DNA of 64,000 bases. Source: a bacterium. GTDB lineage: Bacteria; Omnitrophota; Gorgyraeia; Duberdicusellales; 4484-171. Shown here piece by piece: positions 1 through 64,000 of this stretch. Position numbers and translations under genes: made by a program. The number at the start of each line of letters is the position of its first letter. Position 1 is the first letter of the stretch. The notes under the pieces are model-generated. The model had not been told where the DNA came from. It saw only the letters and a program-made list of their open reading frames with translations, and ran no database searches. The stretch spans positions 4,680 through 68,679 of the forward strand of contig JAJYOP010000004.1 in the NCBI GenBank assembly GCA_021796115.1, given 5' to 3'.

Positions 1-547
1 CTAATTGAAAACTGCGATGGCTATCATAAATTTTTTTATCTTTTCTCAAATCGCAATGATTGGCAATTGTTGCCGAAAGGCTTTCTAGAAATTTCTTACT
101 GCCGGAAGTAAAAACCGCGCGAGGGATAAAACTATTTTTCCTTTTTTCAAGATGAATAGTTCCATCGCCGTCAAAATAGCCCCGTATAAAGTTCTTCATT
201 AAATTGTAGGGTATATTTTTAGGGAATAACATCGTTGCTGATTTCTTTGGCGTAAGCCCTAAATTTATTAAATCTTTATACATGGTATGATCGCCTATTC
301 TGAGAAAATAACGGTACCGGCCATTTCTTGTGTTTGGCGGTAATTTTACAATTTTATGTTCGGAACCAAGCGTACTGCGTATCGCCTGAACAATCGCAAG
401 ATCACAACTTGTAACTCGTAAATATTTTCCTCTCAAATAAGTGGCGTCTTCAAGGCTTCCATTCGCAAACAAATAGCCTAAAACATATGCCCCATTTCTT
501 GACCAATTTTTAAAAAAATTACTATTAACTTTATATTTAACTCCCAT
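1..547 (-). CDS. Free-standing LAGLIDADG-type homing endonuclease-like protein; the 3' end runs off the window
   Basis: My own minus-strand translation from the ATG at 547-545 gives MGVKYKVNSNFFKNWSRNGAYVLGYLFANGSLEDATYLRGK...NFIRGYFDGDGTIHLEKRKNSF... and stays open to position 1. It has two LAGLIDADG-like blocks (LGYLFANGS and RGYFDGDGT). It is absent from the ORF track because there is no stop in the window. Confidence 0.7.
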   Translation of the reverse strand, partial: MGVKYKVNSNFFKNWSRNGAYVLGYLFANGSLEDATYLRGKYLRVTSCDLAIVQAIRSTLGSEHKIVKLPPNTRNGRYRYFLRIGDHTMYKDLINLGLTPKKSATMLFPKNIPYNLMKNFIRGYFDGDGTIHLEKRKNSFIPRAVFTSGSKKFLESLSATIANHCDLRKDKKIYDSHRSFQL

Positions 548-572
548 ACATATTTACACAGAAGTCAAATAC

Positions 573-782
573 TTACTTCTTCTCTTCCGTCTTTATGCAG
601 ATTTTTCCTTCGGCAATTTCTTTTAAGGCGGTATCTAAAACTTTGTCTGCCGGCTTGTCCACCAAAGGCTTATCGCCGTCGGCAAGCTGCAATGCCCGTT
701 TGGCGGCAAGAATCGTAAGTTTATATATCGAGCCGTTTCCTGCGCCGATTAATTTTTCGAGATGAATATGCTTTGCGACCAT
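573..782 (-). CDS. rpoZ: DNA-directed RNA polymerase subunit omega
   Basis: The 69-aa ORF contains the omega-like core SIYKLTILAAKRALQL. It sits next to gmk, as in many bacteria. Confidence 0.85.
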   Translation of the reverse strand: MVAKHIHLEKLIGAGNGSIYKLTILAAKRALQLADGDKPLVDKPADKVLDTALKEIAEGKICIKTEEKK

Positions 783-792
783 ATAACCTCCA

Positions 793-1371
793 TTAATTAT
801 TTAGGTTTTGCCGAACAATTTTCTCAAGAGCCGCTGAGGCTTTTTTTAAATCCTCATTGATTATAATCCCGTCGTAATGTTTTGCAAATTCCATTTCTTT
901 CGAAGAAAGCGCTACTCTCTTTTGTATCGTCTCATCATCCTCTATCCGGCCTTTTAGCCGCTTGCGTAAAGCAAGCTCGCTCGGAGCGGTTATAAAAAGA
1001 GCAATTATTCTATCAAGTTTGTATTTACTTTTCAAATACATTCCTCCTTTAACATCTATGCAAAGAATAAGGTTTTTGCCTTCGTTTTTTGCTTCTTCAT
1101 AAAAATATTTTGGCGTGCCGTAGTAATTATCGAACACTCTCTGGCTCTCAAGGAAAAAATTTTGCTTCTTGAGGGCCAAAAATTCTTTTTTGCTTATGAA
1201 AAAATAATCCCTTCCTTCTTTTTCGCCGGGCCGTTTTTTTCTTGTCGTAAAAGAGATTGCCCGCACAAATTTTTTCTGTATATTTTTTTTACGCAAAAGT
1301 ATATTGAGGAGAGTTGTTTTCCCTGCACCGGAGGGACCGGAAAGTATGAAGATTCTGGGATTACTCGACAT
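793..1371 (-). CDS. gmk: Guanylate kinase
   Basis: P-loop GPSGAGKTTL, followed by TTRKKRPGEKEGRDYFF, which is typical of Gmk. Confidence 0.9.
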   Translation of the reverse strand: MSSNPRIFILSGPSGAGKTTLLNILLRKKNIQKKFVRAISFTTRKKRPGEKEGRDYFFISKKEFLALKKQNFFLESQRVFDNYYGTPKYFYEEAKNEGKNLILCIDVKGGMYLKSKYKLDRIIALFITAPSELALRKRLKGRIEDDETIQKRVALSSKEMEFAKHYDGIIINEDLKKASAALEKIVRQNLNN

Positions 1372-2140
1372 TCTGCGCTTGCTCTCTTATCCTGTCTAAA
1401 TAATTCTTCGACTCAACAATCAGCGGTGCAATAGCTTTGTCTTTGGTTTTACTGCTTGATGTGTTTAATTCACGCAATATTTCCTGGGTTAGGAAGTCTA
1501 TCGAACGGCCTTTTGAGAGTAATTTTTTGGAATTTATTTTCTTTTCCAGGTCCGCCACGTAAAACGAGGCAAGTGCAACTTCTTCATTGATATCTTCTTT
1601 TCCGTTTTCGAGGCTGACTACCTTGGCATTACTTTCTTTTATGGTAGCGATGTGTTCTTTAATATATTTGAGGTTCTTGAGCATGTCCTGGCGGATAACT
1701 TTTCCTTGGTCCTCCTTAAATTCGAGCAGCTTTTTTATAGCTTCTTTTGCTGCAGCAAGGATAAGATTCTCCTCCATCCTCTTTTCGCTCCAGGAAACAA
1801 CCTGGGGCAGGTTTAAAAAATCGCTGATTTTAAGCTTCTGCTCGAGATTGTATTTCTTGGTTAACTTTTTGGCTTCGGAAATATACTTTGCAAGATTGAG
1901 CTCATCGATAAAAACTTCGCTTTCCATGTGCCCTTTTAAATATATATAAACTTCGATTTTGCCCCGGGTGATGGTTTTTTTAATGTCGTCCTTTATTTTC
2001 TCTTCAAGCAAGACATTGTGCGACGGGAAATCGTGCATGGCGATTTCGAGGTATTTAAAATTTGTGGAACGCAATGTTACTTGTATGGTTTGTTGCTTTT
2101 GTTTTTTGTAAACATTGGCATAGGCTGTCATTGATCTCAT
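1361..2140 (-). CDS. YicC-family stress-induced protein
   Basis: 259 aa, starting MRSMTAYA with a C-terminal DRIREQAQNVE-type tail. The yicC-gmk-rpoZ order is conserved. Confidence 0.8.
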   Translation of the reverse strand: MRSMTAYANVYKKQKQQTIQVTLRSTNFKYLEIAMHDFPSHNVLLEEKIKDDIKKTITRGKIEVYIYLKGHMESEVFIDELNLAKYISEAKKLTKKYNLEQKLKISDFLNLPQVVSWSEKRMEENLILAAAKEAIKKLLEFKEDQGKVIRQDMLKNLKYIKEHIATIKESNAKVVSLENGKEDINEEVALASFYVADLEKKINSKKLLSKGRSIDFLTQEILRELNTSSSKTKDKAIAPLIVESKNYLDRIREQAQNVE

Positions 2141-2200
2141 GCTTTTCTCCCTGTCTTCTTTTTGGCTAAGCTTGTGAAAATAATCACAAACTTTATCCTC

Positions 2201-2707
2201 TTATTTCCACGCTCGCTTTTTCGTGCCTTTAATTTCTCTTTCTTCCGAAGGGTAGAGTTCGTAGACTATTTCTTCTGGCTCAAACCAGAGTTTTATCTCC
2301 CTCTCTGCCTCAGCCGGATCACTTGAGGCATGAATAACATTTTCGTAAAGGCCGCTGGTTAAAATTCTGCCATAAGCTCCTCTGACGCTTACCGGGTCAG
2401 CTTCTTCGGGATTGGTTGCGCCGGCAATTTGCCTGACTTTACCGATTGCGTCTTTACCCCAGTAGATTAAAGCCATAACCCGGTTTTCTCCGTGAAGCTG
2501 GCCGGTTATGTACTTAATTAGTTCGGGGAAAAATGGTTTGTCTTTTAAATGGCTGTAGTGTTTGCTGGCGAGCTCTTCGCTCACCTTCAGAACTCTCGCC
2601 GCGATTATTTTCAGTTTGGTTTCCGAAAGCCGGCTCAAAATATTTCCGGTTAAAGATTTCTTCAGACCATCCGGCTTAATAATAACTAAAGTGGCCTCGT
2701 TTTTCAT
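2201..2707 (-). CDS. ndk: Nucleoside diphosphate kinase with a C-terminal extension
   Basis: Contains TLVIIKPDG and NVIHASSDPAEAEREI (NDK active-site His region). At 168 aa it is about 20-25 aa longer than typical. Confidence 0.9.
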   Translation of the reverse strand: MKNEATLVIIKPDGLKKSLTGNILSRLSETKLKIIAARVLKVSEELASKHYSHLKDKPFFPELIKYITGQLHGENRVMALIYWGKDAIGKVRQIAGATNPEEADPVSVRGAYGRILTSGLYENVIHASSDPAEAEREIKLWFEPEEIVYELYPSEEREIKGTKKRAWK

Positions 2708-2758
2708 GATACTGCTATCCTCCTTTGGATATAAAAATCTGGAAGTGTGTTTGGCTAG

Positions 2759-3592
2759 CTAGTTTGCTATCCGTTTTATTATTCTTTCCAAATCTTCTAA
2801 AGTGAAGTATTCTATCACAATTTTCCCGCGATTGTTTTTTTTATTAAATATCCTTACTTTTGTGCCTAAGGATTTCTGCAGCTTATCCTCCACCTCAAGC
2901 ACAAAAGGATCCGCGCTTTTTTTCTTCTTGGAAACGCGTTGAACCTTTCTTTCTATCTCCCGGACGCTTAAGCCGCCTTTGAGGATTTCGTGAAAAAGTT
3001 TCTGCTGGTCAGCTTCGTTTTCCAAAGCAAGTATTGTCCTTGCCTGGCTGCGGCTAATCAGCCCTTTTCTTAAAGCTTCCTGAATTTCTTTCGGCAGCTT
3101 AAACAACCGCAGCGAATTGACAATCGTAGTTTTGTCTTTAGCGACAAAGCGGGCAATATCGTCGTGGGTAAATTCGAATTCATCAATCAGCCGGCGAAAA
3201 GCTTCAGCCTCTTCTATGGCGTTTAAATCTTTTCTTTGCAGATTCTCCGTAATGGCAAAAATAAAGGTGTCTTTGTCGTCGAGGTCGCGGACAATTGTTG
3301 GTATCTCATTGAGCCCCAATGACTTAGCAGCATAAAACCTTCTGCCTCCGGCAACAATTTCGTAACTTTCTTCGCCGACTTTTCTGGCGATAATCGGCTG
3401 GATCATCCCCTTCTCTTTTATGGAACGGGACAGCTCCTCAAGTTCTGTTTCGCCCATTTCCTGGCGCGGTTGGTACCTACCCGGCCGTAGCTTATGGAGC
3501 GGTAAATAAATAAATTCTTTTGCTGCGCCTTGGGCTGGAATTTTTCTTGGTATCAATGCATCTAATCCTTTGCCTAAAACTTTTTTTTCCAT
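2759..3592 (-). CDS. parB: Chromosome partitioning protein ParB
   Basis: N-terminal KGLDALIP, plus EIVAGGRRFYAAK (ParB box) and an HTH region. Confidence 0.9.
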   Translation of the reverse strand: MEKKVLGKGLDALIPRKIPAQGAAKEFIYLPLHKLRPGRYQPRQEMGETELEELSRSIKEKGMIQPIIARKVGEESYEIVAGGRRFYAAKSLGLNEIPTIVRDLDDKDTFIFAITENLQRKDLNAIEEAEAFRRLIDEFEFTHDDIARFVAKDKTTIVNSLRLFKLPKEIQEALRKGLISRSQARTILALENEADQQKLFHEILKGGLSVREIERKVQRVSKKKKSADPFVLEVEDKLQKSLGTKVRIFNKKNNRGKIVIEYFTLEDLERIIKRIAN

Positions 3593-3594
3593 TT

Positions 3595-4431
3595 TTAATT
3601 TCCTCCAATTAAATTATTTGTCGAGGCTTGAGACTCTGTTTCGCTTGAAAGCCTAAACGGCATATTGATGATTACTTTCTCTTTCAAAATTTCCTCGGCT
3701 AAATTAAGATAGGCTTTGGCGCCGACGCAAAACGGATCATAAAAATGTATCGGCTTGCCGAAACTTGGAGCTTCGGCAAGTTTTATGTTGCGCGGAATAA
3801 TCGTGTTAAAGGTCCTCTCTTTGAAAAACTTCCGGACCTCCTCGATTACCTGCAAAGTAAGCCGGGTACGAAAATCTGCCATGGTCAACAAAACGCCTTC
3901 GATATCGAGATACGGATTTAACCTGTCTCGGATAAGTTCGATGGTATGCAATAATTTCGAAATACCTTCCAGAGCATAATACTCACATTGGACAGGAACC
4001 GCTACGCTATCAGCGGCGACTAAGACATTTACGGTAAGCAACCCTAGTGATGGCGGCGCGTCGATAATGACATAGGAAAATGCGTCTTTTACCTTTTTTA
4101 ATTCGTCGCGCAAGCGCAGCTCTCGATTTTCGATATTAACTAATTCTATTTCGCCCCCGGTAAGCGCGATATGGGAAGGAATGATTGAGATATTCGCCCA
4201 TTGGGTTGGATAGATTGCTTCTTCAACACCAATACCGGCAGAAATGATATCATAAACCGAATGTTTGTTCTCGGGGTTAAAGCCTAAACCGGATGTGGCA
4301 TTGCCCTGGGGGTCCATATCAACCAGCAGCACCTTTTTACCAGCAAGGCCTAAATAAGAGGTTAAATTGATGGCGGTTGTGGTTTTGCCAGTTCCGCCTT
4401 TTTGATTACAAATACCGATTATTTTACTCAT
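3595..4431 (-). CDS. parA: Chromosome partitioning ATPase ParA/Soj
   Basis: Deviant Walker A NQKGGTGKTTTAINL; adjacent to parB. Confidence 0.9.
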   Translation of the reverse strand: MSKIIGICNQKGGTGKTTTAINLTSYLGLAGKKVLLVDMDPQGNATSGLGFNPENKHSVYDIISAGIGVEEAIYPTQWANISIIPSHIALTGGEIELVNIENRELRLRDELKKVKDAFSYVIIDAPPSLGLLTVNVLVAADSVAVPVQCEYYALEGISKLLHTIELIRDRLNPYLDIEGVLLTMADFRTRLTLQVIEEVRKFFKERTFNTIIPRNIKLAEAPSFGKPIHFYDPFCVGAKAYLNLAEEILKEKVIINMPFRLSSETESQASTNNLIGGN

Positions 4432-4451
4432 GCTTGATTTCAGCTGGTATT

Positions 4452-4467
4452 ATTTTCACGTGAAAAC
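4452..4467. promoter_or_regulatory. parS-like palindrome 1
   Basis: ATTTTCACGTGAAAAC. The core TTTCACGTGAAA matches the established parS consensus tGTTNCACGTGAAACa. Confidence 0.65.
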
Positions 4468-4544
4468 GGTTAGATTGAGTACAATTAATTTTGATTGATA
4501 TTTATAGAAATTTGTAGAAATTGATAGAAATTTATTGTTTTGTA

Positions 4545-4560
4545 ATTTTCACGTGAAATT
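4545..4560. promoter_or_regulatory. parS-like palindrome 2
   Basis: ATTTTCACGTGAAATT. Confidence 0.6.
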
Positions 4561-4628
4561 TTGCTATTAATATTAAACATATACCACAAAAGTGTAGTTG
4601 TCAAGAGCTTTTTAACTGGAATCGCCTC

Positions 4629-4737
4629 ATTTTTTTATTTTTCAGGGACGAACGTCACGGATGATTGCAGATTTATACGGATAATTATAAGATTTATCCG
4701 TTTACATCCGCAACCATCCGTTTGAATCCGTGCCTGA
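4629..4737. repeat. Word-hairpin repeat, family F (CGGAT/ATCCG words), copy 1
   Basis: catttttttatttttcagggacgaacgtcacggatgattgcagatttatacggataattataagatttatccgtttacatccgc. A near-identical copy lies at 39157-39247. Confidence 0.7.
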
Positions 4738-4754
4738 AATGTTTATGAGTTTTT

Positions 4755-4770
4755 ATTTTCACGTGAAAAC
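4755..4770. promoter_or_regulatory. parS-like palindrome 3
   Basis: ATTTTCACGTGAAAAC. Confidence 0.65.
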
Positions 4771-4819
4771 TTTAAAGGGTTAAAAGGCCTGTCTTGAAAA
4801 CTCAATATTTACGCGGGTT

Positions 4820-6244
4820 TTATGAGTTTTCACGTGAAAACTGAGCGCGGGTGATCCTTAACTGATAGGCAAAGGTAAGCATGTTTTGCATAAGCCAGTA
4901 AAGAGAAAGCCCAGCAGGGAAATTATAGAAAATAATCCCCATAAATCCAATCATAAAAAACCCCATTCTTTTTTGATCCGGAGAGCTACCTGCAGGGTTA
5001 GCATATTTTTGCTGGAGAAAACCCACCAGCACAATGAGCAGTGGTAAAACATTAAGATAGTTCACTGGCGGCGGTAAGGGCAGTTTAAAGGCGTGATCCG
5101 GTATGGATAAATCTTTAATCCACAAAAAATGAGCATTCTTTAACTCAACAAATTTTAATAATACCTGATATAGTGCAATAATGACTGGGAATTGGAAGAG
5201 CAAAGGTAAACATCCGCCAATCGGGTTAACTTTGTGCTTTTTGTACAGCTCCAGCATTTCTTTATTGAGTTTTTGCGGGTCATTCTGGTATTGTTTTCTC
5301 AAAGCATCCATTTGCGGTTGGAGCTCCTGCATTCTCCGCATGGCTTTTGTGCTCTTCATGGTGAAGGGGAAGAGAATAATATAGACAATTACCGCTAAAA
5401 TAATAATACTTACGCCCCAGTTATGACTGAGGGAATGGAAGAAATAGAGGAGTTTAGCCAAGCCCACGCCAATACTATGGAAAAAACCATAATTTATCAC
5501 GCCTTCCAAGCCTACGGTTTTTAGATTAGCCTCTAAGCACGGGCCAACATATAAAGAAATTTCGGAAACCGGGGGAGGGGCGAGCAAGAAAACCTGGTCG
5601 GAAATCTTTTGCCACTCTACATTATAAGAACCTTTAATCAGCGAAAGGCAAAAATAGTTATTCCGGGTACCGGCAAAATCAACGTGATTTACTGTTTGTT
5701 CCTTAATTTTTTGCGGAACCAGGTGTTGGAAATGGTTATCTTTATAATAAAAAATTTCCTGGGCATTATATCGTTCTAATTTCTTGGGGTTCAAAGTGTT
5801 AGAAAAAATAGTTACATTTGAAGTCGGCGCAGGAAAAAATTTCATCGTCAGTATATTCTTCTTAAAAATAAACTCTTTTTGCTTGCCGGCGCCTGAAAAT
5901 ACAATCCTGTCTTGTTTAACTTCCGTTTTAAACTCTAAATCTTTATCTGCCTGGGAAAAGCCTATATTTTCAGAGAAAAGTTGCGTTTGGTAATCTTTTA
6001 GATAGATAGTTTTTATATAACCGCCTCTGTTGGAATAAGTTATGACAAAATTACCTAGAGTAGCGCTGGAAAGCTCTTCAGGGGTATTGAATGGTATTTC
6101 TTCTTTCTGGGGGGCTTTTTTTTGTTCGGCTACCGTGGGCGGGACAGTTACTGGCTGTTTTGGGGCATATTTTGAGACAAAATACATGTAACCCATTGTG
6201 AATAAAAAGGTTATGAGAAGAGTTTGTATCAATCTTTTTTCCAT
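4820..6244 (-). CDS. yidC: Membrane protein insertase YidC
   Basis: 474 aa. The C-terminal 60-kDa-IMP core is present (GCLPLLFQFPVIIALY, PAGLSLYWLMQN). Confidence 0.9.
   Translation of the reverse strand: MEKRLIQTLLITFLFTMGYMYFVSKYAPKQPVTVPPTVAEQKKAPQKEEIPFNTPEELSSATLGNFVITYSNRGGYIKTIYLKDYQTQLFSENIGFSQADKDLEFKTEVKQDRIVFSGAGKQKEFIFKKNILTMKFFPAPTSNVTIFSNTLNPKKLERYNAQEIFYYKDNHFQHLVPQKIKEQTVNHVDFAGTRNNYFCLSLIKGSYNVEWQKISDQVFLLAPPPVSEISLYVGPCLEANLKTVGLEGVINYGFFHSIGVGLAKLLYFFHSLSHNWGVSIIILAVIVYIILFPFTMKSTKAMRRMQELQPQMDALRKQYQNDPQKLNKEMLELYKKHKVNPIGGCLPLLFQFPVIIALYQVLLKFVELKNAHFLWIKDLSIPDHAFKLPLPPPVNYLNVLPLLIVLVGFLQQKYANPAGSSPDQKRMGFFMIGFMGIIFYNFPAGLSLYWLMQNMLTFAYQLRITRAQFSRENS
4826..4841. promoter_or_regulatory. 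parS-like palindrome 4, overlapping the last codons of yidC
   Basis: GTTTTCACGTGAAAAC. It encodes the FSRENS tail of the yidC ORF. Confidence 0.6.
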
Positions 6245-6284
6245 TTAGATTTTGGCCTCCGCGTTGTTTTTATTTTGAGGTTTT

Positions 6285-6491
6285 TTATTTAACCGGATCG
6301 TATCCACCTTTTGCAAAAGGATGGCACTTTAATATGCGCTTGCATGCCAAGCCAAGGGCCTTGAAAAAGGGGTATTGCGCAAATGCATCCTTAGCATAAC
6401 AGGAACAGGTAGGAACATAAATGCATTGGGAAGGGAAGAGGTGCGCAACTTTCTGGTAAAGAGAAATTAAAAAAATAGCGGCCTTATTCAT
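6285..6491 (-). CDS. yidD: Membrane protein insertion efficiency factor YidD
   Basis: 68 aa with the YidD signature CIYVPTCSCYAKDA...HPFAKGGYDPV. Confidence 0.85.
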   Translation of the reverse strand: MNKAAIFLISLYQKVAHLFPSQCIYVPTCSCYAKDAFAQYPFFKALGLACKRILKCHPFAKGGYDPVK

Positions 6492-6496
6492 ACCGT

Positions 6497-6634
6497 TTAC
6501 ACAGTTAGCCGCTTTCTTCCTTTCTGTCTTCTTCGGTGAAGAACTTTCCTGCCGCTTTTTGTGGTCATTCTAGCGTGGAATCCATGCCTTCTTTTGCCTT
6601 TTATTTTGGTCGGCGTTTTAAGATGTTTTTTCAT
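6497..6634 (-). CDS. rpmH: 50S ribosomal protein L34
   Basis: My own translation gives [45 protein letters not shown] (45 aa). It is below the ORF-track size cut-off. Confidence 0.85.
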
Positions 6635-6675
6635 AGGCAAAATTGTAACATAACCTCGGGGAGTGTCAACTACTT

Positions 6676-6703
6676 TTGACAGAAATTAGCATGGCAATAT
6701 AAA
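6676..6703 (+). promoter_or_regulatory. Sigma70-like promoter facing dnaA
   Basis: TTGACA (6676-6681), 16-nt spacer, TATAAA (6698-6703). This would give dnaA a roughly 330-nt leader containing the family B hairpin. Confidence 0.4.
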
Positions 6704-6710
6704 TGCACTG

Positions 6711-6898
6711 GGGAAATAAACAATTTCCAAGATACAATGACCAAACAATATCCAATAAGCAATCCTTCGGCTACGCTCAGGATTGTCCTGAGCGAGTGAA
6801 ACGAGTCGAAGGGCAAATTCCAATATTCAAACAAAACCAACATTTTGTTTGGTTATTGGATATTGGAACTTGGTTGTATCTTGGTTATTGGTTATTTT
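6711..6898. repeat. Word-hairpin repeat, family B (CCAAT/ATTGG arms around the ctcagg-N5-cctgag core), copy 1
   Basis: The core at 6764-6813 is ccttcggctacgctcaggattgtcctgagcgagtgaaacgagtcgaaggg. It is flanked by complementary ccaa/ttgg-rich arms. Copies lie at 20625-20930 and 27892-28243. Confidence 0.8.
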
Positions 6899-6990
6899 TA
6901 TGAAGCCACAGCGTTTACGGTTACAATAAAATTGTTGCATTGCAAATTTATTGGGGTATAATTTAACCAACTTTCTTTCCAATTAACTGT

Positions 6991-7019
6991 TGTGAATAAC
7001 TTGTGAATCTTGTGAATTA
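6991..7019. promoter_or_regulatory. Three DnaA-box-like 9-mers directly upstream of dnaA
   Basis: TGTGAATAA (6991), TGTGAATCT (7002) and TGTGAATTA (7011). These are the reverse complement of TTATTCACA-type boxes, one or two mismatches from TTATCCACA. Confidence 0.5.
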
Positions 7020-7032
7020 AGTTTTCATTCTT

Positions 7033-8364
7033 ATGGAAAAAGTCTGGCAAGCCTGCAGAGAAAGCTTGAAAATACTCTTAGGGGAAACTTCCTTTGACAC
7101 TTGGATTAACCCTTTAAAATATAAGAAAATTGAAGGGCTATGCCTTACTCTGGAAGCGCCTGACGGCTTCTTCAAAAATTGGGTGGAAACCACCTATTTA
7201 CCCCAGATAAAACAAGCATTAAAAGAGGTGACCCAGAAGGATTTCGAGGTAAATTTTGAAGTCAACCCGAGCCTTTTAAAAAAGGGCACAAACAAAGTTT
7301 TTAAAACTATTGGCGCAACTTTCCAGGAAGAGCCCCAGGATTCAATCAGACTAAATCCGCGTTTTACTTTTGATAATTTTATTGTCGGCGCCTCAAACCG
7401 CATGGCGCATGCTGCTTCGCTTGCTGTCTCAAGTGCGCCGGGCAAATCATACAACCCGCTTTTTATCTATGGGGGCGTTGGCCTTGGCAAAACCCACCTC
7501 ATGCAGGCAATCGCCAACCAAATACTCTCTAAAGCTACCGCAGCAAAAATTAAGTATACTTCTTCGGAAAAATTCACCAATGAACTTATACTGGCGATAC
7601 AAAACCGGTCTACGGAAAAGTTCCGCCAGAAATACCGGAATATCGATGTCCTTTTGATAGATGATATCCATTTTCTTGCCGGCAAGGAAGCTGCGCAGGA
7701 GGAGTTCTTCCACACCTTCAATGTTTTATACGATTACCACAAGCAAATTATTGTTTCTTCTGACCGGCCGCCCAAAGAAATTCCAAAACTAGAGGAGAGG
7801 CTGGTCTCGCGTTTTAGCTGGGGCCTGGTTGTCGACATTCAGCTGCCGGACTTCGAAACCCGCGTCGCAATATTGCGGAAAAAACTTGAAAAAGACCCGA
7901 TTAAAATAGACGAGGACGTTATCACATTTATCGCCAAAAACATAACCACAAATATCCGTGAACTGGAGGGCGCGCTTATCCGGATAATCGCTTATTCTTT
8001 AATAGAAAATAAGCCCGTCAGCCTTGAGCTGGCAAAAGAAATTTTAAAAGATATGGTAAAAGAAATTTACAAAAGAGTAACGCCGGAAGTTATCCTTGAC
8101 CGGGTAAGTAATTATTTTAATCTCGCCAAAGAAGAGCTTAAAAAGGGGAAAAGAAGTAAAAATTTAGTTATGCCCCGGCAGATAGTTATGTATCTTTCCA
8201 GAGAATTGACTGATTTGTCTTTGCCGGAAATTGGCGCAGCCCTTGGAGCAAAACACCACACAACCGTTCTTTATGCCCACAAGAAGGTAAAAGAGGACTT
8301 GAAGGTCAACGAAAAGTTGAGGTTGGCTGTTGACAACATTAAACAAGAAATTAAGAGTTTGTAA
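7033..8364 (+). CDS. dnaA: Chromosomal replication initiator DnaA
   Basis: AAA+ motifs GGVGLGKTHL and LLIDDIHF. The C-terminal DNA-binding region is PRQIVMYLSREL...HTTVLYA. Confidence 0.95.
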   Translation: MEKVWQACRESLKILLGETSFDTWINPLKYKKIEGLCLTLEAPDGFFKNWVETTYLPQIKQALKEVTQKDFEVNFEVNPSLLKKGTNKVFKTIGATFQEEPQDSIRLNPRFTFDNFIVGASNRMAHAASLAVSSAPGKSYNPLFIYGGVGLGKTHLMQAIANQILSKATAAKIKYTSSEKFTNELILAIQNRSTEKFRQKYRNIDVLLIDDIHFLAGKEAAQEEFFHTFNVLYDYHKQIIVSSDRPPKEIPKLEERLVSRFSWGLVVDIQLPDFETRVAILRKKLEKDPIKIDEDVITFIAKNITTNIRELEGALIRIIAYSLIENKPVSLELAKEILKDMVKEIYKRVTPEVILDRVSNYFNLAKEELKKGKRSKNLVMPRQIVMYLSRELTDLSLPEIGAALGAKHHTTVLYAHKKVKEDLKVNEKLRLAVDNIKQEIKSL

Positions 8365-8373
8365 AATATTTTT

Positions 8374-8382
8374 TGTGAATAA
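8374..8382. promoter_or_regulatory. DnaA-box-like 9-mer in the dnaA-dnaN spacer
   Basis: TGTGAATAA, identical to the box at 6991. Confidence 0.4.
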
Positions 8383-8459
8383 AAAACTGGTTTTCTTTTT
8401 TGTTTCTGATACAATTACACTTCTTAACAAACTAGACAGGACATACTATTACAACTACT

Positions 8460-9557
8460 ATGAATTTTATTATTAATAAAGAAGTAATATTAGAGAATCT
8501 ACAGAAAGTTTTGGGACCAACCGCATCAAAGCAAAATTTTCCCATATTAAACAGCGTTCTCATCTCCACCATTGGCAATAAACTCAAATTTATCGCCACA
8601 GACCTGGATGTTACCATTATTTCTTCTTGTGAGGCAAACATAAAAGAGAAAGGCAAGATCGCCGTGCCGATGAAACGGTTTATCTCTATCATAAGAGAAC
8701 TGCCGCTTGAAGAGGTAGCTGTGGAAATGAGCAAGAATAACCTCTTGATAAAATGTGGAAAAATTGAGTTCAAAATAAACACACTAAACGCTTCGGAATT
8801 TCCTCAAATCGAAGAAGAAAAAGAAGCCTCCCTTATTAAAATACACCCAACAACCCTGGAAGAAATGATAAGGATGACTTCTTTTTGTGTTGGCTACGAA
8901 GACGCTAACTATGTTTTAAACGGAATACTATTTGAGATAAACGAGGACACAATAAGTATGATTGCCACCGACGGCAAAAGGCTGTCTTTTGTAAAAAGAA
9001 AGTTACCACCAAACCAGCCAGAGGTAAAAACGAAAATTTCTTTTATTTTACCAATAAAAGCCATAAACGAATTGTATAAACTGATTAAAGACAAAGAAGA
9101 GGATGTTTTTCTTTTTGTTAAAGAAAACCGGGTGGGTTTTGACTTTAAAAGCACGCAGTTTATCGCCAGGCCCATAGAAGGGGAATTCCCTAATTATTCG
9201 CAATATATTCCTAACGAAAACAAAGACAAGCTTTCTGTGGACAGGCAAAAATTTATTCTTGCCTTAAGGAGGGCGGATTTGCTTTCCACTCAAGATTACC
9301 AAGGCGTAAAGCTGGAGTTAAAAAAAGATAGTCTAGTTATTTCCAAATCCACACCCCAACTGGGCGAAGCAAAAGAGGTGGTGGATGCAAGGTATACCGG
9401 CTCAAGCTTTGAAATAGGCTTTAACCCAAACTACATAATCGATATCTTGAAAAATTTAGGCGACAATGAAGTGAGTTTTGAATTTTTCGGCGCAGATAAA
9501 CCGGCCGTATTGCGCAAAGAAGATTTTGTTTATTTGATTCTTCCGATGAAGATATAA
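8460..9557 (+). CDS. dnaN: DNA polymerase III beta sliding clamp
   Basis: 365 aa. It follows dnaA and ends with the ...VYLILPMKI-type C-terminus typical of beta clamps. Confidence 0.95.
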   Translation: MNFIINKEVILENLQKVLGPTASKQNFPILNSVLISTIGNKLKFIATDLDVTIISSCEANIKEKGKIAVPMKRFISIIRELPLEEVAVEMSKNNLLIKCGKIEFKINTLNASEFPQIEEEKEASLIKIHPTTLEEMIRMTSFCVGYEDANYVLNGILFEINEDTISMIATDGKRLSFVKRKLPPNQPEVKTKISFILPIKAINELYKLIKDKEEDVFLFVKENRVGFDFKSTQFIARPIEGEFPNYSQYIPNENKDKLSVDRQKFILALRRADLLSTQDYQGVKLELKKDSLVISKSTPQLGEAKEVVDARYTGSSFEIGFNPNYIIDILKNLGDNEVSFEFFGADKPAVLRKEDFVYLILPMKI

Positions 9558-9708
9558 CGAGCACAATATTTTCCCAAGCGCAAAGCACGCCAGGAAAATA
9601 CCAGTGCGAATAATGAGCCAGCACATTAGTGCGTTGGTAAATTGCCCCCTCCGGGGATTACCCCCGAACAAGCGAAGCAAGCAAACGGGGCGGAGCGCAC
9701 CCTCCTAT

Positions 9709-12808
<3,100 letters not shown>

Positions 12809-12810
12809 TG

Positions 12811-12940
12811 AAAAACTCTAAACTCGAAATTCTAAACTCTAAACAAACCCAAAACTCAAAATCCAAAACCCTAAACGTTTCGAATTTTCTTCTGTTTGTA
12901 GTTTATGATTTGTTACGGAAGAGTTTAGTGTTTAGAGTTT
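12811..12940. repeat. Word-hairpin repeat, family A (CTAAACTC/GAGTTTAG words), copy 1
   Basis: The left arm is aaaaactctaaactcgaaattctaaactctaaacaaaccc... The right arm is ...ggaagagtttagtgtttagagttt. It fills the gyrB-gyrA spacer. Confidence 0.8.
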
Positions 12941-12950
12941 AAAAAAACAT

Positions 12951-15900
12951 ATGCAAGAGCAAACCAACAAAGGGAAAATCATCACCCGCTATCTCGAAGA
13001 GGAGATGAAGGAGTCGTATCTTTCATATTCGATGAGCGTTATTGCCGGCCGCGCTCTGCCGGATATTCGGGACGGGTTAAAACCAGTCCAACGCAGAATC
13101 ATGTACGCGATGCACGAGCTGCATCTGCGTTATAACCAGCCGCACAAAAAAAGCGCAAGAATCGTCGGAGAATGTTTTGTAAAAAATACACTTGTTTCTA
13201 CGAAGCGAGGGCTAACCCCTATCCAGGACGTCCGCAGGGGGGATTTCGTTTTTACCCAGACCGGCTTAAAACGCGTAAGTGAACTTTATTGCATGCCACG
13301 CCGCCCACTCGTAAAGATAGCGTTGGATAATGGGCTCACTAACATCGCTACTCTTTCGCAAAAATTTAAAGTATTCGGTAGCGATTTAAAATTCGCTTTT
13401 AAAGAAGCAAAGGAATTGCAAATCGGCGATTACATTGTTTTAAAAGCTACCTATCCGAACAAGAGTAAGTATGTAAAAACCAAAGGCATCACTGTTAACG
13501 AAAATATCGGATATCTTTTGGGCTTACTTATGTCCGACGGATGGGTGGAGAAAAGCGAAAGAGGATATAACCGTTTAGGTTTTTGCGCCAAAGACTTAAA
13601 TACATTAAAAAAAATACAGGCGATAGTCAGAACAGAATTTAATTTAGAGGAGAATATATTAAAAAAACCAGAAGTTCATTATTTCAGAATAAACAAAAGC
13701 GATGTTAACACGCGATTAATAAAAACCTTTGGCTTAAAAAATCTATCCGCGGAAAATAAATTTATACCTGGCGAAATTCTTCGCTCGCCATCCACGGTTA
13801 TTTATGCTTTCTTATCCGGTTTATTTGAAGGCGACGGAAGCGTCCATAAAAATAGGCAATGCCTTGACTACTCGTCCGTTTCCACCAAGTTAATCTCTCA
13901 ATTGCAAGTACTACTTTTAAGCCTCGGGGTTGTTTCGAGCCGCTATTGCACAAAGCCTAAAATGCACAAATTAAAAGGCAGATTGATAAAAACAAATTTT
14001 CCATGCTTTGCCTTGGAGGTTTCCGGAAGCAACTTAAAAAAGCTTGCGGAAGGGCTGCGGCTGGTCTCCTCAAAAAAAGAGCGCTTAGAAACAAAAACGT
14101 ATGACCGCACGCTTCCTTCCAAATATGACGCCATCCCGTTTTTGGGGCAAGCCCTCTTTAGAGAATTTAGCGAGAAGCATTTAGGTGGAGGATGGTATAG
14201 TAAATCCGAAGGCGGAGAAAAATTTCGTTTAGGCGTGAAGTATGCGAATGGCACAAAGATAAAATACGCAAAAGATTTGTTAGACACAATAAAAGTATAT
14301 AAAACAACAATGGGCGGGTTAAATATTTTAGAAAAAGCCAGGAGAATAGGCTCGCAATATATACCGCTTTTGAAAGAAATTTTGGAAGAAAATCTTTATT
14401 TTATCCCTGTAAAAGAAATAAACAATGCCGGCTGCGATTTTACTTATGATATTGAAGTTGAGAATGACCATGAATTTATTGCTAACGGCATGGTCTCGCA
14501 CAATTGCCTTGGGAAATATCATCCGCACGGAGACCTTTCGGTTTACGATGCATTGGTGCGCATGGCGCAGGATTTTTCGCTGCGCTACCCGCTTATAAAC
14601 GGCCAAGGCAACTTTGGTTCGATAGATGGCGACCCTCCGGCAGCCATGCGTTATTCTGAAGCGCGGCTTTCGAAAATTTCCGATTTCATCCTTCAGGATA
14701 TCGACAAGGACACGGTCAAATTCTTCCCAAACTTCGATAATTCACTTACCGAACCGGAAGTTTTACCGTCGGTTGTTCCGACGCTTCTTATTAACGGCGC
14801 AAGCGGTATTGCCGTTGGCATGGCGACAAATATGCCGCCGCATAATTTAGGCGAAGCTTGCGATGCGCTCGAACATCTCATCGACAACCCGCAAGCCTCG
14901 GTAAAAGAATTGCACAAATTTATCAAAGGCCCGGATTTTCCCACCGGCGCAATTATCTGCGGCAAGGGCGACATCCTGAAAATGTACGAAGAAGGCAAAG
15001 GAAAACTTATCCTGCGCGCCAAATCAACTATCGAACACGAAAAAGGCAAATCGCAGATAATTATTACAGAAATACCTTACCAGCTGAATAAAACCAACCT
15101 TATAGAATCCATCGCTACCTTGATTACCGACAAAAAAATCGAAGGCGTTTCTGATCTTCGCGACGAGTCCGATAAATCAGGCATACGCATACTTTTAGAA
15201 CTTAAACGGGATGTTGAGCCGCAAATAATTTTGAACCAGCTCTATAAACACACAAATCTTGAAACAACTTTTGGCGCGATATTCCTGGCACTGGTTAACC
15301 ATAAGCCGGTTATTCTTACGCTTAAAGAAATGCTGGCGCACCATATCAGCTTCCGCAAGGAGGTAATTGTTAGAAGGACAAAGTTTGAGCTCGACAAAGC
15401 CCAGAAACGCGCCCATATTTTAGAGGGTTTAAAAATTGCGTTAAAACATCTCGACGAAGTCGTTGCTTTAATCAAGAAATCAAAGAATCCGCAAGAAGCC
15501 AAAGAGAACTTGATGAAAAAATTTTCTCTGACCGAAATTCAAGCCCAGGCAATTTTAGAAATGCAACTTGTCCGGCTTTGCGCGCTCGAGCGCGATAAAA
15601 TAGACCAGGAATATATGGAGCTACTCAAGAAAATAGAGCTCTACAATGCGATTTTAGCTTCCGAGCGGAAACAGGAAGAGCTGATCAAGGAAGAGCTTAA
15701 AATTTTGAAAGAACAATTTGCCGACGAACGCCGCACCGAAATCGTCGCACAAAAAGAAGAGATAGAAATCGAAGATTTGATTGTCGAAGAAGATATGGTT
15801 ATCACTATAAGCGGTTCAGGCTATATCAAACGTCAGCCGCTCTCAAGCTACCGGCAGCAGAAACGGGGAGGCAGAGGCGTTACCGCCATGGCCACATCCG

Positions 15901-16727
15901 AAGAGGATTTTGTCGAACATCTTTTTGTTGCTTCAAGCAAAGACACACTTTTAGTTTTCAGTGACGAGGGCCAGATTTATCCAATTAAAACTTATGAAGT
16001 CCCTGTCGGCAGCCGCACCTCCAAGGGCAGAGCGATAATTAATCTTTTGAGCCTGTCAACCAAAGAAAAAGTTACCAAAGTTTTATCGACAAAAGAATTC
16101 GATCCCAAGCGTTTTATTTTAATGACTACCGAACAAGGCGTTATAAAAAGATGCTCGCTGGAACTTTTTGCCAATATCCGCAAAAGCGGAATAACCGCTA
16201 TAACTTTGGAAAAAGGCGATAAGCTTGTCGGCGCAAATATCTGCGAAGACAAAGACGAAGTTATCCTGATTACCAAAAAAGGAAAATCCATACGCTTCGA
16301 AGTTAGCCAAATCCGGCCAACCGGCAGGCAATCCCAGGGCGTGCGCGGAATGAGACTGGCCAAGGGCGATGTAATTGTTGGTATGGCGCTCATCGAGGGA
16401 ACGCTGAAGAAGAACGATTTCTATATTCTAAGTGCAACCGAAAACGGTTTTGCCAAACGCAGCCATATCGAAGAATACCGCCTGCAATCAAGAGGTGGCA
16501 AGGGGATAATTAATATAAAAGTTTCTTCTAAAATCGGTGACGCCAAAGGCGCGATTCTTGTGCAGGAAGCCGACGAAGTCATGTGTATAACTCAAAAAGG
16601 CATACTTATCCGGACAAAAATAAAAGATATCCGCGCCTCCGGCCGCTCAACGCAAGGCGTTAAGATTATTAATCTGGAATCCGGGGATAAACTTTCCACC
16701 ATAGCCCGCATCATTCCTGAAGAATGA
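12951..16727 (+). CDS. gyrA: DNA gyrase subunit A, interrupted by a LAGLIDADG intein
   Basis: The extein junction is SARIVGE|C...SHN|[10 protein letters not shown]. The catalytic Tyr region [10 protein letters not shown] lies downstream of the intein. C-terminal beta-pinwheel repeats are present. Confidence 0.95.
13173..14504 (+). mobile_element. GyrA intein with a LAGLIDADG homing endonuclease domain (444 aa)
   Basis: It starts [13 protein letters not shown]. The LAGLIDADG blocks are [12 protein letters not shown] and [13 protein letters not shown]. It ends [21 protein letters not shown], followed by the +1 Cys. Confidence 0.85.
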
Positions 16728-16859
16728 GAGAGTGAAGCCACTCACGATCTAAACCTTGAGGCTTTCCCCCGAGCAGAAATCGCGAGCGCATTATCCCTAC
16801 GAGTGTAAAGTCCGGGGATTGCTGTCTCGCAGGACGTCCCCGGTGGGGGCTGCGGGGGA

Positions 16860-16887
16860 TTGACAAAATAGATTTTGTATTTAAAAT
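16860..16887 (+). promoter_or_regulatory. Sigma70-like promoter for tRNA-Glu
   Basis: TTGACA (16860-16865), 16-nt spacer, TAAAAT (16882-16887). Confidence 0.45.
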
Positions 16888-16902
16888 AAAGCAGCTCTTT
16901 TA

Positions 16903-16984
16903 ACAGATAGCAGATAACCGATGTCAGATGTCAGATGGCAGATAAAAATATCTGCCTAACTGTTAGCTGTCATCTGCTATCTAA
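16903..16984. repeat. Word-hairpin (CAGAT/ATCTG words) between the promoter and tRNA-Glu
   Basis: acagatagcagataaccgatgtcagatgtcagatggcagata-aaaa-tatctgcctaactgttagctgtcatctgctatct. Confidence 0.65.
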
Positions 16985-16989
16985 AACCT

Positions 16990-17064
16990 GTCCCCATCGT
17001 CTAGCCTGGTTCAGGACATCGCCCTTTCACGGCGACGGCGCCAGTTCAAATCTGGCTGGGGACG
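16990..17064 (+). tRNA. tRNA-Glu (anticodon TTC); CCA not encoded
   Basis: The acceptor stem pairs GTCCCCA with TGGGGAC. The anticodon arm is cgcc-CTTTCAC-ggcg. The T-arm is gccaGTTCAAATctggc. The discriminator is G at 17064. Confidence 0.9.
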
Positions 17065-17201
17065 TTAATGAGGCAGCAATCTTTTCTGAGCCTGTCCGCT
17101 TCTTGCGGGCAGGCGATAGAAAAGTTGCGTAGCCGAATTAATCCCGCCGAAGTCAGGAGAAATTTTATTAAAAATTTCTCCTGTATATAGCGAAGGCGGG
17201 G
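17065..17201 (+). ncRNA. GA-clamp hairpin motif, copy 1 (unclassified structured element abutting tRNA-Glu)
   Basis: The clamp is TTAATGAGGC (17065-74) ... GCCGAATTAA (17132-41) and encloses a long hairpin. A second stem follows, CCCGCC (17143-48) / GGCGGG (17195-200). The first 77 nt are identical to 25980-26056. Confidence 0.5.
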
Positions 17202-17266
17202 CAAGAAACATAAAATCGCAAAGTTTTAAATGTAGCTTCCCGTAACCTTCGTAACTAGCTAAACAT

Positions 17267-17686
17267 ATGGATACGAAAAAAAGACCAATCGGCGTAATAA
17301 TTCTGGGCATCTGCAATTTAGCGCTTTTTGGCATCAACCCGCTCGTAACTTCTTTTATCCCTCAAAATTGGGGAACATTTAATGAAGTGCTTAAGGCAAA
17401 GCATATCGATTTAACCTTAAGCCAACCCTTAATAAAAATAATGACAATTACGCAGATAATCATCGCATGTATTTTTATTGCTTCAGGGATAGGGCTGCTA
17501 TTAAGTAAAGAATGGGGGAGGAAGATAGCAGTGTATTTTGCTTTTGCTGTTTGTTTAATTAGCCTGCTTGTAGCATTAATGGCCCCGTCTTTAACCGGAG
17601 TGGCGATTATTCAGATTATTTACCCGGCTATCCTGATTATTTATTTTACGAACAAAAACGTCGAAGCATATTTTAAGCGCAAATAG
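17267..17686 (+). CDS. Hypothetical multi-pass membrane protein
   Basis: 139 aa with four hydrophobic segments. I recognise no family. Confidence 0.55.
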   Translation: MDTKKRPIGVIILGICNLALFGINPLVTSFIPQNWGTFNEVLKAKHIDLTLSQPLIKIMTITQIIIACIFIASGIGLLLSKEWGRKIAVYFAFAVCLISLLVALMAPSLTGVAIIQIIYPAILIIYFTNKNVEAYFKRK

Positions 17687-17694
17687 AAGGAGAT

Positions 17695-17866
17695 AAACTC
17701 TAAATCCGAAACACTAAACTCTAAACAAATCACAAACTACAAACAAAAAAACTCAAAACAAGCGTTTAGATTTTGTGGTTTCGAGGTTGTTTAGGATTTC
17801 CCGCCTCTGGCGGGTCCGCCCACATATAAAAGTATCGGTGGCGGAAGAGTTTAGTGTTTAGAGTTT
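17695..17866. repeat. Family A word-hairpin, copy 2, carrying module X
   Basis: aaactctaaatccgaaacactaaactctaaacaaatcac...ggaagagtttagtgtttagagttttt. The inserted module at 17799-17845 is tcccgcctctggcgggtccgcccacatataaaagtatcggtggcgg. Confidence 0.75.
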
Positions 17867-17874
17867 TTAAAAAT

Positions 17875-19704
17875 ATGTGCGGAATATTAGGATATATCGG
17901 TAAAGAAGCAAAGCTCTCGCTATTTTTAGACGGCCTTTCCCGTCTCGAATACCGCGGTTACGATTCATGCGGCGTAGTCGGCATCAAAGACAGGAAGCTT
18001 TTTATCCAAAAGCGGCCGGGCAAAATTCATGAGTTGCGGCGGGAACTCAGGGATTTTATTAACGAAAAATTCCCTGTCGGTATTTTCCATACCCGCTGGG
18101 CCACCCATGGCAAGCCCAATGAAGTTAATGCCCATCCTCACACCGACTGCAAACAACAAATAGCCATAGTCCATAATGGCATTGTCGAGAATTATCTTAA
18201 ATTAAAACAAGAACTTATTAAAGAAGGGCATAAATTCGTGAGCGAAACAGACACCGAGGTTATCGCACACTTAATCGAAAAGTTCTACAAGAAATCCCTT
18301 GAAGACGCCGTCTCTAAAGCCATAAAAAAACTCAAAGGTTCTTTTGCCTTGGGTGTTATCTCAAAGAATGAGCCGGAGAAACTTATTGCCGTCAGAAAAG
18401 GAAGTCCCCTTATTATAGGCTTGGGTAAAAATGGCAACTTTATCGCTTCGGATATCCCAGCGATTCTTCCTTTTGCAAAAGAAGTCGTTTATCTTAAAGA
18501 TGAGGAGATGGCGGTTATAAAAAAAGAGAGCATCGAGATTTTTCATTTTAAAGGCTCGCCGGTAAAACTTGAGATAGAAAAGGTAAAAATAAAGCCTGAA
18601 GATGCCGAAAAAAACAATTTTGCGCATTTCATGCTTAAAGAGATACACGAGCAGCCGGAAGTTTTAAGAAAAATTCTTTCTTTGTATGACAACAAAAACG
18701 CAATACACTTCCCACAGATTAATCTTTCCGAAGATTTTTTCAAACACTTAAAAAACGTATTTATCGCCGCCTGCGGGACGGCTTATCACGCCGGTTATGT
18801 AGCTAAATATTTTTTAGAGGCATATTGCGGCCTGGATGTCGAACTGGATGCTTCTTCGGAGTTTCGCTACCGGAGGCTAAACATTACCAAAAACGATTTA
18901 CTGATCACTATTTCTCAATCAGGGGAAACCGCAGATACTCTTGCAGCAATAAGGGACATAAAAGAGCGTGGAATAAAAGTTTTAAGTATTTGCAACGTCA
19001 TTGGTTCGACTCTGGCCAAAGAAAGCGATGGAATTATTTTTACTCACGCCGGCCCGGAAATCGGGGTTGCCTCGACAAAAGCTTACACCGCACAAATAAT
19101 GACGTTGATTCTGTTGTGTTTATACATCGCCAGGATGCGTAGCTCGATAAGTGCGCAAGAAATGAGAAATGCGCTCAAAGAACTTTCCCTCATACCAGGT
19201 TATCAGAAAGAAATTCTGGCTAAAGAAAGTGAAATAAAAAAAATCGCCAAAGAATTTTCTAAATTCGGCTGTTTCTTGTTTTTAGGTAGAGGTATAAACT
19301 ATCCGTCAGCACTCGAGGGAGCATTAAAGCTTAAAGAAATTTCCTATATACCTGCCGAGGGGTATCCTGCGGGAGAAATGAAACACGGCCCAATTGCGCT
19401 TATTGACGAATACCGTGGGGTTGTTTGTATCGCGCCAAAAGATTTTCTTTATGAAAAAATGATTTCCAACATGCAAGAAATTAAAGCCAGAAAAGGGAAG
19501 ATTCTTGCGATTGTAAATTATGGAGACAATGAAGCAGAACGCTTAAGCGACGCAGTTATCCGTATGCCCAAGCTCAAAAACCAAAATTTCTCGCCCTTGC
19601 TTGTTGCCGTGGGCCTGCAGCTTTTTGCCTATTACGTGGCAAAAAATTTAGGCCACGATATTGACCAGCCGCGTAATTTAGCGAAATCAGTTACGGTAGA
19701 ATAA
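17875..19704 (+). CDS. glmS: Glutamine-fructose-6-phosphate aminotransferase
   Basis: The start is reset to MCGILGYIG, because the catalytic Cys must follow the initiator Met. SIS domains are present and the C-terminus is KSVTVE. Confidence 0.95.
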   Translation: MCGILGYIGKEAKLSLFLDGLSRLEYRGYDSCGVVGIKDRKLFIQKRPGKIHELRRELRDFINEKFPVGIFHTRWATHGKPNEVNAHPHTDCKQQIAIVHNGIVENYLKLKQELIKEGHKFVSETDTEVIAHLIEKFYKKSLEDAVSKAIKKLKGSFALGVISKNEPEKLIAVRKGSPLIIGLGKNGNFIASDIPAILPFAKEVVYLKDEEMAVIKKESIEIFHFKGSPVKLEIEKVKIKPEDAEKNNFAHFMLKEIHEQPEVLRKILSLYDNKNAIHFPQINLSEDFFKHLKNVFIAACGTAYHAGYVAKYFLEAYCGLDVELDASSEFRYRRLNITKNDLLITISQSGETADTLAAIRDIKERGIKVLSICNVIGSTLAKESDGIIFTHAGPEIGVASTKAYTAQIMTLILLCLYIARMRSSISAQEMRNALKELSLIPGYQKEILAKESEIKKIAKEFSKFGCFLFLGRGINYPSALEGALKLKEISYIPAEGYPAGEMKHGPIALIDEYRGVVCIAPKDFLYEKMISNMQEIKARKGKILAIVNYGDNEAERLSDAVIRMPKLKNQNFSPLLVAVGLQLFAYYVAKNLGHDIDQPRNLAKSVTVE

Positions 19705-19721
19705 TCCATAAATCCTGTGGC

Positions 19722-19801
19722 AAACTCTAAACGTTTCGAGTTTTCTTCTGTTTGTAGTTTATGATTTGTTTAGTGTTTCGAGTTTAGAATTTCGAGTTTA
19801 G
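19722..19801. repeat. Family A word-hairpin, copy 3 (short left arm)
   Basis: aaactctaaacgtttcgagttttcttctgtttgtagtttatgatttgtttagtgtttcgagtttagaatttcgagtttag. Confidence 0.7.
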
Positions 19802-19803
19802 AT

Positions 19804-20472
19804 ATGTTATACGTTGTTGCCACGCCAATCGGGAATCTCGAAGATATTACCTTCAGGGCTTTGCGTATTTTAAAGGAAGTTGATATTGTTCTTGCGGAAG
19901 ATACGCGCAAATCCGGATTTCTGCTCGCGCATTTCGCAATAAAAAAACCTTTGGTGAGTTTTTTTGAACACAACGAGATAAAAAAAATTCCCTGGGTCAT
20001 TGAAGAGCTTAAAAAAGGAAAAAAAATTGCCATCATCTCTGACGCTGGCACACCTACGCTTTCCGATCCAGGATATAAACTGATACGTGAATGCCGGAAA
20101 GAAAAAATAGAAGTTGTGTCCATTCCCGGGCCATCCAGTATAACTGCAGCGCTTTCAATTACTTCCACCCCCCACGATAAATTTATATTTTTGGGGTATC
20201 TTCCGCGAAAACATAATGAGCGGCTAAAGTTATTCGAAAAAATAAAAGCTCTTCCCGCGGCGATTGTCTTTTTTGAATCGCCCTTTAGAATTTTATCCGC
20301 GTTGCGCGACATAAAAGAAAGCGTCGGAGATAAAAAAATTGCTGTCATTCGGGAGTTAACCAAGAAGTTTGAAGAGGTCTTGGAGCTCTCAATTAGCGAG
20401 GCGATTGCGCACTTTGAAAAAACCACCCCCAAAGGCGAATTTGTCTTGGTTCTTGACGGAAAAGAAGCTTAA
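19804..20472 (+). CDS. rsmI: 16S rRNA (cytidine1402-2'-O)-methyltransferase
   Basis: MLYVVATPIGNLEDITFRALRILKEVDIVLAEDTR, a tetrapyrrole-methylase fold typical of RsmI. Confidence 0.9.
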   Translation: MLYVVATPIGNLEDITFRALRILKEVDIVLAEDTRKSGFLLAHFAIKKPLVSFFEHNEIKKIPWVIEELKKGKKIAIISDAGTPTLSDPGYKLIRECRKEKIEVVSIPGPSSITAALSITSTPHDKFIFLGYLPRKHNERLKLFEKIKALPAAIVFFESPFRILSALRDIKESVGDKKIAVIRELTKKFEEVLELSISEAIAHFEKTTPKGEFVLVLDGKEA

Positions 20473-20492
20473 AATAGCCTGCCAGATTACCC

Positions 20493-20521
20493 TTGACATT
20501 TGCTGTTATATAAGGTATATA
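20493..20521 (+). promoter_or_regulatory. Sigma70-like promoter of the pyrR leader
   Basis: TTGACA (20493-98), 17-nt spacer, TATATA (20516-21). Confidence 0.5.
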
Positions 20522-20528
20522 TTATGAA

Positions 20529-20561
20529 ACCTTTAAGCTGGTCCAGAGAGGCTGGCAAGGA
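20529..20561 (+). promoter_or_regulatory. PyrR-binding (anti-antiterminator) stem-loop
   Basis: cctttaagctgGTCCAGAGAGGCTggcaagg. It contains the established PyrR recognition sequence UCCAGAGAGG in a hairpin. Confidence 0.7.
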
Positions 20562-20592
20562 ACTAACATGAAAATAATACTAAAAATCGAGA

Positions 20593-20624
20593 CCCCGTAC
20601 CTAAACAGTACGGGGTTTGCTTTT
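20593..20624 (+). terminator. Intrinsic terminator (attenuator) of the pyrR leader
   Basis: ccccgtac-ctaaaca-gtacgggg followed by tttgctttt. Confidence 0.7.
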
Positions 20625-20930
20625 CCACAGATGTTCACAGATAAGAAATCGCAGATTATCACAGATAACTAATAAATATGGCTGGAGAAATAAACAATTT
20701 CCAAGATACAATAATCAAACAATGACCAATAACCAATCCTTCGACTACGCTCAGGATTGTCCTGAGCGAGTGAAACGAGTCGAAGGGCAAATCTCAATAA
20801 CCAAACAAAAACCAACATTTCCGTTTGGTCATTGGATATTGAATATTGTAATTTGTTTGTATCTTGTCTCTTGGTTATTGGTTATTTCTAAAGCATCTGT
20901 GCCTATCTGTGATTTACATCTGTGCTAATC
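20625..20930. repeat. Composite nested word-hairpin (family C CACAGAT arms enclosing family B), copy 2
   Basis: The outer arm ccacagatgttcacagataagaaatcgcagattatcacagataac pairs with aagcatctgtgcctatctgtgatttacatctgtgc. The inner family B element has its core at 20738-20787. It is about 90% identical to 27892-28243. Confidence 0.8.
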
Positions 20931-20947
20931 TTTGCGGAGAAAACGAC

Positions 20948-21535
20948 ATGAATAACTTTAAGGAAAAAGCAAAAATCTTAAACGACGAAGAGATAAAACG
21001 CACTCTGCAACGGTTGGCTCATCAGGTTTTAGAGAGCAATACCGAGAAGGAGGAGATTGTTTTAATTGGCATTCAGACTCGCGGCGTTTATCTGGCAAAG
21101 CGGCTGCAGGCGATTCTTAAAGAGATCGAAGGCAAAGACCTTCCTTTCGGCATACTCGACATAACTTTATACCGCGATGACTTAACGGTTGTCGGCACAA
21201 AGCCGCAGGTTAAGGAAACCCAAATAGATTTTGACCTTAACGATAAAATAGTAATTCTTATTGATGATGTTTTGTTTACCGGAAGAACAATACGCGCTGC
21301 CCTTGATGAGATCATGGATTTCGGAAGGCCAAAAACAGTGATGCTTCTAGTTTTGATTGACCGAGGGCACAGAGAGCTTCCTATCCGGGCAGATTTTGTC
21401 GGTAAAAATATACCCACATCAAAGAATGAAACGGTGTTAGTGCATCTTGCAGAACTCGATGGGCAAGATGAGGTTGTAATCGGCGAGAAGTTAAACACGA
21501 ATGACCACGAAACTGAGACGACCCATTCGACGTAG
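20948..21535 (+). CDS. pyrR: Bifunctional pyrimidine operon regulator / uracil phosphoribosyltransferase PyrR
   Basis: The start is reset to MNNFKEKAKILNDEEIKRTLQRLAHQV. The PRPP motif is VILIDDVLFTGRT. The ORF-track N-terminus ([12 protein letters not shown]...) is repeat-encoded and is shared verbatim with carB. Confidence 0.9.
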   Translation: MNNFKEKAKILNDEEIKRTLQRLAHQVLESNTEKEEIVLIGIQTRGVYLAKRLQAILKEIEGKDLPFGILDITLYRDDLTVVGTKPQVKETQIDFDLNDKIVILIDDVLFTGRTIRAALDEIMDFGRPKTVMLLVLIDRGHRELPIRADFVGKNIPTSKNETVLVHLAELDGQDEVVIGEKLNTNDHETETTHST

Positions 21536-21572
21536 CTCAGGGTCGTCCTGAGCGAGTAAAACGAGGCGAAGG
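21525..21572. repeat. Diverged solo copy of the family B core
   Basis: attcgacgtagctcagggtcgtcctgagcgagtaaaacgaggcgaagg. It overlaps the pyrR stop region. Confidence 0.55.
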
Positions 21573-21586
21573 ACGAATTTACAGGA

Positions 21587-22546
21587 ATGAGAAAATCTAA
21601 TAGCATAAATTGGACGAAAAAGGACCTGATTGATTTAGAAACTTTAACCAAAGAAGAAATAGAATTAATTCTTTCTACCGCCTCAACCTTTAAAGAAGTT
21701 TCCACAAGGGAAATCAAAAAAGTCCCTGCACTGCGCGGTAAAACCGTGGTCAATCTTTTTTACGAACCATCGACCCGCACGCGCGTTTCTTTTGAAGTTG
21801 CCGCAAAAAGATTATCCGCCGATGTTATCAATATCGCTTCGGAATCATCAAGCGTAAAAAAAGGCGAAACACTGATTGATACCGGCAAAAATATCGAAGC
21901 GCTGCGAGTAGACATAATTATTATGCGGCATAATTATTCGGGCGCGTCGGCAATTCTTGCCAGGAATTTAAAGGCGAGCGTAGTTAATGCCGGCGACGGC
22001 TGGCATGAGCACCCTACGCAGGCGCTTCTGGATATGTTTACGCTCAAAGAAAAATTAGGCCACATTGAAGGGCTTAATGTGAGTATCGTCGGAGACATTG
22101 CCCATTCGCGCGTGGCGCGCTCGAATATCTGGGGCTTAGTGAAACTTGGCGCAAAAGTTACAGTCTGCGCGCCGAAAATGCTCATACCTCCGGCAATTGA
22201 TAAAATGGGGGTTACGGTAACACACGATATCGAGGATGCGCTGAAAAACGCAGACGCAGTTAATGTTTTACGCATGCAGTTTGAGCGGGATAGAGGCGAT
22301 GCGTTTCCGTCGCAGCTGGAATATTTTAAAAAATTCGGCATCACCAGCGAACGAATTAAAAAAGCGAAAAAAAATATTATTGTCATGCACCCCGGGCCGA
22401 TTAACCGCGGCATTGAAATGTCAAGCAATGTTGCCGACGGCGGTAACTCGGTAATCTTAGAACAGGTTACAAACGGCATAGCCGTGAGAATGGCTGTACT
22501 TTTCCTGGTGGCGCAGGCCAATGAATATGTGAGGAAGAATAAGTAG
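21587..22546 (+). CDS. pyrB: Aspartate carbamoyltransferase catalytic subunit
   Basis: STRTR and HPTQ motifs, plus HPGPINRG. Confidence 0.95.
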   Translation: MRKSNSINWTKKDLIDLETLTKEEIELILSTASTFKEVSTREIKKVPALRGKTVVNLFYEPSTRTRVSFEVAAKRLSADVINIASESSSVKKGETLIDTGKNIEALRVDIIIMRHNYSGASAILARNLKASVVNAGDGWHEHPTQALLDMFTLKEKLGHIEGLNVSIVGDIAHSRVARSNIWGLVKLGAKVTVCAPKMLIPPAIDKMGVTVTHDIEDALKNADAVNVLRMQFERDRGDAFPSQLEYFKKFGITSERIKKAKKNIIVMHPGPINRGIEMSSNVADGGNSVILEQVTNGIAVRMAVLFLVAQANEYVRKNK

Positions 22547-22614
22547 TTTGTAGTTTGTTTAAATAAAACCGGGCGTTTGATTCAACCAACTACTAGCTAC
22601 GAACAACAAACTAC
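22544..22614. repeat. Word-hairpin, family H (GTAGTTTG/CAAACTAC), copy 1
   Basis: tagtttgtagtttgtttaaataaaaccgggcgtttgattcaaccaactactagctacgaacaacaaactac. It starts in the pyrB stop codon. Confidence 0.7.
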
Positions 22615-22622
22615 AATATATT

Positions 22623-23906
22623 ATGAAACTTTTGATTAAAAATGGCCACGTGGTTTCACCGGCAAATAATCTCGATGCTGCGGTTGATGTTTTAATCGAC
22701 GGGAACAAAATCTCTAAAATCGGCAAGAACTTGAAAGATAACGCGGACTCAAGTATCGATGCGTTAGGCAAGATTGTCATGCCCGGCGTCGTGGATATGC
22801 ATGTGCATTTACGTGAGCCGGGCCGGGAAGATAAAGAAACAGTTGGCTCGGGGACTCTTGCGGCAATTCATGGCGGAGTGACCAGCGTCCTGCCGATGGC
22901 GAACACGCTTGTCTGTATCGATTGCGTGGAAAACGTGAAGCTGCTGAAAAATATAATTGCGAAATCTGCCAAAGCCAACGTTTATCTTTGCGCGGCAATT
23001 ACCAAATCGAGAGAAGGCAAAGAGCTCATGAATTTTGCCCGGCTAAAAAAAGAGGGCGTGATTGCGCTTTCCGACGACGGCGCATCAATTGACAGCGATG
23101 AAGTGATGCTTAAAGCGCTTAAAAAAGCTAAAGACTGCAAGATGCTTGTTCTTTGCCACTCGGAAGACAAAGCTCTTTCTGCAAACGGCGTAGTTAACCT
23201 CGGATTTACCTCAACCAAGATGGGCTTGCGCGGCATCTCTAAAGAATCGGAATATAAACGCATCGAGCGCGATATAAGTCTTGCGCAAAAAGCAGGTGCG
23301 CCGATTCATATAACCCACATAAGCTGCCTTGAATCGGTAGCGGCAATTGCCAGGGCCAAAACCAAAGGAGTAAAAGTGACTGCCGATACCGCCCCGCATT
23401 ATTTTGCCTTAAGCGAGGAAGACGTCTGGAGTTACGATGCGAACATGAAGATGAACCCGCCGCTAAGAACCAAAGAAGACGTTACGGCGATAAGAGAAGC
23501 GCTGAAATCGGGCGTCATCGATGCCATTGCCTCGGATCACGCCCCGCATACGGAAAATGAAAAAGAAATTGAATTCGAACGCGCGGAATTCGGAGTTATT
23601 GGCCTTGAGACGATACTTTCCGCAGGTATCACTTATCTTGTCGGCCAAACTGTTTTAGACATGAACGAACTGGTAAAGAAACTCTGCGTTAATCCGGCAA
23701 AAATTTTGGGGATAAAAAAAGGGGCTATTGAGCCGGGCTACGACGCGGATATTGCGATTGTTTCCAAAGATAAAGAGTGGTTGGTTAAAAAAAGCTGTTT
23801 TGTCTCCCGGTCAAAAAACAGCGCATTTCTCGGTAAAAACCTAAAGGGCGTAGTGGATTACACGATTCTAAGTGGCAAAATTGCCTACGCCAATGTAAAT
23901 AAATAG
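22623..23906 (+). CDS. pyrC: Dihydroorotase
   Basis: DMHVHLREPG and SDHAPH motifs; 427 aa. Confidence 0.9.
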   Translation: MKLLIKNGHVVSPANNLDAAVDVLIDGNKISKIGKNLKDNADSSIDALGKIVMPGVVDMHVHLREPGREDKETVGSGTLAAIHGGVTSVLPMANTLVCIDCVENVKLLKNIIAKSAKANVYLCAAITKSREGKELMNFARLKKEGVIALSDDGASIDSDEVMLKALKKAKDCKMLVLCHSEDKALSANGVVNLGFTSTKMGLRGISKESEYKRIERDISLAQKAGAPIHITHISCLESVAAIARAKTKGVKVTADTAPHYFALSEEDVWSYDANMKMNPPLRTKEDVTAIREALKSGVIDAIASDHAPHTENEKEIEFERAEFGVIGLETILSAGITYLVGQTVLDMNELVKKLCVNPAKILGIKKGAIEPGYDADIAIVSKDKEWLVKKSCFVSRSKNSAFLGKNLKGVVDYTILSGKIAYANVNK

Positions 23907-23916
23907 AAATACTATG

Positions 23917-24055
23917 AAATTCCAAGCACCAAGCACCAAATTACAAATAAATTCCAATGACCAAAGTTCCAATGTCCTAAACAAAACCTGTTTTGGTCAT
24001 TTGAACATTGGAATTTGAAACTTATTTGGTACTTGGAATTTGGGATTTGGAATTT
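23917..24055. repeat. Word-hairpin, family D (TTCCAA/CCAAG words), copy 1
   Basis: gaaattccaagcaccaagcaccaaattacaaataaattccaatgacc...ggtacttggaatttgggatttggaattt. A related copy lies at 57583-57713. Confidence 0.75.
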
Positions 24056-24065
24056 ATTTTTGGGT

Positions 24066-24524
24066 ATGCGGTTTATTGTAACCAACGAACTTGGTAAATT
24101 GGCTAAGAGATTAAGAATCCTGGGTTTTGACACCATCGAATACGAGAATGCAAAAACCCCAGAGCTTATCATTAAAGCGCTTGCGGATGACCGCATCATT
24201 GTAACCAGAAGTAAATCAGTCGGCGAGAAACTACCTAAAGGCACGATTGTCCTTGCGTCTACAGATATAGATGAGCAGGTTAGAGTGCTATGCGAAAAGC
24301 TAAATCTTAAAATCGCCAAAGAAAAAATGTTTACCCGCTGTACATTATGTAACGAAGAACTGATTAATGTGCCTAAAGATAAAATAGAAAAATTGGTTCC
24401 GCCGCGCGTTTACGAGGCGCAGGAAATTTTTAAAAAATGCCCAAGGTGCGGAAAAATTTATTGGCAAGGCAGTCACTTGGAGAGCATTAACAATTTGATA
24501 GATAAAATTCAAAGAGGCAAATGA
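24066..24524 (+). CDS. Mut7-C RNase domain (DUF82) protein with a C-terminal Zn ribbon
   Basis: MRFIVTNELGKLAKRLRILGFD...RCTLCNEEL...CPRCGKIYWQGSH. The start is reset because the ORF-track start at 24015 lies in repeat D. Confidence 0.7.
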   Translation: MRFIVTNELGKLAKRLRILGFDTIEYENAKTPELIIKALADDRIIVTRSKSVGEKLPKGTIVLASTDIDEQVRVLCEKLNLKIAKEKMFTRCTLCNEELINVPKDKIEKLVPPRVYEAQEIFKKCPRCGKIYWQGSHLESINNLIDKIQRGK

Positions 24525-25753
24525 AATTCGTAGCAGATTTTCACATTCATTCAAAGTATTCACGAGCCACTTCGCGGGATATGGATATTCCCAATCTTGC
24601 GAAATGGGCAAGGTTAAAAGGCATCAGCCTTTTGGGCACAGGCGATTTTACGCACCATCTCTGGCTGCAGGAACTTAAAAAACACTTGGGCACCGAGCCG
24701 CAGAAGGGCCTGTTTTCTTACGAAGGTATTCATTTTATCCTGACCGCAGAAATATCGAGTATTTATTCCCAGAATGGGAAAGTTTACCGCGTGCACAATG
24801 TAATCATGGCACCTTCTTTTGAAATTGTTGCTGAAATCAATAAAGCACTTTCAAAACAAGGCAATCTCGCATCAGATGGCCGGCCAATCCTTGGCATAAG
24901 CTGTATTAAGCTTGCCGAAGAACTTTCGAAAATCTCAAAAGACATTATGCTAGTTCCGGCGCACATTTGGACGCCGTGGTTTTCGGTCTTTGGTTCGAAT
25001 TCGGGTTTTAATTCTCTTGAAGAAGCCTTTGGAAAATATGTCGAAAACATAACGGCGCTGGAAACAGGTCTTTCGAGCGATCCCGGGATGAACTGGCGGC
25101 TTTCCCAGCTCGATAAATATTCTTTAATCTCGAACTCCGACAGCCATTCGCCGCAACGAATTGGCAGAGAAGCCAATGTTTTTGATTGCGAGATGGATTA
25201 TTACGAGATAAAAAAAGTCCTTGAGGCCAAAGACAATAAAAAATTTTTATACACCGTGGAGTTTTTCCCGGAAGAAGGCAAATATCATTTCGACGGCCAC
25301 CGGAATTGCGATTTAAGGCTTTCGCCGGCGGAAACTAAAAAATATAAAGGCCTTTGTCCGCGGTGTAACCGGCCAATAACCAAAGGCGTTTTAAATCGAG
25401 TCGAAGAGCTAGCCGACAGGCCGGAAGGCTATGTTCCGGAAAATAATATCGGCTATAAAAGCTTGGTTTCCTTTGACGAGATTATTGCCGATGCCAAAGG
25501 TGTCGATAAAAAAAGCAAAGCCGTATTAAGGGAATACATGGAAATAATCCCGGCCTTCGGTTCAGAATTTAATATTTTAGTCAATGCGACAGAAAAAGAA
25601 CTTTTTTCAAAGCTTCCGGAAAAAATTGCCGAAGGCGTTAAGCGCGTACGCGAAGGAAAATTGCAAATAGAACCGGGCTACGACGGCGAATACGGGGTGA
25701 TTAAAATTTTTGGGCTGGATGAGAAGAAGAACGAACAGATGACATTATTCTAA
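24521..25753 (+). CDS. Endonuclease Q-like PHP-domain protein (TIGR00375-type)
   Basis: DFHIHSKYSRATSRDM, GTGDFTH, EGKYHFDGHRNC, and the Zn finger CPRCNRPITKGVLNRVEELA. The 4-nt ATGA overlap with the Mut7-C gene suggests translational coupling. Confidence 0.65.
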   Translation: MKFVADFHIHSKYSRATSRDMDIPNLAKWARLKGISLLGTGDFTHHLWLQELKKHLGTEPQKGLFSYEGIHFILTAEISSIYSQNGKVYRVHNVIMAPSFEIVAEINKALSKQGNLASDGRPILGISCIKLAEELSKISKDIMLVPAHIWTPWFSVFGSNSGFNSLEEAFGKYVENITALETGLSSDPGMNWRLSQLDKYSLISNSDSHSPQRIGREANVFDCEMDYYEIKKVLEAKDNKKFLYTVEFFPEEGKYHFDGHRNCDLRLSPAETKKYKGLCPRCNRPITKGVLNRVEELADRPEGYVPENNIGYKSLVSFDEIIADAKGVDKKSKAVLREYMEIIPAFGSEFNILVNATEKELFSKLPEKIAEGVKRVREGKLQIEPGYDGEYGVIKIFGLDEKKNEQMTLF

Positions 25754-25767
25754 ATACATGTGTAATT

Positions 25768-25900
25768 TAAACTCTAAACTCGAAACCCTAAACTCTAAAC
25801 AAACTCGAAACTCTAAGTTCCAAACCCTAAACGTTTCGTGTTTTCTTCCGTTTGTAGTTTGTGATTTGTTTAGAGTTTCGAGTTTAGGATTTAGAGTTTA
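25768..25900. repeat. Family A word-hairpin, copy 4, ending 7 nt before tRNA-Arg
   Basis: taaactctaaactcgaaaccctaaactctaaacaaactcg...gtttagagtttcgagtttaggatttagagttt. Confidence 0.8.
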
Positions 25901-25907
25901 AAAAAAT

Positions 25908-25979
25908 GTCCCTGTAGCCCAACGGATAGGGCGTTGGCCTCCGGAGCCAAAAATGGCAGTTCGATTCTGCCCAGGGACG
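25908..25979 (+). tRNA. tRNA-Arg (anticodon CCG); CCA not encoded
   Basis: The acceptor stem pairs GTCCCTG with CAGGGAC. The anticodon arm is ttggc-CTCCGGA-gccaa. The T-arm is ggcaGTTCGATTctgcc. The discriminator is G at 25979. Confidence 0.9.
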
Positions 25980-26190
25980 TTAATGAGGCAGCAATCTTTT
26001 CTGAGCCTGTCCGCTTCTTGCGGGCAGGCGATAGAAAAGTTGCGTAGCCGAATTAACCCCGGCGAGCGTCAAAAAATTATGGAACAGAATTTTTTGACAT
26101 CCCCTGCGAGCCGGGGTAATGAGCACGAGTGCAGAAGCAAAACGTGTAGAAATTTCTAAAGAAATTTTTGCTGTATACAGCGAAGGTAGG
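25980..26190 (+). ncRNA. GA-clamp hairpin motif, copy 2, with an extra degenerate module; abuts tRNA-Arg
   Basis: The clamp is TTAATGAGGC (25980-89) ... GCCGAATTAA (26047-56). The second stem is CCCCGGC (26057-63) / GCCGGGG (26110-16). After that comes TAATGAGCACGAGTG...gctgtatacAGCGAAGGtagg. Confidence 0.5.
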
Positions 26191-26253
26191 ATAATGAAAA
26201 CAGACAACAGAGAATCGAAGGACAAGGGATGAAAGACGAAGGACGTAAACAAA

Positions 26254-26703
26254 ATGAATATAACTGTAATCGGCGGCTCAACCTGCTCGAAAAAAGATTA
26301 TGAAATTGCGCGACAAGTCGGCAGGCTTATCGCAAGGCAAGGCTGGACACTGGTTTGCGGCGGGAGAACCGGCATAATGGAGGCTGCCTGCCGCGGGGCA
26401 AAAGAAGCCGGCGGGACCACAGTTGGAATTTTACCAAGCATCGACGGCAAAGATGCCAATAAATATTTAGACGTAAATATTCCAACAGGGTTAGGCTATG
26501 CCAGAAACGTTCTTGTGGTGCGGGCTTCTCAGATAATTATTGCGATATCGGGGAAATATGGTACACTTTCCGAGATTGCTTTTGCCTTTAATGAAGAGAG
26601 AACAGTGATTGGCATCGACACCTGGAAAATAAAAGGCATCGTCCAGGCAAAAACCCCACAACAAGCAATATCTTATATTAAAAAAATTTTAAAAAAGGTA
26701 TGA
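26254..26703 (+). CDS. TIGR00725 / LOG-SLOG family Rossmann-fold protein
   Basis: ITVIGGS...LVCGGRTGIMEAACRGAKEAGGTTVGILP...GTLSEIAFA. Confidence 0.7.
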   Translation: MNITVIGGSTCSKKDYEIARQVGRLIARQGWTLVCGGRTGIMEAACRGAKEAGGTTVGILPSIDGKDANKYLDVNIPTGLGYARNVLVVRASQIIIAISGKYGTLSEIAFAFNEERTVIGIDTWKIKGIVQAKTPQQAISYIKKILKKV

Positions 26704-26704
26704 C

Positions 26705-26748
26705 AAACTCAAAACTCTAAGATTCCAAACTCTAAACGTTTAGAGTTT
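26705..26748. repeat. Family A word-hairpin, copy 5 (short)
   Basis: aaactcaaaactctaagattccaaactctaaacgtttagagttt. Confidence 0.6.
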
Positions 26749-26757
26749 AAAAAATAT

Positions 26758-27891
26758 ATGAAAGCAACATTATTTCTAGAAGATGGATTTACGTTAACCG
26801 GCGAATCCTTCGGCGCCGAAGGCCAAACCATAGGCGAGGTCGTATTTAATACGGCAATGACCGGCTATCAGGAAATCTTAACCGACCCGTCCTATAAAGG
26901 CCAAATTGTCTGCATGACTTACCCCTTAATCGGCAATTACGGCGTAAATGCCAGCGATGTTGAATCAAAGAAACTAAGAGCTGAAGGTTTTATCGTCAAA
27001 GAAAAAAGCCGGATTGTTTCTAACTGGCGGGCGAATAAACCCTTGGACGAATATCTTAAAGAGCACAATGTTGTTGCCATCGAAGGCGTTGACACGCGGG
27101 CTTTAACCAGACGTTTGAGGGAAAAAGGCTCGATGAAAGGGATTATTTCAACAATTGATTTTAATGCAAAAACATTAAAAGATAAATTAGATAAAGCGCC
27201 TTCGATTATCGGCGTGGACCTGGTCAAAGAAGTCAGTTGTTCGAAAACCTACGAATGGGAAGAGGATTTAGAAATAAGAAGAATAAACGAAGCCAAGAAA
27301 CATAAATTTACCATTGTTACCATTGACTGCGGCATAAAATATTGTATTTTAAGAAACCTTAAAGAATTGGTGGAAAAAGTTATTGTGGTTCCGGCAAAAC
27401 TTGCGCTCGCGGAAATTTTGAAATTAAAACCGGACGGAATTTTGTTTTCTAACGGCCCGGGAGATCCGGAAGCAGTTACCTACGTTATCGATACAGCAAA
27501 AGAACTGATTGCTAAATTACGCAATAAGGAATTAAAGGTTGGAGTAATGGGCGTCTGTCTTGGCCATCAGATTTTAGGCATCGCTTTTGGCGGCCGGGCA
27601 AAAAAATTAAAATTCGGCCATCACGGCGGCAATCATCCGGTAAAAGATTTAGAAAGCGGAAAGATAGATATAACCTCGCAAAACCACAACTTTGTGATTC
27701 CGCCGGAGACGATCCCTGATAAAGAACTGTTGCAGACGCACGTAAATTTGTACGACCATACGCCGGAAGGCTCAAAACATAAAAAATTGCCGGTAATGAG
27801 TATCCAATTTCATCCCGAGGCTGGCCCCGGGCCTTTTGACGCACGGTATATTTTTGGAAAATTTATTGATTTGATAGAAAAATTGAGTTGA
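26758..27891 (+). CDS. carA: Carbamoyl-phosphate synthase small (glutaminase) subunit
   Basis: GVCLGHQ catalytic Cys motif and QFHPEA. Confidence 0.95.
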   Translation: MKATLFLEDGFTLTGESFGAEGQTIGEVVFNTAMTGYQEILTDPSYKGQIVCMTYPLIGNYGVNASDVESKKLRAEGFIVKEKSRIVSNWRANKPLDEYLKEHNVVAIEGVDTRALTRRLREKGSMKGIISTIDFNAKTLKDKLDKAPSIIGVDLVKEVSCSKTYEWEEDLEIRRINEAKKHKFTIVTIDCGIKYCILRNLKELVEKVIVVPAKLALAEILKLKPDGILFSNGPGDPEAVTYVIDTAKELIAKLRNKELKVGVMGVCLGHQILGIAFGGRAKKLKFGHHGGNHPVKDLESGKIDITSQNHNFVIPPETIPDKELLQTHVNLYDHTPEGSKHKKLPVMSIQFHPEAGPGPFDARYIFGKFIDLIEKLS

Positions 27892-28243
27892 CCACAGATG
27901 TTCACAGATAAGAAATCGCAGATTATCACAGATAACTAATAAATATAACTGGAGAAATAACCAAGATACAAGAAACAATAATCCCAGAAGGGATAGGCCT
28001 TCCTATATACCTTTATAAGGAAGGGCCTAATCAAACAATGACCAATAACCAATCCTTCGACTACGCTCAGGATTGTCCTGAGCGAGTGAAACGAGTCGAA
28101 GGGCAAATCTCAATAACCAAACAAAAACCAACATCTTTGCTTGGTTATTGTTTCTTGGATATTATAATTTGTTTGTATCTTGTCTCTTGGTTATTGGTTA
28201 TTTCTAAAGCATCTGTGCCTATCTGTGATTTACATCTGTGCTA
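27892..28243. repeat. Composite nested word-hairpin (families C and B), copy 3, filling the carA-carB spacer
   Basis: It has the same outer and inner arms and the same core (28054-28103) as 20625-20930. It also carries an extra 49-nt insertion. Confidence 0.8.
27984..28032. mobile_element. 49-nt mini-hairpin insertion with a TAATC target-site duplication, nested in composite repeat copy 3
   Basis: Copy 2 reads caaTAATCaaacaatg. Copy 3 reads caaTAATC-ccagaagggataggccttcctatatacctttataaggaagggccTAATC-aaacaatg. The inserted sequence is itself an inverted repeat (aggccttcc/ggaagggcct). Confidence 0.6.
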
Positions 28244-28263
28244 ATCTTTGCGGAGAAAACGAC

Positions 28264-31200
28264 ATGCCGAAAAGAACAGACCTCGAAAAAATTTTAATCA
28301 TCGGCTCAGGCCCAATTATTATCAGCCAGGCCTGCGAGTTTGATTATTCCGGTGCGCAAGCTTGCAAAGCGCTTAAAGAAGAAGGCTATAAAGTTGTCCT
28401 CTTAAATTCAAACCCGGCAACGATTATGACCGATCCCGAACTTGCCGATGCCACTTACATTGAGCCGATAACGGTTGAGGTGCTTGAGAAAATTATCGCC
28501 AAAGAAAAACCCCAAGCCTGCCTGCCCACGCTTGGCGGCCAGACCGCGCTTAACGTTGCATATGATGCCGCAAAAAAAGGCATTTTCAAAAAATACGGCG
28601 TGGAGCTTATTGGCGCAAATGAACAGGCAATCGCCAAAGCCGAAGACAGAGAACTTTTCAAAGGCACGATGGCCAAAGCCGGCATCAGCCTTCCGCGTTC
28701 GCGCACGATTTATTCTAGTGACGAGGGCCAGGCTGCACTTGATTTTGTCAACCTCCCCTGCGTCATCCGGCCGGCATTTACCCTTGGCGGAACCGGCGGA
28801 GGAATCGCTTATAACATCGAAGAGTATTGGGAAATTTTAAAACGCGGGCTTGACCTTAGCCTTATCCACGAAGTTTTAATCGAGGAATATCTCCAGGGCT
28901 GGAAAGAATACGAGCTTGAGGTGATGCGCGATAAAAAAGACAACGTGGTAATTATCTGTTCCATAGAAAATTTCGACCCTATGGGAGTGCATACCGGAGA
29001 TTCGATTACGGTTGCGCCAGTTCAGACGCTGACCGATGTAGAATATCAGAAGATGCGTATGGAAGCCATAAAAGCAATCCGGGCAATCGGAGTTGAGACC
29101 GGTGGAAGCAATATTCAATTTGCGGTTAACCCCAAAGACGGCAGAATGGTAATCATTGAAATGAATCCGCGGGTTTCCCGTTCGTCAGCGCTGGCCTCCA
29201 AGGCCACCGGATTTCCGATTGCAAAAATTGCCGCAAAGCTTGCCGTTGGTTTCACGCTTGACGAAGTTCCTAATGATATCACCAAAGAAACCCCGGCTTC
29301 TTTCGAGCCAACTATAGATTACTGCGTGGTGAAATTACCGCGTTTTACCTTTGAGAAATTCCCGCAAGCTGACCCGACATTGACTACATCGATGAAATCA
29401 GTCGGCGAAATTATGTCTATCGGAAGAACTTTTAAAGAGGCGCTGCTTAAAGGTATCCGGGCGCTTGAGATAGGTAAAACCGGCCTCAACTCTCTTATCG
29501 CAAACGAAGAAGGGATTTCTGAAGAAGAGCTTAAAGAAAAAGTAAAACAGTATCTCACCAGACCCAACGATAAAAGGCTTTTTTACATCGCCGATGCCTT
29601 CAGGCTCGGGTTTAGTATCGACGAAATTCATGAGCTAAGCTTCATCGACAAATGGTTCCTAAGCAACATAAAAGAAATCATTGATTTCGAAGAAGAGATA
29701 AAAAAGAAAAAAATAAACAAAGAAATTCTTTTAAAAGCAAAAGAATTCGGCTTCTCCGATAAATATCTGGCAGCAATGTTTGATATGAATGAGGAGGAGA
29801 TAAGAGAGTTAAGAGAGAAAGATAAAATTGAGGCCGCCTATAAATTGGTCGACACCTGCGCCGCAGAATTTGAGGCCTACACACCTTATTACTATTCAAC
29901 TTATGATAAAGAATGTGAAGCGCGCATTACCAGTAAAAAGAAAGTTATGATTTTGGGCGGCGGGCCGAACCGGATTGGCCAAGGCATTGAGTTTGATTAT
30001 TGCTGTGTGCATGCCGCGTTTTCCCTAAAAGAAGAAAACATCGAAGTTATCATGGTCAACTGTAATCCCGAAACAGTGTCTACAGATTATGATACTTCGG
30101 ATAAATTATATTTTGAACCAATAACCCTCGAAGACGTGTTAAGTATCTACAAAAAAGAAAAGCCTTACGGAGTGGTATTACAATTCGGCGGTCAGACCCC
30201 GCTTAACCTTGCTCTTGGCCTTGAAAAAGAAGGGATAAATGTCTTGGGCACAAAAGCAAAATACATTGATATCGCCGAAGACAGGGATAAATTCAGGACC
30301 CTTCTGCACAAATGTTCGCTAAGGCAGGCAGAAAGCGGTATCGCGCACAATTTGGAAGAGGCAAAAGAAATCGTTGCGCGGCTGGGGTATCCGGTCATGG
30401 TCAGGCCATCCTATGTTTTAGGCGGCCGCGCCATGGAAATTATCTATGATTCGCAAACCCTGGAAAGCTTTTTGAAAGAAGCGCTTCTCTATTCGTTGAA
30501 TCAAACCATTCTTATCGATAAATTTCTCGAAGACGCGATTGAAGTCGATGTTGATGTCATCGGCGACGGTGAAGTTTTTGTTATCGGAGGAATCCTGGAG
30601 CATATTGAAGAAGCTGGCATCCATTCCGGCGACAGCGCCATGTGCCTGCCGGCATTCAGCCTTTCCAAAGAAATTTTAGAAAAAATAAGAGACGCAAGCT
30701 ATGGCTTGGCAAAAGAATTACACATTGTCGGGTTGATGAATATACAATTTGCGGTAAAAGACGGCGAACCTTACATCCTTGAAGTAAACCCAAGGGCCTC
30801 AAGGACAATCCCTTTTATCTCAAAAGCTATCGGCGTTCCTTTGGCCAAGCTTGCCGCAAAAGTAATGATGGGGAAAAAATTAAAAGAGCTTAACTTTATC
30901 AAAGAAATACTTCCCCCGTATAAATGCGTAAAAGAATCAGTATTTCCTTTTAACCGGTTTTTCGGTGTCGACACAATGCTTGGCCCTGAAATGCGTTCAA
31001 CCGGAGAGGTTATGGGGATAGATAAGGATTTTGGCAGCGCCTATTTAAAAAGCCAGATTGCGGCTTACCAATTTTTGCCAAAACAAGGCAATGTTTTTAT
31101 TTCGGTTAAGGACAAGGATAAACCGAAAATCGCATCAATTGCCAAAAAGCTTAAGGAATTTGGTTTTAATATTCTTGCGACAGAAGGAACAGGAAAGGTG

Positions 31201-31488
31201 CTCCAAGAGAAATCAATCGAGGTTAAAATACTTCCGCGCGTTTCCGAAGGCCGGCCAAATGTTTTGGATTATATGAAGAATAATGACGTTACTCTGATAA
31301 TCAATACGCCTTCGGGAAGGATACCGCGTAAAGACGAAGTGGTCATCCGCTCGACAGCCACACTTTATAACATACCTGTAATTACGACTCTTGCCGGGGC
31401 CAAAGCTTCGGTTGAGGCAATTGAGGTTTTAAAGAAGGAAGACTTTAAGGTAAAAAGTATCCAAGAGTATCACAAGCTCATAAAATAA
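28264..31488 (+). CDS. carB: Carbamoyl-phosphate synthase large subunit
   Basis: The start is reset to [30 protein letters not shown]. It has two ATP-grasp halves and an MGS-like C-terminus. The ORF-track N-terminus is repeat-encoded. Confidence 0.95.
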
Positions 31489-31510
31489 TTTTACGGTAAA
31501 CTTCCGACAC

Positions 31511-32020
31511 ATGCTCAATAAACAAGAGATACAAAAACTAATCAGCGAGAAAAAACTCATTGAGGGCTGTATTGATTTAGAAACCCAAACTACCCCCAAC
31601 GGTTTTGACTTAACTGCGGGTAAAATTTACGAATTCGATACTCCCGGTGCCATAGATTTTTCTAACAAAGAAAGAGTGGTTCCGGAAGGAAAAGAATTAT
31701 CCGCGCAAAAGGTAAAACCGGAAGATAAATTTGGCTGGTGGAATTTAAAACAGGGAACGTATAAGGTCCGGACCAACGAAACAGTGAATCTGCCAAACGA
31801 TTTAGTGGCACAAGCATTTACCCGCACAACACTACTGCGTATGGGTGCGTTCACTCAGCACGGCGTCTGGGATGCGGGATTCCATGGCAGAGGAGAGTTT
31901 GTTTTAATCGTCGGCAATCCTTGTGGGATTAAAATAAAGCAGAATGCCCGCATCGCCCAACTTGTGTTTTTGCCAACCAAAGAAACCGAAGGGTATAAAG
32001 GCATCTATAATAATATATAA
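31511..32020 (+). CDS. dCTP deaminase / archaeal-type dUTPase family protein
   Basis: 169 aa, with NGFDLTAGKIYEF...RTTLLRMG...GFHGRGEFVL...ARIAQLVF, the beta-barrel dUTPase-superfamily pattern. Confidence 0.7.
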   Translation: MLNKQEIQKLISEKKLIEGCIDLETQTTPNGFDLTAGKIYEFDTPGAIDFSNKERVVPEGKELSAQKVKPEDKFGWWNLKQGTYKVRTNETVNLPNDLVAQAFTRTTLLRMGAFTQHGVWDAGFHGRGEFVLIVGNPCGIKIKQNARIAQLVFLPTKETEGYKGIYNNI

Positions 32021-32030
32021 ATAGCACGGT

Positions 32031-32090
32031 AAACTCTAAACTCGAAATCCTAAACTCTAAACAAACTACAAACTCGAAATCACAAACTAA
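32031..32090. repeat. Family A word repeat, copy 6 (left arm only)
   Basis: aaactctaaactcgaaatcctaaactctaaacaaactacaaactcgaaatcacaaactaa. There is no complementary right arm before the ATG at 32092. Confidence 0.6.
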
Positions 32091-32091
32091 A

Positions 32092-32481
32092 ATGGATAAA
32101 ATCGCAATTAATACCGCTAAACTAATTGAATTTATCGATATCACTTCCAAAATAGAAAAAATCGTAAGAGACTCGAAAATTAAAAATGGTATTTGTGTGA
32201 TTTTTTGTCCACACACAACCGCTGCGATTACGATAAATGAAAATGCTGACCCGTCAGTGCAAAAAGATATTATTAAACACTTGGATGAATTAGTTCCCGC
32301 TGATAAAAATTATTTGCACTCCGAAGGCAATTCCGATGCGCACATCAAAAGTTCGCTTTTGGGATGCTCGCTTAACGTTATAATTGAAGATAGCACTTTA
32401 GCTCTTGGCACTTGGCAGGGGATTTATTTTTGTGAATTCGACGGGCCAAGAGAGAGGCAGGTTTGGGTAAAAATTATTTAA
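32092..32481 (+). CDS. yjbQ: YjbQ / UPF0047 family (secondary thiamine-phosphate synthase-like)
   Basis: CPHTTAAITINENADPSV...GNSDAHIKSSLLG...GTWQGIYFCEFDGPR. Confidence 0.85.
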   Translation: MDKIAINTAKLIEFIDITSKIEKIVRDSKIKNGICVIFCPHTTAAITINENADPSVQKDIIKHLDELVPADKNYLHSEGNSDAHIKSSLLGCSLNVIIEDSTLALGTWQGIYFCEFDGPRERQVWVKII

Positions 32482-32496
32482 AAATAAGGAGGCGGG

Positions 32497-32634
32497 ATGA
32501 ATAAAATCAAAATTTACGGGATTACTGGAAAACTTTTGATGTTGTTGGCGGCAGTTACCAGTATTTTACTCAGCGCCGGATTGCTCTTCGGTATAAAAAG
32601 AGCAGAGCAGCCCGTTACCTTATTCTATAGATAA
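32497..32634 (+). CDS. Possible 45-aa single-pass membrane peptide
   Basis: An AAGGAGG sequence lies 6 nt upstream of the ATG. My own translation gives MNKIKIYGITGKLLMLLAAVTSILLSAGLLFGIKRAEQPVTLFYR. Confidence 0.4.
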   Translation: MNKIKIYGITGKLLMLLAAVTSILLSAGLLFGIKRAEQPVTLFYR

Positions 32635-32653
32635 GTTTATTATAAGTGCTCTT

Positions 32654-32881
32654 ATGTTTTTTATTGCTAACCCTTTTACGTTTGCTGGGACGTTATTTTT
32701 TTGGCGGGCAAGAAAAAACGAAAATCCGCCACATTTATCAAAATGGTTTATCTTTATAGTTTTTTACATTATTGGATTAATCGTTTTTATCGCGCACGTA
32801 ATTTATTTACACATAAAATTAAACGAAAGGTTTACTGTTGTTGATAAGATGATTCCAAACACAGAACTAATCAAAAAGTAA
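32654..32881 (+). CDS. Hypothetical small membrane protein
   Basis: 75 aa with two hydrophobic helices. I recognise no family. Confidence 0.4.
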   Translation: MFFIANPFTFAGTLFFWRARKNENPPHLSKWFIFIVFYIIGLIVFIAHVIYLHIKLNERFTVVDKMIPNTELIKK

Positions 32882-32888
32882 AAAACTT

Positions 32889-33692
32889 ATGCCAGAACTT
32901 CCGGAAGTTGAGACAATCAAGCGCGAATTAGAAAAAGCTGTTTTAGGTAAAAAAATCACCAAAGTTTCCATATTAAACCCAAAAGTGATCAAAGAGCCTT
33001 CCGCGGAAAAATTCAAAAAGGAACTAGAAGGCGTAACTATAAAAAGTATTCTGCGCAAAGCCAAACTGCTTATTTTTGAATTATCGAACGGTAAATTTTT
33101 AGCCATTCACTTAAAGATGACCGGCCAGTTAATTTATCCTGGTACAGGTTCAAAATTAGCCAGGGTAATTTTTGGTCTTTCTGATGGGAAGAATTTAGAT
33201 TTTAATGATGGCCGTTTGTTTGCCGAATTACGATTAGTTGATGATTGGCAGAAATTAAAATTTATTCAAGGGCTAGGTCCCGAACCATTTGATTTATCCG
33301 TTGATAAATTTAAGGAAATGCTGGCTAATAAAAAAACCAAAATAAAACCACTGCTCCTTGATCAGACCTTTATTTCCGGTTGCGGCAATATTTACGCTAA
33401 CGAAGCTTTATTTCGCGCAAAAATAAGCCCTGAACGGCCAGCGAATAGCTTGTCAGATAAAGAAAAAGAATTGCTTTTTAAAGAATTGAAGGAAACACTC
33501 AAAGAAGCAATTGCCCACAAGGGCTCATCCGTTGACGATTATGTTCAGCTTTCCGGGGAAGCAGGCGGATATGCCAAGTACCATAAAGTTTATGACCGCG
33601 AAGGAAAGCCTTGTCTACGTTGCAAAAAAACCATCAAAAGAATAACCTTAAGCGGAAGGGGCACTTATTTTTGTCCGCAGTGTCAGATTTGA
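32889..33692 (+). CDS. mutM: Formamidopyrimidine-DNA glycosylase
   Basis: The N-terminus is MPELPEVE. The C-terminal zinc finger is CLRCKKTIKRITLSGRGTYFCPQCQ. Confidence 0.9.
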   Translation: MPELPEVETIKRELEKAVLGKKITKVSILNPKVIKEPSAEKFKKELEGVTIKSILRKAKLLIFELSNGKFLAIHLKMTGQLIYPGTGSKLARVIFGLSDGKNLDFNDGRLFAELRLVDDWQKLKFIQGLGPEPFDLSVDKFKEMLANKKTKIKPLLLDQTFISGCGNIYANEALFRAKISPERPANSLSDKEKELLFKELKETLKEAIAHKGSSVDDYVQLSGEAGGYAKYHKVYDREGKPCLRCKKTIKRITLSGRGTYFCPQCQI

Positions 33693-33747
33693 CAGGATAA
33701 AGGGTTAAGGGGGCAGGGTACAGAAGAACGATTGATGAAGGAAGCGA

Positions 33748-35559
33748 ATGAAAAGAAAGTTCTCGGAAAAAGAAATTTTTAGCTTACTGAAATCTTGCCA
33801 GGACAAACCGTTTATTTTTCTTGATACCGCGGTTTTTGATAAAGAAAACGCAACCTCTTATCTCTTCAAAGGCTTTACCAAAATAATTACCTTTAATTAC
33901 GGCGATAACCTAGATTTATTTTTTGAGGAAATAGAAGATGCTATAAGAAAAAAACTCTGGCTCTCCGGATTTTTTTCTTACGAGTTTGGATACTTCCTGG
34001 AGCCCGCACTTCACCATTTTAGAGAAAAAAATAAATTCCCGCTTGCCTGGCTCGCTGTCTCTAAAGAACCTATGAAAATAAAACACAAGCTGGATTTAAC
34101 TTCCGCTTGCCGTAAACCCCACTTTAAAATAAAAAATCTGAAAGCAAATGTGGACTTTCCAGAATACCAGAAAGCAATAAGGAAAATAAAAAATTATCTG
34201 CGTAACGGCACCAATTATCAAACAAATTTTTCCTTTAAAGTTAAATTCGATTTTTTCGGCAGCGTGCTTGATTTTTACCTTTCTTTAAGGCATGCGCAGC
34301 CAACAGCTTATGCCGCGCTGATTAATATCGGCAAAGATTTCATTGTTTCGCTTTCTCCGGAACTTTTTTTTAAAAAATCAGGGAATGCAATTTTGACCCG
34401 GCCGATGAAAGGTTCCTTTCCGAGGGGGGTTAACGAAGAAGCGGACAGGTTAAATATGGCGGTTTTGGCTGCCGACAGGAAGAATCAGGCAGAGAACCTG
34501 ATGATTGTTGATTTATTGAGGAATGATTTAGGAAGAATTTCGCAACAAGTTTGGGTGTCGAAACTTTTCAATATTGAAAAATACAGGACTATTCACCAAA
34601 TGACCTCAACCGTAGCCGCTAAATTAAAAAGCAATATTAAAACAAAAGATATTTTTACTGCGCTTTTCCCGTCCGGCTCGGTTACTGGCGCGCCAAAAAT
34701 AAAGACCATGGAAATCATAAATGAACTGGAAAAAGAACCACGCGGTATTTATACCGGCGCGATAGGCTATATTTCTCCAGAGAAGAGAGCCTGTTTTAAC
34801 GTAGCGATAAGAACAATTCATTTAAAAAACAAAAAAGGCGAAATGGGTATCGGCGGAGGAGTGATTTATGATTCATCCGCGTTAAAAGAATACAAAGAGG
34901 CATATCTAAAGGCCGATTTTCTCACAAAAAATTTCCCCCACTTCCGTCTTATTGAAACTATTCTTTTCAAGCCTTCCCAGGGCTATTACTTACTTAAAGA
35001 ACACCTGAACAGGCTAAAAAAATCCTGTAATTATTTTTCCATTCCCGTTAATTTGGAAAAAATAGAAAAGGATTTGTTTCACCTGGCAAACAAAAATTCA
35101 CAAAAAAAATTTAAAGTCAGGCTCTCGGTTGATTTAGCCGGCAAAACAAAAATAGAACCGAGCTGCCTGGATACAGAGAGCGAGCCGGTGCGGCTCCTGA
35201 TCAGCTCAAAACGCACGGATCCTGACAATATTTTTCTCTACCATAAAACTACAGAAAGGAATCTCTATGACAGGGAAAGAGAAGAAGCGCTGAAAAAAGG
35301 ATTTTTTGAGGTACTTTTTCTAAACAATAAAGACGAGGTTACCGAGGGCGCAATCAGTAACATTTTTATCCGCAGCAACGGCATGCTTAATACTCCGCCT
35401 GTAAAATGCGGCCTTTTAGACGGGGTCTTGCGCCAGCAGCTTATAAAAACCGGCCAAGCTAAAGAAAAGAATCTTTCTTTACAGGATATTCTTAAGGCAA
35501 AAGAGCTTTATATAGGTAATTCCGTAAGGGGGCTACTTAAAGTGCAGATTGCTAAGTAA
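33748..35559 (+). CDS. pabB: Aminodeoxychorismate synthase component I fused to an aminodeoxychorismate lyase-like (class IV aminotransferase) domain
   Basis: The chorismate-binding core is RPMKGSFPRG, LFPSGSVTGAPK and PRGIYTGAIGY. The C-terminal ~200 aa have a PabC/IlvE-like tail (EGAISNIF...LDGVLR). Confidence 0.8.
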   Translation: MKRKFSEKEIFSLLKSCQDKPFIFLDTAVFDKENATSYLFKGFTKIITFNYGDNLDLFFEEIEDAIRKKLWLSGFFSYEFGYFLEPALHHFREKNKFPLAWLAVSKEPMKIKHKLDLTSACRKPHFKIKNLKANVDFPEYQKAIRKIKNYLRNGTNYQTNFSFKVKFDFFGSVLDFYLSLRHAQPTAYAALINIGKDFIVSLSPELFFKKSGNAILTRPMKGSFPRGVNEEADRLNMAVLAADRKNQAENLMIVDLLRNDLGRISQQVWVSKLFNIEKYRTIHQMTSTVAAKLKSNIKTKDIFTALFPSGSVTGAPKIKTMEIINELEKEPRGIYTGAIGYISPEKRACFNVAIRTIHLKNKKGEMGIGGGVIYDSSALKEYKEAYLKADFLTKNFPHFRLIETILFKPSQGYYLLKEHLNRLKKSCNYFSIPVNLEKIEKDLFHLANKNSQKKFKVRLSVDLAGKTKIEPSCLDTESEPVRLLISSKRTDPDNIFLYHKTTERNLYDREREEALKKGFFEVLFLNNKDEVTEGAISNIFIRSNGMLNTPPVKCGLLDGVLRQQLIKTGQAKEKNLSLQDILKAKELYIGNSVRGLLKVQIAK

Positions 35560-35577
35560 AATAAAAGAATTTCCTTA

Positions 35578-35681
35578 CCCCACACCCGGCCCACATAAAG
35601 AAAGTTTAATGAAACTGGGTGTGGGTATAATTCGACTAAGTACTTTTTAGACTTCCTGTCTAAAAAGTACAAGTCTCATTA
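35578..35681 (-). ncRNA. GA-clamp hairpin motif, copy 5 (opposite strand to the flanking genes)
   Basis: The minus strand reads TAATGAGAC-tt-gtactttttagac-aggaa-gtctaaaaagtac-tta-GTCGAATTA-ta-CCCACACCC...GGGTGTGGG. Confidence 0.45.
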
Positions 35682-35834
35682 TCGCACTATGATTTTTCCG
35701 GCGCCATGCCTGCCCTTCGGGCAGTCTAGGCTTGGAAAAATCACGTGCTCATTAATTTAACTTGCCCAGCCAGGCAAATAACAGTACAATCAGTATACCG
35801 CTTTTGCCAAAATATAGGGCATGATAGTTTTAGA

Positions 35835-36617
35835 ATGAAAGAACTTAACCTTAAAATCGAATCGCTTAAGAAGATTAAAAATGATATTTATCTGCTTCAG
35901 CTTAATTCCCCTTATCTTGCCAAGCGAGTCAAACCAGGACAATTTATCCATATAAAAGTTGACGACGAAACTACAATTTTACGCCGGCCATTAAGCCTTC
36001 ACAAAGTTAAAAACAATATTATCTCTATACTTTTCCGGGTGCGGGGGCGGGGGACGAAACTACTTTCGCAAGCCAAACCCGGCGATACCTTAAACGTTAT
36101 TGGCCCATTGGGTAACGGATTCGAGGTTCTTCATCCATCATCCGAAGTAATTAATATCTTAGTAGCGGGAGGAATGGGGGTTGCGCCTTTAGTTTTTCTT
36201 GCAGAAAGATTAGCCAAAGCTAAAAATAATAAAACAAAAAATCTGGTTTTATTGGGAGCAAAAAACAAAAAAGAAATTTTAGCCGAGCAGGAGTTTAAAA
36301 AACTTGGTTTCGCAATTCAAATCGCCACCGACGATGGTTCTTACGGTTTTAAAGGCAACGTTGTCGGTCTTCTTGGGAAAATACTATCGGCTAAGGACTA
36401 TCGACTATGGACTGACATCTACGCCTGCGGCCCCAAAGAAATGTTTTATGAGATAAAAAAAGTTACGGATAAATATCCGCATATTCATACCCAGGTTTCC
36501 TTTGAGCAATTCATGGGCTGCGGTTTAGGCATTTGCTGCGGCTGCGTGATTGAGACAAAAAATGGGTACAAGAAGGTCTGTAAAGATGGACCGGTATTTG
36601 ACTTAAAAGATATTTAA
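35835..36617 (+). CDS. pyrK: Dihydroorotate dehydrogenase electron-transfer subunit
   Basis: The start is reset to MKELNLKIESLKK. It has an FAD/NAD-binding fold (RRPLSL, GGMGVAPL) and the C-terminal 2Fe-2S motif CGLGICCGC...C. Confidence 0.85.
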   Translation: MKELNLKIESLKKIKNDIYLLQLNSPYLAKRVKPGQFIHIKVDDETTILRRPLSLHKVKNNIISILFRVRGRGTKLLSQAKPGDTLNVIGPLGNGFEVLHPSSEVINILVAGGMGVAPLVFLAERLAKAKNNKTKNLVLLGAKNKKEILAEQEFKKLGFAIQIATDDGSYGFKGNVVGLLGKILSAKDYRLWTDIYACGPKEMFYEIKKVTDKYPHIHTQVSFEQFMGCGLGICCGCVIETKNGYKKVCKDGPVFDLKDI

Positions 36618-36629
36618 CAAGGAGGGCGC

Positions 36630-37778
36630 ATGGAACCTTTTATTTCAATTATTGTCCCGGTAAGAAATATGGAGCGCACCATTGGAACGACATTTAATTA
36701 TCTAATGAACGTTGCATATCCGCGCGACAAAATGGAAATTGTCTTTGCCGACGGCGGCTCGACCGATTCCACTATTCAAATCATAAAAAATTATCAAAAA
36801 GACCACCCCTACATTAAACTTGTTGAAATCCCTAAATGTCCTTCACCTGGTTTTGCCAGGACGAAAGCACTTGAAATAGTTAAAGGGGATTTTGTATTTT
36901 TCACCGATGGAGATTGCGCCCCATGCAAGGACTGGATCTATAAGATGCTCGAGGTATTTAAAACCGATTCAAAAATCGGCGCAGTTGGAGGAGAGATACT
37001 CACCTTAAAAGTCGACCCCAACAACCTGGTTGAAATTTTCTGCCAGGCGTTCGGCTTTAACCGCGTTTCCTGGAGGTATGGCAACCTGCAGGAAGGCTAT
37101 TACCCTGATTTAAGCGAGATGGCTCCGACGCAAGTCTGCGGCCACCGGGCTTACTTTTTTGTTACAGCCAATGTTGCCTACCGGAAAGAGGTAATCGATG
37201 CCAACGGCCGAAAATTTTGGGATTTACCCACGGGAGAAGATATCGATTTTGGTATCCGTGCCCGCAAGCAGGGATGGAAATTTTATTTCCTTCCCTCGGC
37301 AAGCGTCGAGCATATGCACAGAGCTGACACAAAAGCGTTGCTCAAAGTTTGGAAATCATACGGTGCGGCACATCCGGTATTGCTTAAGGCTCATGCCTCA
37401 AGTTACATGGAAATAATTTTCCAATTTATCGGCAAATACCCCAACCATCCAATATTGCGCATACCATGTTTCGTTAAAGGATTTATCTATATCGGCAATT
37501 TCCACATCATGAATATTTTCGGATCCCTCTTTTTACTTTTTTTTATCCTGCAATGGGGATTTCCCTGCGCTTTCTGGTTTAAATTACTTACCTGGCTGTG
37601 TCTTGCGATAACCATGGTGGCAAAATTTAAATATTTCAGAATGGTTTTCAATATCGAACCATACGATAAGTGGTTTGAATTTGCCAAGCTGAAATATTTC
37701 ACCAATCTTTATTTTATGATGGGTGGACTAAAGGGCTCTTTTAAAAACGGAACGTTTTGCATTGAACCCAGTTTTTAG
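36630..37778 (+). CDS. Family 2 glycosyltransferase with a C-terminal membrane domain
   Basis: ISIIVPVRN, FTDGDC (the DxD region) and GEDIDFG. It has three or four C-terminal hydrophobic helices. Confidence 0.8.
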   Translation: MEPFISIIVPVRNMERTIGTTFNYLMNVAYPRDKMEIVFADGGSTDSTIQIIKNYQKDHPYIKLVEIPKCPSPGFARTKALEIVKGDFVFFTDGDCAPCKDWIYKMLEVFKTDSKIGAVGGEILTLKVDPNNLVEIFCQAFGFNRVSWRYGNLQEGYYPDLSEMAPTQVCGHRAYFFVTANVAYRKEVIDANGRKFWDLPTGEDIDFGIRARKQGWKFYFLPSASVEHMHRADTKALLKVWKSYGAAHPVLLKAHASSYMEIIFQFIGKYPNHPILRIPCFVKGFIYIGNFHIMNIFGSLFLLFFILQWGFPCAFWFKLLTWLCLAITMVAKFKYFRMVFNIEPYDKWFEFAKLKYFTNLYFMMGGLKGSFKNGTFCIEPSF

Positions 37779-37836
37779 CGTATAGCGGATAGCGTATAGG
37801 TAAAATTTTCGCTAAACGCTCTACGCTATCCGCTAA
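37777..37836. repeat. Word-hairpin (AGCGTAT/ATACGCT words)
   Basis: agcgtatagcggatagcgtatagg-taaaattttcgctaaacgct-ctacgctatccgcta. Confidence 0.6.
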
Positions 37837-37851
37837 TAAATGGAGGATAAC

Positions 37852-38208
37852 ATGTGGATAGGCTACACACTTTTAGGTTTAGTTGCCGGAACACTTAGCG
37901 GATTTTTAGGTATTGGTGGAGGATTGATTCTTATTCCCGCGCTAGTCTATCTTTTTGGATTAACCCAGCATCAGGCACAAGGAACCACTCTTGCCTTTAT
38001 GATTCCGCCAATCGGTTTACTTGCAGCGCTGAAATATTATCACGACGGCAACGTAAAGCTAAACATCGCTATGTTTATGTGCCTCGGATTTTTCATCGGC
38101 GGTTTTCTTGGTGCAATGTTTGTGCATAAAATCTCCGATCTTTTGCTAAAAAGAATTTTTGGCGGGATTATTTTTCTCGCCTCTTTAAGAATGATTTTCG
38201 GAAAATAA
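37852..38208 (+). CDS. TauE/SafE (TSUP) family permease, half-size
   Basis: MWIGYTLLGLVAGTLSGFLGIGGGLILIPAL. A GGAGGA sequence lies 5 nt upstream of this ATG. Confidence 0.7.
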   Translation: MWIGYTLLGLVAGTLSGFLGIGGGLILIPALVYLFGLTQHQAQGTTLAFMIPPIGLLAALKYYHDGNVKLNIAMFMCLGFFIGGFLGAMFVHKISDLLLKRIFGGIIFLASLRMIFGK

Positions 38209-38226
38209 ATCCCTTAAGAACAGAAT

Positions 38227-38260
38227 AAAACCCAGCATCTCAAAAAGTGCTGGGTTTTAT
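38227..38260. terminator. Bidirectional intrinsic terminator
   Basis: aaaacccagca-tctcaaaaag-tgctgggtttt, sitting between convergent genes. Confidence 0.6.
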
Positions 38261-38284
38261 ATTTAAGATATTCTATAGGTTGGT

Positions 38285-38635
38285 TTATTTTATAAATTTT
38301 ATTGATATGGGATAATGGTAACTTACTCCATCATTTGCTTTTATCGATGCAATTATGACTAGAATTATCTGCGAAATAGCAATAGCAATGAGTAGAGGAA
38401 TGCCTATAAGAATAAAGCAAAGGAGCCACGCTATAATTGCATAAATAGTCATTGAGATTTGGAAATTCAGCGACTCTTTCCCCTGCTCATTAACAAACGG
38501 AAATGCATCTTTTTTGGTCAGCCATATAATTAAAGGCCCGATGATGTTTCCAAAAGGTATAACGAATCCGCAAAAGGCTAATAAATGACAGAGCATACCC
38601 CAGGTGTTAGCTTGCTTGTTTTCGGCTTCGGCCAT
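38285..38635 (-). CDS. DUF4870-like membrane protein
   Basis: WGMLCHLLAFCGFVIPFGNIIGPLIIWLTKKD...GKESLNFQIS. Confidence 0.65.
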   Translation of the reverse strand: MAEAENKQANTWGMLCHLLAFCGFVIPFGNIIGPLIIWLTKKDAFPFVNEQGKESLNFQISMTIYAIIAWLLCFILIGIPLLIAIAISQIILVIIASIKANDGVSYHYPISIKFIK

Positions 38636-39075
38636 AGAACACCCCCTTTTTAATTCGTGTGATTAACTTTAGACATTTTCCCCAATATATCCACCCTAAT
38701 AAACGTACGGCAAAATAATACGCCAAGGCGAATCGGAAATTGTTTTGTTTTAGGATAGTATATAATTCTTTATCCGCTTCTTTTCTTTTTACACATGAGC
38801 TTATTTCCGGACTAAATTGGTAAAAGACATCGTGGATGAGTGATGCGTAATAAGTTTTGCTCTCCCCGGTTTCAAAGTTTAAAACGCCTTCCGGCGTGCC
38901 GAAATAAATATCTTGTATTTTAAACTTCGGGCTGCAGCCATCCCAGGCATAACCCTGCCGGTTAGCCCCTTTTTATGACAACTGTCCCGTCAGCTTTAAG
39001 CTTAAACCATTCATTTTCAAAGAAGCGGCCTTTTATTGAAGAAAGATAAACGTAATCTTTTTTATGCAGTCAACA
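38607..39075 (-). pseudogene. Frameshifted, start-less remnant of a DUF1353-like gene (the family call is tentative)
   Basis: My own translation finds two frames. One reads ...DYVYLSSIKGRFFENEWFKLKADGTVVIKRG*. The other reads GYAWDGCSPKFKIQDIYFGTPEGVLNFETGESKTYYASLIHDVFYQF...KRKEADKELYTILK... Neither has an initiator Met. The frames switch near 38965-38975. Confidence 0.4.
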
Positions 39076-39156
39076 TAAACACCCATAAAAGATGATTGAA
39101 TAGATTTTCTCACGCAGATTTACGAAAGTAAATACAAAATTTTGCTGGAGTTTCCC

Positions 39157-39247
39157 CATTTTTTTATTTTTAAGGACGGATGTCACGGATGATTGTGGAT
39201 GCATACGGATAATTATAGGTTTTTTATCCGTCTGCATCCGCCCCCTG
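39157..39247. repeat. Family F word-hairpin, copy 2
   Basis: catttttttatttttaaggacggatgtcacggatgattgtggatgcatacggataattataggttttttatccgtctgcatccgc. Confidence 0.7.
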
Positions 39248-39352
39248 AATAATCTAGATTTTTATCTTCGTTATCGCTTGTTTTACATAGAGTTATGCAA
39301 AGATACCCTTAAATTTTGGGGAATGTCCAGAAAATTTAGCAGATTATGGCAG

Positions 39353-39586
39353 TTAAAATTTGAATTTCTTTACATCCTTAATTACTCTTGTTGCTTTTTT
39401 CTTACTGATGGGAATATAAGGGTAAGACAAGCCGAAAGTGCTGGCTATAGCGAAATTTATCAAGTCTTTGCGGGAAACAGACCAGGCAGAATACCCTTTA
39501 TCCGACAATTCATCAAGTTTCTTGATAATCCCATCAAGTTCCCGCAATAAGGTTTCTTCTAAATCAACTCTTACGGTTTTAAACAT
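39353..39586 (-). CDS. Possible ribbon-helix-helix (CopG-like) protein
   Basis: The N-terminal KTVRVDLEETLLRELDGIIKKL resembles an RHH strand-helix. It is divergent from an XRE regulator. Confidence 0.4.
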   Translation of the reverse strand: MFKTVRVDLEETLLRELDGIIKKLDELSDKGYSAWSVSRKDLINFAIASTFGLSYPYIPISKKKATRVIKDVKKFKF

Positions 39587-39720
39587 ATTTGTAATTACAG
39601 ATTAGCTAAAGGGCGCCCATTATAAAATATAATAGAGAATATATCGGAGGTGCAGGTGGGTATAATATCACCTTCTCTGTAAGGTGTCAAGAGCAAAGTT
39701 TTTGTGGTAATCATTTATTA

Positions 39721-39939
39721 ATGAGTAATGATATTAAAGTGGACTACTCGAGACGGCTTCGTCAGTTAAGGAAAAAACACAGACTTACCCAGCAAAAACT
39801 TGCCGAGCTTGCCAATGTGGAATACAAACACATCCAGAGGCTCGAGGGGAAGAAGCCCTGCGATGTTAAGCTCTCTACTCTGGAAAAAATCGCCAAAGCC
39901 TTCGATATCTCCGTTTCCAAACTTCTCGATTTCAAATAA
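39721..39939 (+). CDS. XRE-family helix-turn-helix transcriptional regulator
   Basis: RLRQLRKKHRLTQQKLAELANVEYKHIQRLEGK...LSTLEKIAKAFDISVSKLL. Confidence 0.8.
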   Translation: MSNDIKVDYSRRLRQLRKKHRLTQQKLAELANVEYKHIQRLEGKKPCDVKLSTLEKIAKAFDISVSKLLDFK

Positions 39940-39946
39940 AAACCTT

Positions 39947-39975
39947 CGCCCACCCCGGAGGTGGGCGCGGTTTTT
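39947..39975. terminator. Bidirectional intrinsic terminator
   Basis: cgcccacc-ccgga-ggtgggcg, flanked by A-runs and T-runs. It lies between the XRE gene and radC. Confidence 0.7.
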
Positions 39976-40672
39976 AAATCAAGCCTTTATCAGTGAAACT
40001 AAAATAAGTATCGTCACCGATAATGATGTGGTCAAGTACTGCTATTTGCAGGGCATTACCGGCTTTCACTAATTCCCGCGTAAACGTCTTATCGTCTGCG
40101 CTTGGCTGGGCATTTCCGGAAGGATGATTATGTAGGCAAATAATCGAGGTCGCAAAATTCTGCAGAGCTTTCTGGAAAATTTCTCTTAAAATAGGTGAGA
40201 CACGGTTGACTGTGCCTTCGGTTATCTCCACAATATCGATAATTCTGTTTTGCGCATTAAGAAGCAACACCTTGAATACTTCTTTGGGTAAATCCCGCAT
40301 CCGCGGCATTAAAATATCCACGGCATCCTGCGAAGATTTTAATTTTACTCTAGTTTCTTTTGTTTCCTCGCCGAACCTTCTTCCTATTTCGATAGAGGCT
40401 TTTATTTGCGCAATCTTGGCATCGCCAAGGCCTTTAAATTCTTTCCAGTGCGATAAATCAGCAGAAGACATATTCCGGAAGGTTTTAAATTTATCCAGAA
40501 TTTTCCGTGCCAAATCAAGCGCGCTTTCGCCTTTTATTCCGGTGCGCAAAAGTATCGCCAGTAACTCCGAATTGCTTAAATTGTGTTCGCCTTTCTTCAG
40601 CAGTTTTTCTCTTGGCCGGTCTTCTTTTGGCCAATGATTTATAGGAAAATGGTATTCTTTAATTTTACTCAT
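39974..40672 (-). CDS. radC: RadC-like JAB/MPN domain protein
   Basis: HhH N-terminus (SNSELLAILLRTG) and the JAMM motif HNHPSGNAQPSADD. Confidence 0.9.
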   Translation of the reverse strand: MSKIKEYHFPINHWPKEDRPREKLLKKGEHNLSNSELLAILLRTGIKGESALDLARKILDKFKTFRNMSSADLSHWKEFKGLGDAKIAQIKASIEIGRRFGEETKETRVKLKSSQDAVDILMPRMRDLPKEVFKVLLLNAQNRIIDIVEITEGTVNRVSPILREIFQKALQNFATSIICLHNHPSGNAQPSADDKTFTRELVKAGNALQIAVLDHIIIGDDTYFSFTDKGLI

Positions 40673-40756
40673 AGCTAATTTACTATTGACCAGACAGAGG
40701 CTTAAAACCAGAGGTCTATTTGCTTTGAGGCCGATGAACGTTAATTTATTTACCTT

Positions 40757-41005
40757 TTATTCTTTAGGCAGTCTTTTCTTCATAAACTCGCCGAAGAGAA
40801 ACAACATTGATGAGCAAAACAATCCTTTGGCAAAAAAATACATCTGCAAATTCATTTCTGCCGGGTCGATAATAAGCTTGCCTCTTAAAAACGGCGACTT
40901 GTCAGCACTGAAACTGACAAAATATCCTCCAAAATAAAGCCAGGAGCAAATAACCAGAATAAAAAGTGCCACTATCGGGTTTACCCATTTTAAATAGAAT
41001 TTCAT
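40757..41005 (-). CDS. Hypothetical small membrane protein
   Basis: 82 aa with two hydrophobic helices. Confidence 0.4.
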   Translation of the reverse strand: MKFYLKWVNPIVALFILVICSWLYFGGYFVSFSADKSPFLRGKLIIDPAEMNLQMYFFAKGLFCSSMLFLFGEFMKKRLPKE

Positions 41006-41088
41006 AAGCCCCTCCTTTGAATTATTAATTTCCAGGCAGAGTAAGATAAAAAATAAAGCAATTTTTTAACTAAAATTTTTATCGCTTC

Positions 41089-41499
41089 CTACTTCTTGAT
41101 TGGTTCCGGAACAGTAAGCCCGGCCGCTTTGATGGCTTGATTCGCCCTGATGAAAGGCAGTTTTATGGCATAAACGGAGAGTAAGGCAAATATTAAAAGC
41201 AGGGAAGCAATCGCGATGTAAATTGCCGCAAGAATTGATTCTTTCTTCAGAGTAAAAACTAACACGGCAAAAATAATAAATACTACAAACAGAATAGGGA
41301 TTAAAATAAGGAGCATTTTCGAAAAAGCATGGCTTATGGTAAGAAGCAGTGCTGTTAAATAAGGCAGCTTCATCCCCAAATGGCTATATAATTTTACATG
41401 CTGCGGCGTAATAAAAAGAAGGATGTCGAGATTAATTATTACCAACATCAAAATGGCAAAAAGCGAAGAAATGGCAAGGTCTTTTTTGCTGAACTTCAT
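41089..41499 (-). CDS. Hypothetical membrane protein
   Basis: 136 aa with four hydrophobic helices. Confidence 0.45.
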   Translation of the reverse strand: MKFSKKDLAISSLFAILMLVIINLDILLFITPQHVKLYSHLGMKLPYLTALLLTISHAFSKMLLILIPILFVVFIIFAVLVFTLKKESILAAIYIAIASLLLIFALLSVYAIKLPFIRANQAIKAAGLTVPEPIKK

Positions 41500-41689
41500 T
41501 ATTAACCCCCTCTTCTTTATTTTTTACCAGAAATAATTTTATCCGTTCTTGACTCTCTTATAAATTATACCACTCTCCTTATAAATTTAAACATAGATTA
41601 TTTAAAAAACTCCTTGCTTGCCTTGGCAAATATGTCTATAATAAACCAAATAGATTTGCGGCAAGCAGGCAAATTTGCTAATAAAATCA

Positions 41690-42595
41690 ATGAATTTAAC
41701 TACAAAACTCGGCAATCTATCCCTCAAAACCCCGATTATTTGTGCTTCCGGGACTTTCGGTTACGGCGAAGAAATAAAAGAGCTGGTCGATTTTAAAAAT
41801 ATCGGCGCGATAACCACAAAAACAATTACTTTACAACCGCGTGAAGGAAACCCAGCGCCAAGAATTTATGAGACTGACTACGGTGTGATAAATTCTATCG
41901 GCCTCGAAAATCCCGGCTTGGACGGGTTCTTGGAAGAAAAACTTCCCAAATTAACTGAGCTTCCCGTGAAATTTATCGTCAGCGTGGGCGGTTTTTCGCA
42001 AGAAGATTACGAGGAAATAGTCGGTCGGCTTGAAACCAAAAATGAAATCGAAGCACTTGAAGTCAATCTTTCCTGCCCGAACATAAAAATGAAAAAAATG
42101 TTTTCACAAAATAAAGAGCTTACCTATAACCTCGTCAAATCTCTAAGATCCCTGACCAAGAAAACGCTGATTATAAAACTTACGCCTGAAGTCAGCGACA
42201 TTGTCGAAATCGCCAAAGCCGCGGAAGATGCCGGCGCAGACGCGCTGTCAGCGGTAAATACTTTCTTTGCCATAGCCATAGACACCGAAACCAAAAAGCC
42301 TTATCTAGGAAGTATTTATGGCGGATATTCCGGAAGAGCGATAAAGCCGCTCGCACTTTATAAGACTTGGCAGGTAGCAAAAAACGTCAAGGTTCCGGTT
42401 ATTGGCGGCGGCGGCATAGAAAATACAAACGATACTCTTGAGTTTATTTTAGCCGGCGCAACCGCAGTTAGTTTAGGTACGGTGAATTTAGTTTATCCAA
42501 ACAAAGCTACTGATATAGTAAAAGGGATAAAAGATTATCTTACGCAGACAAAAATAGACGACATCAATAAATTAAAAGGGGCACTTATCGTATGA
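41690..42595 (+). CDS. pyrD: Dihydroorotate dehydrogenase (class 1B catalytic subunit)
   Basis: The start is reset to MNLTTKLGNLSLKTPIICASGTFGYG. Contains NLSCPN and IGGGGI. Its partner pyrK is 5 kb away. Confidence 0.9.
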   Translation: MNLTTKLGNLSLKTPIICASGTFGYGEEIKELVDFKNIGAITTKTITLQPREGNPAPRIYETDYGVINSIGLENPGLDGFLEEKLPKLTELPVKFIVSVGGFSQEDYEEIVGRLETKNEIEALEVNLSCPNIKMKKMFSQNKELTYNLVKSLRSLTKKTLIIKLTPEVSDIVEIAKAAEDAGADALSAVNTFFAIAIDTETKKPYLGSIYGGYSGRAIKPLALYKTWQVAKNVKVPVIGGGGIENTNDTLEFILAGATAVSLGTVNLVYPNKATDIVKGIKDYLTQTKIDDINKLKGALIV

Positions 42596-43275
42596 CAAAT
42601 CAGGCCTTGCCTTGGAAAAAATTGATTGTGGCGCTGGATTTAAATAGCGAAGAAGAAATAGACGAAGTTGTTAAATTACTTGCGCCGGAAAAAGTTAAAT
42701 TCAAAATCGGCTCAATCGCCTTTACTAAATTCGGCCCGGAGCTGGTGAGGAAATTTACCAAAAAAGGTATAGACATTTTCGTCGACTTGAAATTATACGA
42801 TATACCCAATACCATGAAAGAAACCGCAAGCATAATCACCGAAATGGCTGCCTGGGCATTTACCGTGCATACCAAGGCAGGAGAGGAAGCTTTAATTGCT
42901 GTCAGGGATGAAGTGGCTAAATGTGCCAAGGAAAAAGATATCCGCAAACCGCTTATCTTGGGTGTTACCGAGCTCACCAGTGCAACCGCTTCTTTAGCAG
43001 AAGTGCTCAACTTGGTAGAAGTTGCGCATGCGGCAAGAATTGACGGAGTAATTGCCTCGCCACAAGATTTGCAGGCGATTAAAGCCAAATTTAAAAACGC
43101 ATTAAAAGTTATAACCCCGGGTATTCGCTCGCCCCTTGACGAAAAGGGCGACCAAAAAAGAATTTCCACGGCAAAAACCGCATTTAGTAACGGAGCTGAT
43201 TACATCGTTGTCGGTCGGCCGATAATTTCCAGGAAAGATTACCTGAAAGCCGCAGAAGAAGTTTTAAGCTATTAA
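42592..43275 (+). CDS. pyrF: Orotidine 5'-phosphate decarboxylase
   Basis: LIVALD, DLKLYDIPNT and VVGRPI motifs. Confidence 0.9.
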   Translation: MTNQALPWKKLIVALDLNSEEEIDEVVKLLAPEKVKFKIGSIAFTKFGPELVRKFTKKGIDIFVDLKLYDIPNTMKETASIITEMAAWAFTVHTKAGEEALIAVRDEVAKCAKEKDIRKPLILGVTELTSATASLAEVLNLVEVAHAARIDGVIASPQDLQAIKAKFKNALKVITPGIRSPLDEKGDQKRISTAKTAFSNGADYIVVGRPIISRKDYLKAAEEVLSY

Positions 43276-43281
43276 ACAAAC

Positions 43282-43845
43282 ATGAATGAAATTATCGAAA
43301 ACATTAAAAAAAGAAGATCGGTAAGAGCTTACGAGGCAAAGCCGGTACCGGAAGATATCTTAATGCAGATAATCGATGCCGGAAATTCCGCGCCAAGCGG
43401 CGGCAATTCTCAAGGCTGGAGATTCGTGGTGGCAGAGGAAGAAAAATTCCGGAAAAAACTCACGAAAATTGCCATACCGCGCTACAAAAAATGGATGGAA
43501 AGCGCTCCGGAAAACTTGAAAGAAATGCGCAAAGAAGTTGATGCAAAAACCAGCGACCCTATTTTTTACCTGGCTCCGGCAATCGTTTTTGTTATTGGCT
43601 CGGGAATGAGCAAAGATTTGGACTGCCCGATGGTTTGTCAGAATATCATGCTTGCCGCGCGCTCACTCAACATCGGCAGTTGCTGGGTTTTTTTTGGTCA
43701 ATTAGCTTTAAACGACCCGGAGATTAAAAAAGCGCTTGAACTGAAAGATAACGAAAGAGTCTATGGGCCGATTTTATTAGGCTATCCTGAAGGCGGATTT
43801 CCCGATTCACCGCCTAAAAAACAACCTACAGTAAAAATAATTTAA
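43282..43845 (+). CDS. Nitroreductase family protein
   Basis: RRSVRAY and APSGGNSQGWRFVV. Confidence 0.85.
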   Translation: MNEIIENIKKRRSVRAYEAKPVPEDILMQIIDAGNSAPSGGNSQGWRFVVAEEEKFRKKLTKIAIPRYKKWMESAPENLKEMRKEVDAKTSDPIFYLAPAIVFVIGSGMSKDLDCPMVCQNIMLAARSLNIGSCWVFFGQLALNDPEIKKALELKDNERVYGPILLGYPEGGFPDSPPKKQPTVKII

Positions 43846-43847
43846 AT

Positions 43848-44105
43848 ATGTTAATCGTCCCTGGCGTCATTTTAGGGTTTTTAACCGGGATGATAAATTT
43901 TTCGGTATTTGAAAGACAGTTAGAGCGATTTCTCGCGACAAAAAAAGTGTTGCCAGTGCTTTTGAGTTACGCGGTCAGGTATATTTTTATTGGTTTGATT
44001 TTTTATTACGCGATAAAAATAGAAATGCAGTTTTTTATTGCCACCATTGCCGGATTTCTCGCCGCTCAAATCGTATTTTTCTCCCGAAAAGCCAGGAAAA
44101 TGTAA
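43848..44105 (+). CDS. Hypothetical small membrane protein
   Basis: 85 aa with three hydrophobic segments. It starts 2 nt after the nitroreductase stop. Confidence 0.45.
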   Translation: MLIVPGVILGFLTGMINFSVFERQLERFLATKKVLPVLLSYAVRYIFIGLIFYYAIKIEMQFFIATIAGFLAAQIVFFSRKARKM

Positions 44106-44504
44106 GTTTAAACAACAAATATCAGTCGCACGTATCAGTTAACAGGTAAGACACGAGGCAATTAAACCATGCCATGTGCTACGTGAAATGCAACCGATAA
44201 AAAGAGCGAAGAGCCTCTCCGAAGGGAACCGCGCAGCCGATAGACGCACGATGATTTGTAAAAATCAGCGTTAAAAAGGATTTTAAGGGACAAAATGACC
44301 CCCATTGACGGCTCAGCCTTTTTTGCATATAATAACACCCTATGCGACTCGCCGAAAAAACTGCTTTCAAGGTAGTTATCCAGCGGGGTGCTTATAGTGA
44401 ATAATTTTAAAGGTATGAGTATCAAATAACCCCCAATTTCCTTAGTAAAATCAGGCGCTCCGTCTTTATTTTTTGTTATTTTATTTATTAACTTAAAGTT
44501 TATC

Positions 44505-44576
44505 GGGCGGTTGGCGCAGCGGAAGCGCATCTCGTTTACACCGAGGGGGTCGTGGGTTCAAATCCTACACCGCCCA
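44505..44576 (+). tRNA. tRNA-Val (anticodon TAC); CCA not encoded
   Basis: The acceptor stem pairs GGGCGGT with ACCGCCC. The anticodon loop is TTTACAC. The T-arm is gtgggTTCAAATcctac. The discriminator is A at 44576. Confidence 0.9.
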
Positions 44577-44590
44577 TATATGAGAAAAAA

Positions 44591-45106
44591 ATGAAACTCA
44601 GTCGCCATATATTACTAGCAATTTTTATTTTATCAGTAGTGTCTTGTTCAAATGGTGGAAAATATGTTAATAGGGAGGCAAATTATGAAATTATGGTTCC
44701 TCATGGCTGGCATGTTGTTCCACACCAAGATTTACGTTCGGTTTCTTTTACAAAATATAGCACCCAGAAATATGGTAATTCAGTCATCAGTTTACGAGTG
44801 GATAGTATTAGATTTGAATCGCCAATGGAACAGCTAGAAAGTGAATTGTTGCCCGCCTTTTTAGCTGCCAATGAAAGCGAAAATACTTCAATGCAAGTCG
44901 TTGATGGTCCACAAACTGTTAGTATAAATGGGAAGAGCTGGGCAATGGTAAAATGCTATGACGGTAGCGATAAAATTTTACGCATTTATGTTACATTTTC
45001 CAATAAAAATAGTTTTGCGATTATTCTTTTTTCTGCAGGACAAAAGCGCATAGAAGATGAAAAAATATTTTTAACTACGATAAACTCTTTATCTATTCAT
45101 AATTAA
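44591..45106 (+). CDS. Putative lipoprotein
   Basis: The start is reset to MKLSRHILLAIFILSVVSCSNGG (lipobox VVSC). The ORF-track start lies inside tRNA-Val. Confidence 0.6.
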   Translation: MKLSRHILLAIFILSVVSCSNGGKYVNREANYEIMVPHGWHVVPHQDLRSVSFTKYSTQKYGNSVISLRVDSIRFESPMEQLESELLPAFLAANESENTSMQVVDGPQTVSINGKSWAMVKCYDGSDKILRIYVTFSNKNSFAIILFSAGQKRIEDEKIFLTTINSLSIHN

Positions 45107-45107
45107 A

Positions 45108-46814
45108 ATGGAACTAAACACACTAAGACATTCTTGTTCGCACATTATGGCCGAAGCCGTAAAAAAGCTCTATCCGAATGCCAAATTAGGAATTGGGCCG
45201 GCGATTGAAAACGGCTTTTACTATGACTTTGAAATTCCAGGCGGCATCAAGGAAGAAGATTTGGCCAAAATCGAAGAGCTGATGAACGAAGCGGTTAAGA
45301 AGAATGTTCCTTTTGTGCACGAGGATTGGAAGTCAAAAGACGCGATAGATTTTTTTATCAAGAAGGGAGAAAATTTCAAGGTCGAACTCATCAGAGATTT
45401 AAACCAAGACACGGTTTCCATTTATAAAAACGGAGACTTCACCGACCTTTGCAAGGGTCCGCACGTTAATTCAACCGGCGAGGTAAAATATTTTAAAATT
45501 CTTTCTACTTCAGGCGCCTATTGGAAAGGCATTGATACCAACCAGCAGCTGGTGCGCATTTACGGAACCGTTTTTTTAACCAAAAAAGAATTAGACGATT
45601 ATCTTAAGCTTTTAGAAGAAGCAAAAGTAAGGGATCATCGCCATCTCGGCCGTGAATTAAAGTTTTTCGATATCTACCACAATGAAGCCGGAGCGGGGCT
45701 GGTTTTTTACCAGCCGGACGGCGCAACTCTAAGGCGAATAATTGAAGACTGGGAAATCAAAGAACACAAGGTACGCGGTTACAAAATGGTTATCACCCCG
45801 CATATTATGGATAAAAAATTGTGGCAGAAATCCGGCCACCTTGATTTTTACCAGGAACATATGTATCCGATAATAAAAGACAACCAGGAGTTCATTTTGA
45901 AACCGATGAACTGCCCGGGACATATTTTGATTTATAAATCAGCCTTGCGCAGCTGGAGAGATTTGCCACTACGTATTTTTGAATTGGGCACGGTTTACCG
46001 TTATGAAAAGAGCGGAGTCCTTCACGGTCTTCTTCGTGTCCGAGGCTTTACTCAGGATGATGCGCACATATTTTGTCGCAAGGAAGACGTAGCTCAGGAG
46101 ATAAAAGGCGTGCTTGATTTTGTCAGCGACACCATGTATAAATTCGGTTTTAATGATTTCACTGCTGAACTTTCCACGCGGCCGAAAGACTTTATCGGCG
46201 AAAAAGAAATCTGGGACGTTTCGGAGAAAATCCTTTTGGATGTGCTTAAAGAGAAGAAAATCAATTACAAAATAAACGAAGGCGACGGAGCTTTTTACGG
46301 CCCGAAAATCGATATCAAACTTAAAGATGCTCTCGGGCGAGAGTGGCAATGCGCAACTATTCAGCTTGATTTCAATATGCCGGAAAGATTCGATGTAACT
46401 TACCGCGCCGAAGACGGGAAAGATACTCGTGCGGTGATGATTCATCGCGTGGTTTTTGGGAGCCTTGAGAGATTTATCGCGACTTTAATCGAACACTATG
46501 CCGGAAAATTCCCGCTCTGGCTTTCACCGGTGCAGGTTGCCATAATCAACATTACCGAAGATGTTAAGGATTATGCTTTAGAGATAAAAGACGCCTTGGA
46601 AAAAGAAAATTTCCGCGTAGAGAGCGATTTACGTAACGAAACGCTCCAGAGAAAAATCAGAGAAAAAGAATTGCAGAAAATTCCTTACATGGCCATTGTT
46701 GGGAAAAAAGAAAAAGAAGCCGGAAAAATTTCCGTAAGAGCCAGGGGAATGAAAAATTTAGGGAGTATGGATATTAAAGAATTTTCAGCTCTTTTAAGAA
46801 AGGAGTTAGGTTAA
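45108..46814 (+). CDS. thrS: Threonine-tRNA ligase lacking the N-terminal TGS domain
   Basis: It begins at the editing-domain motif LRHSCSHIMAEAV. The class II core and anticodon-binding domain are present. 568 aa. Confidence 0.95.
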   Translation: MELNTLRHSCSHIMAEAVKKLYPNAKLGIGPAIENGFYYDFEIPGGIKEEDLAKIEELMNEAVKKNVPFVHEDWKSKDAIDFFIKKGENFKVELIRDLNQDTVSIYKNGDFTDLCKGPHVNSTGEVKYFKILSTSGAYWKGIDTNQQLVRIYGTVFLTKKELDDYLKLLEEAKVRDHRHLGRELKFFDIYHNEAGAGLVFYQPDGATLRRIIEDWEIKEHKVRGYKMVITPHIMDKKLWQKSGHLDFYQEHMYPIIKDNQEFILKPMNCPGHILIYKSALRSWRDLPLRIFELGTVYRYEKSGVLHGLLRVRGFTQDDAHIFCRKEDVAQEIKGVLDFVSDTMYKFGFNDFTAELSTRPKDFIGEKEIWDVSEKILLDVLKEKKINYKINEGDGAFYGPKIDIKLKDALGREWQCATIQLDFNMPERFDVTYRAEDGKDTRAVMIHRVVFGSLERFIATLIEHYAGKFPLWLSPVQVAIINITEDVKDYALEIKDALEKENFRVESDLRNETLQRKIREKELQKIPYMAIVGKKEKEAGKISVRARGMKNLGSMDIKEFSALLRKELG

Positions 46815-46822
46815 TATTACGT

Positions 46823-47034
46823 TAAACTCTAAACTCTAAATGGTTCGGCTCGCCTAAAGACTCGCTTACTATTCTCAAGCGAACTATAGTAGAGCCAAAG
46901 GACAAATCCAAAATTACAAACTCCAAAAACTTGTTTTCAAGTTTGTAATTTGTTATTTGTGATTTGTTTAGGATTTCCCACCAGAAGCGGGTCCGCCAAA
47001 ATATAAAAATCATCGGTGGCGAAAGAATTTAGTG
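46823..47034. repeat. Family A word-hairpin, copy 7, with nested inserts including module X
   Basis: taaactctaaactctaaa...[ggctcgcctaaagactcgcttactattctcaagcgaactatagtagagcc]...gatttcccaccagaagcgggtccgccaaaatataaaaatcatcggtggcg...agaatttagtgtttagagttt. Confidence 0.75.
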
Positions 47035-47067
47035 TTTAGAGTTTGAGAAAAAAGGAGGTAAAAGCGA

Positions 47068-47571
47068 GTGAGGTATATAAGAGTCAACGAGAGGATTTTC
47101 GCAAAGACCTTAAGGTTAATCGGCCCTGAAGGCGAGCAGCTTGGGATTTTTCCCAAAGAATTGGCTCTAAAAAAAGCCGACGAAGCAGATCTTGATTTGG
47201 TTGAGGTAGCCCCTCAAGCCCAGCCGCCGGTCTGCCGCATCATGGATTTTTCCAAATACCGGTATGAACAGGAAAAACGTGAGCGCGAAGTAAAAAAACA
47301 TCAAAAGCAGGCTCAGCTCAAAGAGATAAGAGTGAGCCCGCGAATTGATATACATGATTACGAAATAAAATTAAAACATATAAAAGAATTTCTGGGAAAA
47401 GGCCATAAAGTCAGAATCAGAATGTTATTTCGCGGCAGGGAAATGGCCCATAAAGATATAGGCAACCGCGTAATCGAAAAATTAGTCCAGGACATCGATA
47501 AAGTAGGGAAAATAGATAAGGAACCAATAATGCTGGGAAAAGCATTAATCATGGTTCTGGGCCCAAAATAA
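47068..47571 (+). CDS. infC: Translation initiation factor IF-3
   Basis: A GTG start lies 9 nt after AAGGAGG. The protein begins RVNERIFAKTLRLIGPEGEQLGI. A non-AUG start fits the known IF-3 autoregulation. Confidence 0.9.
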   Translation: MRYIRVNERIFAKTLRLIGPEGEQLGIFPKELALKKADEADLDLVEVAPQAQPPVCRIMDFSKYRYEQEKREREVKKHQKQAQLKEIRVSPRIDIHDYEIKLKHIKEFLGKGHKVRIRMLFRGREMAHKDIGNRVIEKLVQDIDKVGKIDKEPIMLGKALIMVLGPK

Positions 47572-47573
47572 TA

Positions 47574-47661
47574 GACGCAGATTCCCGCGCAAAAACGCGG
47601 ATTCCCGCAGATAGGAAAGTATCTGCGACTATCCGCGTTACATCTGCGAATATCTGCGTTA
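47574..47661. repeat. Word-hairpin, family E (CGCAG/CTGCG words), copy 1
   Basis: gacgcagattcccgcgcaaaaacgcggattcccgcagataggaaagtatctgcgactatccgcgttacatctgcgaatatctgcgttaa. Confidence 0.75.
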
Positions 47662-47675
47662 AAAAAGGAGTTTAA

Positions 47676-47876
47676 ATGCCCAAACTAAAAACAAAAAAAG
47701 GATTGGCAAAAAGAGTTCATGTTACCAAAAAAGGGAAAGTCCTTCGGCCGAAGAGCTCCCGAAGACATCTTTTAACTGCAAGGTCAGAAAAAAGAAAAAG
47801 GTTTTTAAGAAAAAAAGACTTAGTCGCCGGCACGGAAATGAAAGCCGTCAGACGCGCTTTGCCTTATTCGTTTTAG
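47676..47876 (+). CDS. rpmI: 50S ribosomal protein L35
   Basis: MPKLKTKKGLAKRV... Confidence 0.9.
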   Translation: MPKLKTKKGLAKRVHVTKKGKVLRPKSSRRHLLTARSEKRKRFLRKKDLVAGTEMKAVRRALPYSF

Positions 47877-47902
47877 AGCATACCCCCCCCGGGGGGTAAT
47901 TC

Positions 47903-47948
47903 CAATGAGACTTGCCTTTTTGCAGGGCAAAAAGGCTTAGTCGAATTG
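47903..47948 (+). ncRNA. GA-clamp hairpin motif, copy 4 (rpmI-rplT spacer)
   Basis: cAATGAGAC-tt-gcctttttgc-agg-gcaaaaaggc-tta-GTCGAATTg. Confidence 0.45.
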
Positions 47949-47964
47949 TCATTAGGAGGAATAA

Positions 47965-48312
47965 ATGAGAGTAAAACAACAGCCAGCTTCCCGTGCAAGA
48001 AAGAAAAAAGTTCTGCAGATGGCAAAAGGCTATTGGGGCCGCCGTTCAAAACATTACCGCCGCGCGATTGAAACCGTCAGGCGCGCGCTGGTCTATTCTT
48101 ACCGCGATAGGCGGGCAAGACGCCGTGAGTTCCGCGCGCTCTGGATTACGCGTATTAACGCCGCTGCTCGCCAGAACGGGTTAACTTACAAGGATTTAAT
48201 TGCAATTTTAAAGAGTAAAAATGTCATGCTTTCCAGGGACATGCTCGCAAAAATTGCCGCGGAGCATCCAGCAGTTTTCGATAAAATCGTCAGCGAAATA
48301 AAAAGTAAATAA
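47965..48312 (+). CDS. rplT: 50S ribosomal protein L20
   Basis: MRVKQQPASRARKKKVLQMAKGYWGRR... Confidence 0.95.
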   Translation: MRVKQQPASRARKKKVLQMAKGYWGRRSKHYRRAIETVRRALVYSYRDRRARRREFRALWITRINAAARQNGLTYKDLIAILKSKNVMLSRDMLAKIAAEHPAVFDKIVSEIKSK

Positions 48313-48340
48313 GCGTAGTTTGAATTTGCAAAATTAAACT

Positions 48341-49369
48341 ATGGACGCAGAGGTTAGAAGATTAGAAGAAGAATTACAGGCGGATTTGCAAAAAGCAAAT
48401 ACTGCCGAAGATATTGAAGCTTTACGCGTAAAATATCTAGGCAGAAAAGCGGTAATCAATCAGCTTTTTGCAAAAGTCCCCAGTTTATCCGGCGAAGAAA
48501 AAGGCAAGTGGGGGAAGAACCTGAATCTTCTAAAAAACAAGATAACTTCCGCCATCGAAGAAAAAATTAAAGGTTTGGGCAGCGCCGAAGATAAGATTGA
48601 CCTAAGCTTTCCGGCAAAGAAATTCGATAAAGGAAGCACACATATTGTAAGCGTTGTCAGCCAAGAAATCTGTTCGGTTTTTGAAAAACTCGGCTTTACC
48701 GTAGTCGAAGGGACAGAAATCGAAAATGAGTGGCATAACTTCAGCGCTTTAAATATTCCGCTGGATCATCCTTCAAGAGATGCTTTCGATACCTTTTATC
48801 TCGATATTCCGCAAAAAAATGCCCAGAACGGAAAATTTTTGTTACGCAGCCATACTTCGCCGTCGCAGGCGAGGGTGATGAATATTATTAAACCGCCTTT
48901 GGCAGTGGTTTCTCCGGGAAGAGTGTATCGGCCGGACCAGGTTGATGCCTCACACTCATTTATGTTTCATCAGGTCGAGGGCTTTGCTATCAGCGAAGAT
49001 ATAAATTTCGCCCAGCTTAAAGGCGTACTTTTAAACTTTGTCCGGTTGTTTTTTGCTCCGGATACCGACTTACGTTTTCGTCCGCACTTTTTTCCTTTTA
49101 CCGAGCCATCAGCCGAAGTTGACATCTCCTGTTTTATTTGCAAGGGGAAAAAAGAAAAATGCAGTTTGTGTAAAGGCAAAGGTTGGATTGAAATTTTAGG
49201 CTGCGGAATGATTCATCCGAAAGTCTTAAAAAATTGCAACATTGACCCGAAAAAATATAGAGGTTTTGCTTTCGGCATGGGCGTTGAGCGGCCGGCAATG
49301 CTTAAATACGGCATAAATGATATCAGGCTTTTTTACGAGAATGATGTTAAGTTTTTGGAGCAATTTTGA
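48341..49369 (+). CDS. pheS: Phenylalanine-tRNA ligase alpha subunit
   Basis: Class II motifs (LLRSHTSPSQ, FRPHFFPFTEPSAE, GFAFGMGVER). Confidence 0.95.
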   Translation: MDAEVRRLEEELQADLQKANTAEDIEALRVKYLGRKAVINQLFAKVPSLSGEEKGKWGKNLNLLKNKITSAIEEKIKGLGSAEDKIDLSFPAKKFDKGSTHIVSVVSQEICSVFEKLGFTVVEGTEIENEWHNFSALNIPLDHPSRDAFDTFYLDIPQKNAQNGKFLLRSHTSPSQARVMNIIKPPLAVVSPGRVYRPDQVDASHSFMFHQVEGFAISEDINFAQLKGVLLNFVRLFFAPDTDLRFRPHFFPFTEPSAEVDISCFICKGKKEKCSLCKGKGWIEILGCGMIHPKVLKNCNIDPKKYRGFAFGMGVERPAMLKYGINDIRLFYENDVKFLEQF

Positions 49370-49372
49370 TAA

Positions 49373-49404
49373 ACGCAGATTCTCGCTGCGAATATCTGCA
49401 TTAA
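49373..49404. repeat. Family E word repeat, copy 2 (short)
   Basis: aacgcagattctcgctgcgaatatctgcatta. Confidence 0.6.
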
Positions 49405-49413
49405 GGTAAAAAT

Positions 49414-51396
49414 ATGAGGTTCAGTCTAAATTTTTTAAAAGAATTTTTGAAAGTCGATATCAAGACAGATAAGCTAGTATCTTTACTTACCATGGCTGGC
49501 TTGGAAGTTGAGCATTTCGAAGCAGTTGGTTCTGACTGGGTTTTTGACGTGGAAATTACTTCTAACCGCTACGACTGGCTTTCGATATTAGGTATTGCCA
49601 GAGAAGCGGCAGCATCTTTAGGCAAGGAAATAGAAGTAAAATATCCCAAGGTTACAAAAACACCGCTTTTAAAAACCAGAACCATAAAAATCGAATCACT
49701 TAAAGACTGCCCGACGTATGTGGCAAGAGTAATTAGAGGGATAAAAGTAAGCCCGTCGGATACGACGCTTAAAGAAAGAGTGGTAAATTGTAATATTAAT
49801 GCGATAAATAACGTCGTTGATATCACAAATTATTGCATGCTGAAATGGGGAAATCCCCTACATGCATTTGACGAAGATAAAATCGAAGGAGATATTTATA
49901 TCCGCCGCGCCAGGCAAGGCGAAAAATTTATCGGCATCGATGAGAAAGAGCGCGAACTCTGCCCGGAAAATCTGGTCATTGCCGATGACAAAAAAGTCAT
50001 TGCCCTTGCCGGAGTCATGGGCGCAAAAAATACCGAAGTTACGGAGTCAACCAAACATATCCTGCTTGAGGCGGCAATATTTTCTCCAATAGTCGTCAGG
50101 CATTCGCGCCGCGCCGCAGGCCTTGATACGGATTCCTCCTACCGTTTTGAACGCCAGGTTTTCGCCGGTTATCTTGAATACGCGTCTAGCGAAGCGGCAA
50201 ATCTGATTCTTGAAAAATGCAAAGGCGCGTTTTATGGTTATGCATTTTCCGGAAAAGCCATTTTAATAAAAGATAAAAACCTCACTCTTAAACTCAAAGA
50301 ATTAAATGAATACCTGGGAATCGAGGTTCCCAAGAGCAAAGTAAAGGGTATTCTTTCCAGCCTCGGATTTAAAGTCAAAGAATCAGGCAAGGGAGCTTTG
50401 TCGATTTCTATACCGGCGTTCAGACTCGATGTGAACGAGCTCGTCGATATTTATGAAGAGATTTCCCGAATCTACGGCTACGACAAAATCGAACCGCAGA
50501 TACCTCAAATTGCCCGGCCGCTGGCCAAAAATGAAATTTACGACTTTAAAAATAAAATAAGAAATTACCTTGTTCAACTTGGTTTAAAAGAAATCATTAC
50601 CTACAGCATGGAATCGGACGAGGCTTTAAAAGCGCTCGGTTACGATAATGTCATAAAAATCGTCAATCCTTTGCGTAAGCAGGAAAATGCCCTGCGGCCG
50701 ACACTGCTGCTTGGTATGATTGAGGCAATTACCTATAACCTTAATCGTATGCGGCAAGGTATGAGATTTTTTGAATTGGCTAATGTTTATGGCAGAGACA
50801 AAGACGGTTTTTGCGAATCGCCAGCCCTTTCAATCGGCGTAGCAGAGGAAGAAGGCGGATTTTTTTATGTTAAGGGAGCGCTCCTTGAACTTTTAAAAAA
50901 CTCAAACATAACTGAATTTTCTTTTGAAGAAAAATCTCTTGTCTCTTTCACAAATGCCCTTGAACTTTTTATAAATAATAAATATGCAGGTTTTATCGGT
51001 AAGCTCGATAACGAAACCGCGGATAAATTTAATCTAAAAAAAGATTTATTTTTCGCGCAGCTGGATGTAAATATTTTGCAATCGGAAAGTAAATTCAAAG
51101 TTTATTCGCCGATAAGCCAATATCCAGCGATTTGGCGCGACATCAGTATTGCTTTGCATAAAAATAAAAAATTCAGCGATGTGCTGAAAGTTATAAACGA
51201 GAAAAAAGAGTTTATCTCTGACTATCAAATCGTCGATACCTATAAAGGTAAAGATTTACCCGAAGATTTTGCGGCATTTTCTTTAAGAATTTTTTATCAA
51301 TCAGCCGAAAGAACTTTACTTTCCGAAGAGGTCGATAAAATTCATAACGATATCCGCAAGCGCCTCGAGCAGACAGAAGGCATAAAACTACGCTGA
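49414..51396 (+). CDS. pheT: Phenylalanine-tRNA ligase beta subunit lacking the OB-fold tRNA-binding insert
   Basis: 660 aa. The B1 segment (MAGLEVE) runs straight into VFDVEITSNRYDWLS. The B3/4, B5 and FDX-ACB-like C-terminal regions are present. Confidence 0.9.
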   Translation: MRFSLNFLKEFLKVDIKTDKLVSLLTMAGLEVEHFEAVGSDWVFDVEITSNRYDWLSILGIAREAAASLGKEIEVKYPKVTKTPLLKTRTIKIESLKDCPTYVARVIRGIKVSPSDTTLKERVVNCNINAINNVVDITNYCMLKWGNPLHAFDEDKIEGDIYIRRARQGEKFIGIDEKERELCPENLVIADDKKVIALAGVMGAKNTEVTESTKHILLEAAIFSPIVVRHSRRAAGLDTDSSYRFERQVFAGYLEYASSEAANLILEKCKGAFYGYAFSGKAILIKDKNLTLKLKELNEYLGIEVPKSKVKGILSSLGFKVKESGKGALSISIPAFRLDVNELVDIYEEISRIYGYDKIEPQIPQIARPLAKNEIYDFKNKIRNYLVQLGLKEIITYSMESDEALKALGYDNVIKIVNPLRKQENALRPTLLLGMIEAITYNLNRMRQGMRFFELANVYGRDKDGFCESPALSIGVAEEEGGFFYVKGALLELLKNSNITEFSFEEKSLVSFTNALELFINNKYAGFIGKLDNETADKFNLKKDLFFAQLDVNILQSESKFKVYSPISQYPAIWRDISIALHKNKKFSDVLKVINEKKEFISDYQIVDTYKGKDLPEDFAAFSLRIFYQSAERTLLSEEVDKIHNDIRKRLEQTEGIKLR

Positions 51397-51404
51397 TTTA
51401 TTTT

Positions 51405-51538
51405 AACGCAGATATTCGCAAATCTTCCGCCACTGATAACTTTTTATATGTGGGCGGCCTCGCCCCTGACGGAAACACAGATGGTCGCAGATAAATAATC
51501 TGCGAGAGTCTCGAGTTTTTGCGCGACAATCTGCGTTA
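51405..51538. repeat. Family E word-hairpin, copy 3, carrying module X in inverted orientation
   Basis: aacgcagatattcgcaaatcttccgccactgataactttttatatgtgggcggcctcgcccctgacggaaacacagatggtcgcag...caatctgcgttaa. Confidence 0.7.
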
Positions 51539-51555
51539 AACAAAAAGGAGAGAGA

Positions 51556-52209
51556 ATGTTAGAACTAAAAAGCAAATCATTAAAAAATATCGAACAAAAA
51601 ATGGAAGATATGGATGAAAATTCTCTGCGCTATCATGTGCTGGAAAGCGCGAAAAGTTTTAAAACTTCCTGGGTATCGCTCGGCAGAGCGCTTTACACCG
51701 TTTACAAAGATAAACTCTACAAAAATTGGGGTTTTAATACTATCGAAGGCTACAGCTTAAAAGAAATCGGCATTAAAAAACCGACAGTGATGAAACTGCT
51801 TCGTTCCTATTACTTTTTAGAAAAAGAAGAGCCGCAATATTTGACTGACGAATATACCAAAACCACCGATGCCGCAGTTGTTCCAAGTTATGAATCGATT
51901 GATTTATTAAGAAAGGTAAAGGACAACAAGGTTCTTGATGAAAAAGATTACGCCGATATCAAAAAGTCGATATTTGAAAAAGGAAGAGATGTTCAGGCAG
52001 TAAAAAAAGATTTAACCACGCTGATAAAGCAGCGCAAGGATATCAATCCCGAAGAGGAACACGAAAAACAGCGTATCATTACCGTAAAAAGATTTTTAAG
52101 CACGCTAAAATCAATGAAAAAAGAAATCGAAATCACCAAACTTCTGCCGCCCGCCCTGCTTAAAGAAACCGAAAGCCTGATTAAAAAATTAGAAGAAGAA
52201 TTGATCTAG
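51556..52209 (+). CDS. Hypothetical protein
   Basis: 217 aa, Lys/Glu-rich, with AAGGAG upstream. I recognise no family. Confidence 0.5.
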   Translation: MLELKSKSLKNIEQKMEDMDENSLRYHVLESAKSFKTSWVSLGRALYTVYKDKLYKNWGFNTIEGYSLKEIGIKKPTVMKLLRSYYFLEKEEPQYLTDEYTKTTDAAVVPSYESIDLLRKVKDNKVLDEKDYADIKKSIFEKGRDVQAVKKDLTTLIKQRKDINPEEEHEKQRIITVKRFLSTLKSMKKEIEITKLLPPALLKETESLIKKLEEELI

Positions 52210-52221
52210 CATAAGTTACTT

Positions 52222-52418
52222 GAAACTGATAAATTTTTTCGCTCAAGGGTCGATTTTTTAACGCCAAAGTTCTTTTATGCCTCGGCGGCTGCGGAACTCG
52301 CCCCGACTTTTGTCGGGGCTCAAACATCCTCGCCGTCCAAATGTATCCACATTTGGATACCATCGCCACAAAAGCTGCTTTGGCTAAAATCGTATTTCGC
52401 TCAAAAATTATCAGTTTC
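52222..52418. repeat. MITE-like 197-bp element with terminal inverted repeats and internal nested hairpins
   Basis: The termini are GAAACTGATAAatttttt ... aaaaaTTATCAGTTTC. The internal hairpins are gccaaag/ctttggc, ccccgac/gtcgggg and ccaaatgt/acatttgg. Confidence 0.45.
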
Positions 52419-52459
52419 ATTTCTGTCTTGTAAAATGGTATACTATACGAAGATGCACT

Positions 52460-52651
52460 ATGAAGAATAAAGATTTTAAAGACTTATTGATGAGCATTGA
52501 TCAAGCCAGAAAAATACATTCTAGCCGTAAATTGATTACTAAACAGGCAGAAAATTATCTTGATTCGGCAGAACAAAAAATCATAGAAAAGGGCGAAAAA
52601 CAATATCGAAAAGGCAAAGGCACTAACTGGAGAATGGTAAAACGGGGGTGA
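52460..52651 (+). CDS. Hypothetical small protein
   Basis: 63 aa. Its stop lies 3 nt before the next start (tgatggATG), which suggests coupling. There is no family call. Confidence 0.35.
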   Translation: MKNKDFKDLLMSIDQARKIHSSRKLITKQAENYLDSAEQKIIEKGEKQYRKGKGTNWRMVKRG

Positions 52652-52654
52652 TGG

Positions 52655-53749
52655 ATGAGTAGCCAACCAACAGAAAAATTTGTTAAAGTATTTAGTACTT
52701 TAAACCTCGGCGATATAGCACTCATCAAGTCCCTTCTTGATAACGCAAAAATACCATATTATGTAAAGGGGGAAAACTTCGGCACTACTTTCGGCCCGAT
52801 GGATGGCTTGAGTTCGATGGATATATTAGTTAGAGAGGACCGTGCCGAAGAGGCAAAAGTTCTTTTAAAAGATTTTATCTCGCCTAATCCTTCAGAAGAT
52901 GAGAAAAAATCTATGCCTTCGCCTGCCAGTAAAGCTAAAAATAAATATACCAAAATTGCCATAACATCAACATTGATTCTAGTAGCAATTTATATCATTC
53001 AAGATTATCATGCAAAAAACCTGGCAGAGAACTTTTTTAACAAAGGCCTAGAGTATCATAATGAAGCGGAACATGATAAAGCGATAGATGAATTCACCAA
53101 GGCTATTAAAGCGAACCATAAATTTTTCCAAGCCTATCTAAAGCGGGGGATTAGCTATGGTTATAAAGGAAACTACGACCAAGCAATATCAGATTTTAAT
53201 AAAGCAATAGAAATTAATCCAAAATATGCAAGTGCTTATGCCGCACGAGGATTTGCCTATGAAAAAAAAGGCAACTATGACCAAGCCATAGTAAATTTTA
53301 CAAAAGCCATTAAACTAAACTATAATTATTCGACCACCTACTATGACAGAGGCTTAGCATACTTTAAAAAAGATAACTATGACCAAGCCATCGCTGATTT
53401 TACAAATGCGATACAGATCAGGCCAAGTTTTGCCGAGGCATATGGCGGTAGGGGGTATGTCTATTATTTAAAAGGCAATCTTGATAAATCTATTGCAGAT
53501 AGTACAAAAGCCATAGAGCTTAATCCCAAGGAATATTTAGTTTACTATAACAGAGGGCTTGCGTATTATTCAATGGAGCAATATGATAAGTCGCTTGCCG
53601 ACTATACCAAAGCCATAAATATAAAACCAAATAAAGAATCCTATGAAGAATTTATCAAACATATACCCAAAAATAAGCCATCTGATGTTAAGAATGCACG
53701 AGAAGAGATACTTAAGCTTTTTAAGGAAAAATTAAATTTACCTCAATAA
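52655..53749 (+). CDS. DUF2007-like N-terminal domain, one TM helix, and a tetratricopeptide repeat protein
   Basis: The N-terminus is VKVFSTLNLGDIALIKSLLDNAKIPYYVKGEN. The TM helix is IAITSTLILVAIYII. There are about seven TPRs with the recurring unit GNYDQAIxDFxKAIxxNP. Confidence 0.75.
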   Translation: MSSQPTEKFVKVFSTLNLGDIALIKSLLDNAKIPYYVKGENFGTTFGPMDGLSSMDILVREDRAEEAKVLLKDFISPNPSEDEKKSMPSPASKAKNKYTKIAITSTLILVAIYIIQDYHAKNLAENFFNKGLEYHNEAEHDKAIDEFTKAIKANHKFFQAYLKRGISYGYKGNYDQAISDFNKAIEINPKYASAYAARGFAYEKKGNYDQAIVNFTKAIKLNYNYSTTYYDRGLAYFKKDNYDQAIADFTNAIQIRPSFAEAYGGRGYVYYLKGNLDKSIADSTKAIELNPKEYLVYYNRGLAYYSMEQYDKSLADYTKAINIKPNKESYEEFIKHIPKNKPSDVKNAREEILKLFKEKLNLPQ

Positions 53750-53794
53750 TTTTTCGTTAGTGGCAATTCGTTTCTAATTCGTGGATATTTGTGT

Positions 53795-54763
53795 TTAATC
53801 AGGAAGGTTGTCTATCAATTCAAGCATTGCGCTATAATTTTTTACACTGCAAATTCCGCCGCGTACCCTTGCCGAATGGGCGAATTGTTTTAAATACCAG
53901 AGGGCAACTTTGCGCATAAAGCCGATCTTTACCGCGTCTTTAACTTCTTTGTATCTATCTAAATATTCAAGGTGCTTTTTTAAAGTAGCCTTTCTTTCCG
54001 GCATGCTTATGGAGGCGGGATTTCTTCCATTAAGATAAGTTTCAATATCTTTAAATATCCACGGTTTTCCCAGCGCGCCTCTTGCCACAAGTATTCCGTC
54101 ACAGCCTGATTCCTCAAACATTTTCTTGGCCAACTGCGGATTAAAGATATTGCCGCTTCCAAACACTGGGATACGAACAGCATCTTTTACCGCCTTTATC
54201 GATTCGTAATCAACCTCGCCACTATAGCCTTGCGTCTTGGTTCTGCCATGGACAAATATGGCAGAAGCTCCGCTATGCGCGATCAGTTTTGCGGTCTCGG
54301 AAATTTCTTTTAAATCTTTCTTGGCGTAGCCGATCCTAATCTTAGCGGTGATTGGTATTGGCAAAGCCGCAGAAAGTTTTTTGATTATCTTAGATAAAAC
54401 ATCTTGGTCGGTTAAGAGGTATGCTCCGGTTTTCCTCCTGACGACTTTTCTTACCGGGCAGGCACAGTTTAGATCAAGAAAGGTGATATTTACCAAACTA
54501 ATAAGCCGCTCGGCGGCTTCAAGAAGTATTTCCGGGTCTCTTCCCAATAACTGCGCGGCTATCGGCATATCGGTTTCCAGGGTCTTGATTAGCCTAAGGC
54601 TGCGTTGGCGGTTATGGATCAGAGAATTAGCATCGATCATCTCAAAGAAGCAAAATTGCGCACCATGTTCACGACAAATAAGCCGGAGGGCCAAGTCAGA
54701 GCAGCCGGCCAGAGGAGCCAGAAATACATTAGTGTTAATAGCTTTTGTACCGATTTTTATCAT
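53795..54763 (-). CDS. dusB: tRNA-dihydrouridine synthase
   Basis: LAPLAGCSDLALR, DLNCACP and HGRT motifs. Confidence 0.9.
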   Translation of the reverse strand: MIKIGTKAINTNVFLAPLAGCSDLALRLICREHGAQFCFFEMIDANSLIHNRQRSLRLIKTLETDMPIAAQLLGRDPEILLEAAERLISLVNITFLDLNCACPVRKVVRRKTGAYLLTDQDVLSKIIKKLSAALPIPITAKIRIGYAKKDLKEISETAKLIAHSGASAIFVHGRTKTQGYSGEVDYESIKAVKDAVRIPVFGSGNIFNPQLAKKMFEESGCDGILVARGALGKPWIFKDIETYLNGRNPASISMPERKATLKKHLEYLDRYKEVKDAVKIGFMRKVALWYLKQFAHSARVRGGICSVKNYSAMLELIDNLPD

Positions 54764-54838
54764 GTTAAACCCAATTATTCAATCTGGATAAGGATATTTT
54801 ACTCTTCTCTTAAGTGCCGCAAATCGGCGAAAATTAAC

Positions 54839-54866
54839 TTGACTAAAAAACAAATAATAGTAAAAT
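54839..54866 (+). promoter_or_regulatory. Sigma70-like promoter of the acyl-CoA ligase cluster
   Basis: TTGACT (54839-44), 16-nt spacer, TAAAAT (54861-66). Confidence 0.5.
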
Positions 54867-54885
54867 TTTACTATTTAAATTTCAC

Positions 54886-54962
54886 TAATGAGGCCTAACA
54901 TTTCTCCAGGCCTCTATTGGCGCAGGAAAAATGTTAGGCCGAATTACCCTTGAGCGAAGGGG
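54886..54962 (+). ncRNA. GA-clamp hairpin motif, copy 3 (5' leader of the acyl-CoA ligase gene)
   Basis: TAATGAGGC-ctaacattt...aaatgttag-GCCGAATTA-CCCTT-gagcg-AAGGG. It ends 2 nt before the ATG at 54965. Confidence 0.5.
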
Positions 54963-54964
54963 TA

Positions 54965-56494
54965 ATGAAGCACGGTATTTCCATGAACATAAAAGAATTA
55001 CTTATTCAACAGGCCGCAAACTTCCCGCAGAAGGCCGCGATTATTTTTGAGGGTAAAGAGATAAACTTCTTTGACCTCAAAGAAAGAGCCTTCAAATTAG
55101 CCAATTATTTTACAAGCCTTGGCGTTAAAAAGCCAGATAAAATTGCGCTTTTTGCTTCAAACATTCCCGACTCCATATATTGCTATATGGCAACCTATTC
55201 TATCGGCACAACGCTTATCCCGTTCGATTACATGCTTACCGAAAACGAAATCATCCATTTATTGAACCACAGCGAAGCCAAAGTTTTGATTATGCAGCCC
55301 AAGAAAGATATTAATCTGGAAAACATAAGAGAAAATTGCTATAGCCTTAAGGAAGTAATCATTTTAAAAGAACGCCTTCTCAAGGAACCTTTCTTGGATG
55401 ATATTTTAGCGCAAAACTCAAGCGAGCCGCCGCTGGCTGTTTCAAAAGAAGAAGATCTCTCTTCAATATTTTACACCTCTGGTTCAACCGGCCACCCCAA
55501 AGGCGTTATGTTTTGTTACAGCCATTTAGATAATCCGGTTGAAACTATAAACCATTTTCTTGGCGTTTCCGAAAAAGATATATATCTAACCGGCGGGATT
55601 CCTTTTTCCCATGTCGGCGGCCTGAATTATATACTTCTAATGCTTCGTTTTGCTTCAACCATTGTTTTAATGGAAAGATTCCACCCTTTAGAATTTTTAA
55701 AAAATATAGAAAAATATAAAATTACAATATTCTGCATCGTGCCTTCCATGTATGTGGCAATACTGTCGCTTAAAGAATATGAAAGATTTAATTTATCGTC
55801 TTTAAGATACGCAGTTGTTTTCGGTGCGCCGTCGTCGCCGTTACTTCTTAGAAAATTTCATAATGCCTGCCCCAAAGCGATTGTCTTAAATGGATGGGGC
55901 ATGACAGAAACCGCAGCGCCCAACACTTTTTCTCCGCCGGATGAGAGCAAAATATCCAGCATAGGGAAATTTGGATTTAGAATGAAAGCAAAGATTATTA
56001 ATGAAGAAGGCGGAACGCTTTTTTATGGGCAAAAGGGCGAACTTTTAGTCAGCGGCGACGGCGTAATGAAAGGTTACTACAAAGAGCCAACCTTAAGCTC
56101 CGATGCTTTTTACGGAGAAGGGTGGTTAAGAACCGGCGATGTCGCTTATTGTGGAGATGACGGCTTAATCTATCTTGCCGGCAGGATAAAAGACATGATA
56201 AAAGTTTCCGGAGAAATAGTTTTTTCTTCGGAGGTAGAAGAAAAAATTCATCTTCATCCGCAGGTCGCAGAAGTTGCTGTAATTGGCGTAGCTGATGAAG
56301 TGAGGGGAGAGGTTCCAAAAGCCTTTATCGTACCAAAGGAAGGCCAGACTATCGATGAGAAAGAATTAAAAACTTTCTTAAAACAGCACCTCGCGCATTT
56401 CAAAATTCCGCGCCAATACGAATTTGTTAAAGAGCTGCCGAAAAATAGAGTCGGAAAAATCGATAAACAAGCACTTAAAAAGAGTAGAGAGTAG
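54965..56494 (+). CDS. AMP-dependent acyl-CoA synthetase/ligase
   Basis: YTSGSTGHPKGV, GWGMTE, and the C-terminal PKNRVGKIDK. The start is reset from the ORF-track TTG (54950) to the first ATG. The ATG at 54983 is an alternative. Confidence 0.85.
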   Translation: MKHGISMNIKELLIQQAANFPQKAAIIFEGKEINFFDLKERAFKLANYFTSLGVKKPDKIALFASNIPDSIYCYMATYSIGTTLIPFDYMLTENEIIHLLNHSEAKVLIMQPKKDINLENIRENCYSLKEVIILKERLLKEPFLDDILAQNSSEPPLAVSKEEDLSSIFYTSGSTGHPKGVMFCYSHLDNPVETINHFLGVSEKDIYLTGGIPFSHVGGLNYILLMLRFASTIVLMERFHPLEFLKNIEKYKITIFCIVPSMYVAILSLKEYERFNLSSLRYAVVFGAPSSPLLLRKFHNACPKAIVLNGWGMTETAAPNTFSPPDESKISSIGKFGFRMKAKIINEEGGTLFYGQKGELLVSGDGVMKGYYKEPTLSSDAFYGEGWLRTGDVAYCGDDGLIYLAGRIKDMIKVSGEIVFSSEVEEKIHLHPQVAEVAVIGVADEVRGEVPKAFIVPKEGQTIDEKELKTFLKQHLAHFKIPRQYEFVKELPKNRVGKIDKQALKKSRE

Positions 56495-56511
56495 AGAAAG
56501 GAGTAAAAACA

Positions 56512-57237
56512 ATGATGCAAAGAGATGTGCACTTACACGCTAAGGGTTTACTCGAATCGTTACAATTCAGGCAGGGAGATTTTGGGGAAATCGGCATAAT
56601 CAGCGGACAGCAACAAAGAGCCCAGAGATGCCTTCAATATCTGGAGAACCCGATGAAGAATTTTACTTTTTTAGGCTACACTTTCTGGACCGGCACATAT
56701 AAAGGTAAGAAAGTTACTGTCGGTAACGGCGGTTTTTACGCGCCGGACTCAGCATTTGTTACGGAAATTTTGTGCGTCGGAGGAATAAAGACACTTGTGC
56801 GCCTTGGTTCCTGCGGAGGGATGAAGCAGGAAATGACCGTCGGTGATTTTGTGGTTGTTGATAAAGTCATCAGGGGCGACGGCGCAACCCGTTACTACGT
56901 TAAAGATGATTTTATTCCGCAAGTTGACAAAGAGCTGACTCAAAAATTGGCAGAAATTTTTAAAAAACAAGGGACGGTTTACCAAGGTGCCTGCTGGACC
57001 ACTGACGCGATGTTTAGGGAGACCAAAGAAATCGTAAACCCATACATAGAAAAAGGCGCAATCTGCGTGGATATGGTAACCAGCCCGTTTATTACGGTAT
57101 CAAATGTTTATAAGGCAAAAGTTGCCGCAGTGCTGGTTGTTTCAGATAATTTGCTTACCGGAGAAATGGGTTTTGCTGACTTCCGTCTTTTTGATGCGGA
57201 AGAGAAGATGACTAAAACAGTGTTTGAAATAATTTAA
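56512..57237 (+). CDS. Nucleoside phosphorylase family 1 (PNP/UDP-type) protein
   Basis: VRLGSCGGM, VVVDKVIRGDGATRYY and CVDMV. AGGAG lies upstream. Confidence 0.65.
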   Translation: MMQRDVHLHAKGLLESLQFRQGDFGEIGIISGQQQRAQRCLQYLENPMKNFTFLGYTFWTGTYKGKKVTVGNGGFYAPDSAFVTEILCVGGIKTLVRLGSCGGMKQEMTVGDFVVVDKVIRGDGATRYYVKDDFIPQVDKELTQKLAEIFKKQGTVYQGACWTTDAMFRETKEIVNPYIEKGAICVDMVTSPFITVSNVYKAKVAAVLVVSDNLLTGEMGFADFRLFDAEEKMTKTVFEII

Positions 57238-57300
57238 CGCGGATTCCCGCAGATGAAAATCTGCGACCATTTGCGTTACATCTGCGAATACCCGCGTTAA
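57237..57300. repeat. Family E word-hairpin, copy 4
   Basis: aacgcggattcccgcagatgaaaatctgcgaccatttgcgttacatctgcgaatacccgcgttaa. Confidence 0.7.
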
Positions 57301-57318
57301 GGAAAGGAGATAAATAAT

Positions 57319-57582
57319 ATGTCCGATATGAATTGGAATCCAAAAGCCAAAGAAATTTTCGATAAAGTCATCAGCAATTTACCGCAGTTTCACCGCACTA
57401 TCGCGGAAAAACTGGTTAAGGAGTCAGCGGAAGAAATTGCCAAGGCCAAAGGGTTAAATAGCGTTGAAGAAAAAGAGCTTGTCGAAGCCTTCTTCAAAGA
57501 AATCCCTCCGGCATTTAAAGAGATGATGAAGAGACTGTTTACCAAGTTGAATATCGACTACGATAAATACGGAGTCTCGTGA
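57319..57582 (+). CDS. Small helical protein, possibly PCP_red-like (tentative)
   Basis: 87 aa, with WNPKAKEIFDKVISNLPQFHRTIAEKLVKESAEEIAKAKG. The family call rests on recollection only. Confidence 0.35.
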   Translation: MSDMNWNPKAKEIFDKVISNLPQFHRTIAEKLVKESAEEIAKAKGLNSVEEKELVEAFFKEIPPAFKEMMKRLFTKLNIDYDKYGVS

Positions 57583-57713
57583 AATTCCAAATCCCAAATT
57601 CCAAGCACCAAATAAATTCCAATGTTTCAATAACCAAAATTCCAAATAGTTTTGAACATTGGAAAATTGGAATTTGGAATTTATTTGGAATTTGGTGCTT
57701 GGAGCCTGGAATT
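57583..57713. repeat. Family D word-hairpin, copy 2
   Basis: aattccaaatcccaaattccaagcaccaaataaattccaatg...ggaatttggaatttatttggaatttggtgcttggagcctggaattt. Confidence 0.75.
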
Positions 57714-57825
57714 TAAATATGAACCCCGCCCTTCCAAAATAAACTATATTTATCTGGAAAAATATGGAAAGGTTGGGGCAAGACAAAGGTTTATTAGGAA
57801 AATGTTTTAAAAAAGGAAGGGCGGG

Positions 57826-59436
57826 GTGAAGATAGCAGTTATCGGAGCAGGTGCAATTGGCGGTTTGGTTGTCGGGTACCTTAAAGAACAGGGAGAAGAT
57901 GTTGTTCTTATCGGCACAAAAGACGCAGTCAGCGTAATCAACAGTAAGGGGTTACGTATCAGCGGTGTTCGTGGCGAGATTAACGTAAATATCCAGGCAC
58001 TTACGTCTTTAAACAAAAAAGTCGATCTTATAATTTTAGCCACCAAAACGCAGGATATTGAAAAAGCTTTACAAGAAAATAAAAAATATTTAAAAGACAC
58101 ACTTATTTTAACTACGCAAAACGGAGTCGAAGCCGATAATATTGTTGCGCAATTTGTCCCAAAAGAAAATATTATTTCAAGTATCGTCATGTTTGGCGCA
58201 ACATACCTTGAGCCCGGCAAAATTGTCCATAATTTTGACCGGAAATGGGTTATTGCTAAAGCCTTTGGCGACAATGACGACTCCGTCACAAGAATGAAAA
58301 TTTTGCTGGGCAGGATTTTCCCCATAGAAATCTCCGATGATATCCGAGGCATGAAATGGCTTAAGGTTTTTGCTAACGCCAACAATTGCATACCGGGCAT
58401 AACCGGAAAAAGCATGCAGGAGTGTTTTAAAAACTTGGATTTATGCGAAATAAGCCTGGGGATTTGGCTCGAAGGCCTAGGCGCGGTTAAGAAATCCGGA
58501 ATAAAGTTAACTAATTTGCCGGATTTTACCGTCGAGCAGGTGGCTAAATTAAACTCCATGCCGATTAAGGATGCGGCAAAAATATTTTCCGGAATCATGG
58601 TTAATTTAAGTAAAGAACCGCTCTACGGCTCGATTTTGCAAAGCATTAAGCGCGAGAGAAAATCCGAAATTGATTACTTGAACGGAGCTTTTGTTAAGTT
58701 AGGAAAAGAATGCGGGCATCATACTCCTTTGAACAAAAAATTAACCGAAATGGTGCACACGGTAGAAGAGCAGCATAAATTTTTTACCGTCGAAGAATTA
58801 ATTACAAAAACAAAAAATTTGATTCCGCAGCAAGGTGCTGCCGATTTAGATAAAGTTAATACGCCTTTTCCAAAACTTAAGCTTACGGTAACGAAGGTTG
58901 AGGGAGAATGCTACCATGGATATAAACAAGGCGATGAAATAATTTTAGAAGATTTTACCCATCCGCCAAAGCATTTTTGCCTGGGGCTTGCGCACGCATT
59001 ATTCCCGGTAATTTATGCATTAAGTTTCGGCGCAAAATTTGGCTTTAGAGATAATCAACGCTCGCTTTTAGTAACTTGCCCTGACGGCGGCAAACTGGAA
59101 TTTAAGGCGGAAATTTTCGATAAAGAAGGAAAAATCGAAGTCATCGAAAAAGACCCCAACCATAAAGGGCCGAATCCAAAAGATATGGTTTTGGAAGTTG
59201 TGCAGGCAAAAGGAAAATGCGCTTATCAATATAAACTGGGAGATAAATTCGAAGTAAAAGGATTGAAATGCCCGGAAGGCTTTTGCGGTGCAGCCTACCA
59301 TTGCGCATTTCCGGCGCTCTTCGCTTTAAATTTTGGCGCAAAATTTTTCTTTATGGATGATCCGGACGGAATTGATACAGTGACGTGCCCCGACGGAGGA
59401 AATATCGTATTTAAAGTAAGCCGAAAAAAGAAGTAG
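57826..59436 (+). CDS. Ketopantoate reductase (ApbA/PanE)-like oxidoreductase fused to two tandem Cys-rich ~85-aa domains (TIGR04076-like, from recollection)
   Basis: GTG start. The Rossmann motif is MKIAVIGAGAIGG and the KPR C-terminal region is EIDYLNG. Repeat 1 is EGECYHGYKQGDEI...HFCLGLAHALFPVIYALSFGAKF...VTCPDGGKLEF. Repeat 2 is KGKCAYQYKLGDKF...GFCGAAYHCAFPALFALNFGAKF...VTCPDGGNIVF. Confidence 0.75.
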   Translation: MKIAVIGAGAIGGLVVGYLKEQGEDVVLIGTKDAVSVINSKGLRISGVRGEINVNIQALTSLNKKVDLIILATKTQDIEKALQENKKYLKDTLILTTQNGVEADNIVAQFVPKENIISSIVMFGATYLEPGKIVHNFDRKWVIAKAFGDNDDSVTRMKILLGRIFPIEISDDIRGMKWLKVFANANNCIPGITGKSMQECFKNLDLCEISLGIWLEGLGAVKKSGIKLTNLPDFTVEQVAKLNSMPIKDAAKIFSGIMVNLSKEPLYGSILQSIKRERKSEIDYLNGAFVKLGKECGHHTPLNKKLTEMVHTVEEQHKFFTVEELITKTKNLIPQQGAADLDKVNTPFPKLKLTVTKVEGECYHGYKQGDEIILEDFTHPPKHFCLGLAHALFPVIYALSFGAKFGFRDNQRSLLVTCPDGGKLEFKAEIFDKEGKIEVIEKDPNHKGPNPKDMVLEVVQAKGKCAYQYKLGDKFEVKGLKCPEGFCGAAYHCAFPALFALNFGAKFFFMDDPDGIDTVTCPDGGNIVFKVSRKKK

Positions 59437-59500
59437 TTTGTAGCTGGTAGTTTGTTTAAAAAAACAGCGAGTTTTTTATTCAACCAACTACTAACTACTA
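59434..59500. repeat. Family H word-hairpin, copy 2
   Basis: tagtttgtagctggtagtttgtttaaaaaaacagcgagttttttattcaaccaactactaactacta. It starts in the stop codon of the preceding gene, as copy 1 does. Confidence 0.7.
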
Positions 59501-59516
59501 AATAAGGAGTTTTTAA

Positions 59517-60764
59517 ATGAAGCGAGTAGTCATCACCGGCATTGGAGTAATCAGCGCTGCAGGCGAAGATAAAAATACTTTTTACGGCAATATTATCGCA
59601 GGGAAACCTTTTATCGAAAGGGTCGAGAATTTTGACGTTAGCCTTTTCGTTTCAAAAATTGCCTCGCAGGATTTAGGCTTTGACCCGCTCAAATTCGGTA
59701 TCAAAGACCACTACCGCATGGATAGATACGTTCAATTTGCCATTGCCGCGGCAAAGCAGGCGGTAGAGGATTCCAAAATCGATTTCAAAAAAATAAACAA
59801 AAGACGCTGCGGAGTCATTCTTGCAAACGCCATCTGTGGAACGCGTTTTATGGAAGAAGAATTTCTTCTTGTCACAGATTGGGGTAAAAAACCGATTGAT
59901 CCAAGAAAAGGCCGGCCTTATCTTTACGATGCGGCGATGTTTAATACGCCAAGCGCAGAAGTCGGCGCGATTTATAATACGCAAGGCCTAAACTGCACGG
60001 TTTCAACCGGCTGCACTGCGGCAACTGATTCGCTCGGTTTTTCTTTTGAGCTTATCCGCGAAGGAAGGCAGGATATGATTATCGCCGGCGGCACCGAAGC
60101 CCCGGTTTGTCCGATAACTTTCGGCGCCTTTGATGTGGTTAACGTTCTTGCGAAAAATAATGACGAGCCGCACAAAGCCAGTCGGCCGTTCGATAACAAA
60201 CGAAACGGATTTGTGCTTTCTGAAGGCGCAGGAATTTTAGTGCTTGAAGAACTTGAGCACGCCAAAAAAAGAGGTGCGCACATTTACGGAGAAATTCTCG
60301 GTTACGGCACAAGCTGTAACGCCTTTCATATGACGGATTTACCGGAAGATGGCGAAGCCATGGTGCGCTGCATTAAAGACGCAATTAAAGACGCAGGTAT
60401 TAAAAATGAAGATATCGACTACATAAATACGCACGGTTCTTCAACCCGTCAGAACGATGTTTTTGAAACCAGCGCTTACAAAACGGTGTTCGGCGATTAT
60501 GCTTACAAGGTCCCCATAAGTTCCATAAAATCAATGATCGGCCACCCGCTTGCCGCAGCAAATGCGGTTGAGAGCGTTTTGTGCGCAATGATTTTTGAAA
60601 AAGGGGAGTTGCCGCCGACGATTAATCAGGAAGAACCGGATCCAAAATGCGATTTGGACTATATTCCGAATGTAAAAAGGCAATACATGCCTAACTACAT
60701 TTTAAAAACCTCGAGTGGCTTCTCCGGGATACATTCATCGTTAATCTTTAAAAAATGGCGGTAA
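59517..60764 (+). CDS. Beta-ketoacyl synthase (FabF/KS-alpha type, with an intact Cys-His-His triad)
   Basis: VSTGCTAATDS (the active Cys), AFHMTD, NTHGSST and KSMIGHPLAAA. Confidence 0.9.
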   Translation: MKRVVITGIGVISAAGEDKNTFYGNIIAGKPFIERVENFDVSLFVSKIASQDLGFDPLKFGIKDHYRMDRYVQFAIAAAKQAVEDSKIDFKKINKRRCGVILANAICGTRFMEEEFLLVTDWGKKPIDPRKGRPYLYDAAMFNTPSAEVGAIYNTQGLNCTVSTGCTAATDSLGFSFELIREGRQDMIIAGGTEAPVCPITFGAFDVVNVLAKNNDEPHKASRPFDNKRNGFVLSEGAGILVLEELEHAKKRGAHIYGEILGYGTSCNAFHMTDLPEDGEAMVRCIKDAIKDAGIKNEDIDYINTHGSSTRQNDVFETSAYKTVFGDYAYKVPISSIKSMIGHPLAAANAVESVLCAMIFEKGELPPTINQEEPDPKCDLDYIPNVKRQYMPNYILKTSSGFSGIHSSLIFKKWR

Positions 60765-60768
60765 ATAA

Positions 60769-61821
60769 ATGAAAACTTCACGTTTACTATCCATGATTTC
60801 CCTTCTGCAAATAGGTTTAATGGTATATTCTACCGGAGCGCTTGCCCAGGAAAGATTATTAGAAAAAATAAAAGAACGCAGGCAGGAAAGAAGAGAGGGG
60901 ATTAAAGACAAATTAGCCAATAAAGATATTTCTGGTTCCGCTGACAAGTCTTTTAAAATCATGCACGATGGTTTGTTGAGAGAGTATAAAGTGCATCTTC
61001 CGGAAAATTATAATAAAAATCTTCCTGCCCCCGTTGTGATATTTCTTCATGGCGGCGGAGGAAGTATGAAAGAGGCCTATTCCGAAGGCATGGATAAAAT
61101 GTCCGATAAATACGGATTTATTTTGGCTATTCCTCAAGGAACCGGCAAAAAAATCTTGGGCAAAATTATCGGTTCATGGAATAGTGGAAATTGGAGCGGC
61201 TCAAAGAAGCTTACCCCGATTTCTTGCTGCGGGTATGCCGGAGATAACAATATTGATGATGTTGGTTTCATCTCAAAGATGATCGATGAAATTAAGAGCA
61301 ACTTTTCCGTTGATGAAAAGAAGATTTACGCTACAGGAATGTCCAACGGCGCGATGATGTCCTACAGGCTTGCCTGTGAGCTTTCAAACAAAATTGCGGC
61401 AGTGGCGGTAGTAGCGCCTCCTTTTGTACCGGAGGTTTGCGATAATGCAAAACCTATTTCAATAATGGATATTCATGGCACGGCTGACCCTTGCGCACTT
61501 TATAACGGCGGTTTTTGCGAAAATTGTTTGGGGAAATCTCTCAGTACCCAGTCGGCTAAAGAGATAGTTAATTCATGGATTATGCGAGACGGATGTTTGA
61601 GCGAATCCGAAATTATTTATAATAAAGGTAACGCAAAATGCGTGGATTATTCAAAATGTGCACAGGGGACAGAGGTTGAATTTTGCACAATCGAGGGCGG
61701 CGGGCATACCTGGCCAAGTGGCAATCAATATTTGCCCGCAGAAAAAATAGGTCCGGTTTCCAATGATATGTCTTTTGATCAGATGTGGGAATTTTTGAAA
61801 AAGCATAGTTTGAGCGAGTGA
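60769..61821 (+). CDS. Secreted alpha/beta-hydrolase esterase (LpqC / PHB-depolymerase family), paralogue 1
   Basis: The signal peptide is ...STGALA|QE. Contains VVIFLHGGGGS and the nucleophile elbow GMSNG. Several Cys residues are conserved with paralogue 2. Confidence 0.75.
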   Translation: MKTSRLLSMISLLQIGLMVYSTGALAQERLLEKIKERRQERREGIKDKLANKDISGSADKSFKIMHDGLLREYKVHLPENYNKNLPAPVVIFLHGGGGSMKEAYSEGMDKMSDKYGFILAIPQGTGKKILGKIIGSWNSGNWSGSKKLTPISCCGYAGDNNIDDVGFISKMIDEIKSNFSVDEKKIYATGMSNGAMMSYRLACELSNKIAAVAVVAPPFVPEVCDNAKPISIMDIHGTADPCALYNGGFCENCLGKSLSTQSAKEIVNSWIMRDGCLSESEIIYNKGNAKCVDYSKCAQGTEVEFCTIEGGGHTWPSGNQYLPAEKIGPVSNDMSFDQMWEFLKKHSLSE

Positions 61822-61856
61822 CAGGGTTGAAGGTCTGGTTTTAAGAAGAGGCGCAG

Positions 61857-62900
61857 ATGAAAAAGATTTGTAATAAAATTATCTTTTTTGCCTTGTTCGC
61901 AAGTATAACTGTATATTTTTCCAATGTTTTTGCGCAAGAAACACTTCGTGAAAGATTTAAAGAAAAGATAAAAGAAATAATACAGGAAAAAGATAAACAA
62001 AAAACAGAAAAATCTTACGATACAGCTGACCCCGAATTTTCTTTAATGCATGACGACCTAATCAGAAAATATAAGGTTCATCTCCCGGCTGGATATGACC
62101 GGGAAAAATCTTATCCCGTAGTAATTTATGTTCATGGCGGCGGAGGAGATATGCGCGCCGCCTATATGGATAACGTTGATAAAGCCGCGGATAAATTTGG
62201 ATTTATACTGGCAATTCCTGAAGGCACAGGCGAGGTAAAACTTGGACGTTTAAGAGGAACTTGGAATGGCGGAAGCTGGGCAGAAGGCTCCTGTTGCGGC
62301 AACGCTGACGACATAGGTTTTATCTCAAAAATGATAGACGAACTAAAAATTAAATTCAATGTCGATGCCAAAAGAATTTACGCCACAGGAATTTCTAACG
62401 GAGGACTAATGACTAACCGTATCGGCTGCGAGCTCTCTGAAAAAGTAGCCGCAATCGCAGTGGTTGCGCCGGCAGCAGTTGAATCAGCATGCCATCCGTC
62501 CCGGCCAATGCCGGTAATGGACATTCAGGGGACGGCTGACCCGCTCAATCCTCCTGACGGAAGCGAACCAAAGGGTATTTTTGCAAAAGACAGCGGCAGC
62601 CCCCTTGGCATGCCCTATAAAAGAATGACTTGTTATCAGGTAGTTGATACCTGGAAAAATATCGACAAATGCTCTAGCCAAGAAACAGTTACCTACGAAA
62701 ATGGAAAGGCAAAGTGTATAAGCTGTAATGATTGCGCAGATGGCGCGGAAGTTGTTTTATGTATCGTAAAAGGCATGGGCCATACTTATCCCGGCGGTGC
62801 GCAGTATTTGCCTGCAAAAATTGTTGGCCCGGTTTCCAATGATATTTCTTTTGACCAAATCTGGGAATTCTTTAAAAAGCATAGTTTAGACAGCAAATAG
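61857..62900 (+). CDS. Secreted alpha/beta-hydrolase esterase (LpqC / PHB-depolymerase family), paralogue 2
   Basis: The signal peptide is ...SNVFA|QE. Contains VVIYVHGGGGD and GISNG. It aligns colinearly with 60769-61821, down to the shared tail GPVSNDxSFDQxWEFxKKHSL. Confidence 0.75.
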   Translation: MKKICNKIIFFALFASITVYFSNVFAQETLRERFKEKIKEIIQEKDKQKTEKSYDTADPEFSLMHDDLIRKYKVHLPAGYDREKSYPVVIYVHGGGGDMRAAYMDNVDKAADKFGFILAIPEGTGEVKLGRLRGTWNGGSWAEGSCCGNADDIGFISKMIDELKIKFNVDAKRIYATGISNGGLMTNRIGCELSEKVAAIAVVAPAAVESACHPSRPMPVMDIQGTADPLNPPDGSEPKGIFAKDSGSPLGMPYKRMTCYQVVDTWKNIDKCSSQETVTYENGKAKCISCNDCADGAEVVLCIVKGMGHTYPGGAQYLPAKIVGPVSNDISFDQIWEFFKKHSLDSK

Positions 62901-62922
62901 ACAAGGCTAAAAGGAGAAAAGT

Positions 62923-64000
62923 ATGACCGAAAGAGTTGCCATTACCGGTATTGGAGTAGTTTCGCCGGCCGGATTAAAAAAAGAAACTTTCTGGGCGAAT
63001 TTAAAAAAGTGTAAATCTTTTGTCGATGAGATTACGCGCTTTGATGCGTCGCTTTACCCCTCACGCATCGCCGGGCAAGTCCACGAACTTGACCACTATT
63101 CGCATCTTTCCAGCCGCCTGGTAAAAAAAATTGACGTTTTTTCACACATGGCTCTCGTTGCCAGTGAACAGGCTTTACAGGATGCGAAGATCGACTTGAA
63201 TAATATTGATAAAACCCGCGTCGGTGTTTTTATGGGTAATGCCATAGGCGGCTGGTTGTTTGCCGAGACCGAACTTCGTGACATGTATGTTGAGGGAAGA
63301 GAAGGCGTTTCGCCCTATATGGCCTCTGCCTGGTTTCCCGCAGCGCCCCAGGGGCAAGTTACGATTTATTACGGCTTTAAAGGTTACAGTAAAACCATAG
63401 TTGCCGACAAAGCTTCTTCAGCGCTTGCCATATGGTACGGCGCAAAGATTATTAAGGAAGGTAAAAACGATTATGTGCTTGCCGGAGGAATGGAAGCGCC
63501 GATTACCCCCTATGCGCTTTTAAGTTCAAATACCTGCGGGCAATTATCAAAAAATAATTTAAATCCCAAAAAAGCCTACAAGCCTTATGATTTATACCGT
63601 GACGGATTTGTTTTGGCAGAAGGAAGCGGCATTGTTAATCTTGAAAAAGAACAACACGCCAAAAAACGCGGCATAAATATTTACGGCTACATTAAAGGAA
63701 TAGGATTTTCTTCGGACGGTTATCATTACAGCCGCTACAGCCCGGATTCGGAAAGTTTTGAATACGCCATAGAAGAATGCCTCAAGGATGCCGACTGGTC
63801 CAAGAAAGATGTAGATTATATTTGCCTTGATGCTGAGGCAACACCAATGGGCGATTTTCTTGAAACCAAGGCTCTTAAAAATGTTTTCGGAAAAGATTTA
63901 CATAATATTGCCTTGAGCGCTCCAAAGAGCATGTACGGAAATTTATTAGGTGCGCAAACCGCACTCGATTTAATTGTAACTTTATTTTCCATAAATCACG
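62923..64000 (+). CDS. Ketosynthase homologue lacking the catalytic Cys (chain-length-factor/KS-beta-like); the 3' end is beyond the window
   Basis: My own translation from the ATG at 62923 (AAAGGAGA lies upstream) gives MTERVAITGIGVVSPAG...SKTIVADKASSALAI... It stays open to 64000. The KS motif TACxSS reads ADKASS, so Cys is replaced by Lys. The His positions read GYHYSR and CLDAEATP. Confidence 0.75.
   Translation, partial: MTERVAITGIGVVSPAGLKKETFWANLKKCKSFVDEITRFDASLYPSRIAGQVHELDHYSHLSSRLVKKIDVFSHMALVASEQALQDAKIDLNNIDKTRVGVFMGNAIGGWLFAETELRDMYVEGREGVSPYMASAWFPAAPQGQVTIYYGFKGYSKTIVADKASSALAIWYGAKIIKEGKNDYVLAGGMEAPITPYALLSSNTCGQLSKNNLNPKKAYKPYDLYRDGFVLAEGSGIVNLEKEQHAKKRGINIYGYIKGIGFSSDGYHYSRYSPDSESFEYAIEECLKDADWSKKDVDYICLDAEATPMGDFLETKALKNVFGKDLHNIALSAPKSMYGNLLGAQTALDLIVTLFSINH

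Follow-up and report, generated by a model that had tools for sequence, protein, structure and literature searches.

The 64-kb stretch of DNA analysed here (the window) carries repeats built from two different hairpins, A and B. Since the units are scattered, swapped, inverted and inserted across genomes of Omnitrophota and of their phages, we read them as a mobile hairpin-repeat family and not as a conserved regulatory RNA at its locus. We give about an even chance to this reading, in which A+B would be an extragenic repeat that is dispersed and non-autonomous and that moves or recombines, both in one Candidatus Omnitrophota lineage and in tailed phages of the same environments.

Copies of the element in the window

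Direct reading of the sequence located all five copies (c1-c5) that an earlier note had described, each with the form (N)AAU-GA-GRC...GYC-GA-AUU(N). The pattern AATGAGRC-N20-70-GYCGAATT occurs 5 times in the window, whereas 500 shuffles that preserve dinucleotides average 0.01 occurrences and never exceed 1; taken singly, neither of the 8-mers AATGAGRC and GYCGAATT is significantly enriched there. The set of five was incomplete, and two more degenerate members, at 35755-35682(-) and 9555-9612(+), bring the hairpin load to 7 copies per 64 kb. All 7 are extragenic or overlap a coding sequence by at most one stop codon. The features are listed below.

9555..9612, + strand: degenerate GCAC-type hairpin A in the dnaN-dciA spacer, UAAC-GA-GCAC...A-GUGC-GA-AUAAUGAG; 30.8 bits, E 5.5e-4
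16989..17065, + strand: tRNA-Glu(UUC), its 3' end abutting c1
17064..17142, + strand: c1 hairpin A, UUAAU-GA-GGC ... GCC-GA-AUUAA; 58.2 bits
17142..17201, + strand: c1 hairpin B, type B1, UCCCGCC-GAAG...CGAA-GGCGGGG, with GCGAAGG
25907..25980, + strand: tRNA-Arg(CCG), its 3' end abutting c2
25979..26057, + strand: c2 hairpin A; 59.4 bits
26057..26116, + strand: c2 hairpin B, type B2, CCCCGGC-GA-GC...GC-GA-GCCGGGG, with its own tandem GA
26117..26197, + strand: decayed third unit after c2; TAATGAGCACG... opens a GCAC-type A, and a B1-like remnant (..CUGUAUACAGCGAAGG..) stands ahead of TAATGAA
35578..35625, - strand: c5 hairpin B, CCCACACCC...GGGUGUGGGG, homologous to B in the acs leader of the related contig L174
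35627..35682, - strand: c5 hairpin A, short type; 59.3 bits
35682..35755, - strand: c5pre, GCAC-type hairpin A immediately 5' of c5, UUAAU-GA-GCAC...A-GUGC-GA
47903..47948, + strand: c4 hairpin A, short type, without B, between rpmI and rplT; 51.6 bits
54886..54946, + strand: c3 hairpin A in the 5' leader of an AMP-binding enzyme gene; 61.9 bits
54947..54969, + strand: c3 minimal B, CCCUUGAGCGAAGGGG, then TAATGAA

The c1 copy starts directly after the discriminator base of tRNA-Glu and c2 likewise after that of tRNA-Arg. Hairpin A of c1 with its first downstream bases (83 nt) recurs behind this different tRNA as c2, at 98.8% identity. The tRNA-Arg locus of the window holds tandem units; the decayed one at 26117..26197 was recognised by eye against c1 B and L083:9846. 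Hairpin A of c1 folds with a minimum free energy (MFE) of -44.4 kcal/mol (z -7.5), and c5pre, whose 3' outer strand has been replaced by the start of c5, has an MFE of -36.3 (z -7.6). The fourth outer pair of c4 is C-G in place of U-A, and c5 is antisense to its neighbours on either side, a pabB-like and a pyrK-like gene. The c3 copy lies about 12-20 nt downstream of a promoter-like site, TTGACT-16-TAAAAT. It had been described as ending 2 nt before a start codon; the B stem does end 2 nt before ATG 54965, but the conserved start (MNIKELL...) is the ATG 18 nt further on.

A B-like segment with GCGAAGC follows the copy at 9555..9612. In this region the start of dciA falls at 9604 in the mechanical ORF listing and at 9709 by homology. 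The idea of a TAATG junction at dnaN-dciA was dropped, as the downstream ATG is not the true start (9709).

Hairpin A has a conserved tandem G·A foot

Hairpin A is clearly a genuine structure whose shape is under selection, because its covariation is strong. The MFE structure of each copy is the proposed hairpin with a symmetric 2x2 GA/GA loop (z -4.8 to -10.5). The stem covariation first noticed in five copies extends to 61 distinct copies, across which 16-18 of the 21 pairs are changed on both sides. It is also strong on a 25-sequence set, and the 41 distinct phage copies reach 18/21 pairs; in the 16 host sequences, 15/21 pairs carry both-side changes, a value reached by 0 of 500 shuffles. 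True partners are paired in 84-87% of cases, versus 33-56% in slid-partner controls.

The foot, AAUGAG/CGAAUU, is asymmetric and conserved; in it, two G·A (or A·A) mismatches stack on each other in a Y-GA-R setting, the one in which tandem G·A pairs are sheared. The earlier note called the step invariant and never complementary. It is indeed non-complementary in 61/61 copies but not strictly invariant, with GA/GA in 58 and AA/GA in 3, counts that carry an ascertainment bias since the GA columns were used in finding the copies. AA/GA is an isosteric substitute for sheared G·A. The non-complementary step stays as it is although all the pairs next to it vary. There is covariation in the outer AAU/AUU helix as well, where 3 phage copies have AGU/ACU and others have CAAU/AUUG, and a bulged A is usual 3-5 bp above the foot. 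The description of the enclosed stems as unrelated in sequence was wrong for the long copies, which are homologous throughout (CUUUUUC/GAAAAAG helix, AAG..GC apex). A small ORF from the AUG of UAAUGAG, with 39, 21, 11 and 10 codons in c1, c3, c4 and c5, was rejected because neither lengths nor peptides are conserved and the AUG is lost in the AA variants.

Hairpin B completes a two-hairpin unit

The second stem that the earlier note saw behind four copies is real in c1, c2, c3 and c5. Hairpin B (UCCC...GGGA) comes after A on the same strand in 55 of the 61 copies. GCGA(AG) lies inside B in 29 copies, and B is often built as GA-GCGAAGC-GA; as DNA, d(GCGAAGC) forms a mini-hairpin of exceptional stability that a sheared G·A closes, and an argument for DNA over RNA drawn from this motif is tentative. 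The A+B unit is roughly 90-140 nt long, with A as its left module, and its ends, TTAATGAG... and ...GGGG, are not inverted repeats. The sequence after A is GAAUUA-CCC and that after B is mixed, with TAATGA appearing again after B in about half of the copies. The top strand of the element contains UAA/UGA stop codons. The bottom strand of phage copies contains GGAG-N-CUCAUUAUG, which, judged by its sequence, would provide a ribosome-binding site and start codon.

The element is shared by Omnitrophota relatives and tailed phages

Beyond the window, contigs of related Candidatus Omnitrophota contain about 20 copies, and tailed-phage contigs contain 41 distinct ones. About 247 kb comprising the window, close relatives and four phage loci gave 25 matches, about 0.9 Mb of more distant Omnitrophota loci gave almost none, and 1.26 Mb of non-Omnitrophota loci, used as a negative control, gave 0. 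The copy-number and strand statistics are small, drawn as they are from genome fragments. Among the matches listed by a search of genome contigs with L20, none exceeded 57% identity and one was an Omnitrophica contig, L007; a metagenome search with an endonuclease-Q-like protein gave few close relatives among the matches listed.

The 53 phage matches (41 distinct) lie on contigs with portal, terminase, adaptor and baseplate genes. Filled and empty sites can be compared in related phages (L194 versus L189/L213/L202, L192 versus L206, and L220 versus L191), and these pairs display no consistent target duplication. In phage contig L218, a sense copy stands at each of four successive gene junctions, with the stop codon within UAAUGAG. 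In antisense phage copies, GGAG and AUG are sequestered in the hairpin. One viral pattern match, in L180, lies inside a coding region and is not a hairpin; we regard it as chance.

The earlier note recognised no named RNA family, and indeed no Rfam 15 family reaches its gathering threshold, the window giving only three tRNAs. Nothing meaningful appeared in Rfam at E<=10 around c1 and c5, and 4.2 kb of phage L218 with four copies had no match at E<=0.1. The element has no match in GenBank phages, and our literature search found no description of it. Neither the window proteins scanned against Pfam nor the Pfam tables of the relatives' loci include a transposase or integrase. A crude IS200/IS605 TnpA signature gave 0 matches among 3725 ORFs; as these come from incomplete genomes, a TnpA may lie elsewhere.

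Units differ in presence, position and orientation at orthologous loci

At orthologous loci the unit is absent, replaced, moved or inverted while the neighbouring proteins are 78-90% identical. The A+B1 unit stands behind tRNA-Glu in the window and behind tRNA-Arg in L085, where B is 88% identical to that of c1; B2 stands behind tRNA-Arg in the window and, inverted, by tRNA-Glu in L083, with 93% identity to B of c2. The tRNA-Arg trailer has five different states in relatives, next to a protein that is 82-91% identical. The acs leader copy is found in the window and in L174 and is gone in L175, where an inverted copy sits upstream of the promoter. The L174 orthologue of c3 carries compensatory inner-helix changes (GGCC to GCAC), and a full-length B occupies the c3-B position there. 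The acs-pnp spacer measures 17 nt in the window and 236 nt in L174 and L175, where it reads A(forward)-B'-A(inverted). The L174 rpmI-rplT spacer lacks c4, and the dnaN-dciA spacers of L181-L183, only 7-166 nt long, are without the element.

In L083 and L182, the unit lies between GTTC and AAAT in a duplicated tRNA-Glu 3' fragment, that is, in the T-loop of a pseudo-fragment. This insertion has exact ends, TTAATGAG...GGGG, with neither duplication nor loss of the target. In a more distant genome, a copy starts one base after the tRNA-Gly discriminator, as with tRNA-Glu and tRNA-Arg.

Several candidate rules of insertion were rejected. The idea that the element brings in an A-to-G change at the tRNA-Arg discriminator fails because L171 and L173 have G without the element. 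Insertion at a TAATG stop/start with a 7-bp TAATGAG duplication is at odds with the T-loop insertion, which has no duplication, and the phage filled/empty pairs are inconsistent. An IS91-like GTTC/CTTG target next to the B end occurs at only 2 of about 14 loci. No consistent target sequence was found, as the left flanks vary (GGGACG, GATTT, TTTCAC, CTCCTTT, ...CA).

RNA or folded single-stranded DNA

The earlier note took the kept mismatch as an argument for RNA. That inference is not supported. The element is antisense to genes at part of its loci, and the hairpin folds equally well with DNA parameters, being stable as single-stranded DNA. At about 13 host loci, about 10 copies are sense and 3 antisense with respect to genes; among 32 assignable phage copies, about 12 are sense and 20 antisense. 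The excess of G·U over A·C in the stems is not significant (34 versus 22, p = 0.14). Thus, selection on structure stands but RNA is not established, given the antisense copies, the unstable content of orthologous loci, the filled and empty phage sites, the equal folding as DNA and the lack of a significant G·U excess.

Comparison with known systems

The behaviour of A+B is that of a dispersed mobile repeat, and may be analogous to that of REP/BIME elements, IS200/IS605 ends or attC sites. Like REP/BIME, the hairpins are short, imperfect, extragenic, present in many copies and found mostly in transcribed spacers; copies stand alone, follow one another in tandem or form inverted pairs, and the A(forward)-B'-A(inverted) arrangement of L174/L175 resembles a REPIN or BIME. 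They are also mosaics of few modules with an asymmetric feature at the stem foot, and the hairpin is kept while copies evolve. A GTAG or CGTC tag is described as defining two large REP superfamilies (PMC3733652). Unlike REP, only 1-4 of the 61 copies have GTAG/CGTC within 8-10 nt of either end, the hairpins are longer (45-80 nt) and far more diverged per genome, two different hairpins are used, and tailed phages carry copies. RAYT genes encode Y1 HUH transposases and typically have REPs on both sides; we saw none in the 64-kb window and the fragments of relatives.

The likeness to IS200/IS605 elements and PATEs lies in two subterminal, imperfect hairpins on the same strand without terminal inverted repeats, in insertion without target duplication at the tRNA-Glu pseudo-T-loop, and in repeated insertion at the tRNA-Arg locus, where the older copy is pushed downstream. 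Retention of the mismatch would make sense if single-stranded DNA were recognised in a strand-specific way. In contrast to IS200/IS605, the left flank has no conserved tetra- or pentanucleotide target, the hairpins reach right up to the ends and are not set 10-20 nt inward, strong replication-strand bias is absent (in a small sample), and neither TnpA nor TnpB was found in the DNA examined. As in attC, architecture is conserved over sequence and the sites are gene junctions, often containing the stop codon of the upstream gene. The layout is analogous too: a conserved outer helix is followed by an unpaired central spacer (here GA/GA), a short inner helix, an extrahelical base on one strand (the bulged A) and a variable terminal structure of very different lengths. 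attC itself is recognised as one folded DNA strand, and A+B may be so as well. However, RYYYAAC/GTTRRRY boxes are absent and a partial GTTAAT...ATTAAC has reversed polarity; there is no integron integrase, attI or cassette array, and copies stand beside tRNAs, housekeeping genes and genes for phage structural proteins.

T7 RNase III sites are likewise hairpins with a conserved internal loop at successive phage junctions, as in L218, and the element occurs in host operons too. If read in the T7 manner, cleavage would leave protective terminal stems. T7 sites are all sense and immobile, whereas two thirds of the assignable phage copies are antisense. Pneumococcal BOX, neisserial Correia and enterobacterial ERIC repeats are similarly modular, intergenic and co-transcribed and alter the signals of neighbouring genes; A+B offers stop codons on one strand and a Shine-Dalgarno sequence with AUG on the other. 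Those families have long conserved sequences and terminal inverted repeats, with TA duplications in Correia and RUP, and to our knowledge they all lack a conserved foot of tandem G·A. A MITE was rejected for want of terminal inverted repeats and of a target-site duplication (T-loop insertion, phage pairs), the 236-nt A-B'-A(inverted) of L174/L175 being MITE-like in shape only. An intrinsic terminator was also rejected, as there is no terminator-like site at c3 and neither A nor B has a U tract behind it.

Discussion

We then propose a working model for A+B as a mobile repeat. The G·A foot and the mini-hairpin of B may together form a strand-specific recognition surface for an enzyme that moves or processes the element. 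Such an enzyme would most likely act on folded single-stranded DNA, in the way that HUH transposases handle IS200/IS605 ends and REPs and that integron integrases handle attC. After insertion, it would be transcribed with tRNA trailers, leaders and spacers, where the element may be tolerated or exploited. Other observations speak against a mobile repeat. In the DNA examined we found no mobilising enzyme, consistent target or target-site duplication. Copies in the same genome are diverged instead of near-identical, and diverged copies with intact pairing are equally expected if each copy is selected for some local function. Most host copies are in sense orientation, at exact RNA landmarks: directly behind the discriminators of three different tRNAs, and about 10 nt past a promoter-like site.

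One possible alternative, though in our judgement a less likely one, is a cis-acting structured RNA. A+B would be read in transcripts by a host factor shared with phages, such as a double-strand-specific RNase (compare the T7 RNase III sites) or an RNA-binding protein that reads the foot; it would process tRNA trailers and polycistronic mRNAs, protect RNA ends or gate translation, and its dispersal would be secondary, through recombination between copies and horizontal exchange with phages. Strong covariation together with a conserved non-Watson-Crick step whose sole variant is AA/GA fits this account, as do starts one base past the discriminators of tRNA-Glu, tRNA-Arg and tRNA-Gly, the location of c3, and of its orthologue in L174, shortly after a promoter-like site, the sense copies at four successive junctions of L218, the GGAG/AUG sequestered in antisense phage copies, and sense orientation at about 10/13 host loci. 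However, about 20/32 phage copies and 3 host loci are antisense and keep GA/GA on the strand that is not in the transcribed sense, position is not conserved at orthologous loci of close relatives, the stems lack a bias of G·U over A·C, and Rfam gives no match. A folded single-stranded DNA signal for priming or replication, comparable to the single-strand origins of rolling-circle replicons, used on the lagging-strand template by host and phage and not mobile, seems improbable to us. It would account for an asymmetry that is strand-specific and independent of transcription direction, and for stability as single-stranded DNA. The window contains dnaA-dnaN, and 5/6 loci have GA on the + strand right of the origin, which is the lagging-strand template; orientation is uniform within phage contigs L218, L215, L192, L220 and L221, and (U)AGCG(A/U) in B may echo the CS-6 TAGCGT of ssoA. 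Against this, orientation is mixed in L204, L178, L210, L197 and host relatives, we know of no need for such signals on a chromosome with normal primase, and the presence/absence polymorphism would be left unexplained.

Two readings as known RNA modules fare worse. The earlier note proposed a k-turn or loop-E protein-binding module, recognised by an L7Ae-family or similar protein, and the conserved tandem G·A step (GA/GA in 58/61, AA/GA in 3/61) is what recommends it, since tandem 5'-GA-3'/3'-AG-5' beside a G-C pair is the k-turn core. The anatomy contradicts this proposal and makes it very improbable: a k-turn has a 3-nt bulge immediately 5' of its sheared G·A pairs, between a canonical and a non-canonical helix, but here the loop is a symmetric 2x2 one between regular helices with no 3-nt bulge beside the G·A pairs. 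The outer helix covaries, the bulged A is 3-5 bp off on the other side, and the AGUA/GAA bulged-G pattern is absent. We give scarcely any credence to a degenerate or variant hammerhead, although UAAUGAG-[stem II]-CGAA-[B as stem III]-UAAU resembles CUGAUGAG-[II]-CGAAA-[III]-UH, the element order and G8·A13/A9·G12 tandem fit a type I layout, and in some copies the AUUA behind A could pair with the UAAU behind B. No hammerhead model scores at its gathering threshold in the window, at E 10 in the surroundings of c1 and c5 or at 0.1 in L218. Compared with the hammerhead core (C3 U4 G5 A6 N7 G8 A9 ... G12 A13 A14, with A15.1-U16.1), all copies have A where the essential G5 would stand, C3 varies, A15.1-U16.1 is reversed, stem I lacks a partner, and the UAAU after B is present in only about half of the copies. 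Moreover, the outer AAU/AUU helix covaries and is therefore incompatible with an open hammerhead core.

It is tempting to go further than a mobile repeat and speculate that A+B represents an undescribed class of strand-specific folded nucleic-acid element common to Omnitrophota and their phages, whose sheared G·A stack (AAUGAG/CGAAUU foot, GA-GCGAAGC-GA mini-hairpin) is read by a putative enzyme. It would then be either a new mobile DNA guided by hairpins and served by a transposase or recombinase family of its own, or a new protein-binding or processing RNA that phages take over from their hosts for the control of translation, with the Shine-Dalgarno sequence and AUG of the bottom strand locked in the stem. 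We consider this bolder version doubtful.

If our favoured reading is correct, the uncultured phylum Omnitrophota and its phages share small structured repeats that are absent from databases, with a clear family signature of tandem G·A foot, GCGAAGC mini-hairpin and strong covariation. The repeat would then serve as a marker tying phage contigs to Omnitrophota hosts, and would account for the hypervariable tRNA-side and housekeeping spacers in otherwise compact genomes. For annotation it counsels caution, as ORFs may extend into elements (dciA, 9604 versus 9709). The family also offers a natural test case for selection on RNA structure versus folded single-stranded DNA, and, if true, points to an undiscovered partner enzyme for a G·A-stacked hairpin.

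A covarying hairpin with a conserved G·A step

The five copies reported in the earlier note of a hairpin with an AAUGAG/CGAAUU foot (A) were all confirmed in the sequence, in both place and form:

c1, 17064-17142, plus strand, starting one base past the tRNA-Glu discriminator
c2, 25979-26057, plus strand, starting one base past the tRNA-Arg discriminator
c3, 54886-54946, plus strand, ~12-20 nt 3' of a promoter-like site (TTGACT-16-TAAAAT)
c4, 47903-47948, plus strand, in the rpmI-rplT spacer
c5, 35682-35627, minus strand, between two plus-strand genes

An 83-nt stretch is shared by c1 and c2 at 98.8% identity. Single 8-mers of the foot are not enriched in the window; the paired foot pattern on one strand occurs five times, against a mean of 0.01 in 500 dinucleotide-preserving shuffles. 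Each copy adopts the proposed fold: outermost is a helix rich in A-U pairs, followed inward by a symmetric 2x2 loop of GA/GA, a short helix of 3-4 bp and a long stem, with folding z-scores of -4.8 to -10.5. Rfam returned three tRNAs alone for the window and nothing relevant around the copies at permissive thresholds, in agreement with the earlier note, which knew no named family for the motif.

The covariance-model search proposed there was run on the window and on orthologous loci fetched from relatives (L numbers below; L178, L189, L191, L192, L194, L218 and L220 are phage contigs). A model built on 16 sequences recovered every window copy and a degenerate one at 9555-9612, with additional copies in close relatives (L083, L085, L174, L175, L182 and L183), two in the Omnitrophica contig L007 and one directly 3' of tRNA-Gly in L090, a genome further removed; loci from outside Omnitrophota, 1.26 Mb in all, gave zero matches. 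Pattern scans of viral contigs located the element in about 40 IMG/VR contigs, and the model confirmed 53 phage copies, 41 of them distinct and several per contig. Since proteins on these contigs match PHROG portal, terminase, head-tail adaptor and baseplate families, the contigs represent tailed phages.

Pairing and covariation in three alignments (share of cells paired; pairs with changes in both partners; shuffles scoring at least as high for covariation; cells paired in slid-partner controls)
16 host sequences: 83.5%; 15/21; 0/500; 35-56%
25 sequences: 84.8%; 16/21; 0/500; 34-52%
41 distinct phage copies: 86.8%; 18/21; 0/500; 33-44%

Even the near-invariant AAU/AUU outer helix covaries (AGU/ACU and CAAU/AUUG variants), and in the acs leader, where window and L174 have orthologous copies, the inner helix is GGCC/GGCC in the former versus GCAC/GUGC in the latter. 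The 2x2 loop was said to be invariably GA/GA and never complementary: it is complementary in 0 of 61 distinct copies, but invariance does not hold, with GA/GA in 58 and AA/GA in three, counts to be read knowing that the covariance model and one search pattern themselves contain GA. A second caveat on these counts is L007:13622-13658, a perfect palindrome, TAATGAGACAAATCA...TGATTTGTCTCATTA (TAATGAGAC...GTCTCATTA), whose 5' arm is that of the short-type element and in which Watson-Crick pairs replace the GA/GA step, the sole such variant seen. It lies just downstream of a 703-aa ORF (11504-13615), itself 3' of a pheT-adjacent A copy.

Long A copies align end to end as homologues, and c4 and c5 are the same element minus the apical hairpin. 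Because 55 of the 61 distinct copies of A have a second hairpin, B (UCCC...GGGA), immediately behind them, the motif first noticed amounts to the left half of a larger unit with two hairpins, ~90-140 nt long. A frequent form of B, G-GA-GCGAAGC-GA-C, carries a second tandem GA flanking a GCGAAGC mini-hairpin.

Variable states at host and phage loci

Its behaviour is not that of a fixed regulatory RNA: the state of the element differs among relatives.

State of two tRNA-adjacent sites (B1 and B2, B of the c1 and c2 type)
tRNA-Arg trailer, window: A+B2 and a decayed older unit
tRNA-Arg trailer, L085: A+B1 (in the window, this pair is behind tRNA-Glu)
tRNA-Arg trailer, L083: A with a GCAC inner helix and AA/GA, plus another hairpin
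tRNA-Arg trailer, L171: unrelated hairpins
tRNA-Arg trailer, L173, L091 and all more distant relatives: no element
3' of tRNA-Glu, window and L183: A+B
3' of tRNA-Glu, L181: nothing
3' of tRNA-Glu, L083 and L182: duplicated 3' tRNA fragment with an inverted A+B in its T-loop (GTTC^AAAT)

The T-loop insertion has exact ends and no target duplication. Elsewhere, L175 lacks the acs-leader copy and has an inverted one in the dus leader, 5' of the promoter; the acs-pnp spacer measures 17 nt in the window versus 236 nt in L174 and L175, where it is arranged A(forward)-B'-A(inverted); L174 lacks c4, and L181-L183 lack the dnaN-dciA copy. Filled and empty sites also occur between related phage contigs.

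Several further observations concern these sites. tRNA 3' ends are directly duplicated in part (17-25 nt) 100-150 nt downstream of the intact tRNA (tRNA-Glu, L083:679-826 and L182:16581-16737; tRNA-Arg, L094:11839-11960), a pattern that integrase-type recombination leaves at tRNA genes; the ~105-nt insert of L094 is a different hairpin-rich sequence, not an inverted A+B. In the tRNA-Arg trailer of L171, positions 4595-4660 hold CCUGAGCGAACGAAGUGAGUCGAAGG, 'empty' UGAG-CGAA feet without an enclosed stem, which may be element footprints or minimal versions. An A+B-carrying phage indel (L220:8665-8880 versus L191:3992-4015) also holds a 43-codon ORF for a hydrophobic peptide (MFVFLLGVAVGVAAILGW...), absent from the related L191.

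Relative to flanking genes, host loci are ~10 sense and 3 antisense, and phage copies ~12 sense and ~20 antisense. In sense copies, TAATGAG includes the stop codon of the upstream gene. When a copy is antisense, its bottom strand reads GGAG-N-CUCAUUAUG, which gives the following gene both its ribosome-binding site and its start codon; one such gene is a PHROG-confirmed adaptor gene. Within the antisense phage copies at L178:4916-4975, L194:5156-5216, L192:1140-1199 and L218:8920-8975 (GG(A/U)G-N-CUCAUUAUG), Shine-Dalgarno and start codon are both sequestered in the hairpin. Between L189 and L194, the insertion moved the native Shine-Dalgarno ~110 nt away, and ATG took the place of GTG as start codon.

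Genomic setting

The source is a Candidatus Omnitrophota MAG; relatives of an endonuclease-Q-like neighbour protein are 70-91% identical, and their named sources are all Omnitrophota/Omnitrophica or an unassigned 'bacterium'. The window includes the replication origin region, ordered over ~4820-9984 as yidC (minus strand), dnaA (7033-8364), dnaN (8460-9557) and a DciA-like gene, then gyrB and gyrA; gene orientation flips at ~6.3-7.0 kb. The ORF at 9604-9984 upstream of gyrB extends too far at its 5' end: compared with relatives' proteins, DciA-like homology starts at MAEHIK (ATG at 9709), and the first 32 codons, counted from 9613, consist of the repeat element with its B-like segment. gyrA (12951-16727, 1258 aa; 814-822 aa in relatives) contains an intein with a LAGLIDADG domain, and gyrB (9986-12808) has 940 aa versus 786-787 aa in the same relatives, an excess that may be an insertion or intein.

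Most intergenic spacers also hold long imperfect inverted repeats (25-56 nt per arm) of short, low-complexity motifs, in which an A/C-rich arm is paired with a G/T-rich one (e.g. AAATTCCAAGCACCAAGCACC... / ...GGTACTTGGAATTTGG), a second hairpin class of this lineage. A frequent position is immediately 5' of a tRNA or gene; in L173 they bracket a small ORF, and their sequence varies by locus and by relative.

Low-complexity inverted repeats
Window: 6714-6897, 12813-12941, 16905-16982, 23917-24048, 25766-25902, 37768-37843, 46896-46966, 57589-57714
Relatives: L083:845-985, L083:9655-9760, L173:2466-2915, L183:11010-11100

Comparison with known systems and possible mechanisms

The k-turn suggested earlier does not fit, as the defining bulge beside the G·A pairs is missing. 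A hammerhead has a superficially similar layout, but the element departs from its core at G5, C3 and 15.1-16.1 and gives no match to any model. The element behaves like REPs but lacks the GTAG/CGTC tag of their definition (PMC3733652). MITEs were rejected for want of terminal inverted repeats and target duplication. IS200/IS605 ends share two same-strand hairpins and insertion without duplication, but neither a fixed target nor a transposase was found for the element. The architecture of attC is a striking parallel, with an unpaired spacer between outer and inner helix, an extrahelical base and a variable top, but the consensus boxes, integrase and cassette context are missing. On these comparisons the element is classed as a new form of 'dispersed structured hairpin repeat' outside every named family.

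The interpretation in the earlier note is supported in part: the covariation bears out a selected structure, but one that is not demonstrably an RNA. The hairpins are equally significant under DNA parameters on either strand, and G·U does not significantly exceed A·C in the stems (34 versus 22, p = 0.14), nor did it in a smaller sample, so the G·A foot, a bulged A and the B motif are the sole strand asymmetry. Y-GA-R, the context of sheared tandem G·A, is present on both strands of the foot. B contains GCGAAGC, and d(GCGAAGC) forms a DNA mini-hairpin of exceptional stability. The simplest explanation for a mismatch that persists on one DNA strand regardless of transcription direction is that this strand itself is recognised. 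HUH transposases recognise one strand at IS200/IS605 ends and REPs, as integron integrases do at attC. No HUH- or integrase-type enzyme was found in the window proteins, the relatives' gene tables or a crude TnpA-signature scan of 3725 ORFs, a weak negative from genome fragments.

The best explanation, to which we give about an even chance, is that the two hairpins form a non-autonomous element that moves or recombines, with the G·A-stacked foot as its predicted strand-specific recognition site, probably on single-stranded DNA. The main rival, an RNA module for processing, stability or translation control common to host and phage, seems to us possible but rather unlikely. The mobile-element and RNA-module readings can both hold, as they do for REPs. 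Of interest are the unusually clean signature, the presumed partner enzyme and the tie that the element makes between an uncultured phylum and its phages.

Follow-up and report, generated by a model that had tools for sequence, protein, structure and literature searches.

The 77-nt sequence that directly follows two tRNA genes in the 64-kb stretch of DNA analysed here (the window) is hairpin 1 of a composite two-hairpin repeat, which we have named E. E is probably a short non-coding mosaic repeat of REP/BIME- or MITE-like character, dispersed in one clade of Candidatus Omnitrophota, with the copies at tRNA-Glu and tRNA-Arg representing independent insertions at a preferred landing site, the first base after the discriminator. 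It is demonstrably multi-copy, modular, present or absent at orthologous loci and orientation-unbiased with respect to genes. The window, whose organism has its relatives in Candidatus Omnitrophota, spans the origin region, with yidC and parAB on the minus strand followed by dnaA, dnaN, gyrB and gyrA on the plus strand, and also contains a pyrimidine-biosynthesis cluster.

Rfam places tRNA-Glu(TTC) at 16990-17064 and tRNA-Arg(CCG) at 25908-25979 (the ARAGORN ends are one base off), and CCA is encoded by neither gene. The initial annotation had reported that an identical 77 nt directly follows both of these CCA-less tRNAs, and this was borne out by the Rfam tRNA ends and by an alignment in which 17065-17141 and 25980-26056 agree at 77 of 77 positions, each beginning at the base after the discriminator. 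A 30-mer of the shared sequence occurs exactly twice in the window against an expectation of 0.00, a third copy of the exact 77-nt hairpin was not found by BLAST, and an exact 27-mer was without a match in species-representative genomes. The 100% identity of the two hairpins indicates recent copying or gene conversion. As had also been stated, tRNA-Val (44505-44576) lacks the element. Both E-bearing tRNAs end in GGGACG, so the identity reaches 6 nt back into the tRNA genes.

Hairpin 1 has the general form UUAAU-GA-stem...stem-GA-AUUAA and hairpin 2 is a G+C-clamped stem (CCC...GGG), the whole forming a non-coding unit of approximately 100-140 nt. In the window 77-mer, the base of the fold reads UUAAU-GA-GGC...GCC-GA-AUUAA and contains a symmetric tandem G.A/A.G loop within the helix. 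A covariance model built from hairpin 1, combined with a motif search, added two further family members in the window. This gives four E copies in the 64 kb (at 17065, 25980, 54885 and, on the minus strand, 35755), two of which lie away from any tRNA:

16990..17064, plus strand: tRNA-Glu(TTC), by Rfam RF00005 (58.9 bits) and ARAGORN; discriminator G at 17064; landing site of copy 1.
17065..17141, plus strand: copy 1, hairpin 1, subtype A, with a nested apical GC hairpin; covariance-model match of 49 bits (E = 2.8e-6).
17142..17201, plus strand: copy 1, hairpin 2, subtype i, UCCCGCC-GAAGUCA...UAUAGCGAAGGCGGGG; from the fold.
25908..25979, plus strand: tRNA-Arg(CCG), by Rfam (67.3 bits); discriminator G at 25979; landing site of copy 2.
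25980..26056, plus strand: copy 2, hairpin 1, subtype A, identical to copy 1; from alignment, fold and covariance model.
26057..26116, plus strand: copy 2, hairpin 2, subtype ii, CCCCGGC-GA-GC...AAAAAAUUAUGGAACAGAAUUUUUU...GC-GA-GCCGGGG; from the fold.
26117..26190, plus strand: degenerate older copy that joins a 5' remnant of hairpin 1, subtype B (UAAUGAGCACG...), to the 3' part of hairpin 2, subtype i (...UGUAUACAGCGAAGGUAGG); from comparison with the 35755-35682 copy and with loci L008 and L004.
35576..35755, minus strand: copy 4, a subtype-B hairpin 1 (35755-35682), a second hairpin 1 (35681-35628) and a hairpin 2 (35627-35576); 34.5 bits.
54885..54962, plus strand: copy 3, at a tRNA-free site, hairpin 1 (54885-54947) with a mini hairpin 2, CCCUUGAGCGAAGGGG (54947-54962); 42.8 bits.

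Beyond the 77 nt, the two tRNA loci had been described as diverging in sequence while keeping equivalent stems, which agrees well with the presence of a hairpin 2 of exactly 60 nt at both (17142-17201 and 26057-26116). Its outer stems are compensatory (CCCGCC/GGCGGG in copy 1 and CCCGGC/GCCGGG in copy 2) within sequences that otherwise differ, and the fold z-scores of the tRNA-Glu and tRNA-Arg copies are -9.0 and -8.7, respectively. Subtype i of hairpin 2 is joined to other hairpin 1 sequences in L003, L004 and L109, and subtype ii recurs in L082, L149 and L145. Since one hairpin 1 is joined to two hairpin 2 subtypes, each recurring with other hairpin 1 sequences, E is a mosaic of hairpin modules, and these modules assort independently. 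The second, degenerate module noticed earlier after copy 2 is present at 26117-26190, where the fold is weak. Because this is a decayed older copy in the tRNA-Arg trailer, the identical 77-mer copy is a newer insertion, again exactly at the tRNA end. Copy 3 forms the 5' UTR of a gene for an AMP-binding enzyme, with the 3' arm of its mini hairpin 2 (GAAGGGG) ending 3 nt upstream of the AUG (54965). Copy 4 is antisense to both of its neighbours, plus-strand pabB-like and pyrK-like genes, in an intergenic region with a z-score of -12. The TAATGAGCACGTG string that had been noticed on the minus strand does occur there, although at 35754-35742, approximately 10 nt from the 35751-35763 first assigned to it.

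Outside the window, E was surveyed in metagenomes with the pattern TAATGAGGC-N30-60-GCCGAATTAAYCC, which was found in at least 120 contigs. The taxonomic link of these contigs is L059 alone, which matches L006. Among the matches listed, each one inspected by eye consists of a hairpin followed by hairpin 2. Compensatory change maintains the stems of hairpin 1: in 120 unique copies among the matches listed, 94.3% of cells are paired, and double changes fall in 121 cells compared with 31 +/- 6 after shuffling and 18-30 when the controls were slid (same matches). Within this set of matches listed, 3 of the 120 copies lie within ORFs, E runs in the same direction as both co-directional flanking genes in 21 cases and opposite to both in 30, and G.U pairs (10) are not in excess relative to A.C pairs (7). 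The even orientation and the lack of a G.U excess speak against E being a gene whose product is one specific RNA strand. Strand-specific tandem G.A pairs are nevertheless present and recur in hairpin 2 as CCC-GA...GA-GGG, while C-GAA-G and C-AAA-G are the commonest apical loops. GAA-type apical loops are unusually stable in DNA, and the C-GAA-G loops give a weak hint that the folded species may be single-stranded DNA; the conserved G.A/A.G motif could equally be a site for an RNA-binding protein. Plasmid sequences contained no E match. A viral origin of E was also considered and discarded, as the core pattern without its last four bases matched viral contigs 11 times, in each case by chance, with no hairpin and in sequence that appeared by eye to be coding.

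Comparison with Omnitrophota relatives, in which the gene order tRNA-Arg, SLOG, carA is kept, provides a view of E at orthologous sites. E is found 3' of tRNA-Arg in the window, L004 and L008, where the stem sequences differ and the base motifs are the same; other palindromes occupy this position instead of E in L002, L003 and L005-7, and only about 30 nt, empty, run from tRNA-Arg to the start codon in L010, L015 and L017. The tRNA-Glu gene reads base for base the same, by eye, in L172 and L174, with trailers that are entirely different and E-free. More copies were detected by covariance model or motif in the Omnitrophota MAG loci L004, L005, L006 and L008, with E positioned immediately behind the terminator T-run of the PyrR attenuator in L005 and L006, and with a hairpin 1 in L006 whose base is common to the window 77-mer. 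In the more distant loci L009-L017, the hairpin 1 covariance model found no E copy. A search of orthologous tRNA loci for empty sites had been proposed at the outset, and the tRNA-Arg and tRNA-Glu loci of relatives without E supply them. As E is variable at orthologous tRNA loci and absent from distant relatives, it is an insertion restricted to a lineage and does not belong to the tRNA genes themselves. Same-locus copies with compensatory changes also exist in different species, between frr and tRNA-Lys (L096 and L110) and at tRNA-Arg (window, L004 and L008), and the long retention of such copies in small genomes hints at a possible function. Over a compared locus of 6,450 nt, the window shows no difference from a contig of MAG GCA_027371495.1.

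The 5' end of E always meets a boundary precisely, whether the end or a loop of a tRNA, a stop codon, the edge of a Shine-Dalgarno sequence or the T-run of a terminator. A T occupies position -1 in 112 of 118 copies, preceded by a stretch rich in pyrimidines (-2 to -6), with no fixed motif (among the matches listed). In 18 copies the TAA of E itself, followed by TGA, serves as the stop codon of the upstream gene, and no copy starts 0 to +28 nt past a stop codon, both among the matches listed; in L096, the gene that ends in this TAA encodes ribosome recycling factor (RRF), whose C-terminus is the native one and aligns with the Pfam profile through to its final position. In 23 copies E is flush with a reverse-complement Shine-Dalgarno sequence (CCTCCT|TAATGAGG), the start codon lying at a distance of 10-16 nt, and a terminator hairpin with its T-run abuts E in at least 15, again among the matches listed. 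The 3' junction is loose. Interrupted and intact tRNA copies, when compared, set the boundaries of the unit at TTAATGAGG...CGGG(A/G).

A tRNA lies within 400 nt of E in 20 of 126 copies, and roughly 12-15% of copies directly touch a tRNA or a fragment of one (among the matches listed). Sense-oriented E begins at the base after the discriminator of three unrelated tRNAs, Glu and Arg in the window and tRNA-Thr in L085, which amounts to 3 of about 120 copies among the matches listed. At approximately 10 more loci, E is inside a partial tRNA copy beside an intact one. It occupies the T-loop, between positions 56 and 57 and antisense to the tRNA, in L061, L081, L084, L088, L090, L094 and L147, the D-loop, in sense, in L135, L151/153, L152 and L156, and the anticodon loop in L055, where solitary hairpin 2-like modules are also found. 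Every tRNA-loop case follows the arrangement u-A-[E]-B'(4-25 nt)-x-A-B-rest, with the interrupted fragment 5' of E, the intact tRNA 3' and a segment A that matches perfectly in both copies for as much as 60 nt; successive rounds of it are seen in L084 and L094. Models of target-site duplication, integrase att sites and simple slippage were each compared with this duplication pattern and none could be fitted to it. Either only those insertions that spared an intact tRNA have survived or the duplication belongs to the mechanism itself. Flank duplication was rejected as a general property of E because it was seen solely at tRNA sites (9 of 107 copies among the matches listed). By our own rough estimate for uniform intergenic insertion, tRNA flanks make up about 5% of intergenic space and junctions that are exact should stay well below 1%; measured against this rough estimate, tRNA contact is far above expectation, and the affinity for tRNAs is genuine and non-exclusive. 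The initial proposal that E is mobile and inserts at tRNA 3' ends thus holds in a modified form: E is an insertion with presence/absence polymorphism and tRNAs are strongly over-represented among its sites, however, tRNA sites are a minority (roughly 15% of copies among the matches listed) and the rest are at stop codons, Shine-Dalgarno edges and T-runs.

The initial annotation had proposed that the arrangement is a dicistron of a tRNA and a passenger RNA, according to which E would be a functional sRNA, co-transcribed with CCA-less tRNAs and released by RNase Z with a defined 5' end. Part of this may well apply locally. A strong promoter-like site (TTGACA-16-TAAAAT, 16860-16887) precedes tRNA-Glu, and no promoter- or terminator-like site was found from E to the next ORF at this locus. 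Co-transcription with the tRNA is likely given the lack of a promoter-like site between tRNA-Glu/E and the next ORF, and judging from these signals both tRNA-adjacent window copies are probably transcribed in this way. In the maturation of CCA-less tRNAs, RNase Z cleaves after the discriminator, and such a cut would leave a downstream RNA with a stable 5'-terminal hairpin, a plausible local consequence of the insertion. The promoter arrangement, the exact start after the discriminator of three unrelated tRNAs, the very stable fold and RNA-like motifs such as tandem G.A pairs and GNRA-type loops all favour a passenger sRNA. Against this, approximately 85% of copies lie away from tRNAs and orientation relative to transcription is about 50/50 (both among the matches listed), the orthologous tRNA-Arg and tRNA-Glu loci of relatives are E-less, as is tRNA-Val, the T-loop copies are antisense to the tRNA, and E has no Rfam match. 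Consistent sense adjacency to tRNA 3' ends is not seen across copies and relatives. With most copies tRNA-free, an even orientation and E-less orthologous loci, the dicistron is not supported as an identity for E, and we consider a functional passenger sRNA very unlikely.

Selection on E as a cis-acting intercistronic RNA cassette is a somewhat better prospect, although still an unlikely main explanation. E would here supply a UAA-UGA double stop, hairpins that act as stabiliser, processing site or insulator, and a masked GAGGGA-type Shine-Dalgarno sequence in the 3' arm of hairpin 2 that couples or gates downstream translation, with its spread being secondary; such a role may coexist with mobility. 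This would account for the 18 genes that end in frame at E's TAA, no copy being displaced from a stop by 0-28 nt (among the matches listed), for start codons 5-13 nt past hairpin 2, such as GCGAGGGAUAAAAUG in L101 and GAAGGGGUAAUG at 54955-54967, and for orthologous copies kept across species with compensatory changes (L096/L110; window/L004/L008). Half of the copies are reversed, however, which turns the G.A pairs into U.C/C.U and means that the stop and Shine-Dalgarno logic is not equally applicable, while orthologous genes do without E and copies in dead tRNA fragments or after terminators have no such role in evidence. Least probable of all, and in our view very unlikely, is that E marks a scar or site of site-specific recombination at tRNAs of the integrase att type, with the partial tRNAs as attL/attR remnants and E as the leftover arm of a small integrative element. 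The anticodon loop, T-loop and 3' end are sublocations used by tRNA-targeting integrases and those of E match them, and partial 3' or 5' tRNA copies of 25-60 nt do lie beside an intact tRNA. However, E is within the duplicated segment and not between two copies, no integrase gene was found near E copies or among the window ORFs scanned, most copies have neither tRNA context nor flank duplication (a duplication occurs in 9 of 107, always at tRNAs; among the matches listed), and the duplicated tRNA segment is absent at both window tRNA copies.

A dispersed mosaic repeat remains the best description of E, and its closest likenesses are among known families of small non-autonomous elements. No description of the E family was found in the literature, searched by topic and by sequence string, or in Rfam; Rfam 15 gave only tRNA matches in the window, even at E <= 10, and only tRNA and PyrR in L004-L008. 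E shares with the REP/BIME (REPIN) elements of Enterobacteria and Pseudomonas a high copy number of dispersed, extragenic, short imperfect palindromes (4 in 64 kb and at least 120 metagenome contigs), a frequent position just after stop codons, occurrence in both orientations, a mosaic organisation of hairpin units, lineage specificity and, by analogy, a mobilising enzyme that would be encoded elsewhere in the genome. In contrast to REP/BIME, its hairpins are longer (55-77 nt; 15-100 nt) and two different ones stand in direct order rather than as inverted doublets, tandem G.A pairs are conserved, tRNA loops are entered and no cognate RAYT was found near E copies. Most copies also lack the GTAG/CGTC tag of REP elements, GTAG being confined to subtype A, in its 3' arm (GCGTAGCC); the dominant subfamily has GTTGTATGGCC. 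Like IS200/IS605 PATEs, which are associated with Y1 HUH transposases, E has asymmetric ends, each with an imperfect subterminal hairpin, no terminal inverted repeats, no target-site duplication and conserved strand-specific features, which would be compatible with a single DNA strand being recognised in folded form. It differs from them in that no TnpA/TnpB was found and a replication-strand bias is not demonstrable, and it may also differ on its 5' side, which shows a T and a pyrimidine-rich run instead of a fixed tetra- or pentanucleotide. The terminal inverted repeats of MITEs are absent, as the unit starts with TTAATGAGG and ends in ...CGGG(A/G), these ends belonging to two different hairpins, and filled and intact tRNA sites reveal no target-site duplication (e.g., GGAATC|E|GAACC vs GGAATCGAACC); E therefore falls outside the classical MITE definition. 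The Correia/NEMIS elements of Neisseria and the Rickettsia palindromic elements are likewise small non-autonomous palindromic repeats that occur in transcripts, carry or alter expression signals and can sit within genes, RNA genes included, however, E has neither the terminal inverted repeats and TA duplication of Correia elements nor the in-frame ORF insertion of the Rickettsia elements. As regards target choice alone, group IIC introns (at intrinsic terminators) resemble E in inserting beside a stem-loop and T-run, and Dictyostelium TRE and yeast Ty3 in using tRNA genes as safe havens in compact genomes, whereas E, at about 100-140 nt, has no ribozyme core, ORF or reverse transcriptase.

Several more specific identities were tried and rejected. 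A hammerhead ribozyme, brought to mind by UGAUGAG...CGAA-like strings, does not fit because UUAAUGAG has an A at the G5 position of the CUGANGA core and the helix is continuous instead of forming a three-way junction, with no Rfam ribozyme match at E <= 10. A kink-turn, which has a 3-nt bulge directly 5' of its tandem G.A/A.G pairs, does not fit because the G.A pairs of E form a symmetric 2x2 loop with Watson-Crick flanks, the 2-3-nt bulge being 4 bp away. The TTAA...TTAA flanks of hairpin 1, which coincide with TAA stop codons, made TTAA-specific insertion with TTAA duplication (piggyBac-/IS5-like) attractive; the TTAA pair is the stem of hairpin 1, units in tRNA loops have neither TTAA nor duplication, and the outer T/A pair is absent from the copies at 54885 and in L004, which counts against such insertion. 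An IS91-like GTTC/CTTG target was dismissed, with GAAC following E in 7 of 114 copies and GAAC/CAAG near the junction in 12, mostly T-loop cases (among the matches listed). The 5'-truncation signature of retroposition was set aside on finding few truncated copies only. The small ORFs that overlap E at 16935-17132 and 25953-26159 are not regarded as coding, as each begins within a tRNA and copies differ in loop length by amounts that break the frame. With regard to proteins, no recurrent family was found near E copies and no transposase, integrase or reverse transcriptase (among the matches listed), and within the window neither a transposase nor a RAYT was present among the approximately 39 of about 50 ORFs scanned, all of which are housekeeping.

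We infer that E would be copied by an enzyme that is encoded elsewhere and recognises folded single-stranded nucleic acid. The conservation of strand-specific tandem G.A pairs and of C-GAA-G apical loops suggests recognition of top-strand DNA hairpins, as is the case for HUH/Y1-type enzymes. Such an enzyme would appear to favour loops or single-stranded tails beside short stems, and selection in a compact genome would then retain only those copies that spare neighbouring signals. A bolder version, which we offer as a tentative possibility with a small chance of being correct, is that E is a novel bacterial non-autonomous element that recognises structure and not sequence. Its targets would be the loops of hairpins and tails that are single-stranded, the best of them being a tRNA gene or transcript in its folded form. 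Movement would proceed via an intermediate of single-stranded DNA or of RNA, and insertion into an essential tRNA would be mechanistically coupled to the polar local duplication u-A-[E]-B'-x-A-B, which regenerates an intact tRNA. The precise 5' junctions and the repeated insertion into T-, D- and anticodon loops beside a regenerated tRNA point to structure-directed insertion, which is beyond the standard models of terminal inverted repeats and target-site duplication, REP/RAYT and integrases. If this structure-directed reading is true, E would be a prokaryotic counterpart of tRNA-gene-targeted elements.

Overall, the reading of a tRNA-linked RNA gene is replaced by a family-level picture, that of an abundant mosaic hairpin repeat in one clade of Omnitrophota, a phylum without cultivated members. 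E shapes the boundaries of transcription units in these genomes through stop codons, abutment to Shine-Dalgarno sequences and terminators, tRNA trailers and 5' UTRs, and it should therefore be masked or modelled when they are annotated or mined for non-coding RNAs.

The arrangement frr, element, tRNA-Lys, in which the element is the dispersed repeat of two hairpins, is found in two different species (L096, 303-376, and L110), and in both the native stop codon of the ribosome recycling factor is the TAA of the element. The stems of hairpin 1 in these two copies differ by compensatory changes, which argues that the element has been kept at this same place for a long time. In copy 3, the stem of the mini hairpin 2 (CCCUUGAGCGAAGGGG, within window 54947-54967) takes up GAAGGGG, which is probably the Shine-Dalgarno sequence of the gene for the AMP-binding enzyme (start codon AUG at 54965); on this pairing, the ribosome-binding site of that gene could be masked.

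Other features of the window are as follows.

Further features of the window
6708-6836, repeat with TTCGACTACGCTCAGGATTGTCCTGAGCGAGTGAAACGAGTCGAAGGGCAAAT core
9986-12808, plus strand, gyrB with one intein
12790-12947, word-built hairpin region
12951-16727, plus strand, gyrA with one intein
16900-16985, word-built hairpin region
17672-17873, word-built hairpin region
20480-20625, PyrR-binding attenuator (promoter, then CCTTTAAGCTGGTCCAGAGAGGCTGGCAAGG, then terminator), seen by eye
20682-20950, repeat with TTCGACTACGCTCAGGATTGTCCTGAGCGAGTGAAACGAGTCGAAGGGCAAAT core
21526-21579, repeat with TTCGACTACGCTCAGGATTGTCCTGAGCGAGTGAAACGAGTCGAAGGGCAAAT core
25746-25900, word-built hairpin region
27998-28266, repeat with TTCGACTACGCTCAGGATTGTCCTGAGCGAGTGAAACGAGTCGAAGGGCAAAT core
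46813-47051, word-built hairpin region

Positions 4432-7032 are likely the replication origin region, and here gene orientation switches, with minus-strand yidC and parAB giving way to plus-strand dnaA, dnaN, gyrB and gyrA. To the right of this putative origin region, three of the four copies of the element lie on the plus strand. The gyrA intein contains a LAGLIDADG domain. A second repeat family, distinct from the element and built on the TTCGACTACGCTCAGGATTGTCCTGAGCGAGTGAAACGAGTCGAAGGGCAAAT core (families D1, D2 and D5), is located between yidC and dnaA at oriC, upstream of carB and, 3' of the attenuator, in the leader of pyrR. At the gathering threshold, Rfam made no call for the attenuator itself in the window, and it corresponds to RF00515 matches in L005 and L008; nested palindromes fill approximately 330 nt between it and pyrR.

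Among the longer intergenic regions and leaders, many form long imperfect hairpins, the arms of which are built of tandem "words" of 6-9 nt (for example CAGATAAC and AAACTCTAAACTCGAAA), with fold z-scores of -4 to -12. They are also seen in relatives, in the tRNA-Glu leaders of L172 and L174 and the tRNA-Arg trailers of L005-L007. Across orthologous regions of related species the hairpin architecture is kept while the words differ (GCATAGCG, GTAACACGT, GTTACGAA, AACCAA).

Mosaic loci in which tRNA fragments are interleaved with hairpin modules were found in L055 (2400-3100), L084 and L094. In these, the 3' part of one tRNA is repeated in tandem as up to three partial copies, and a different module interrupts each of them at the same place in the T-loop or anticodon loop; one intact tRNA follows at the end. 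In L127, L123, L060 and L082, the apical loops of the element's hairpin 1 or hairpin 2 carry nested small, G+C-rich perfect palindromes, such as CCTGCCTGCCGGCAGGCAGG, and the 30-nt apical hairpin of the 77-mer (hairpin 1 of the element in the window) is a further case. Hairpin tips seem to gather new hairpins.
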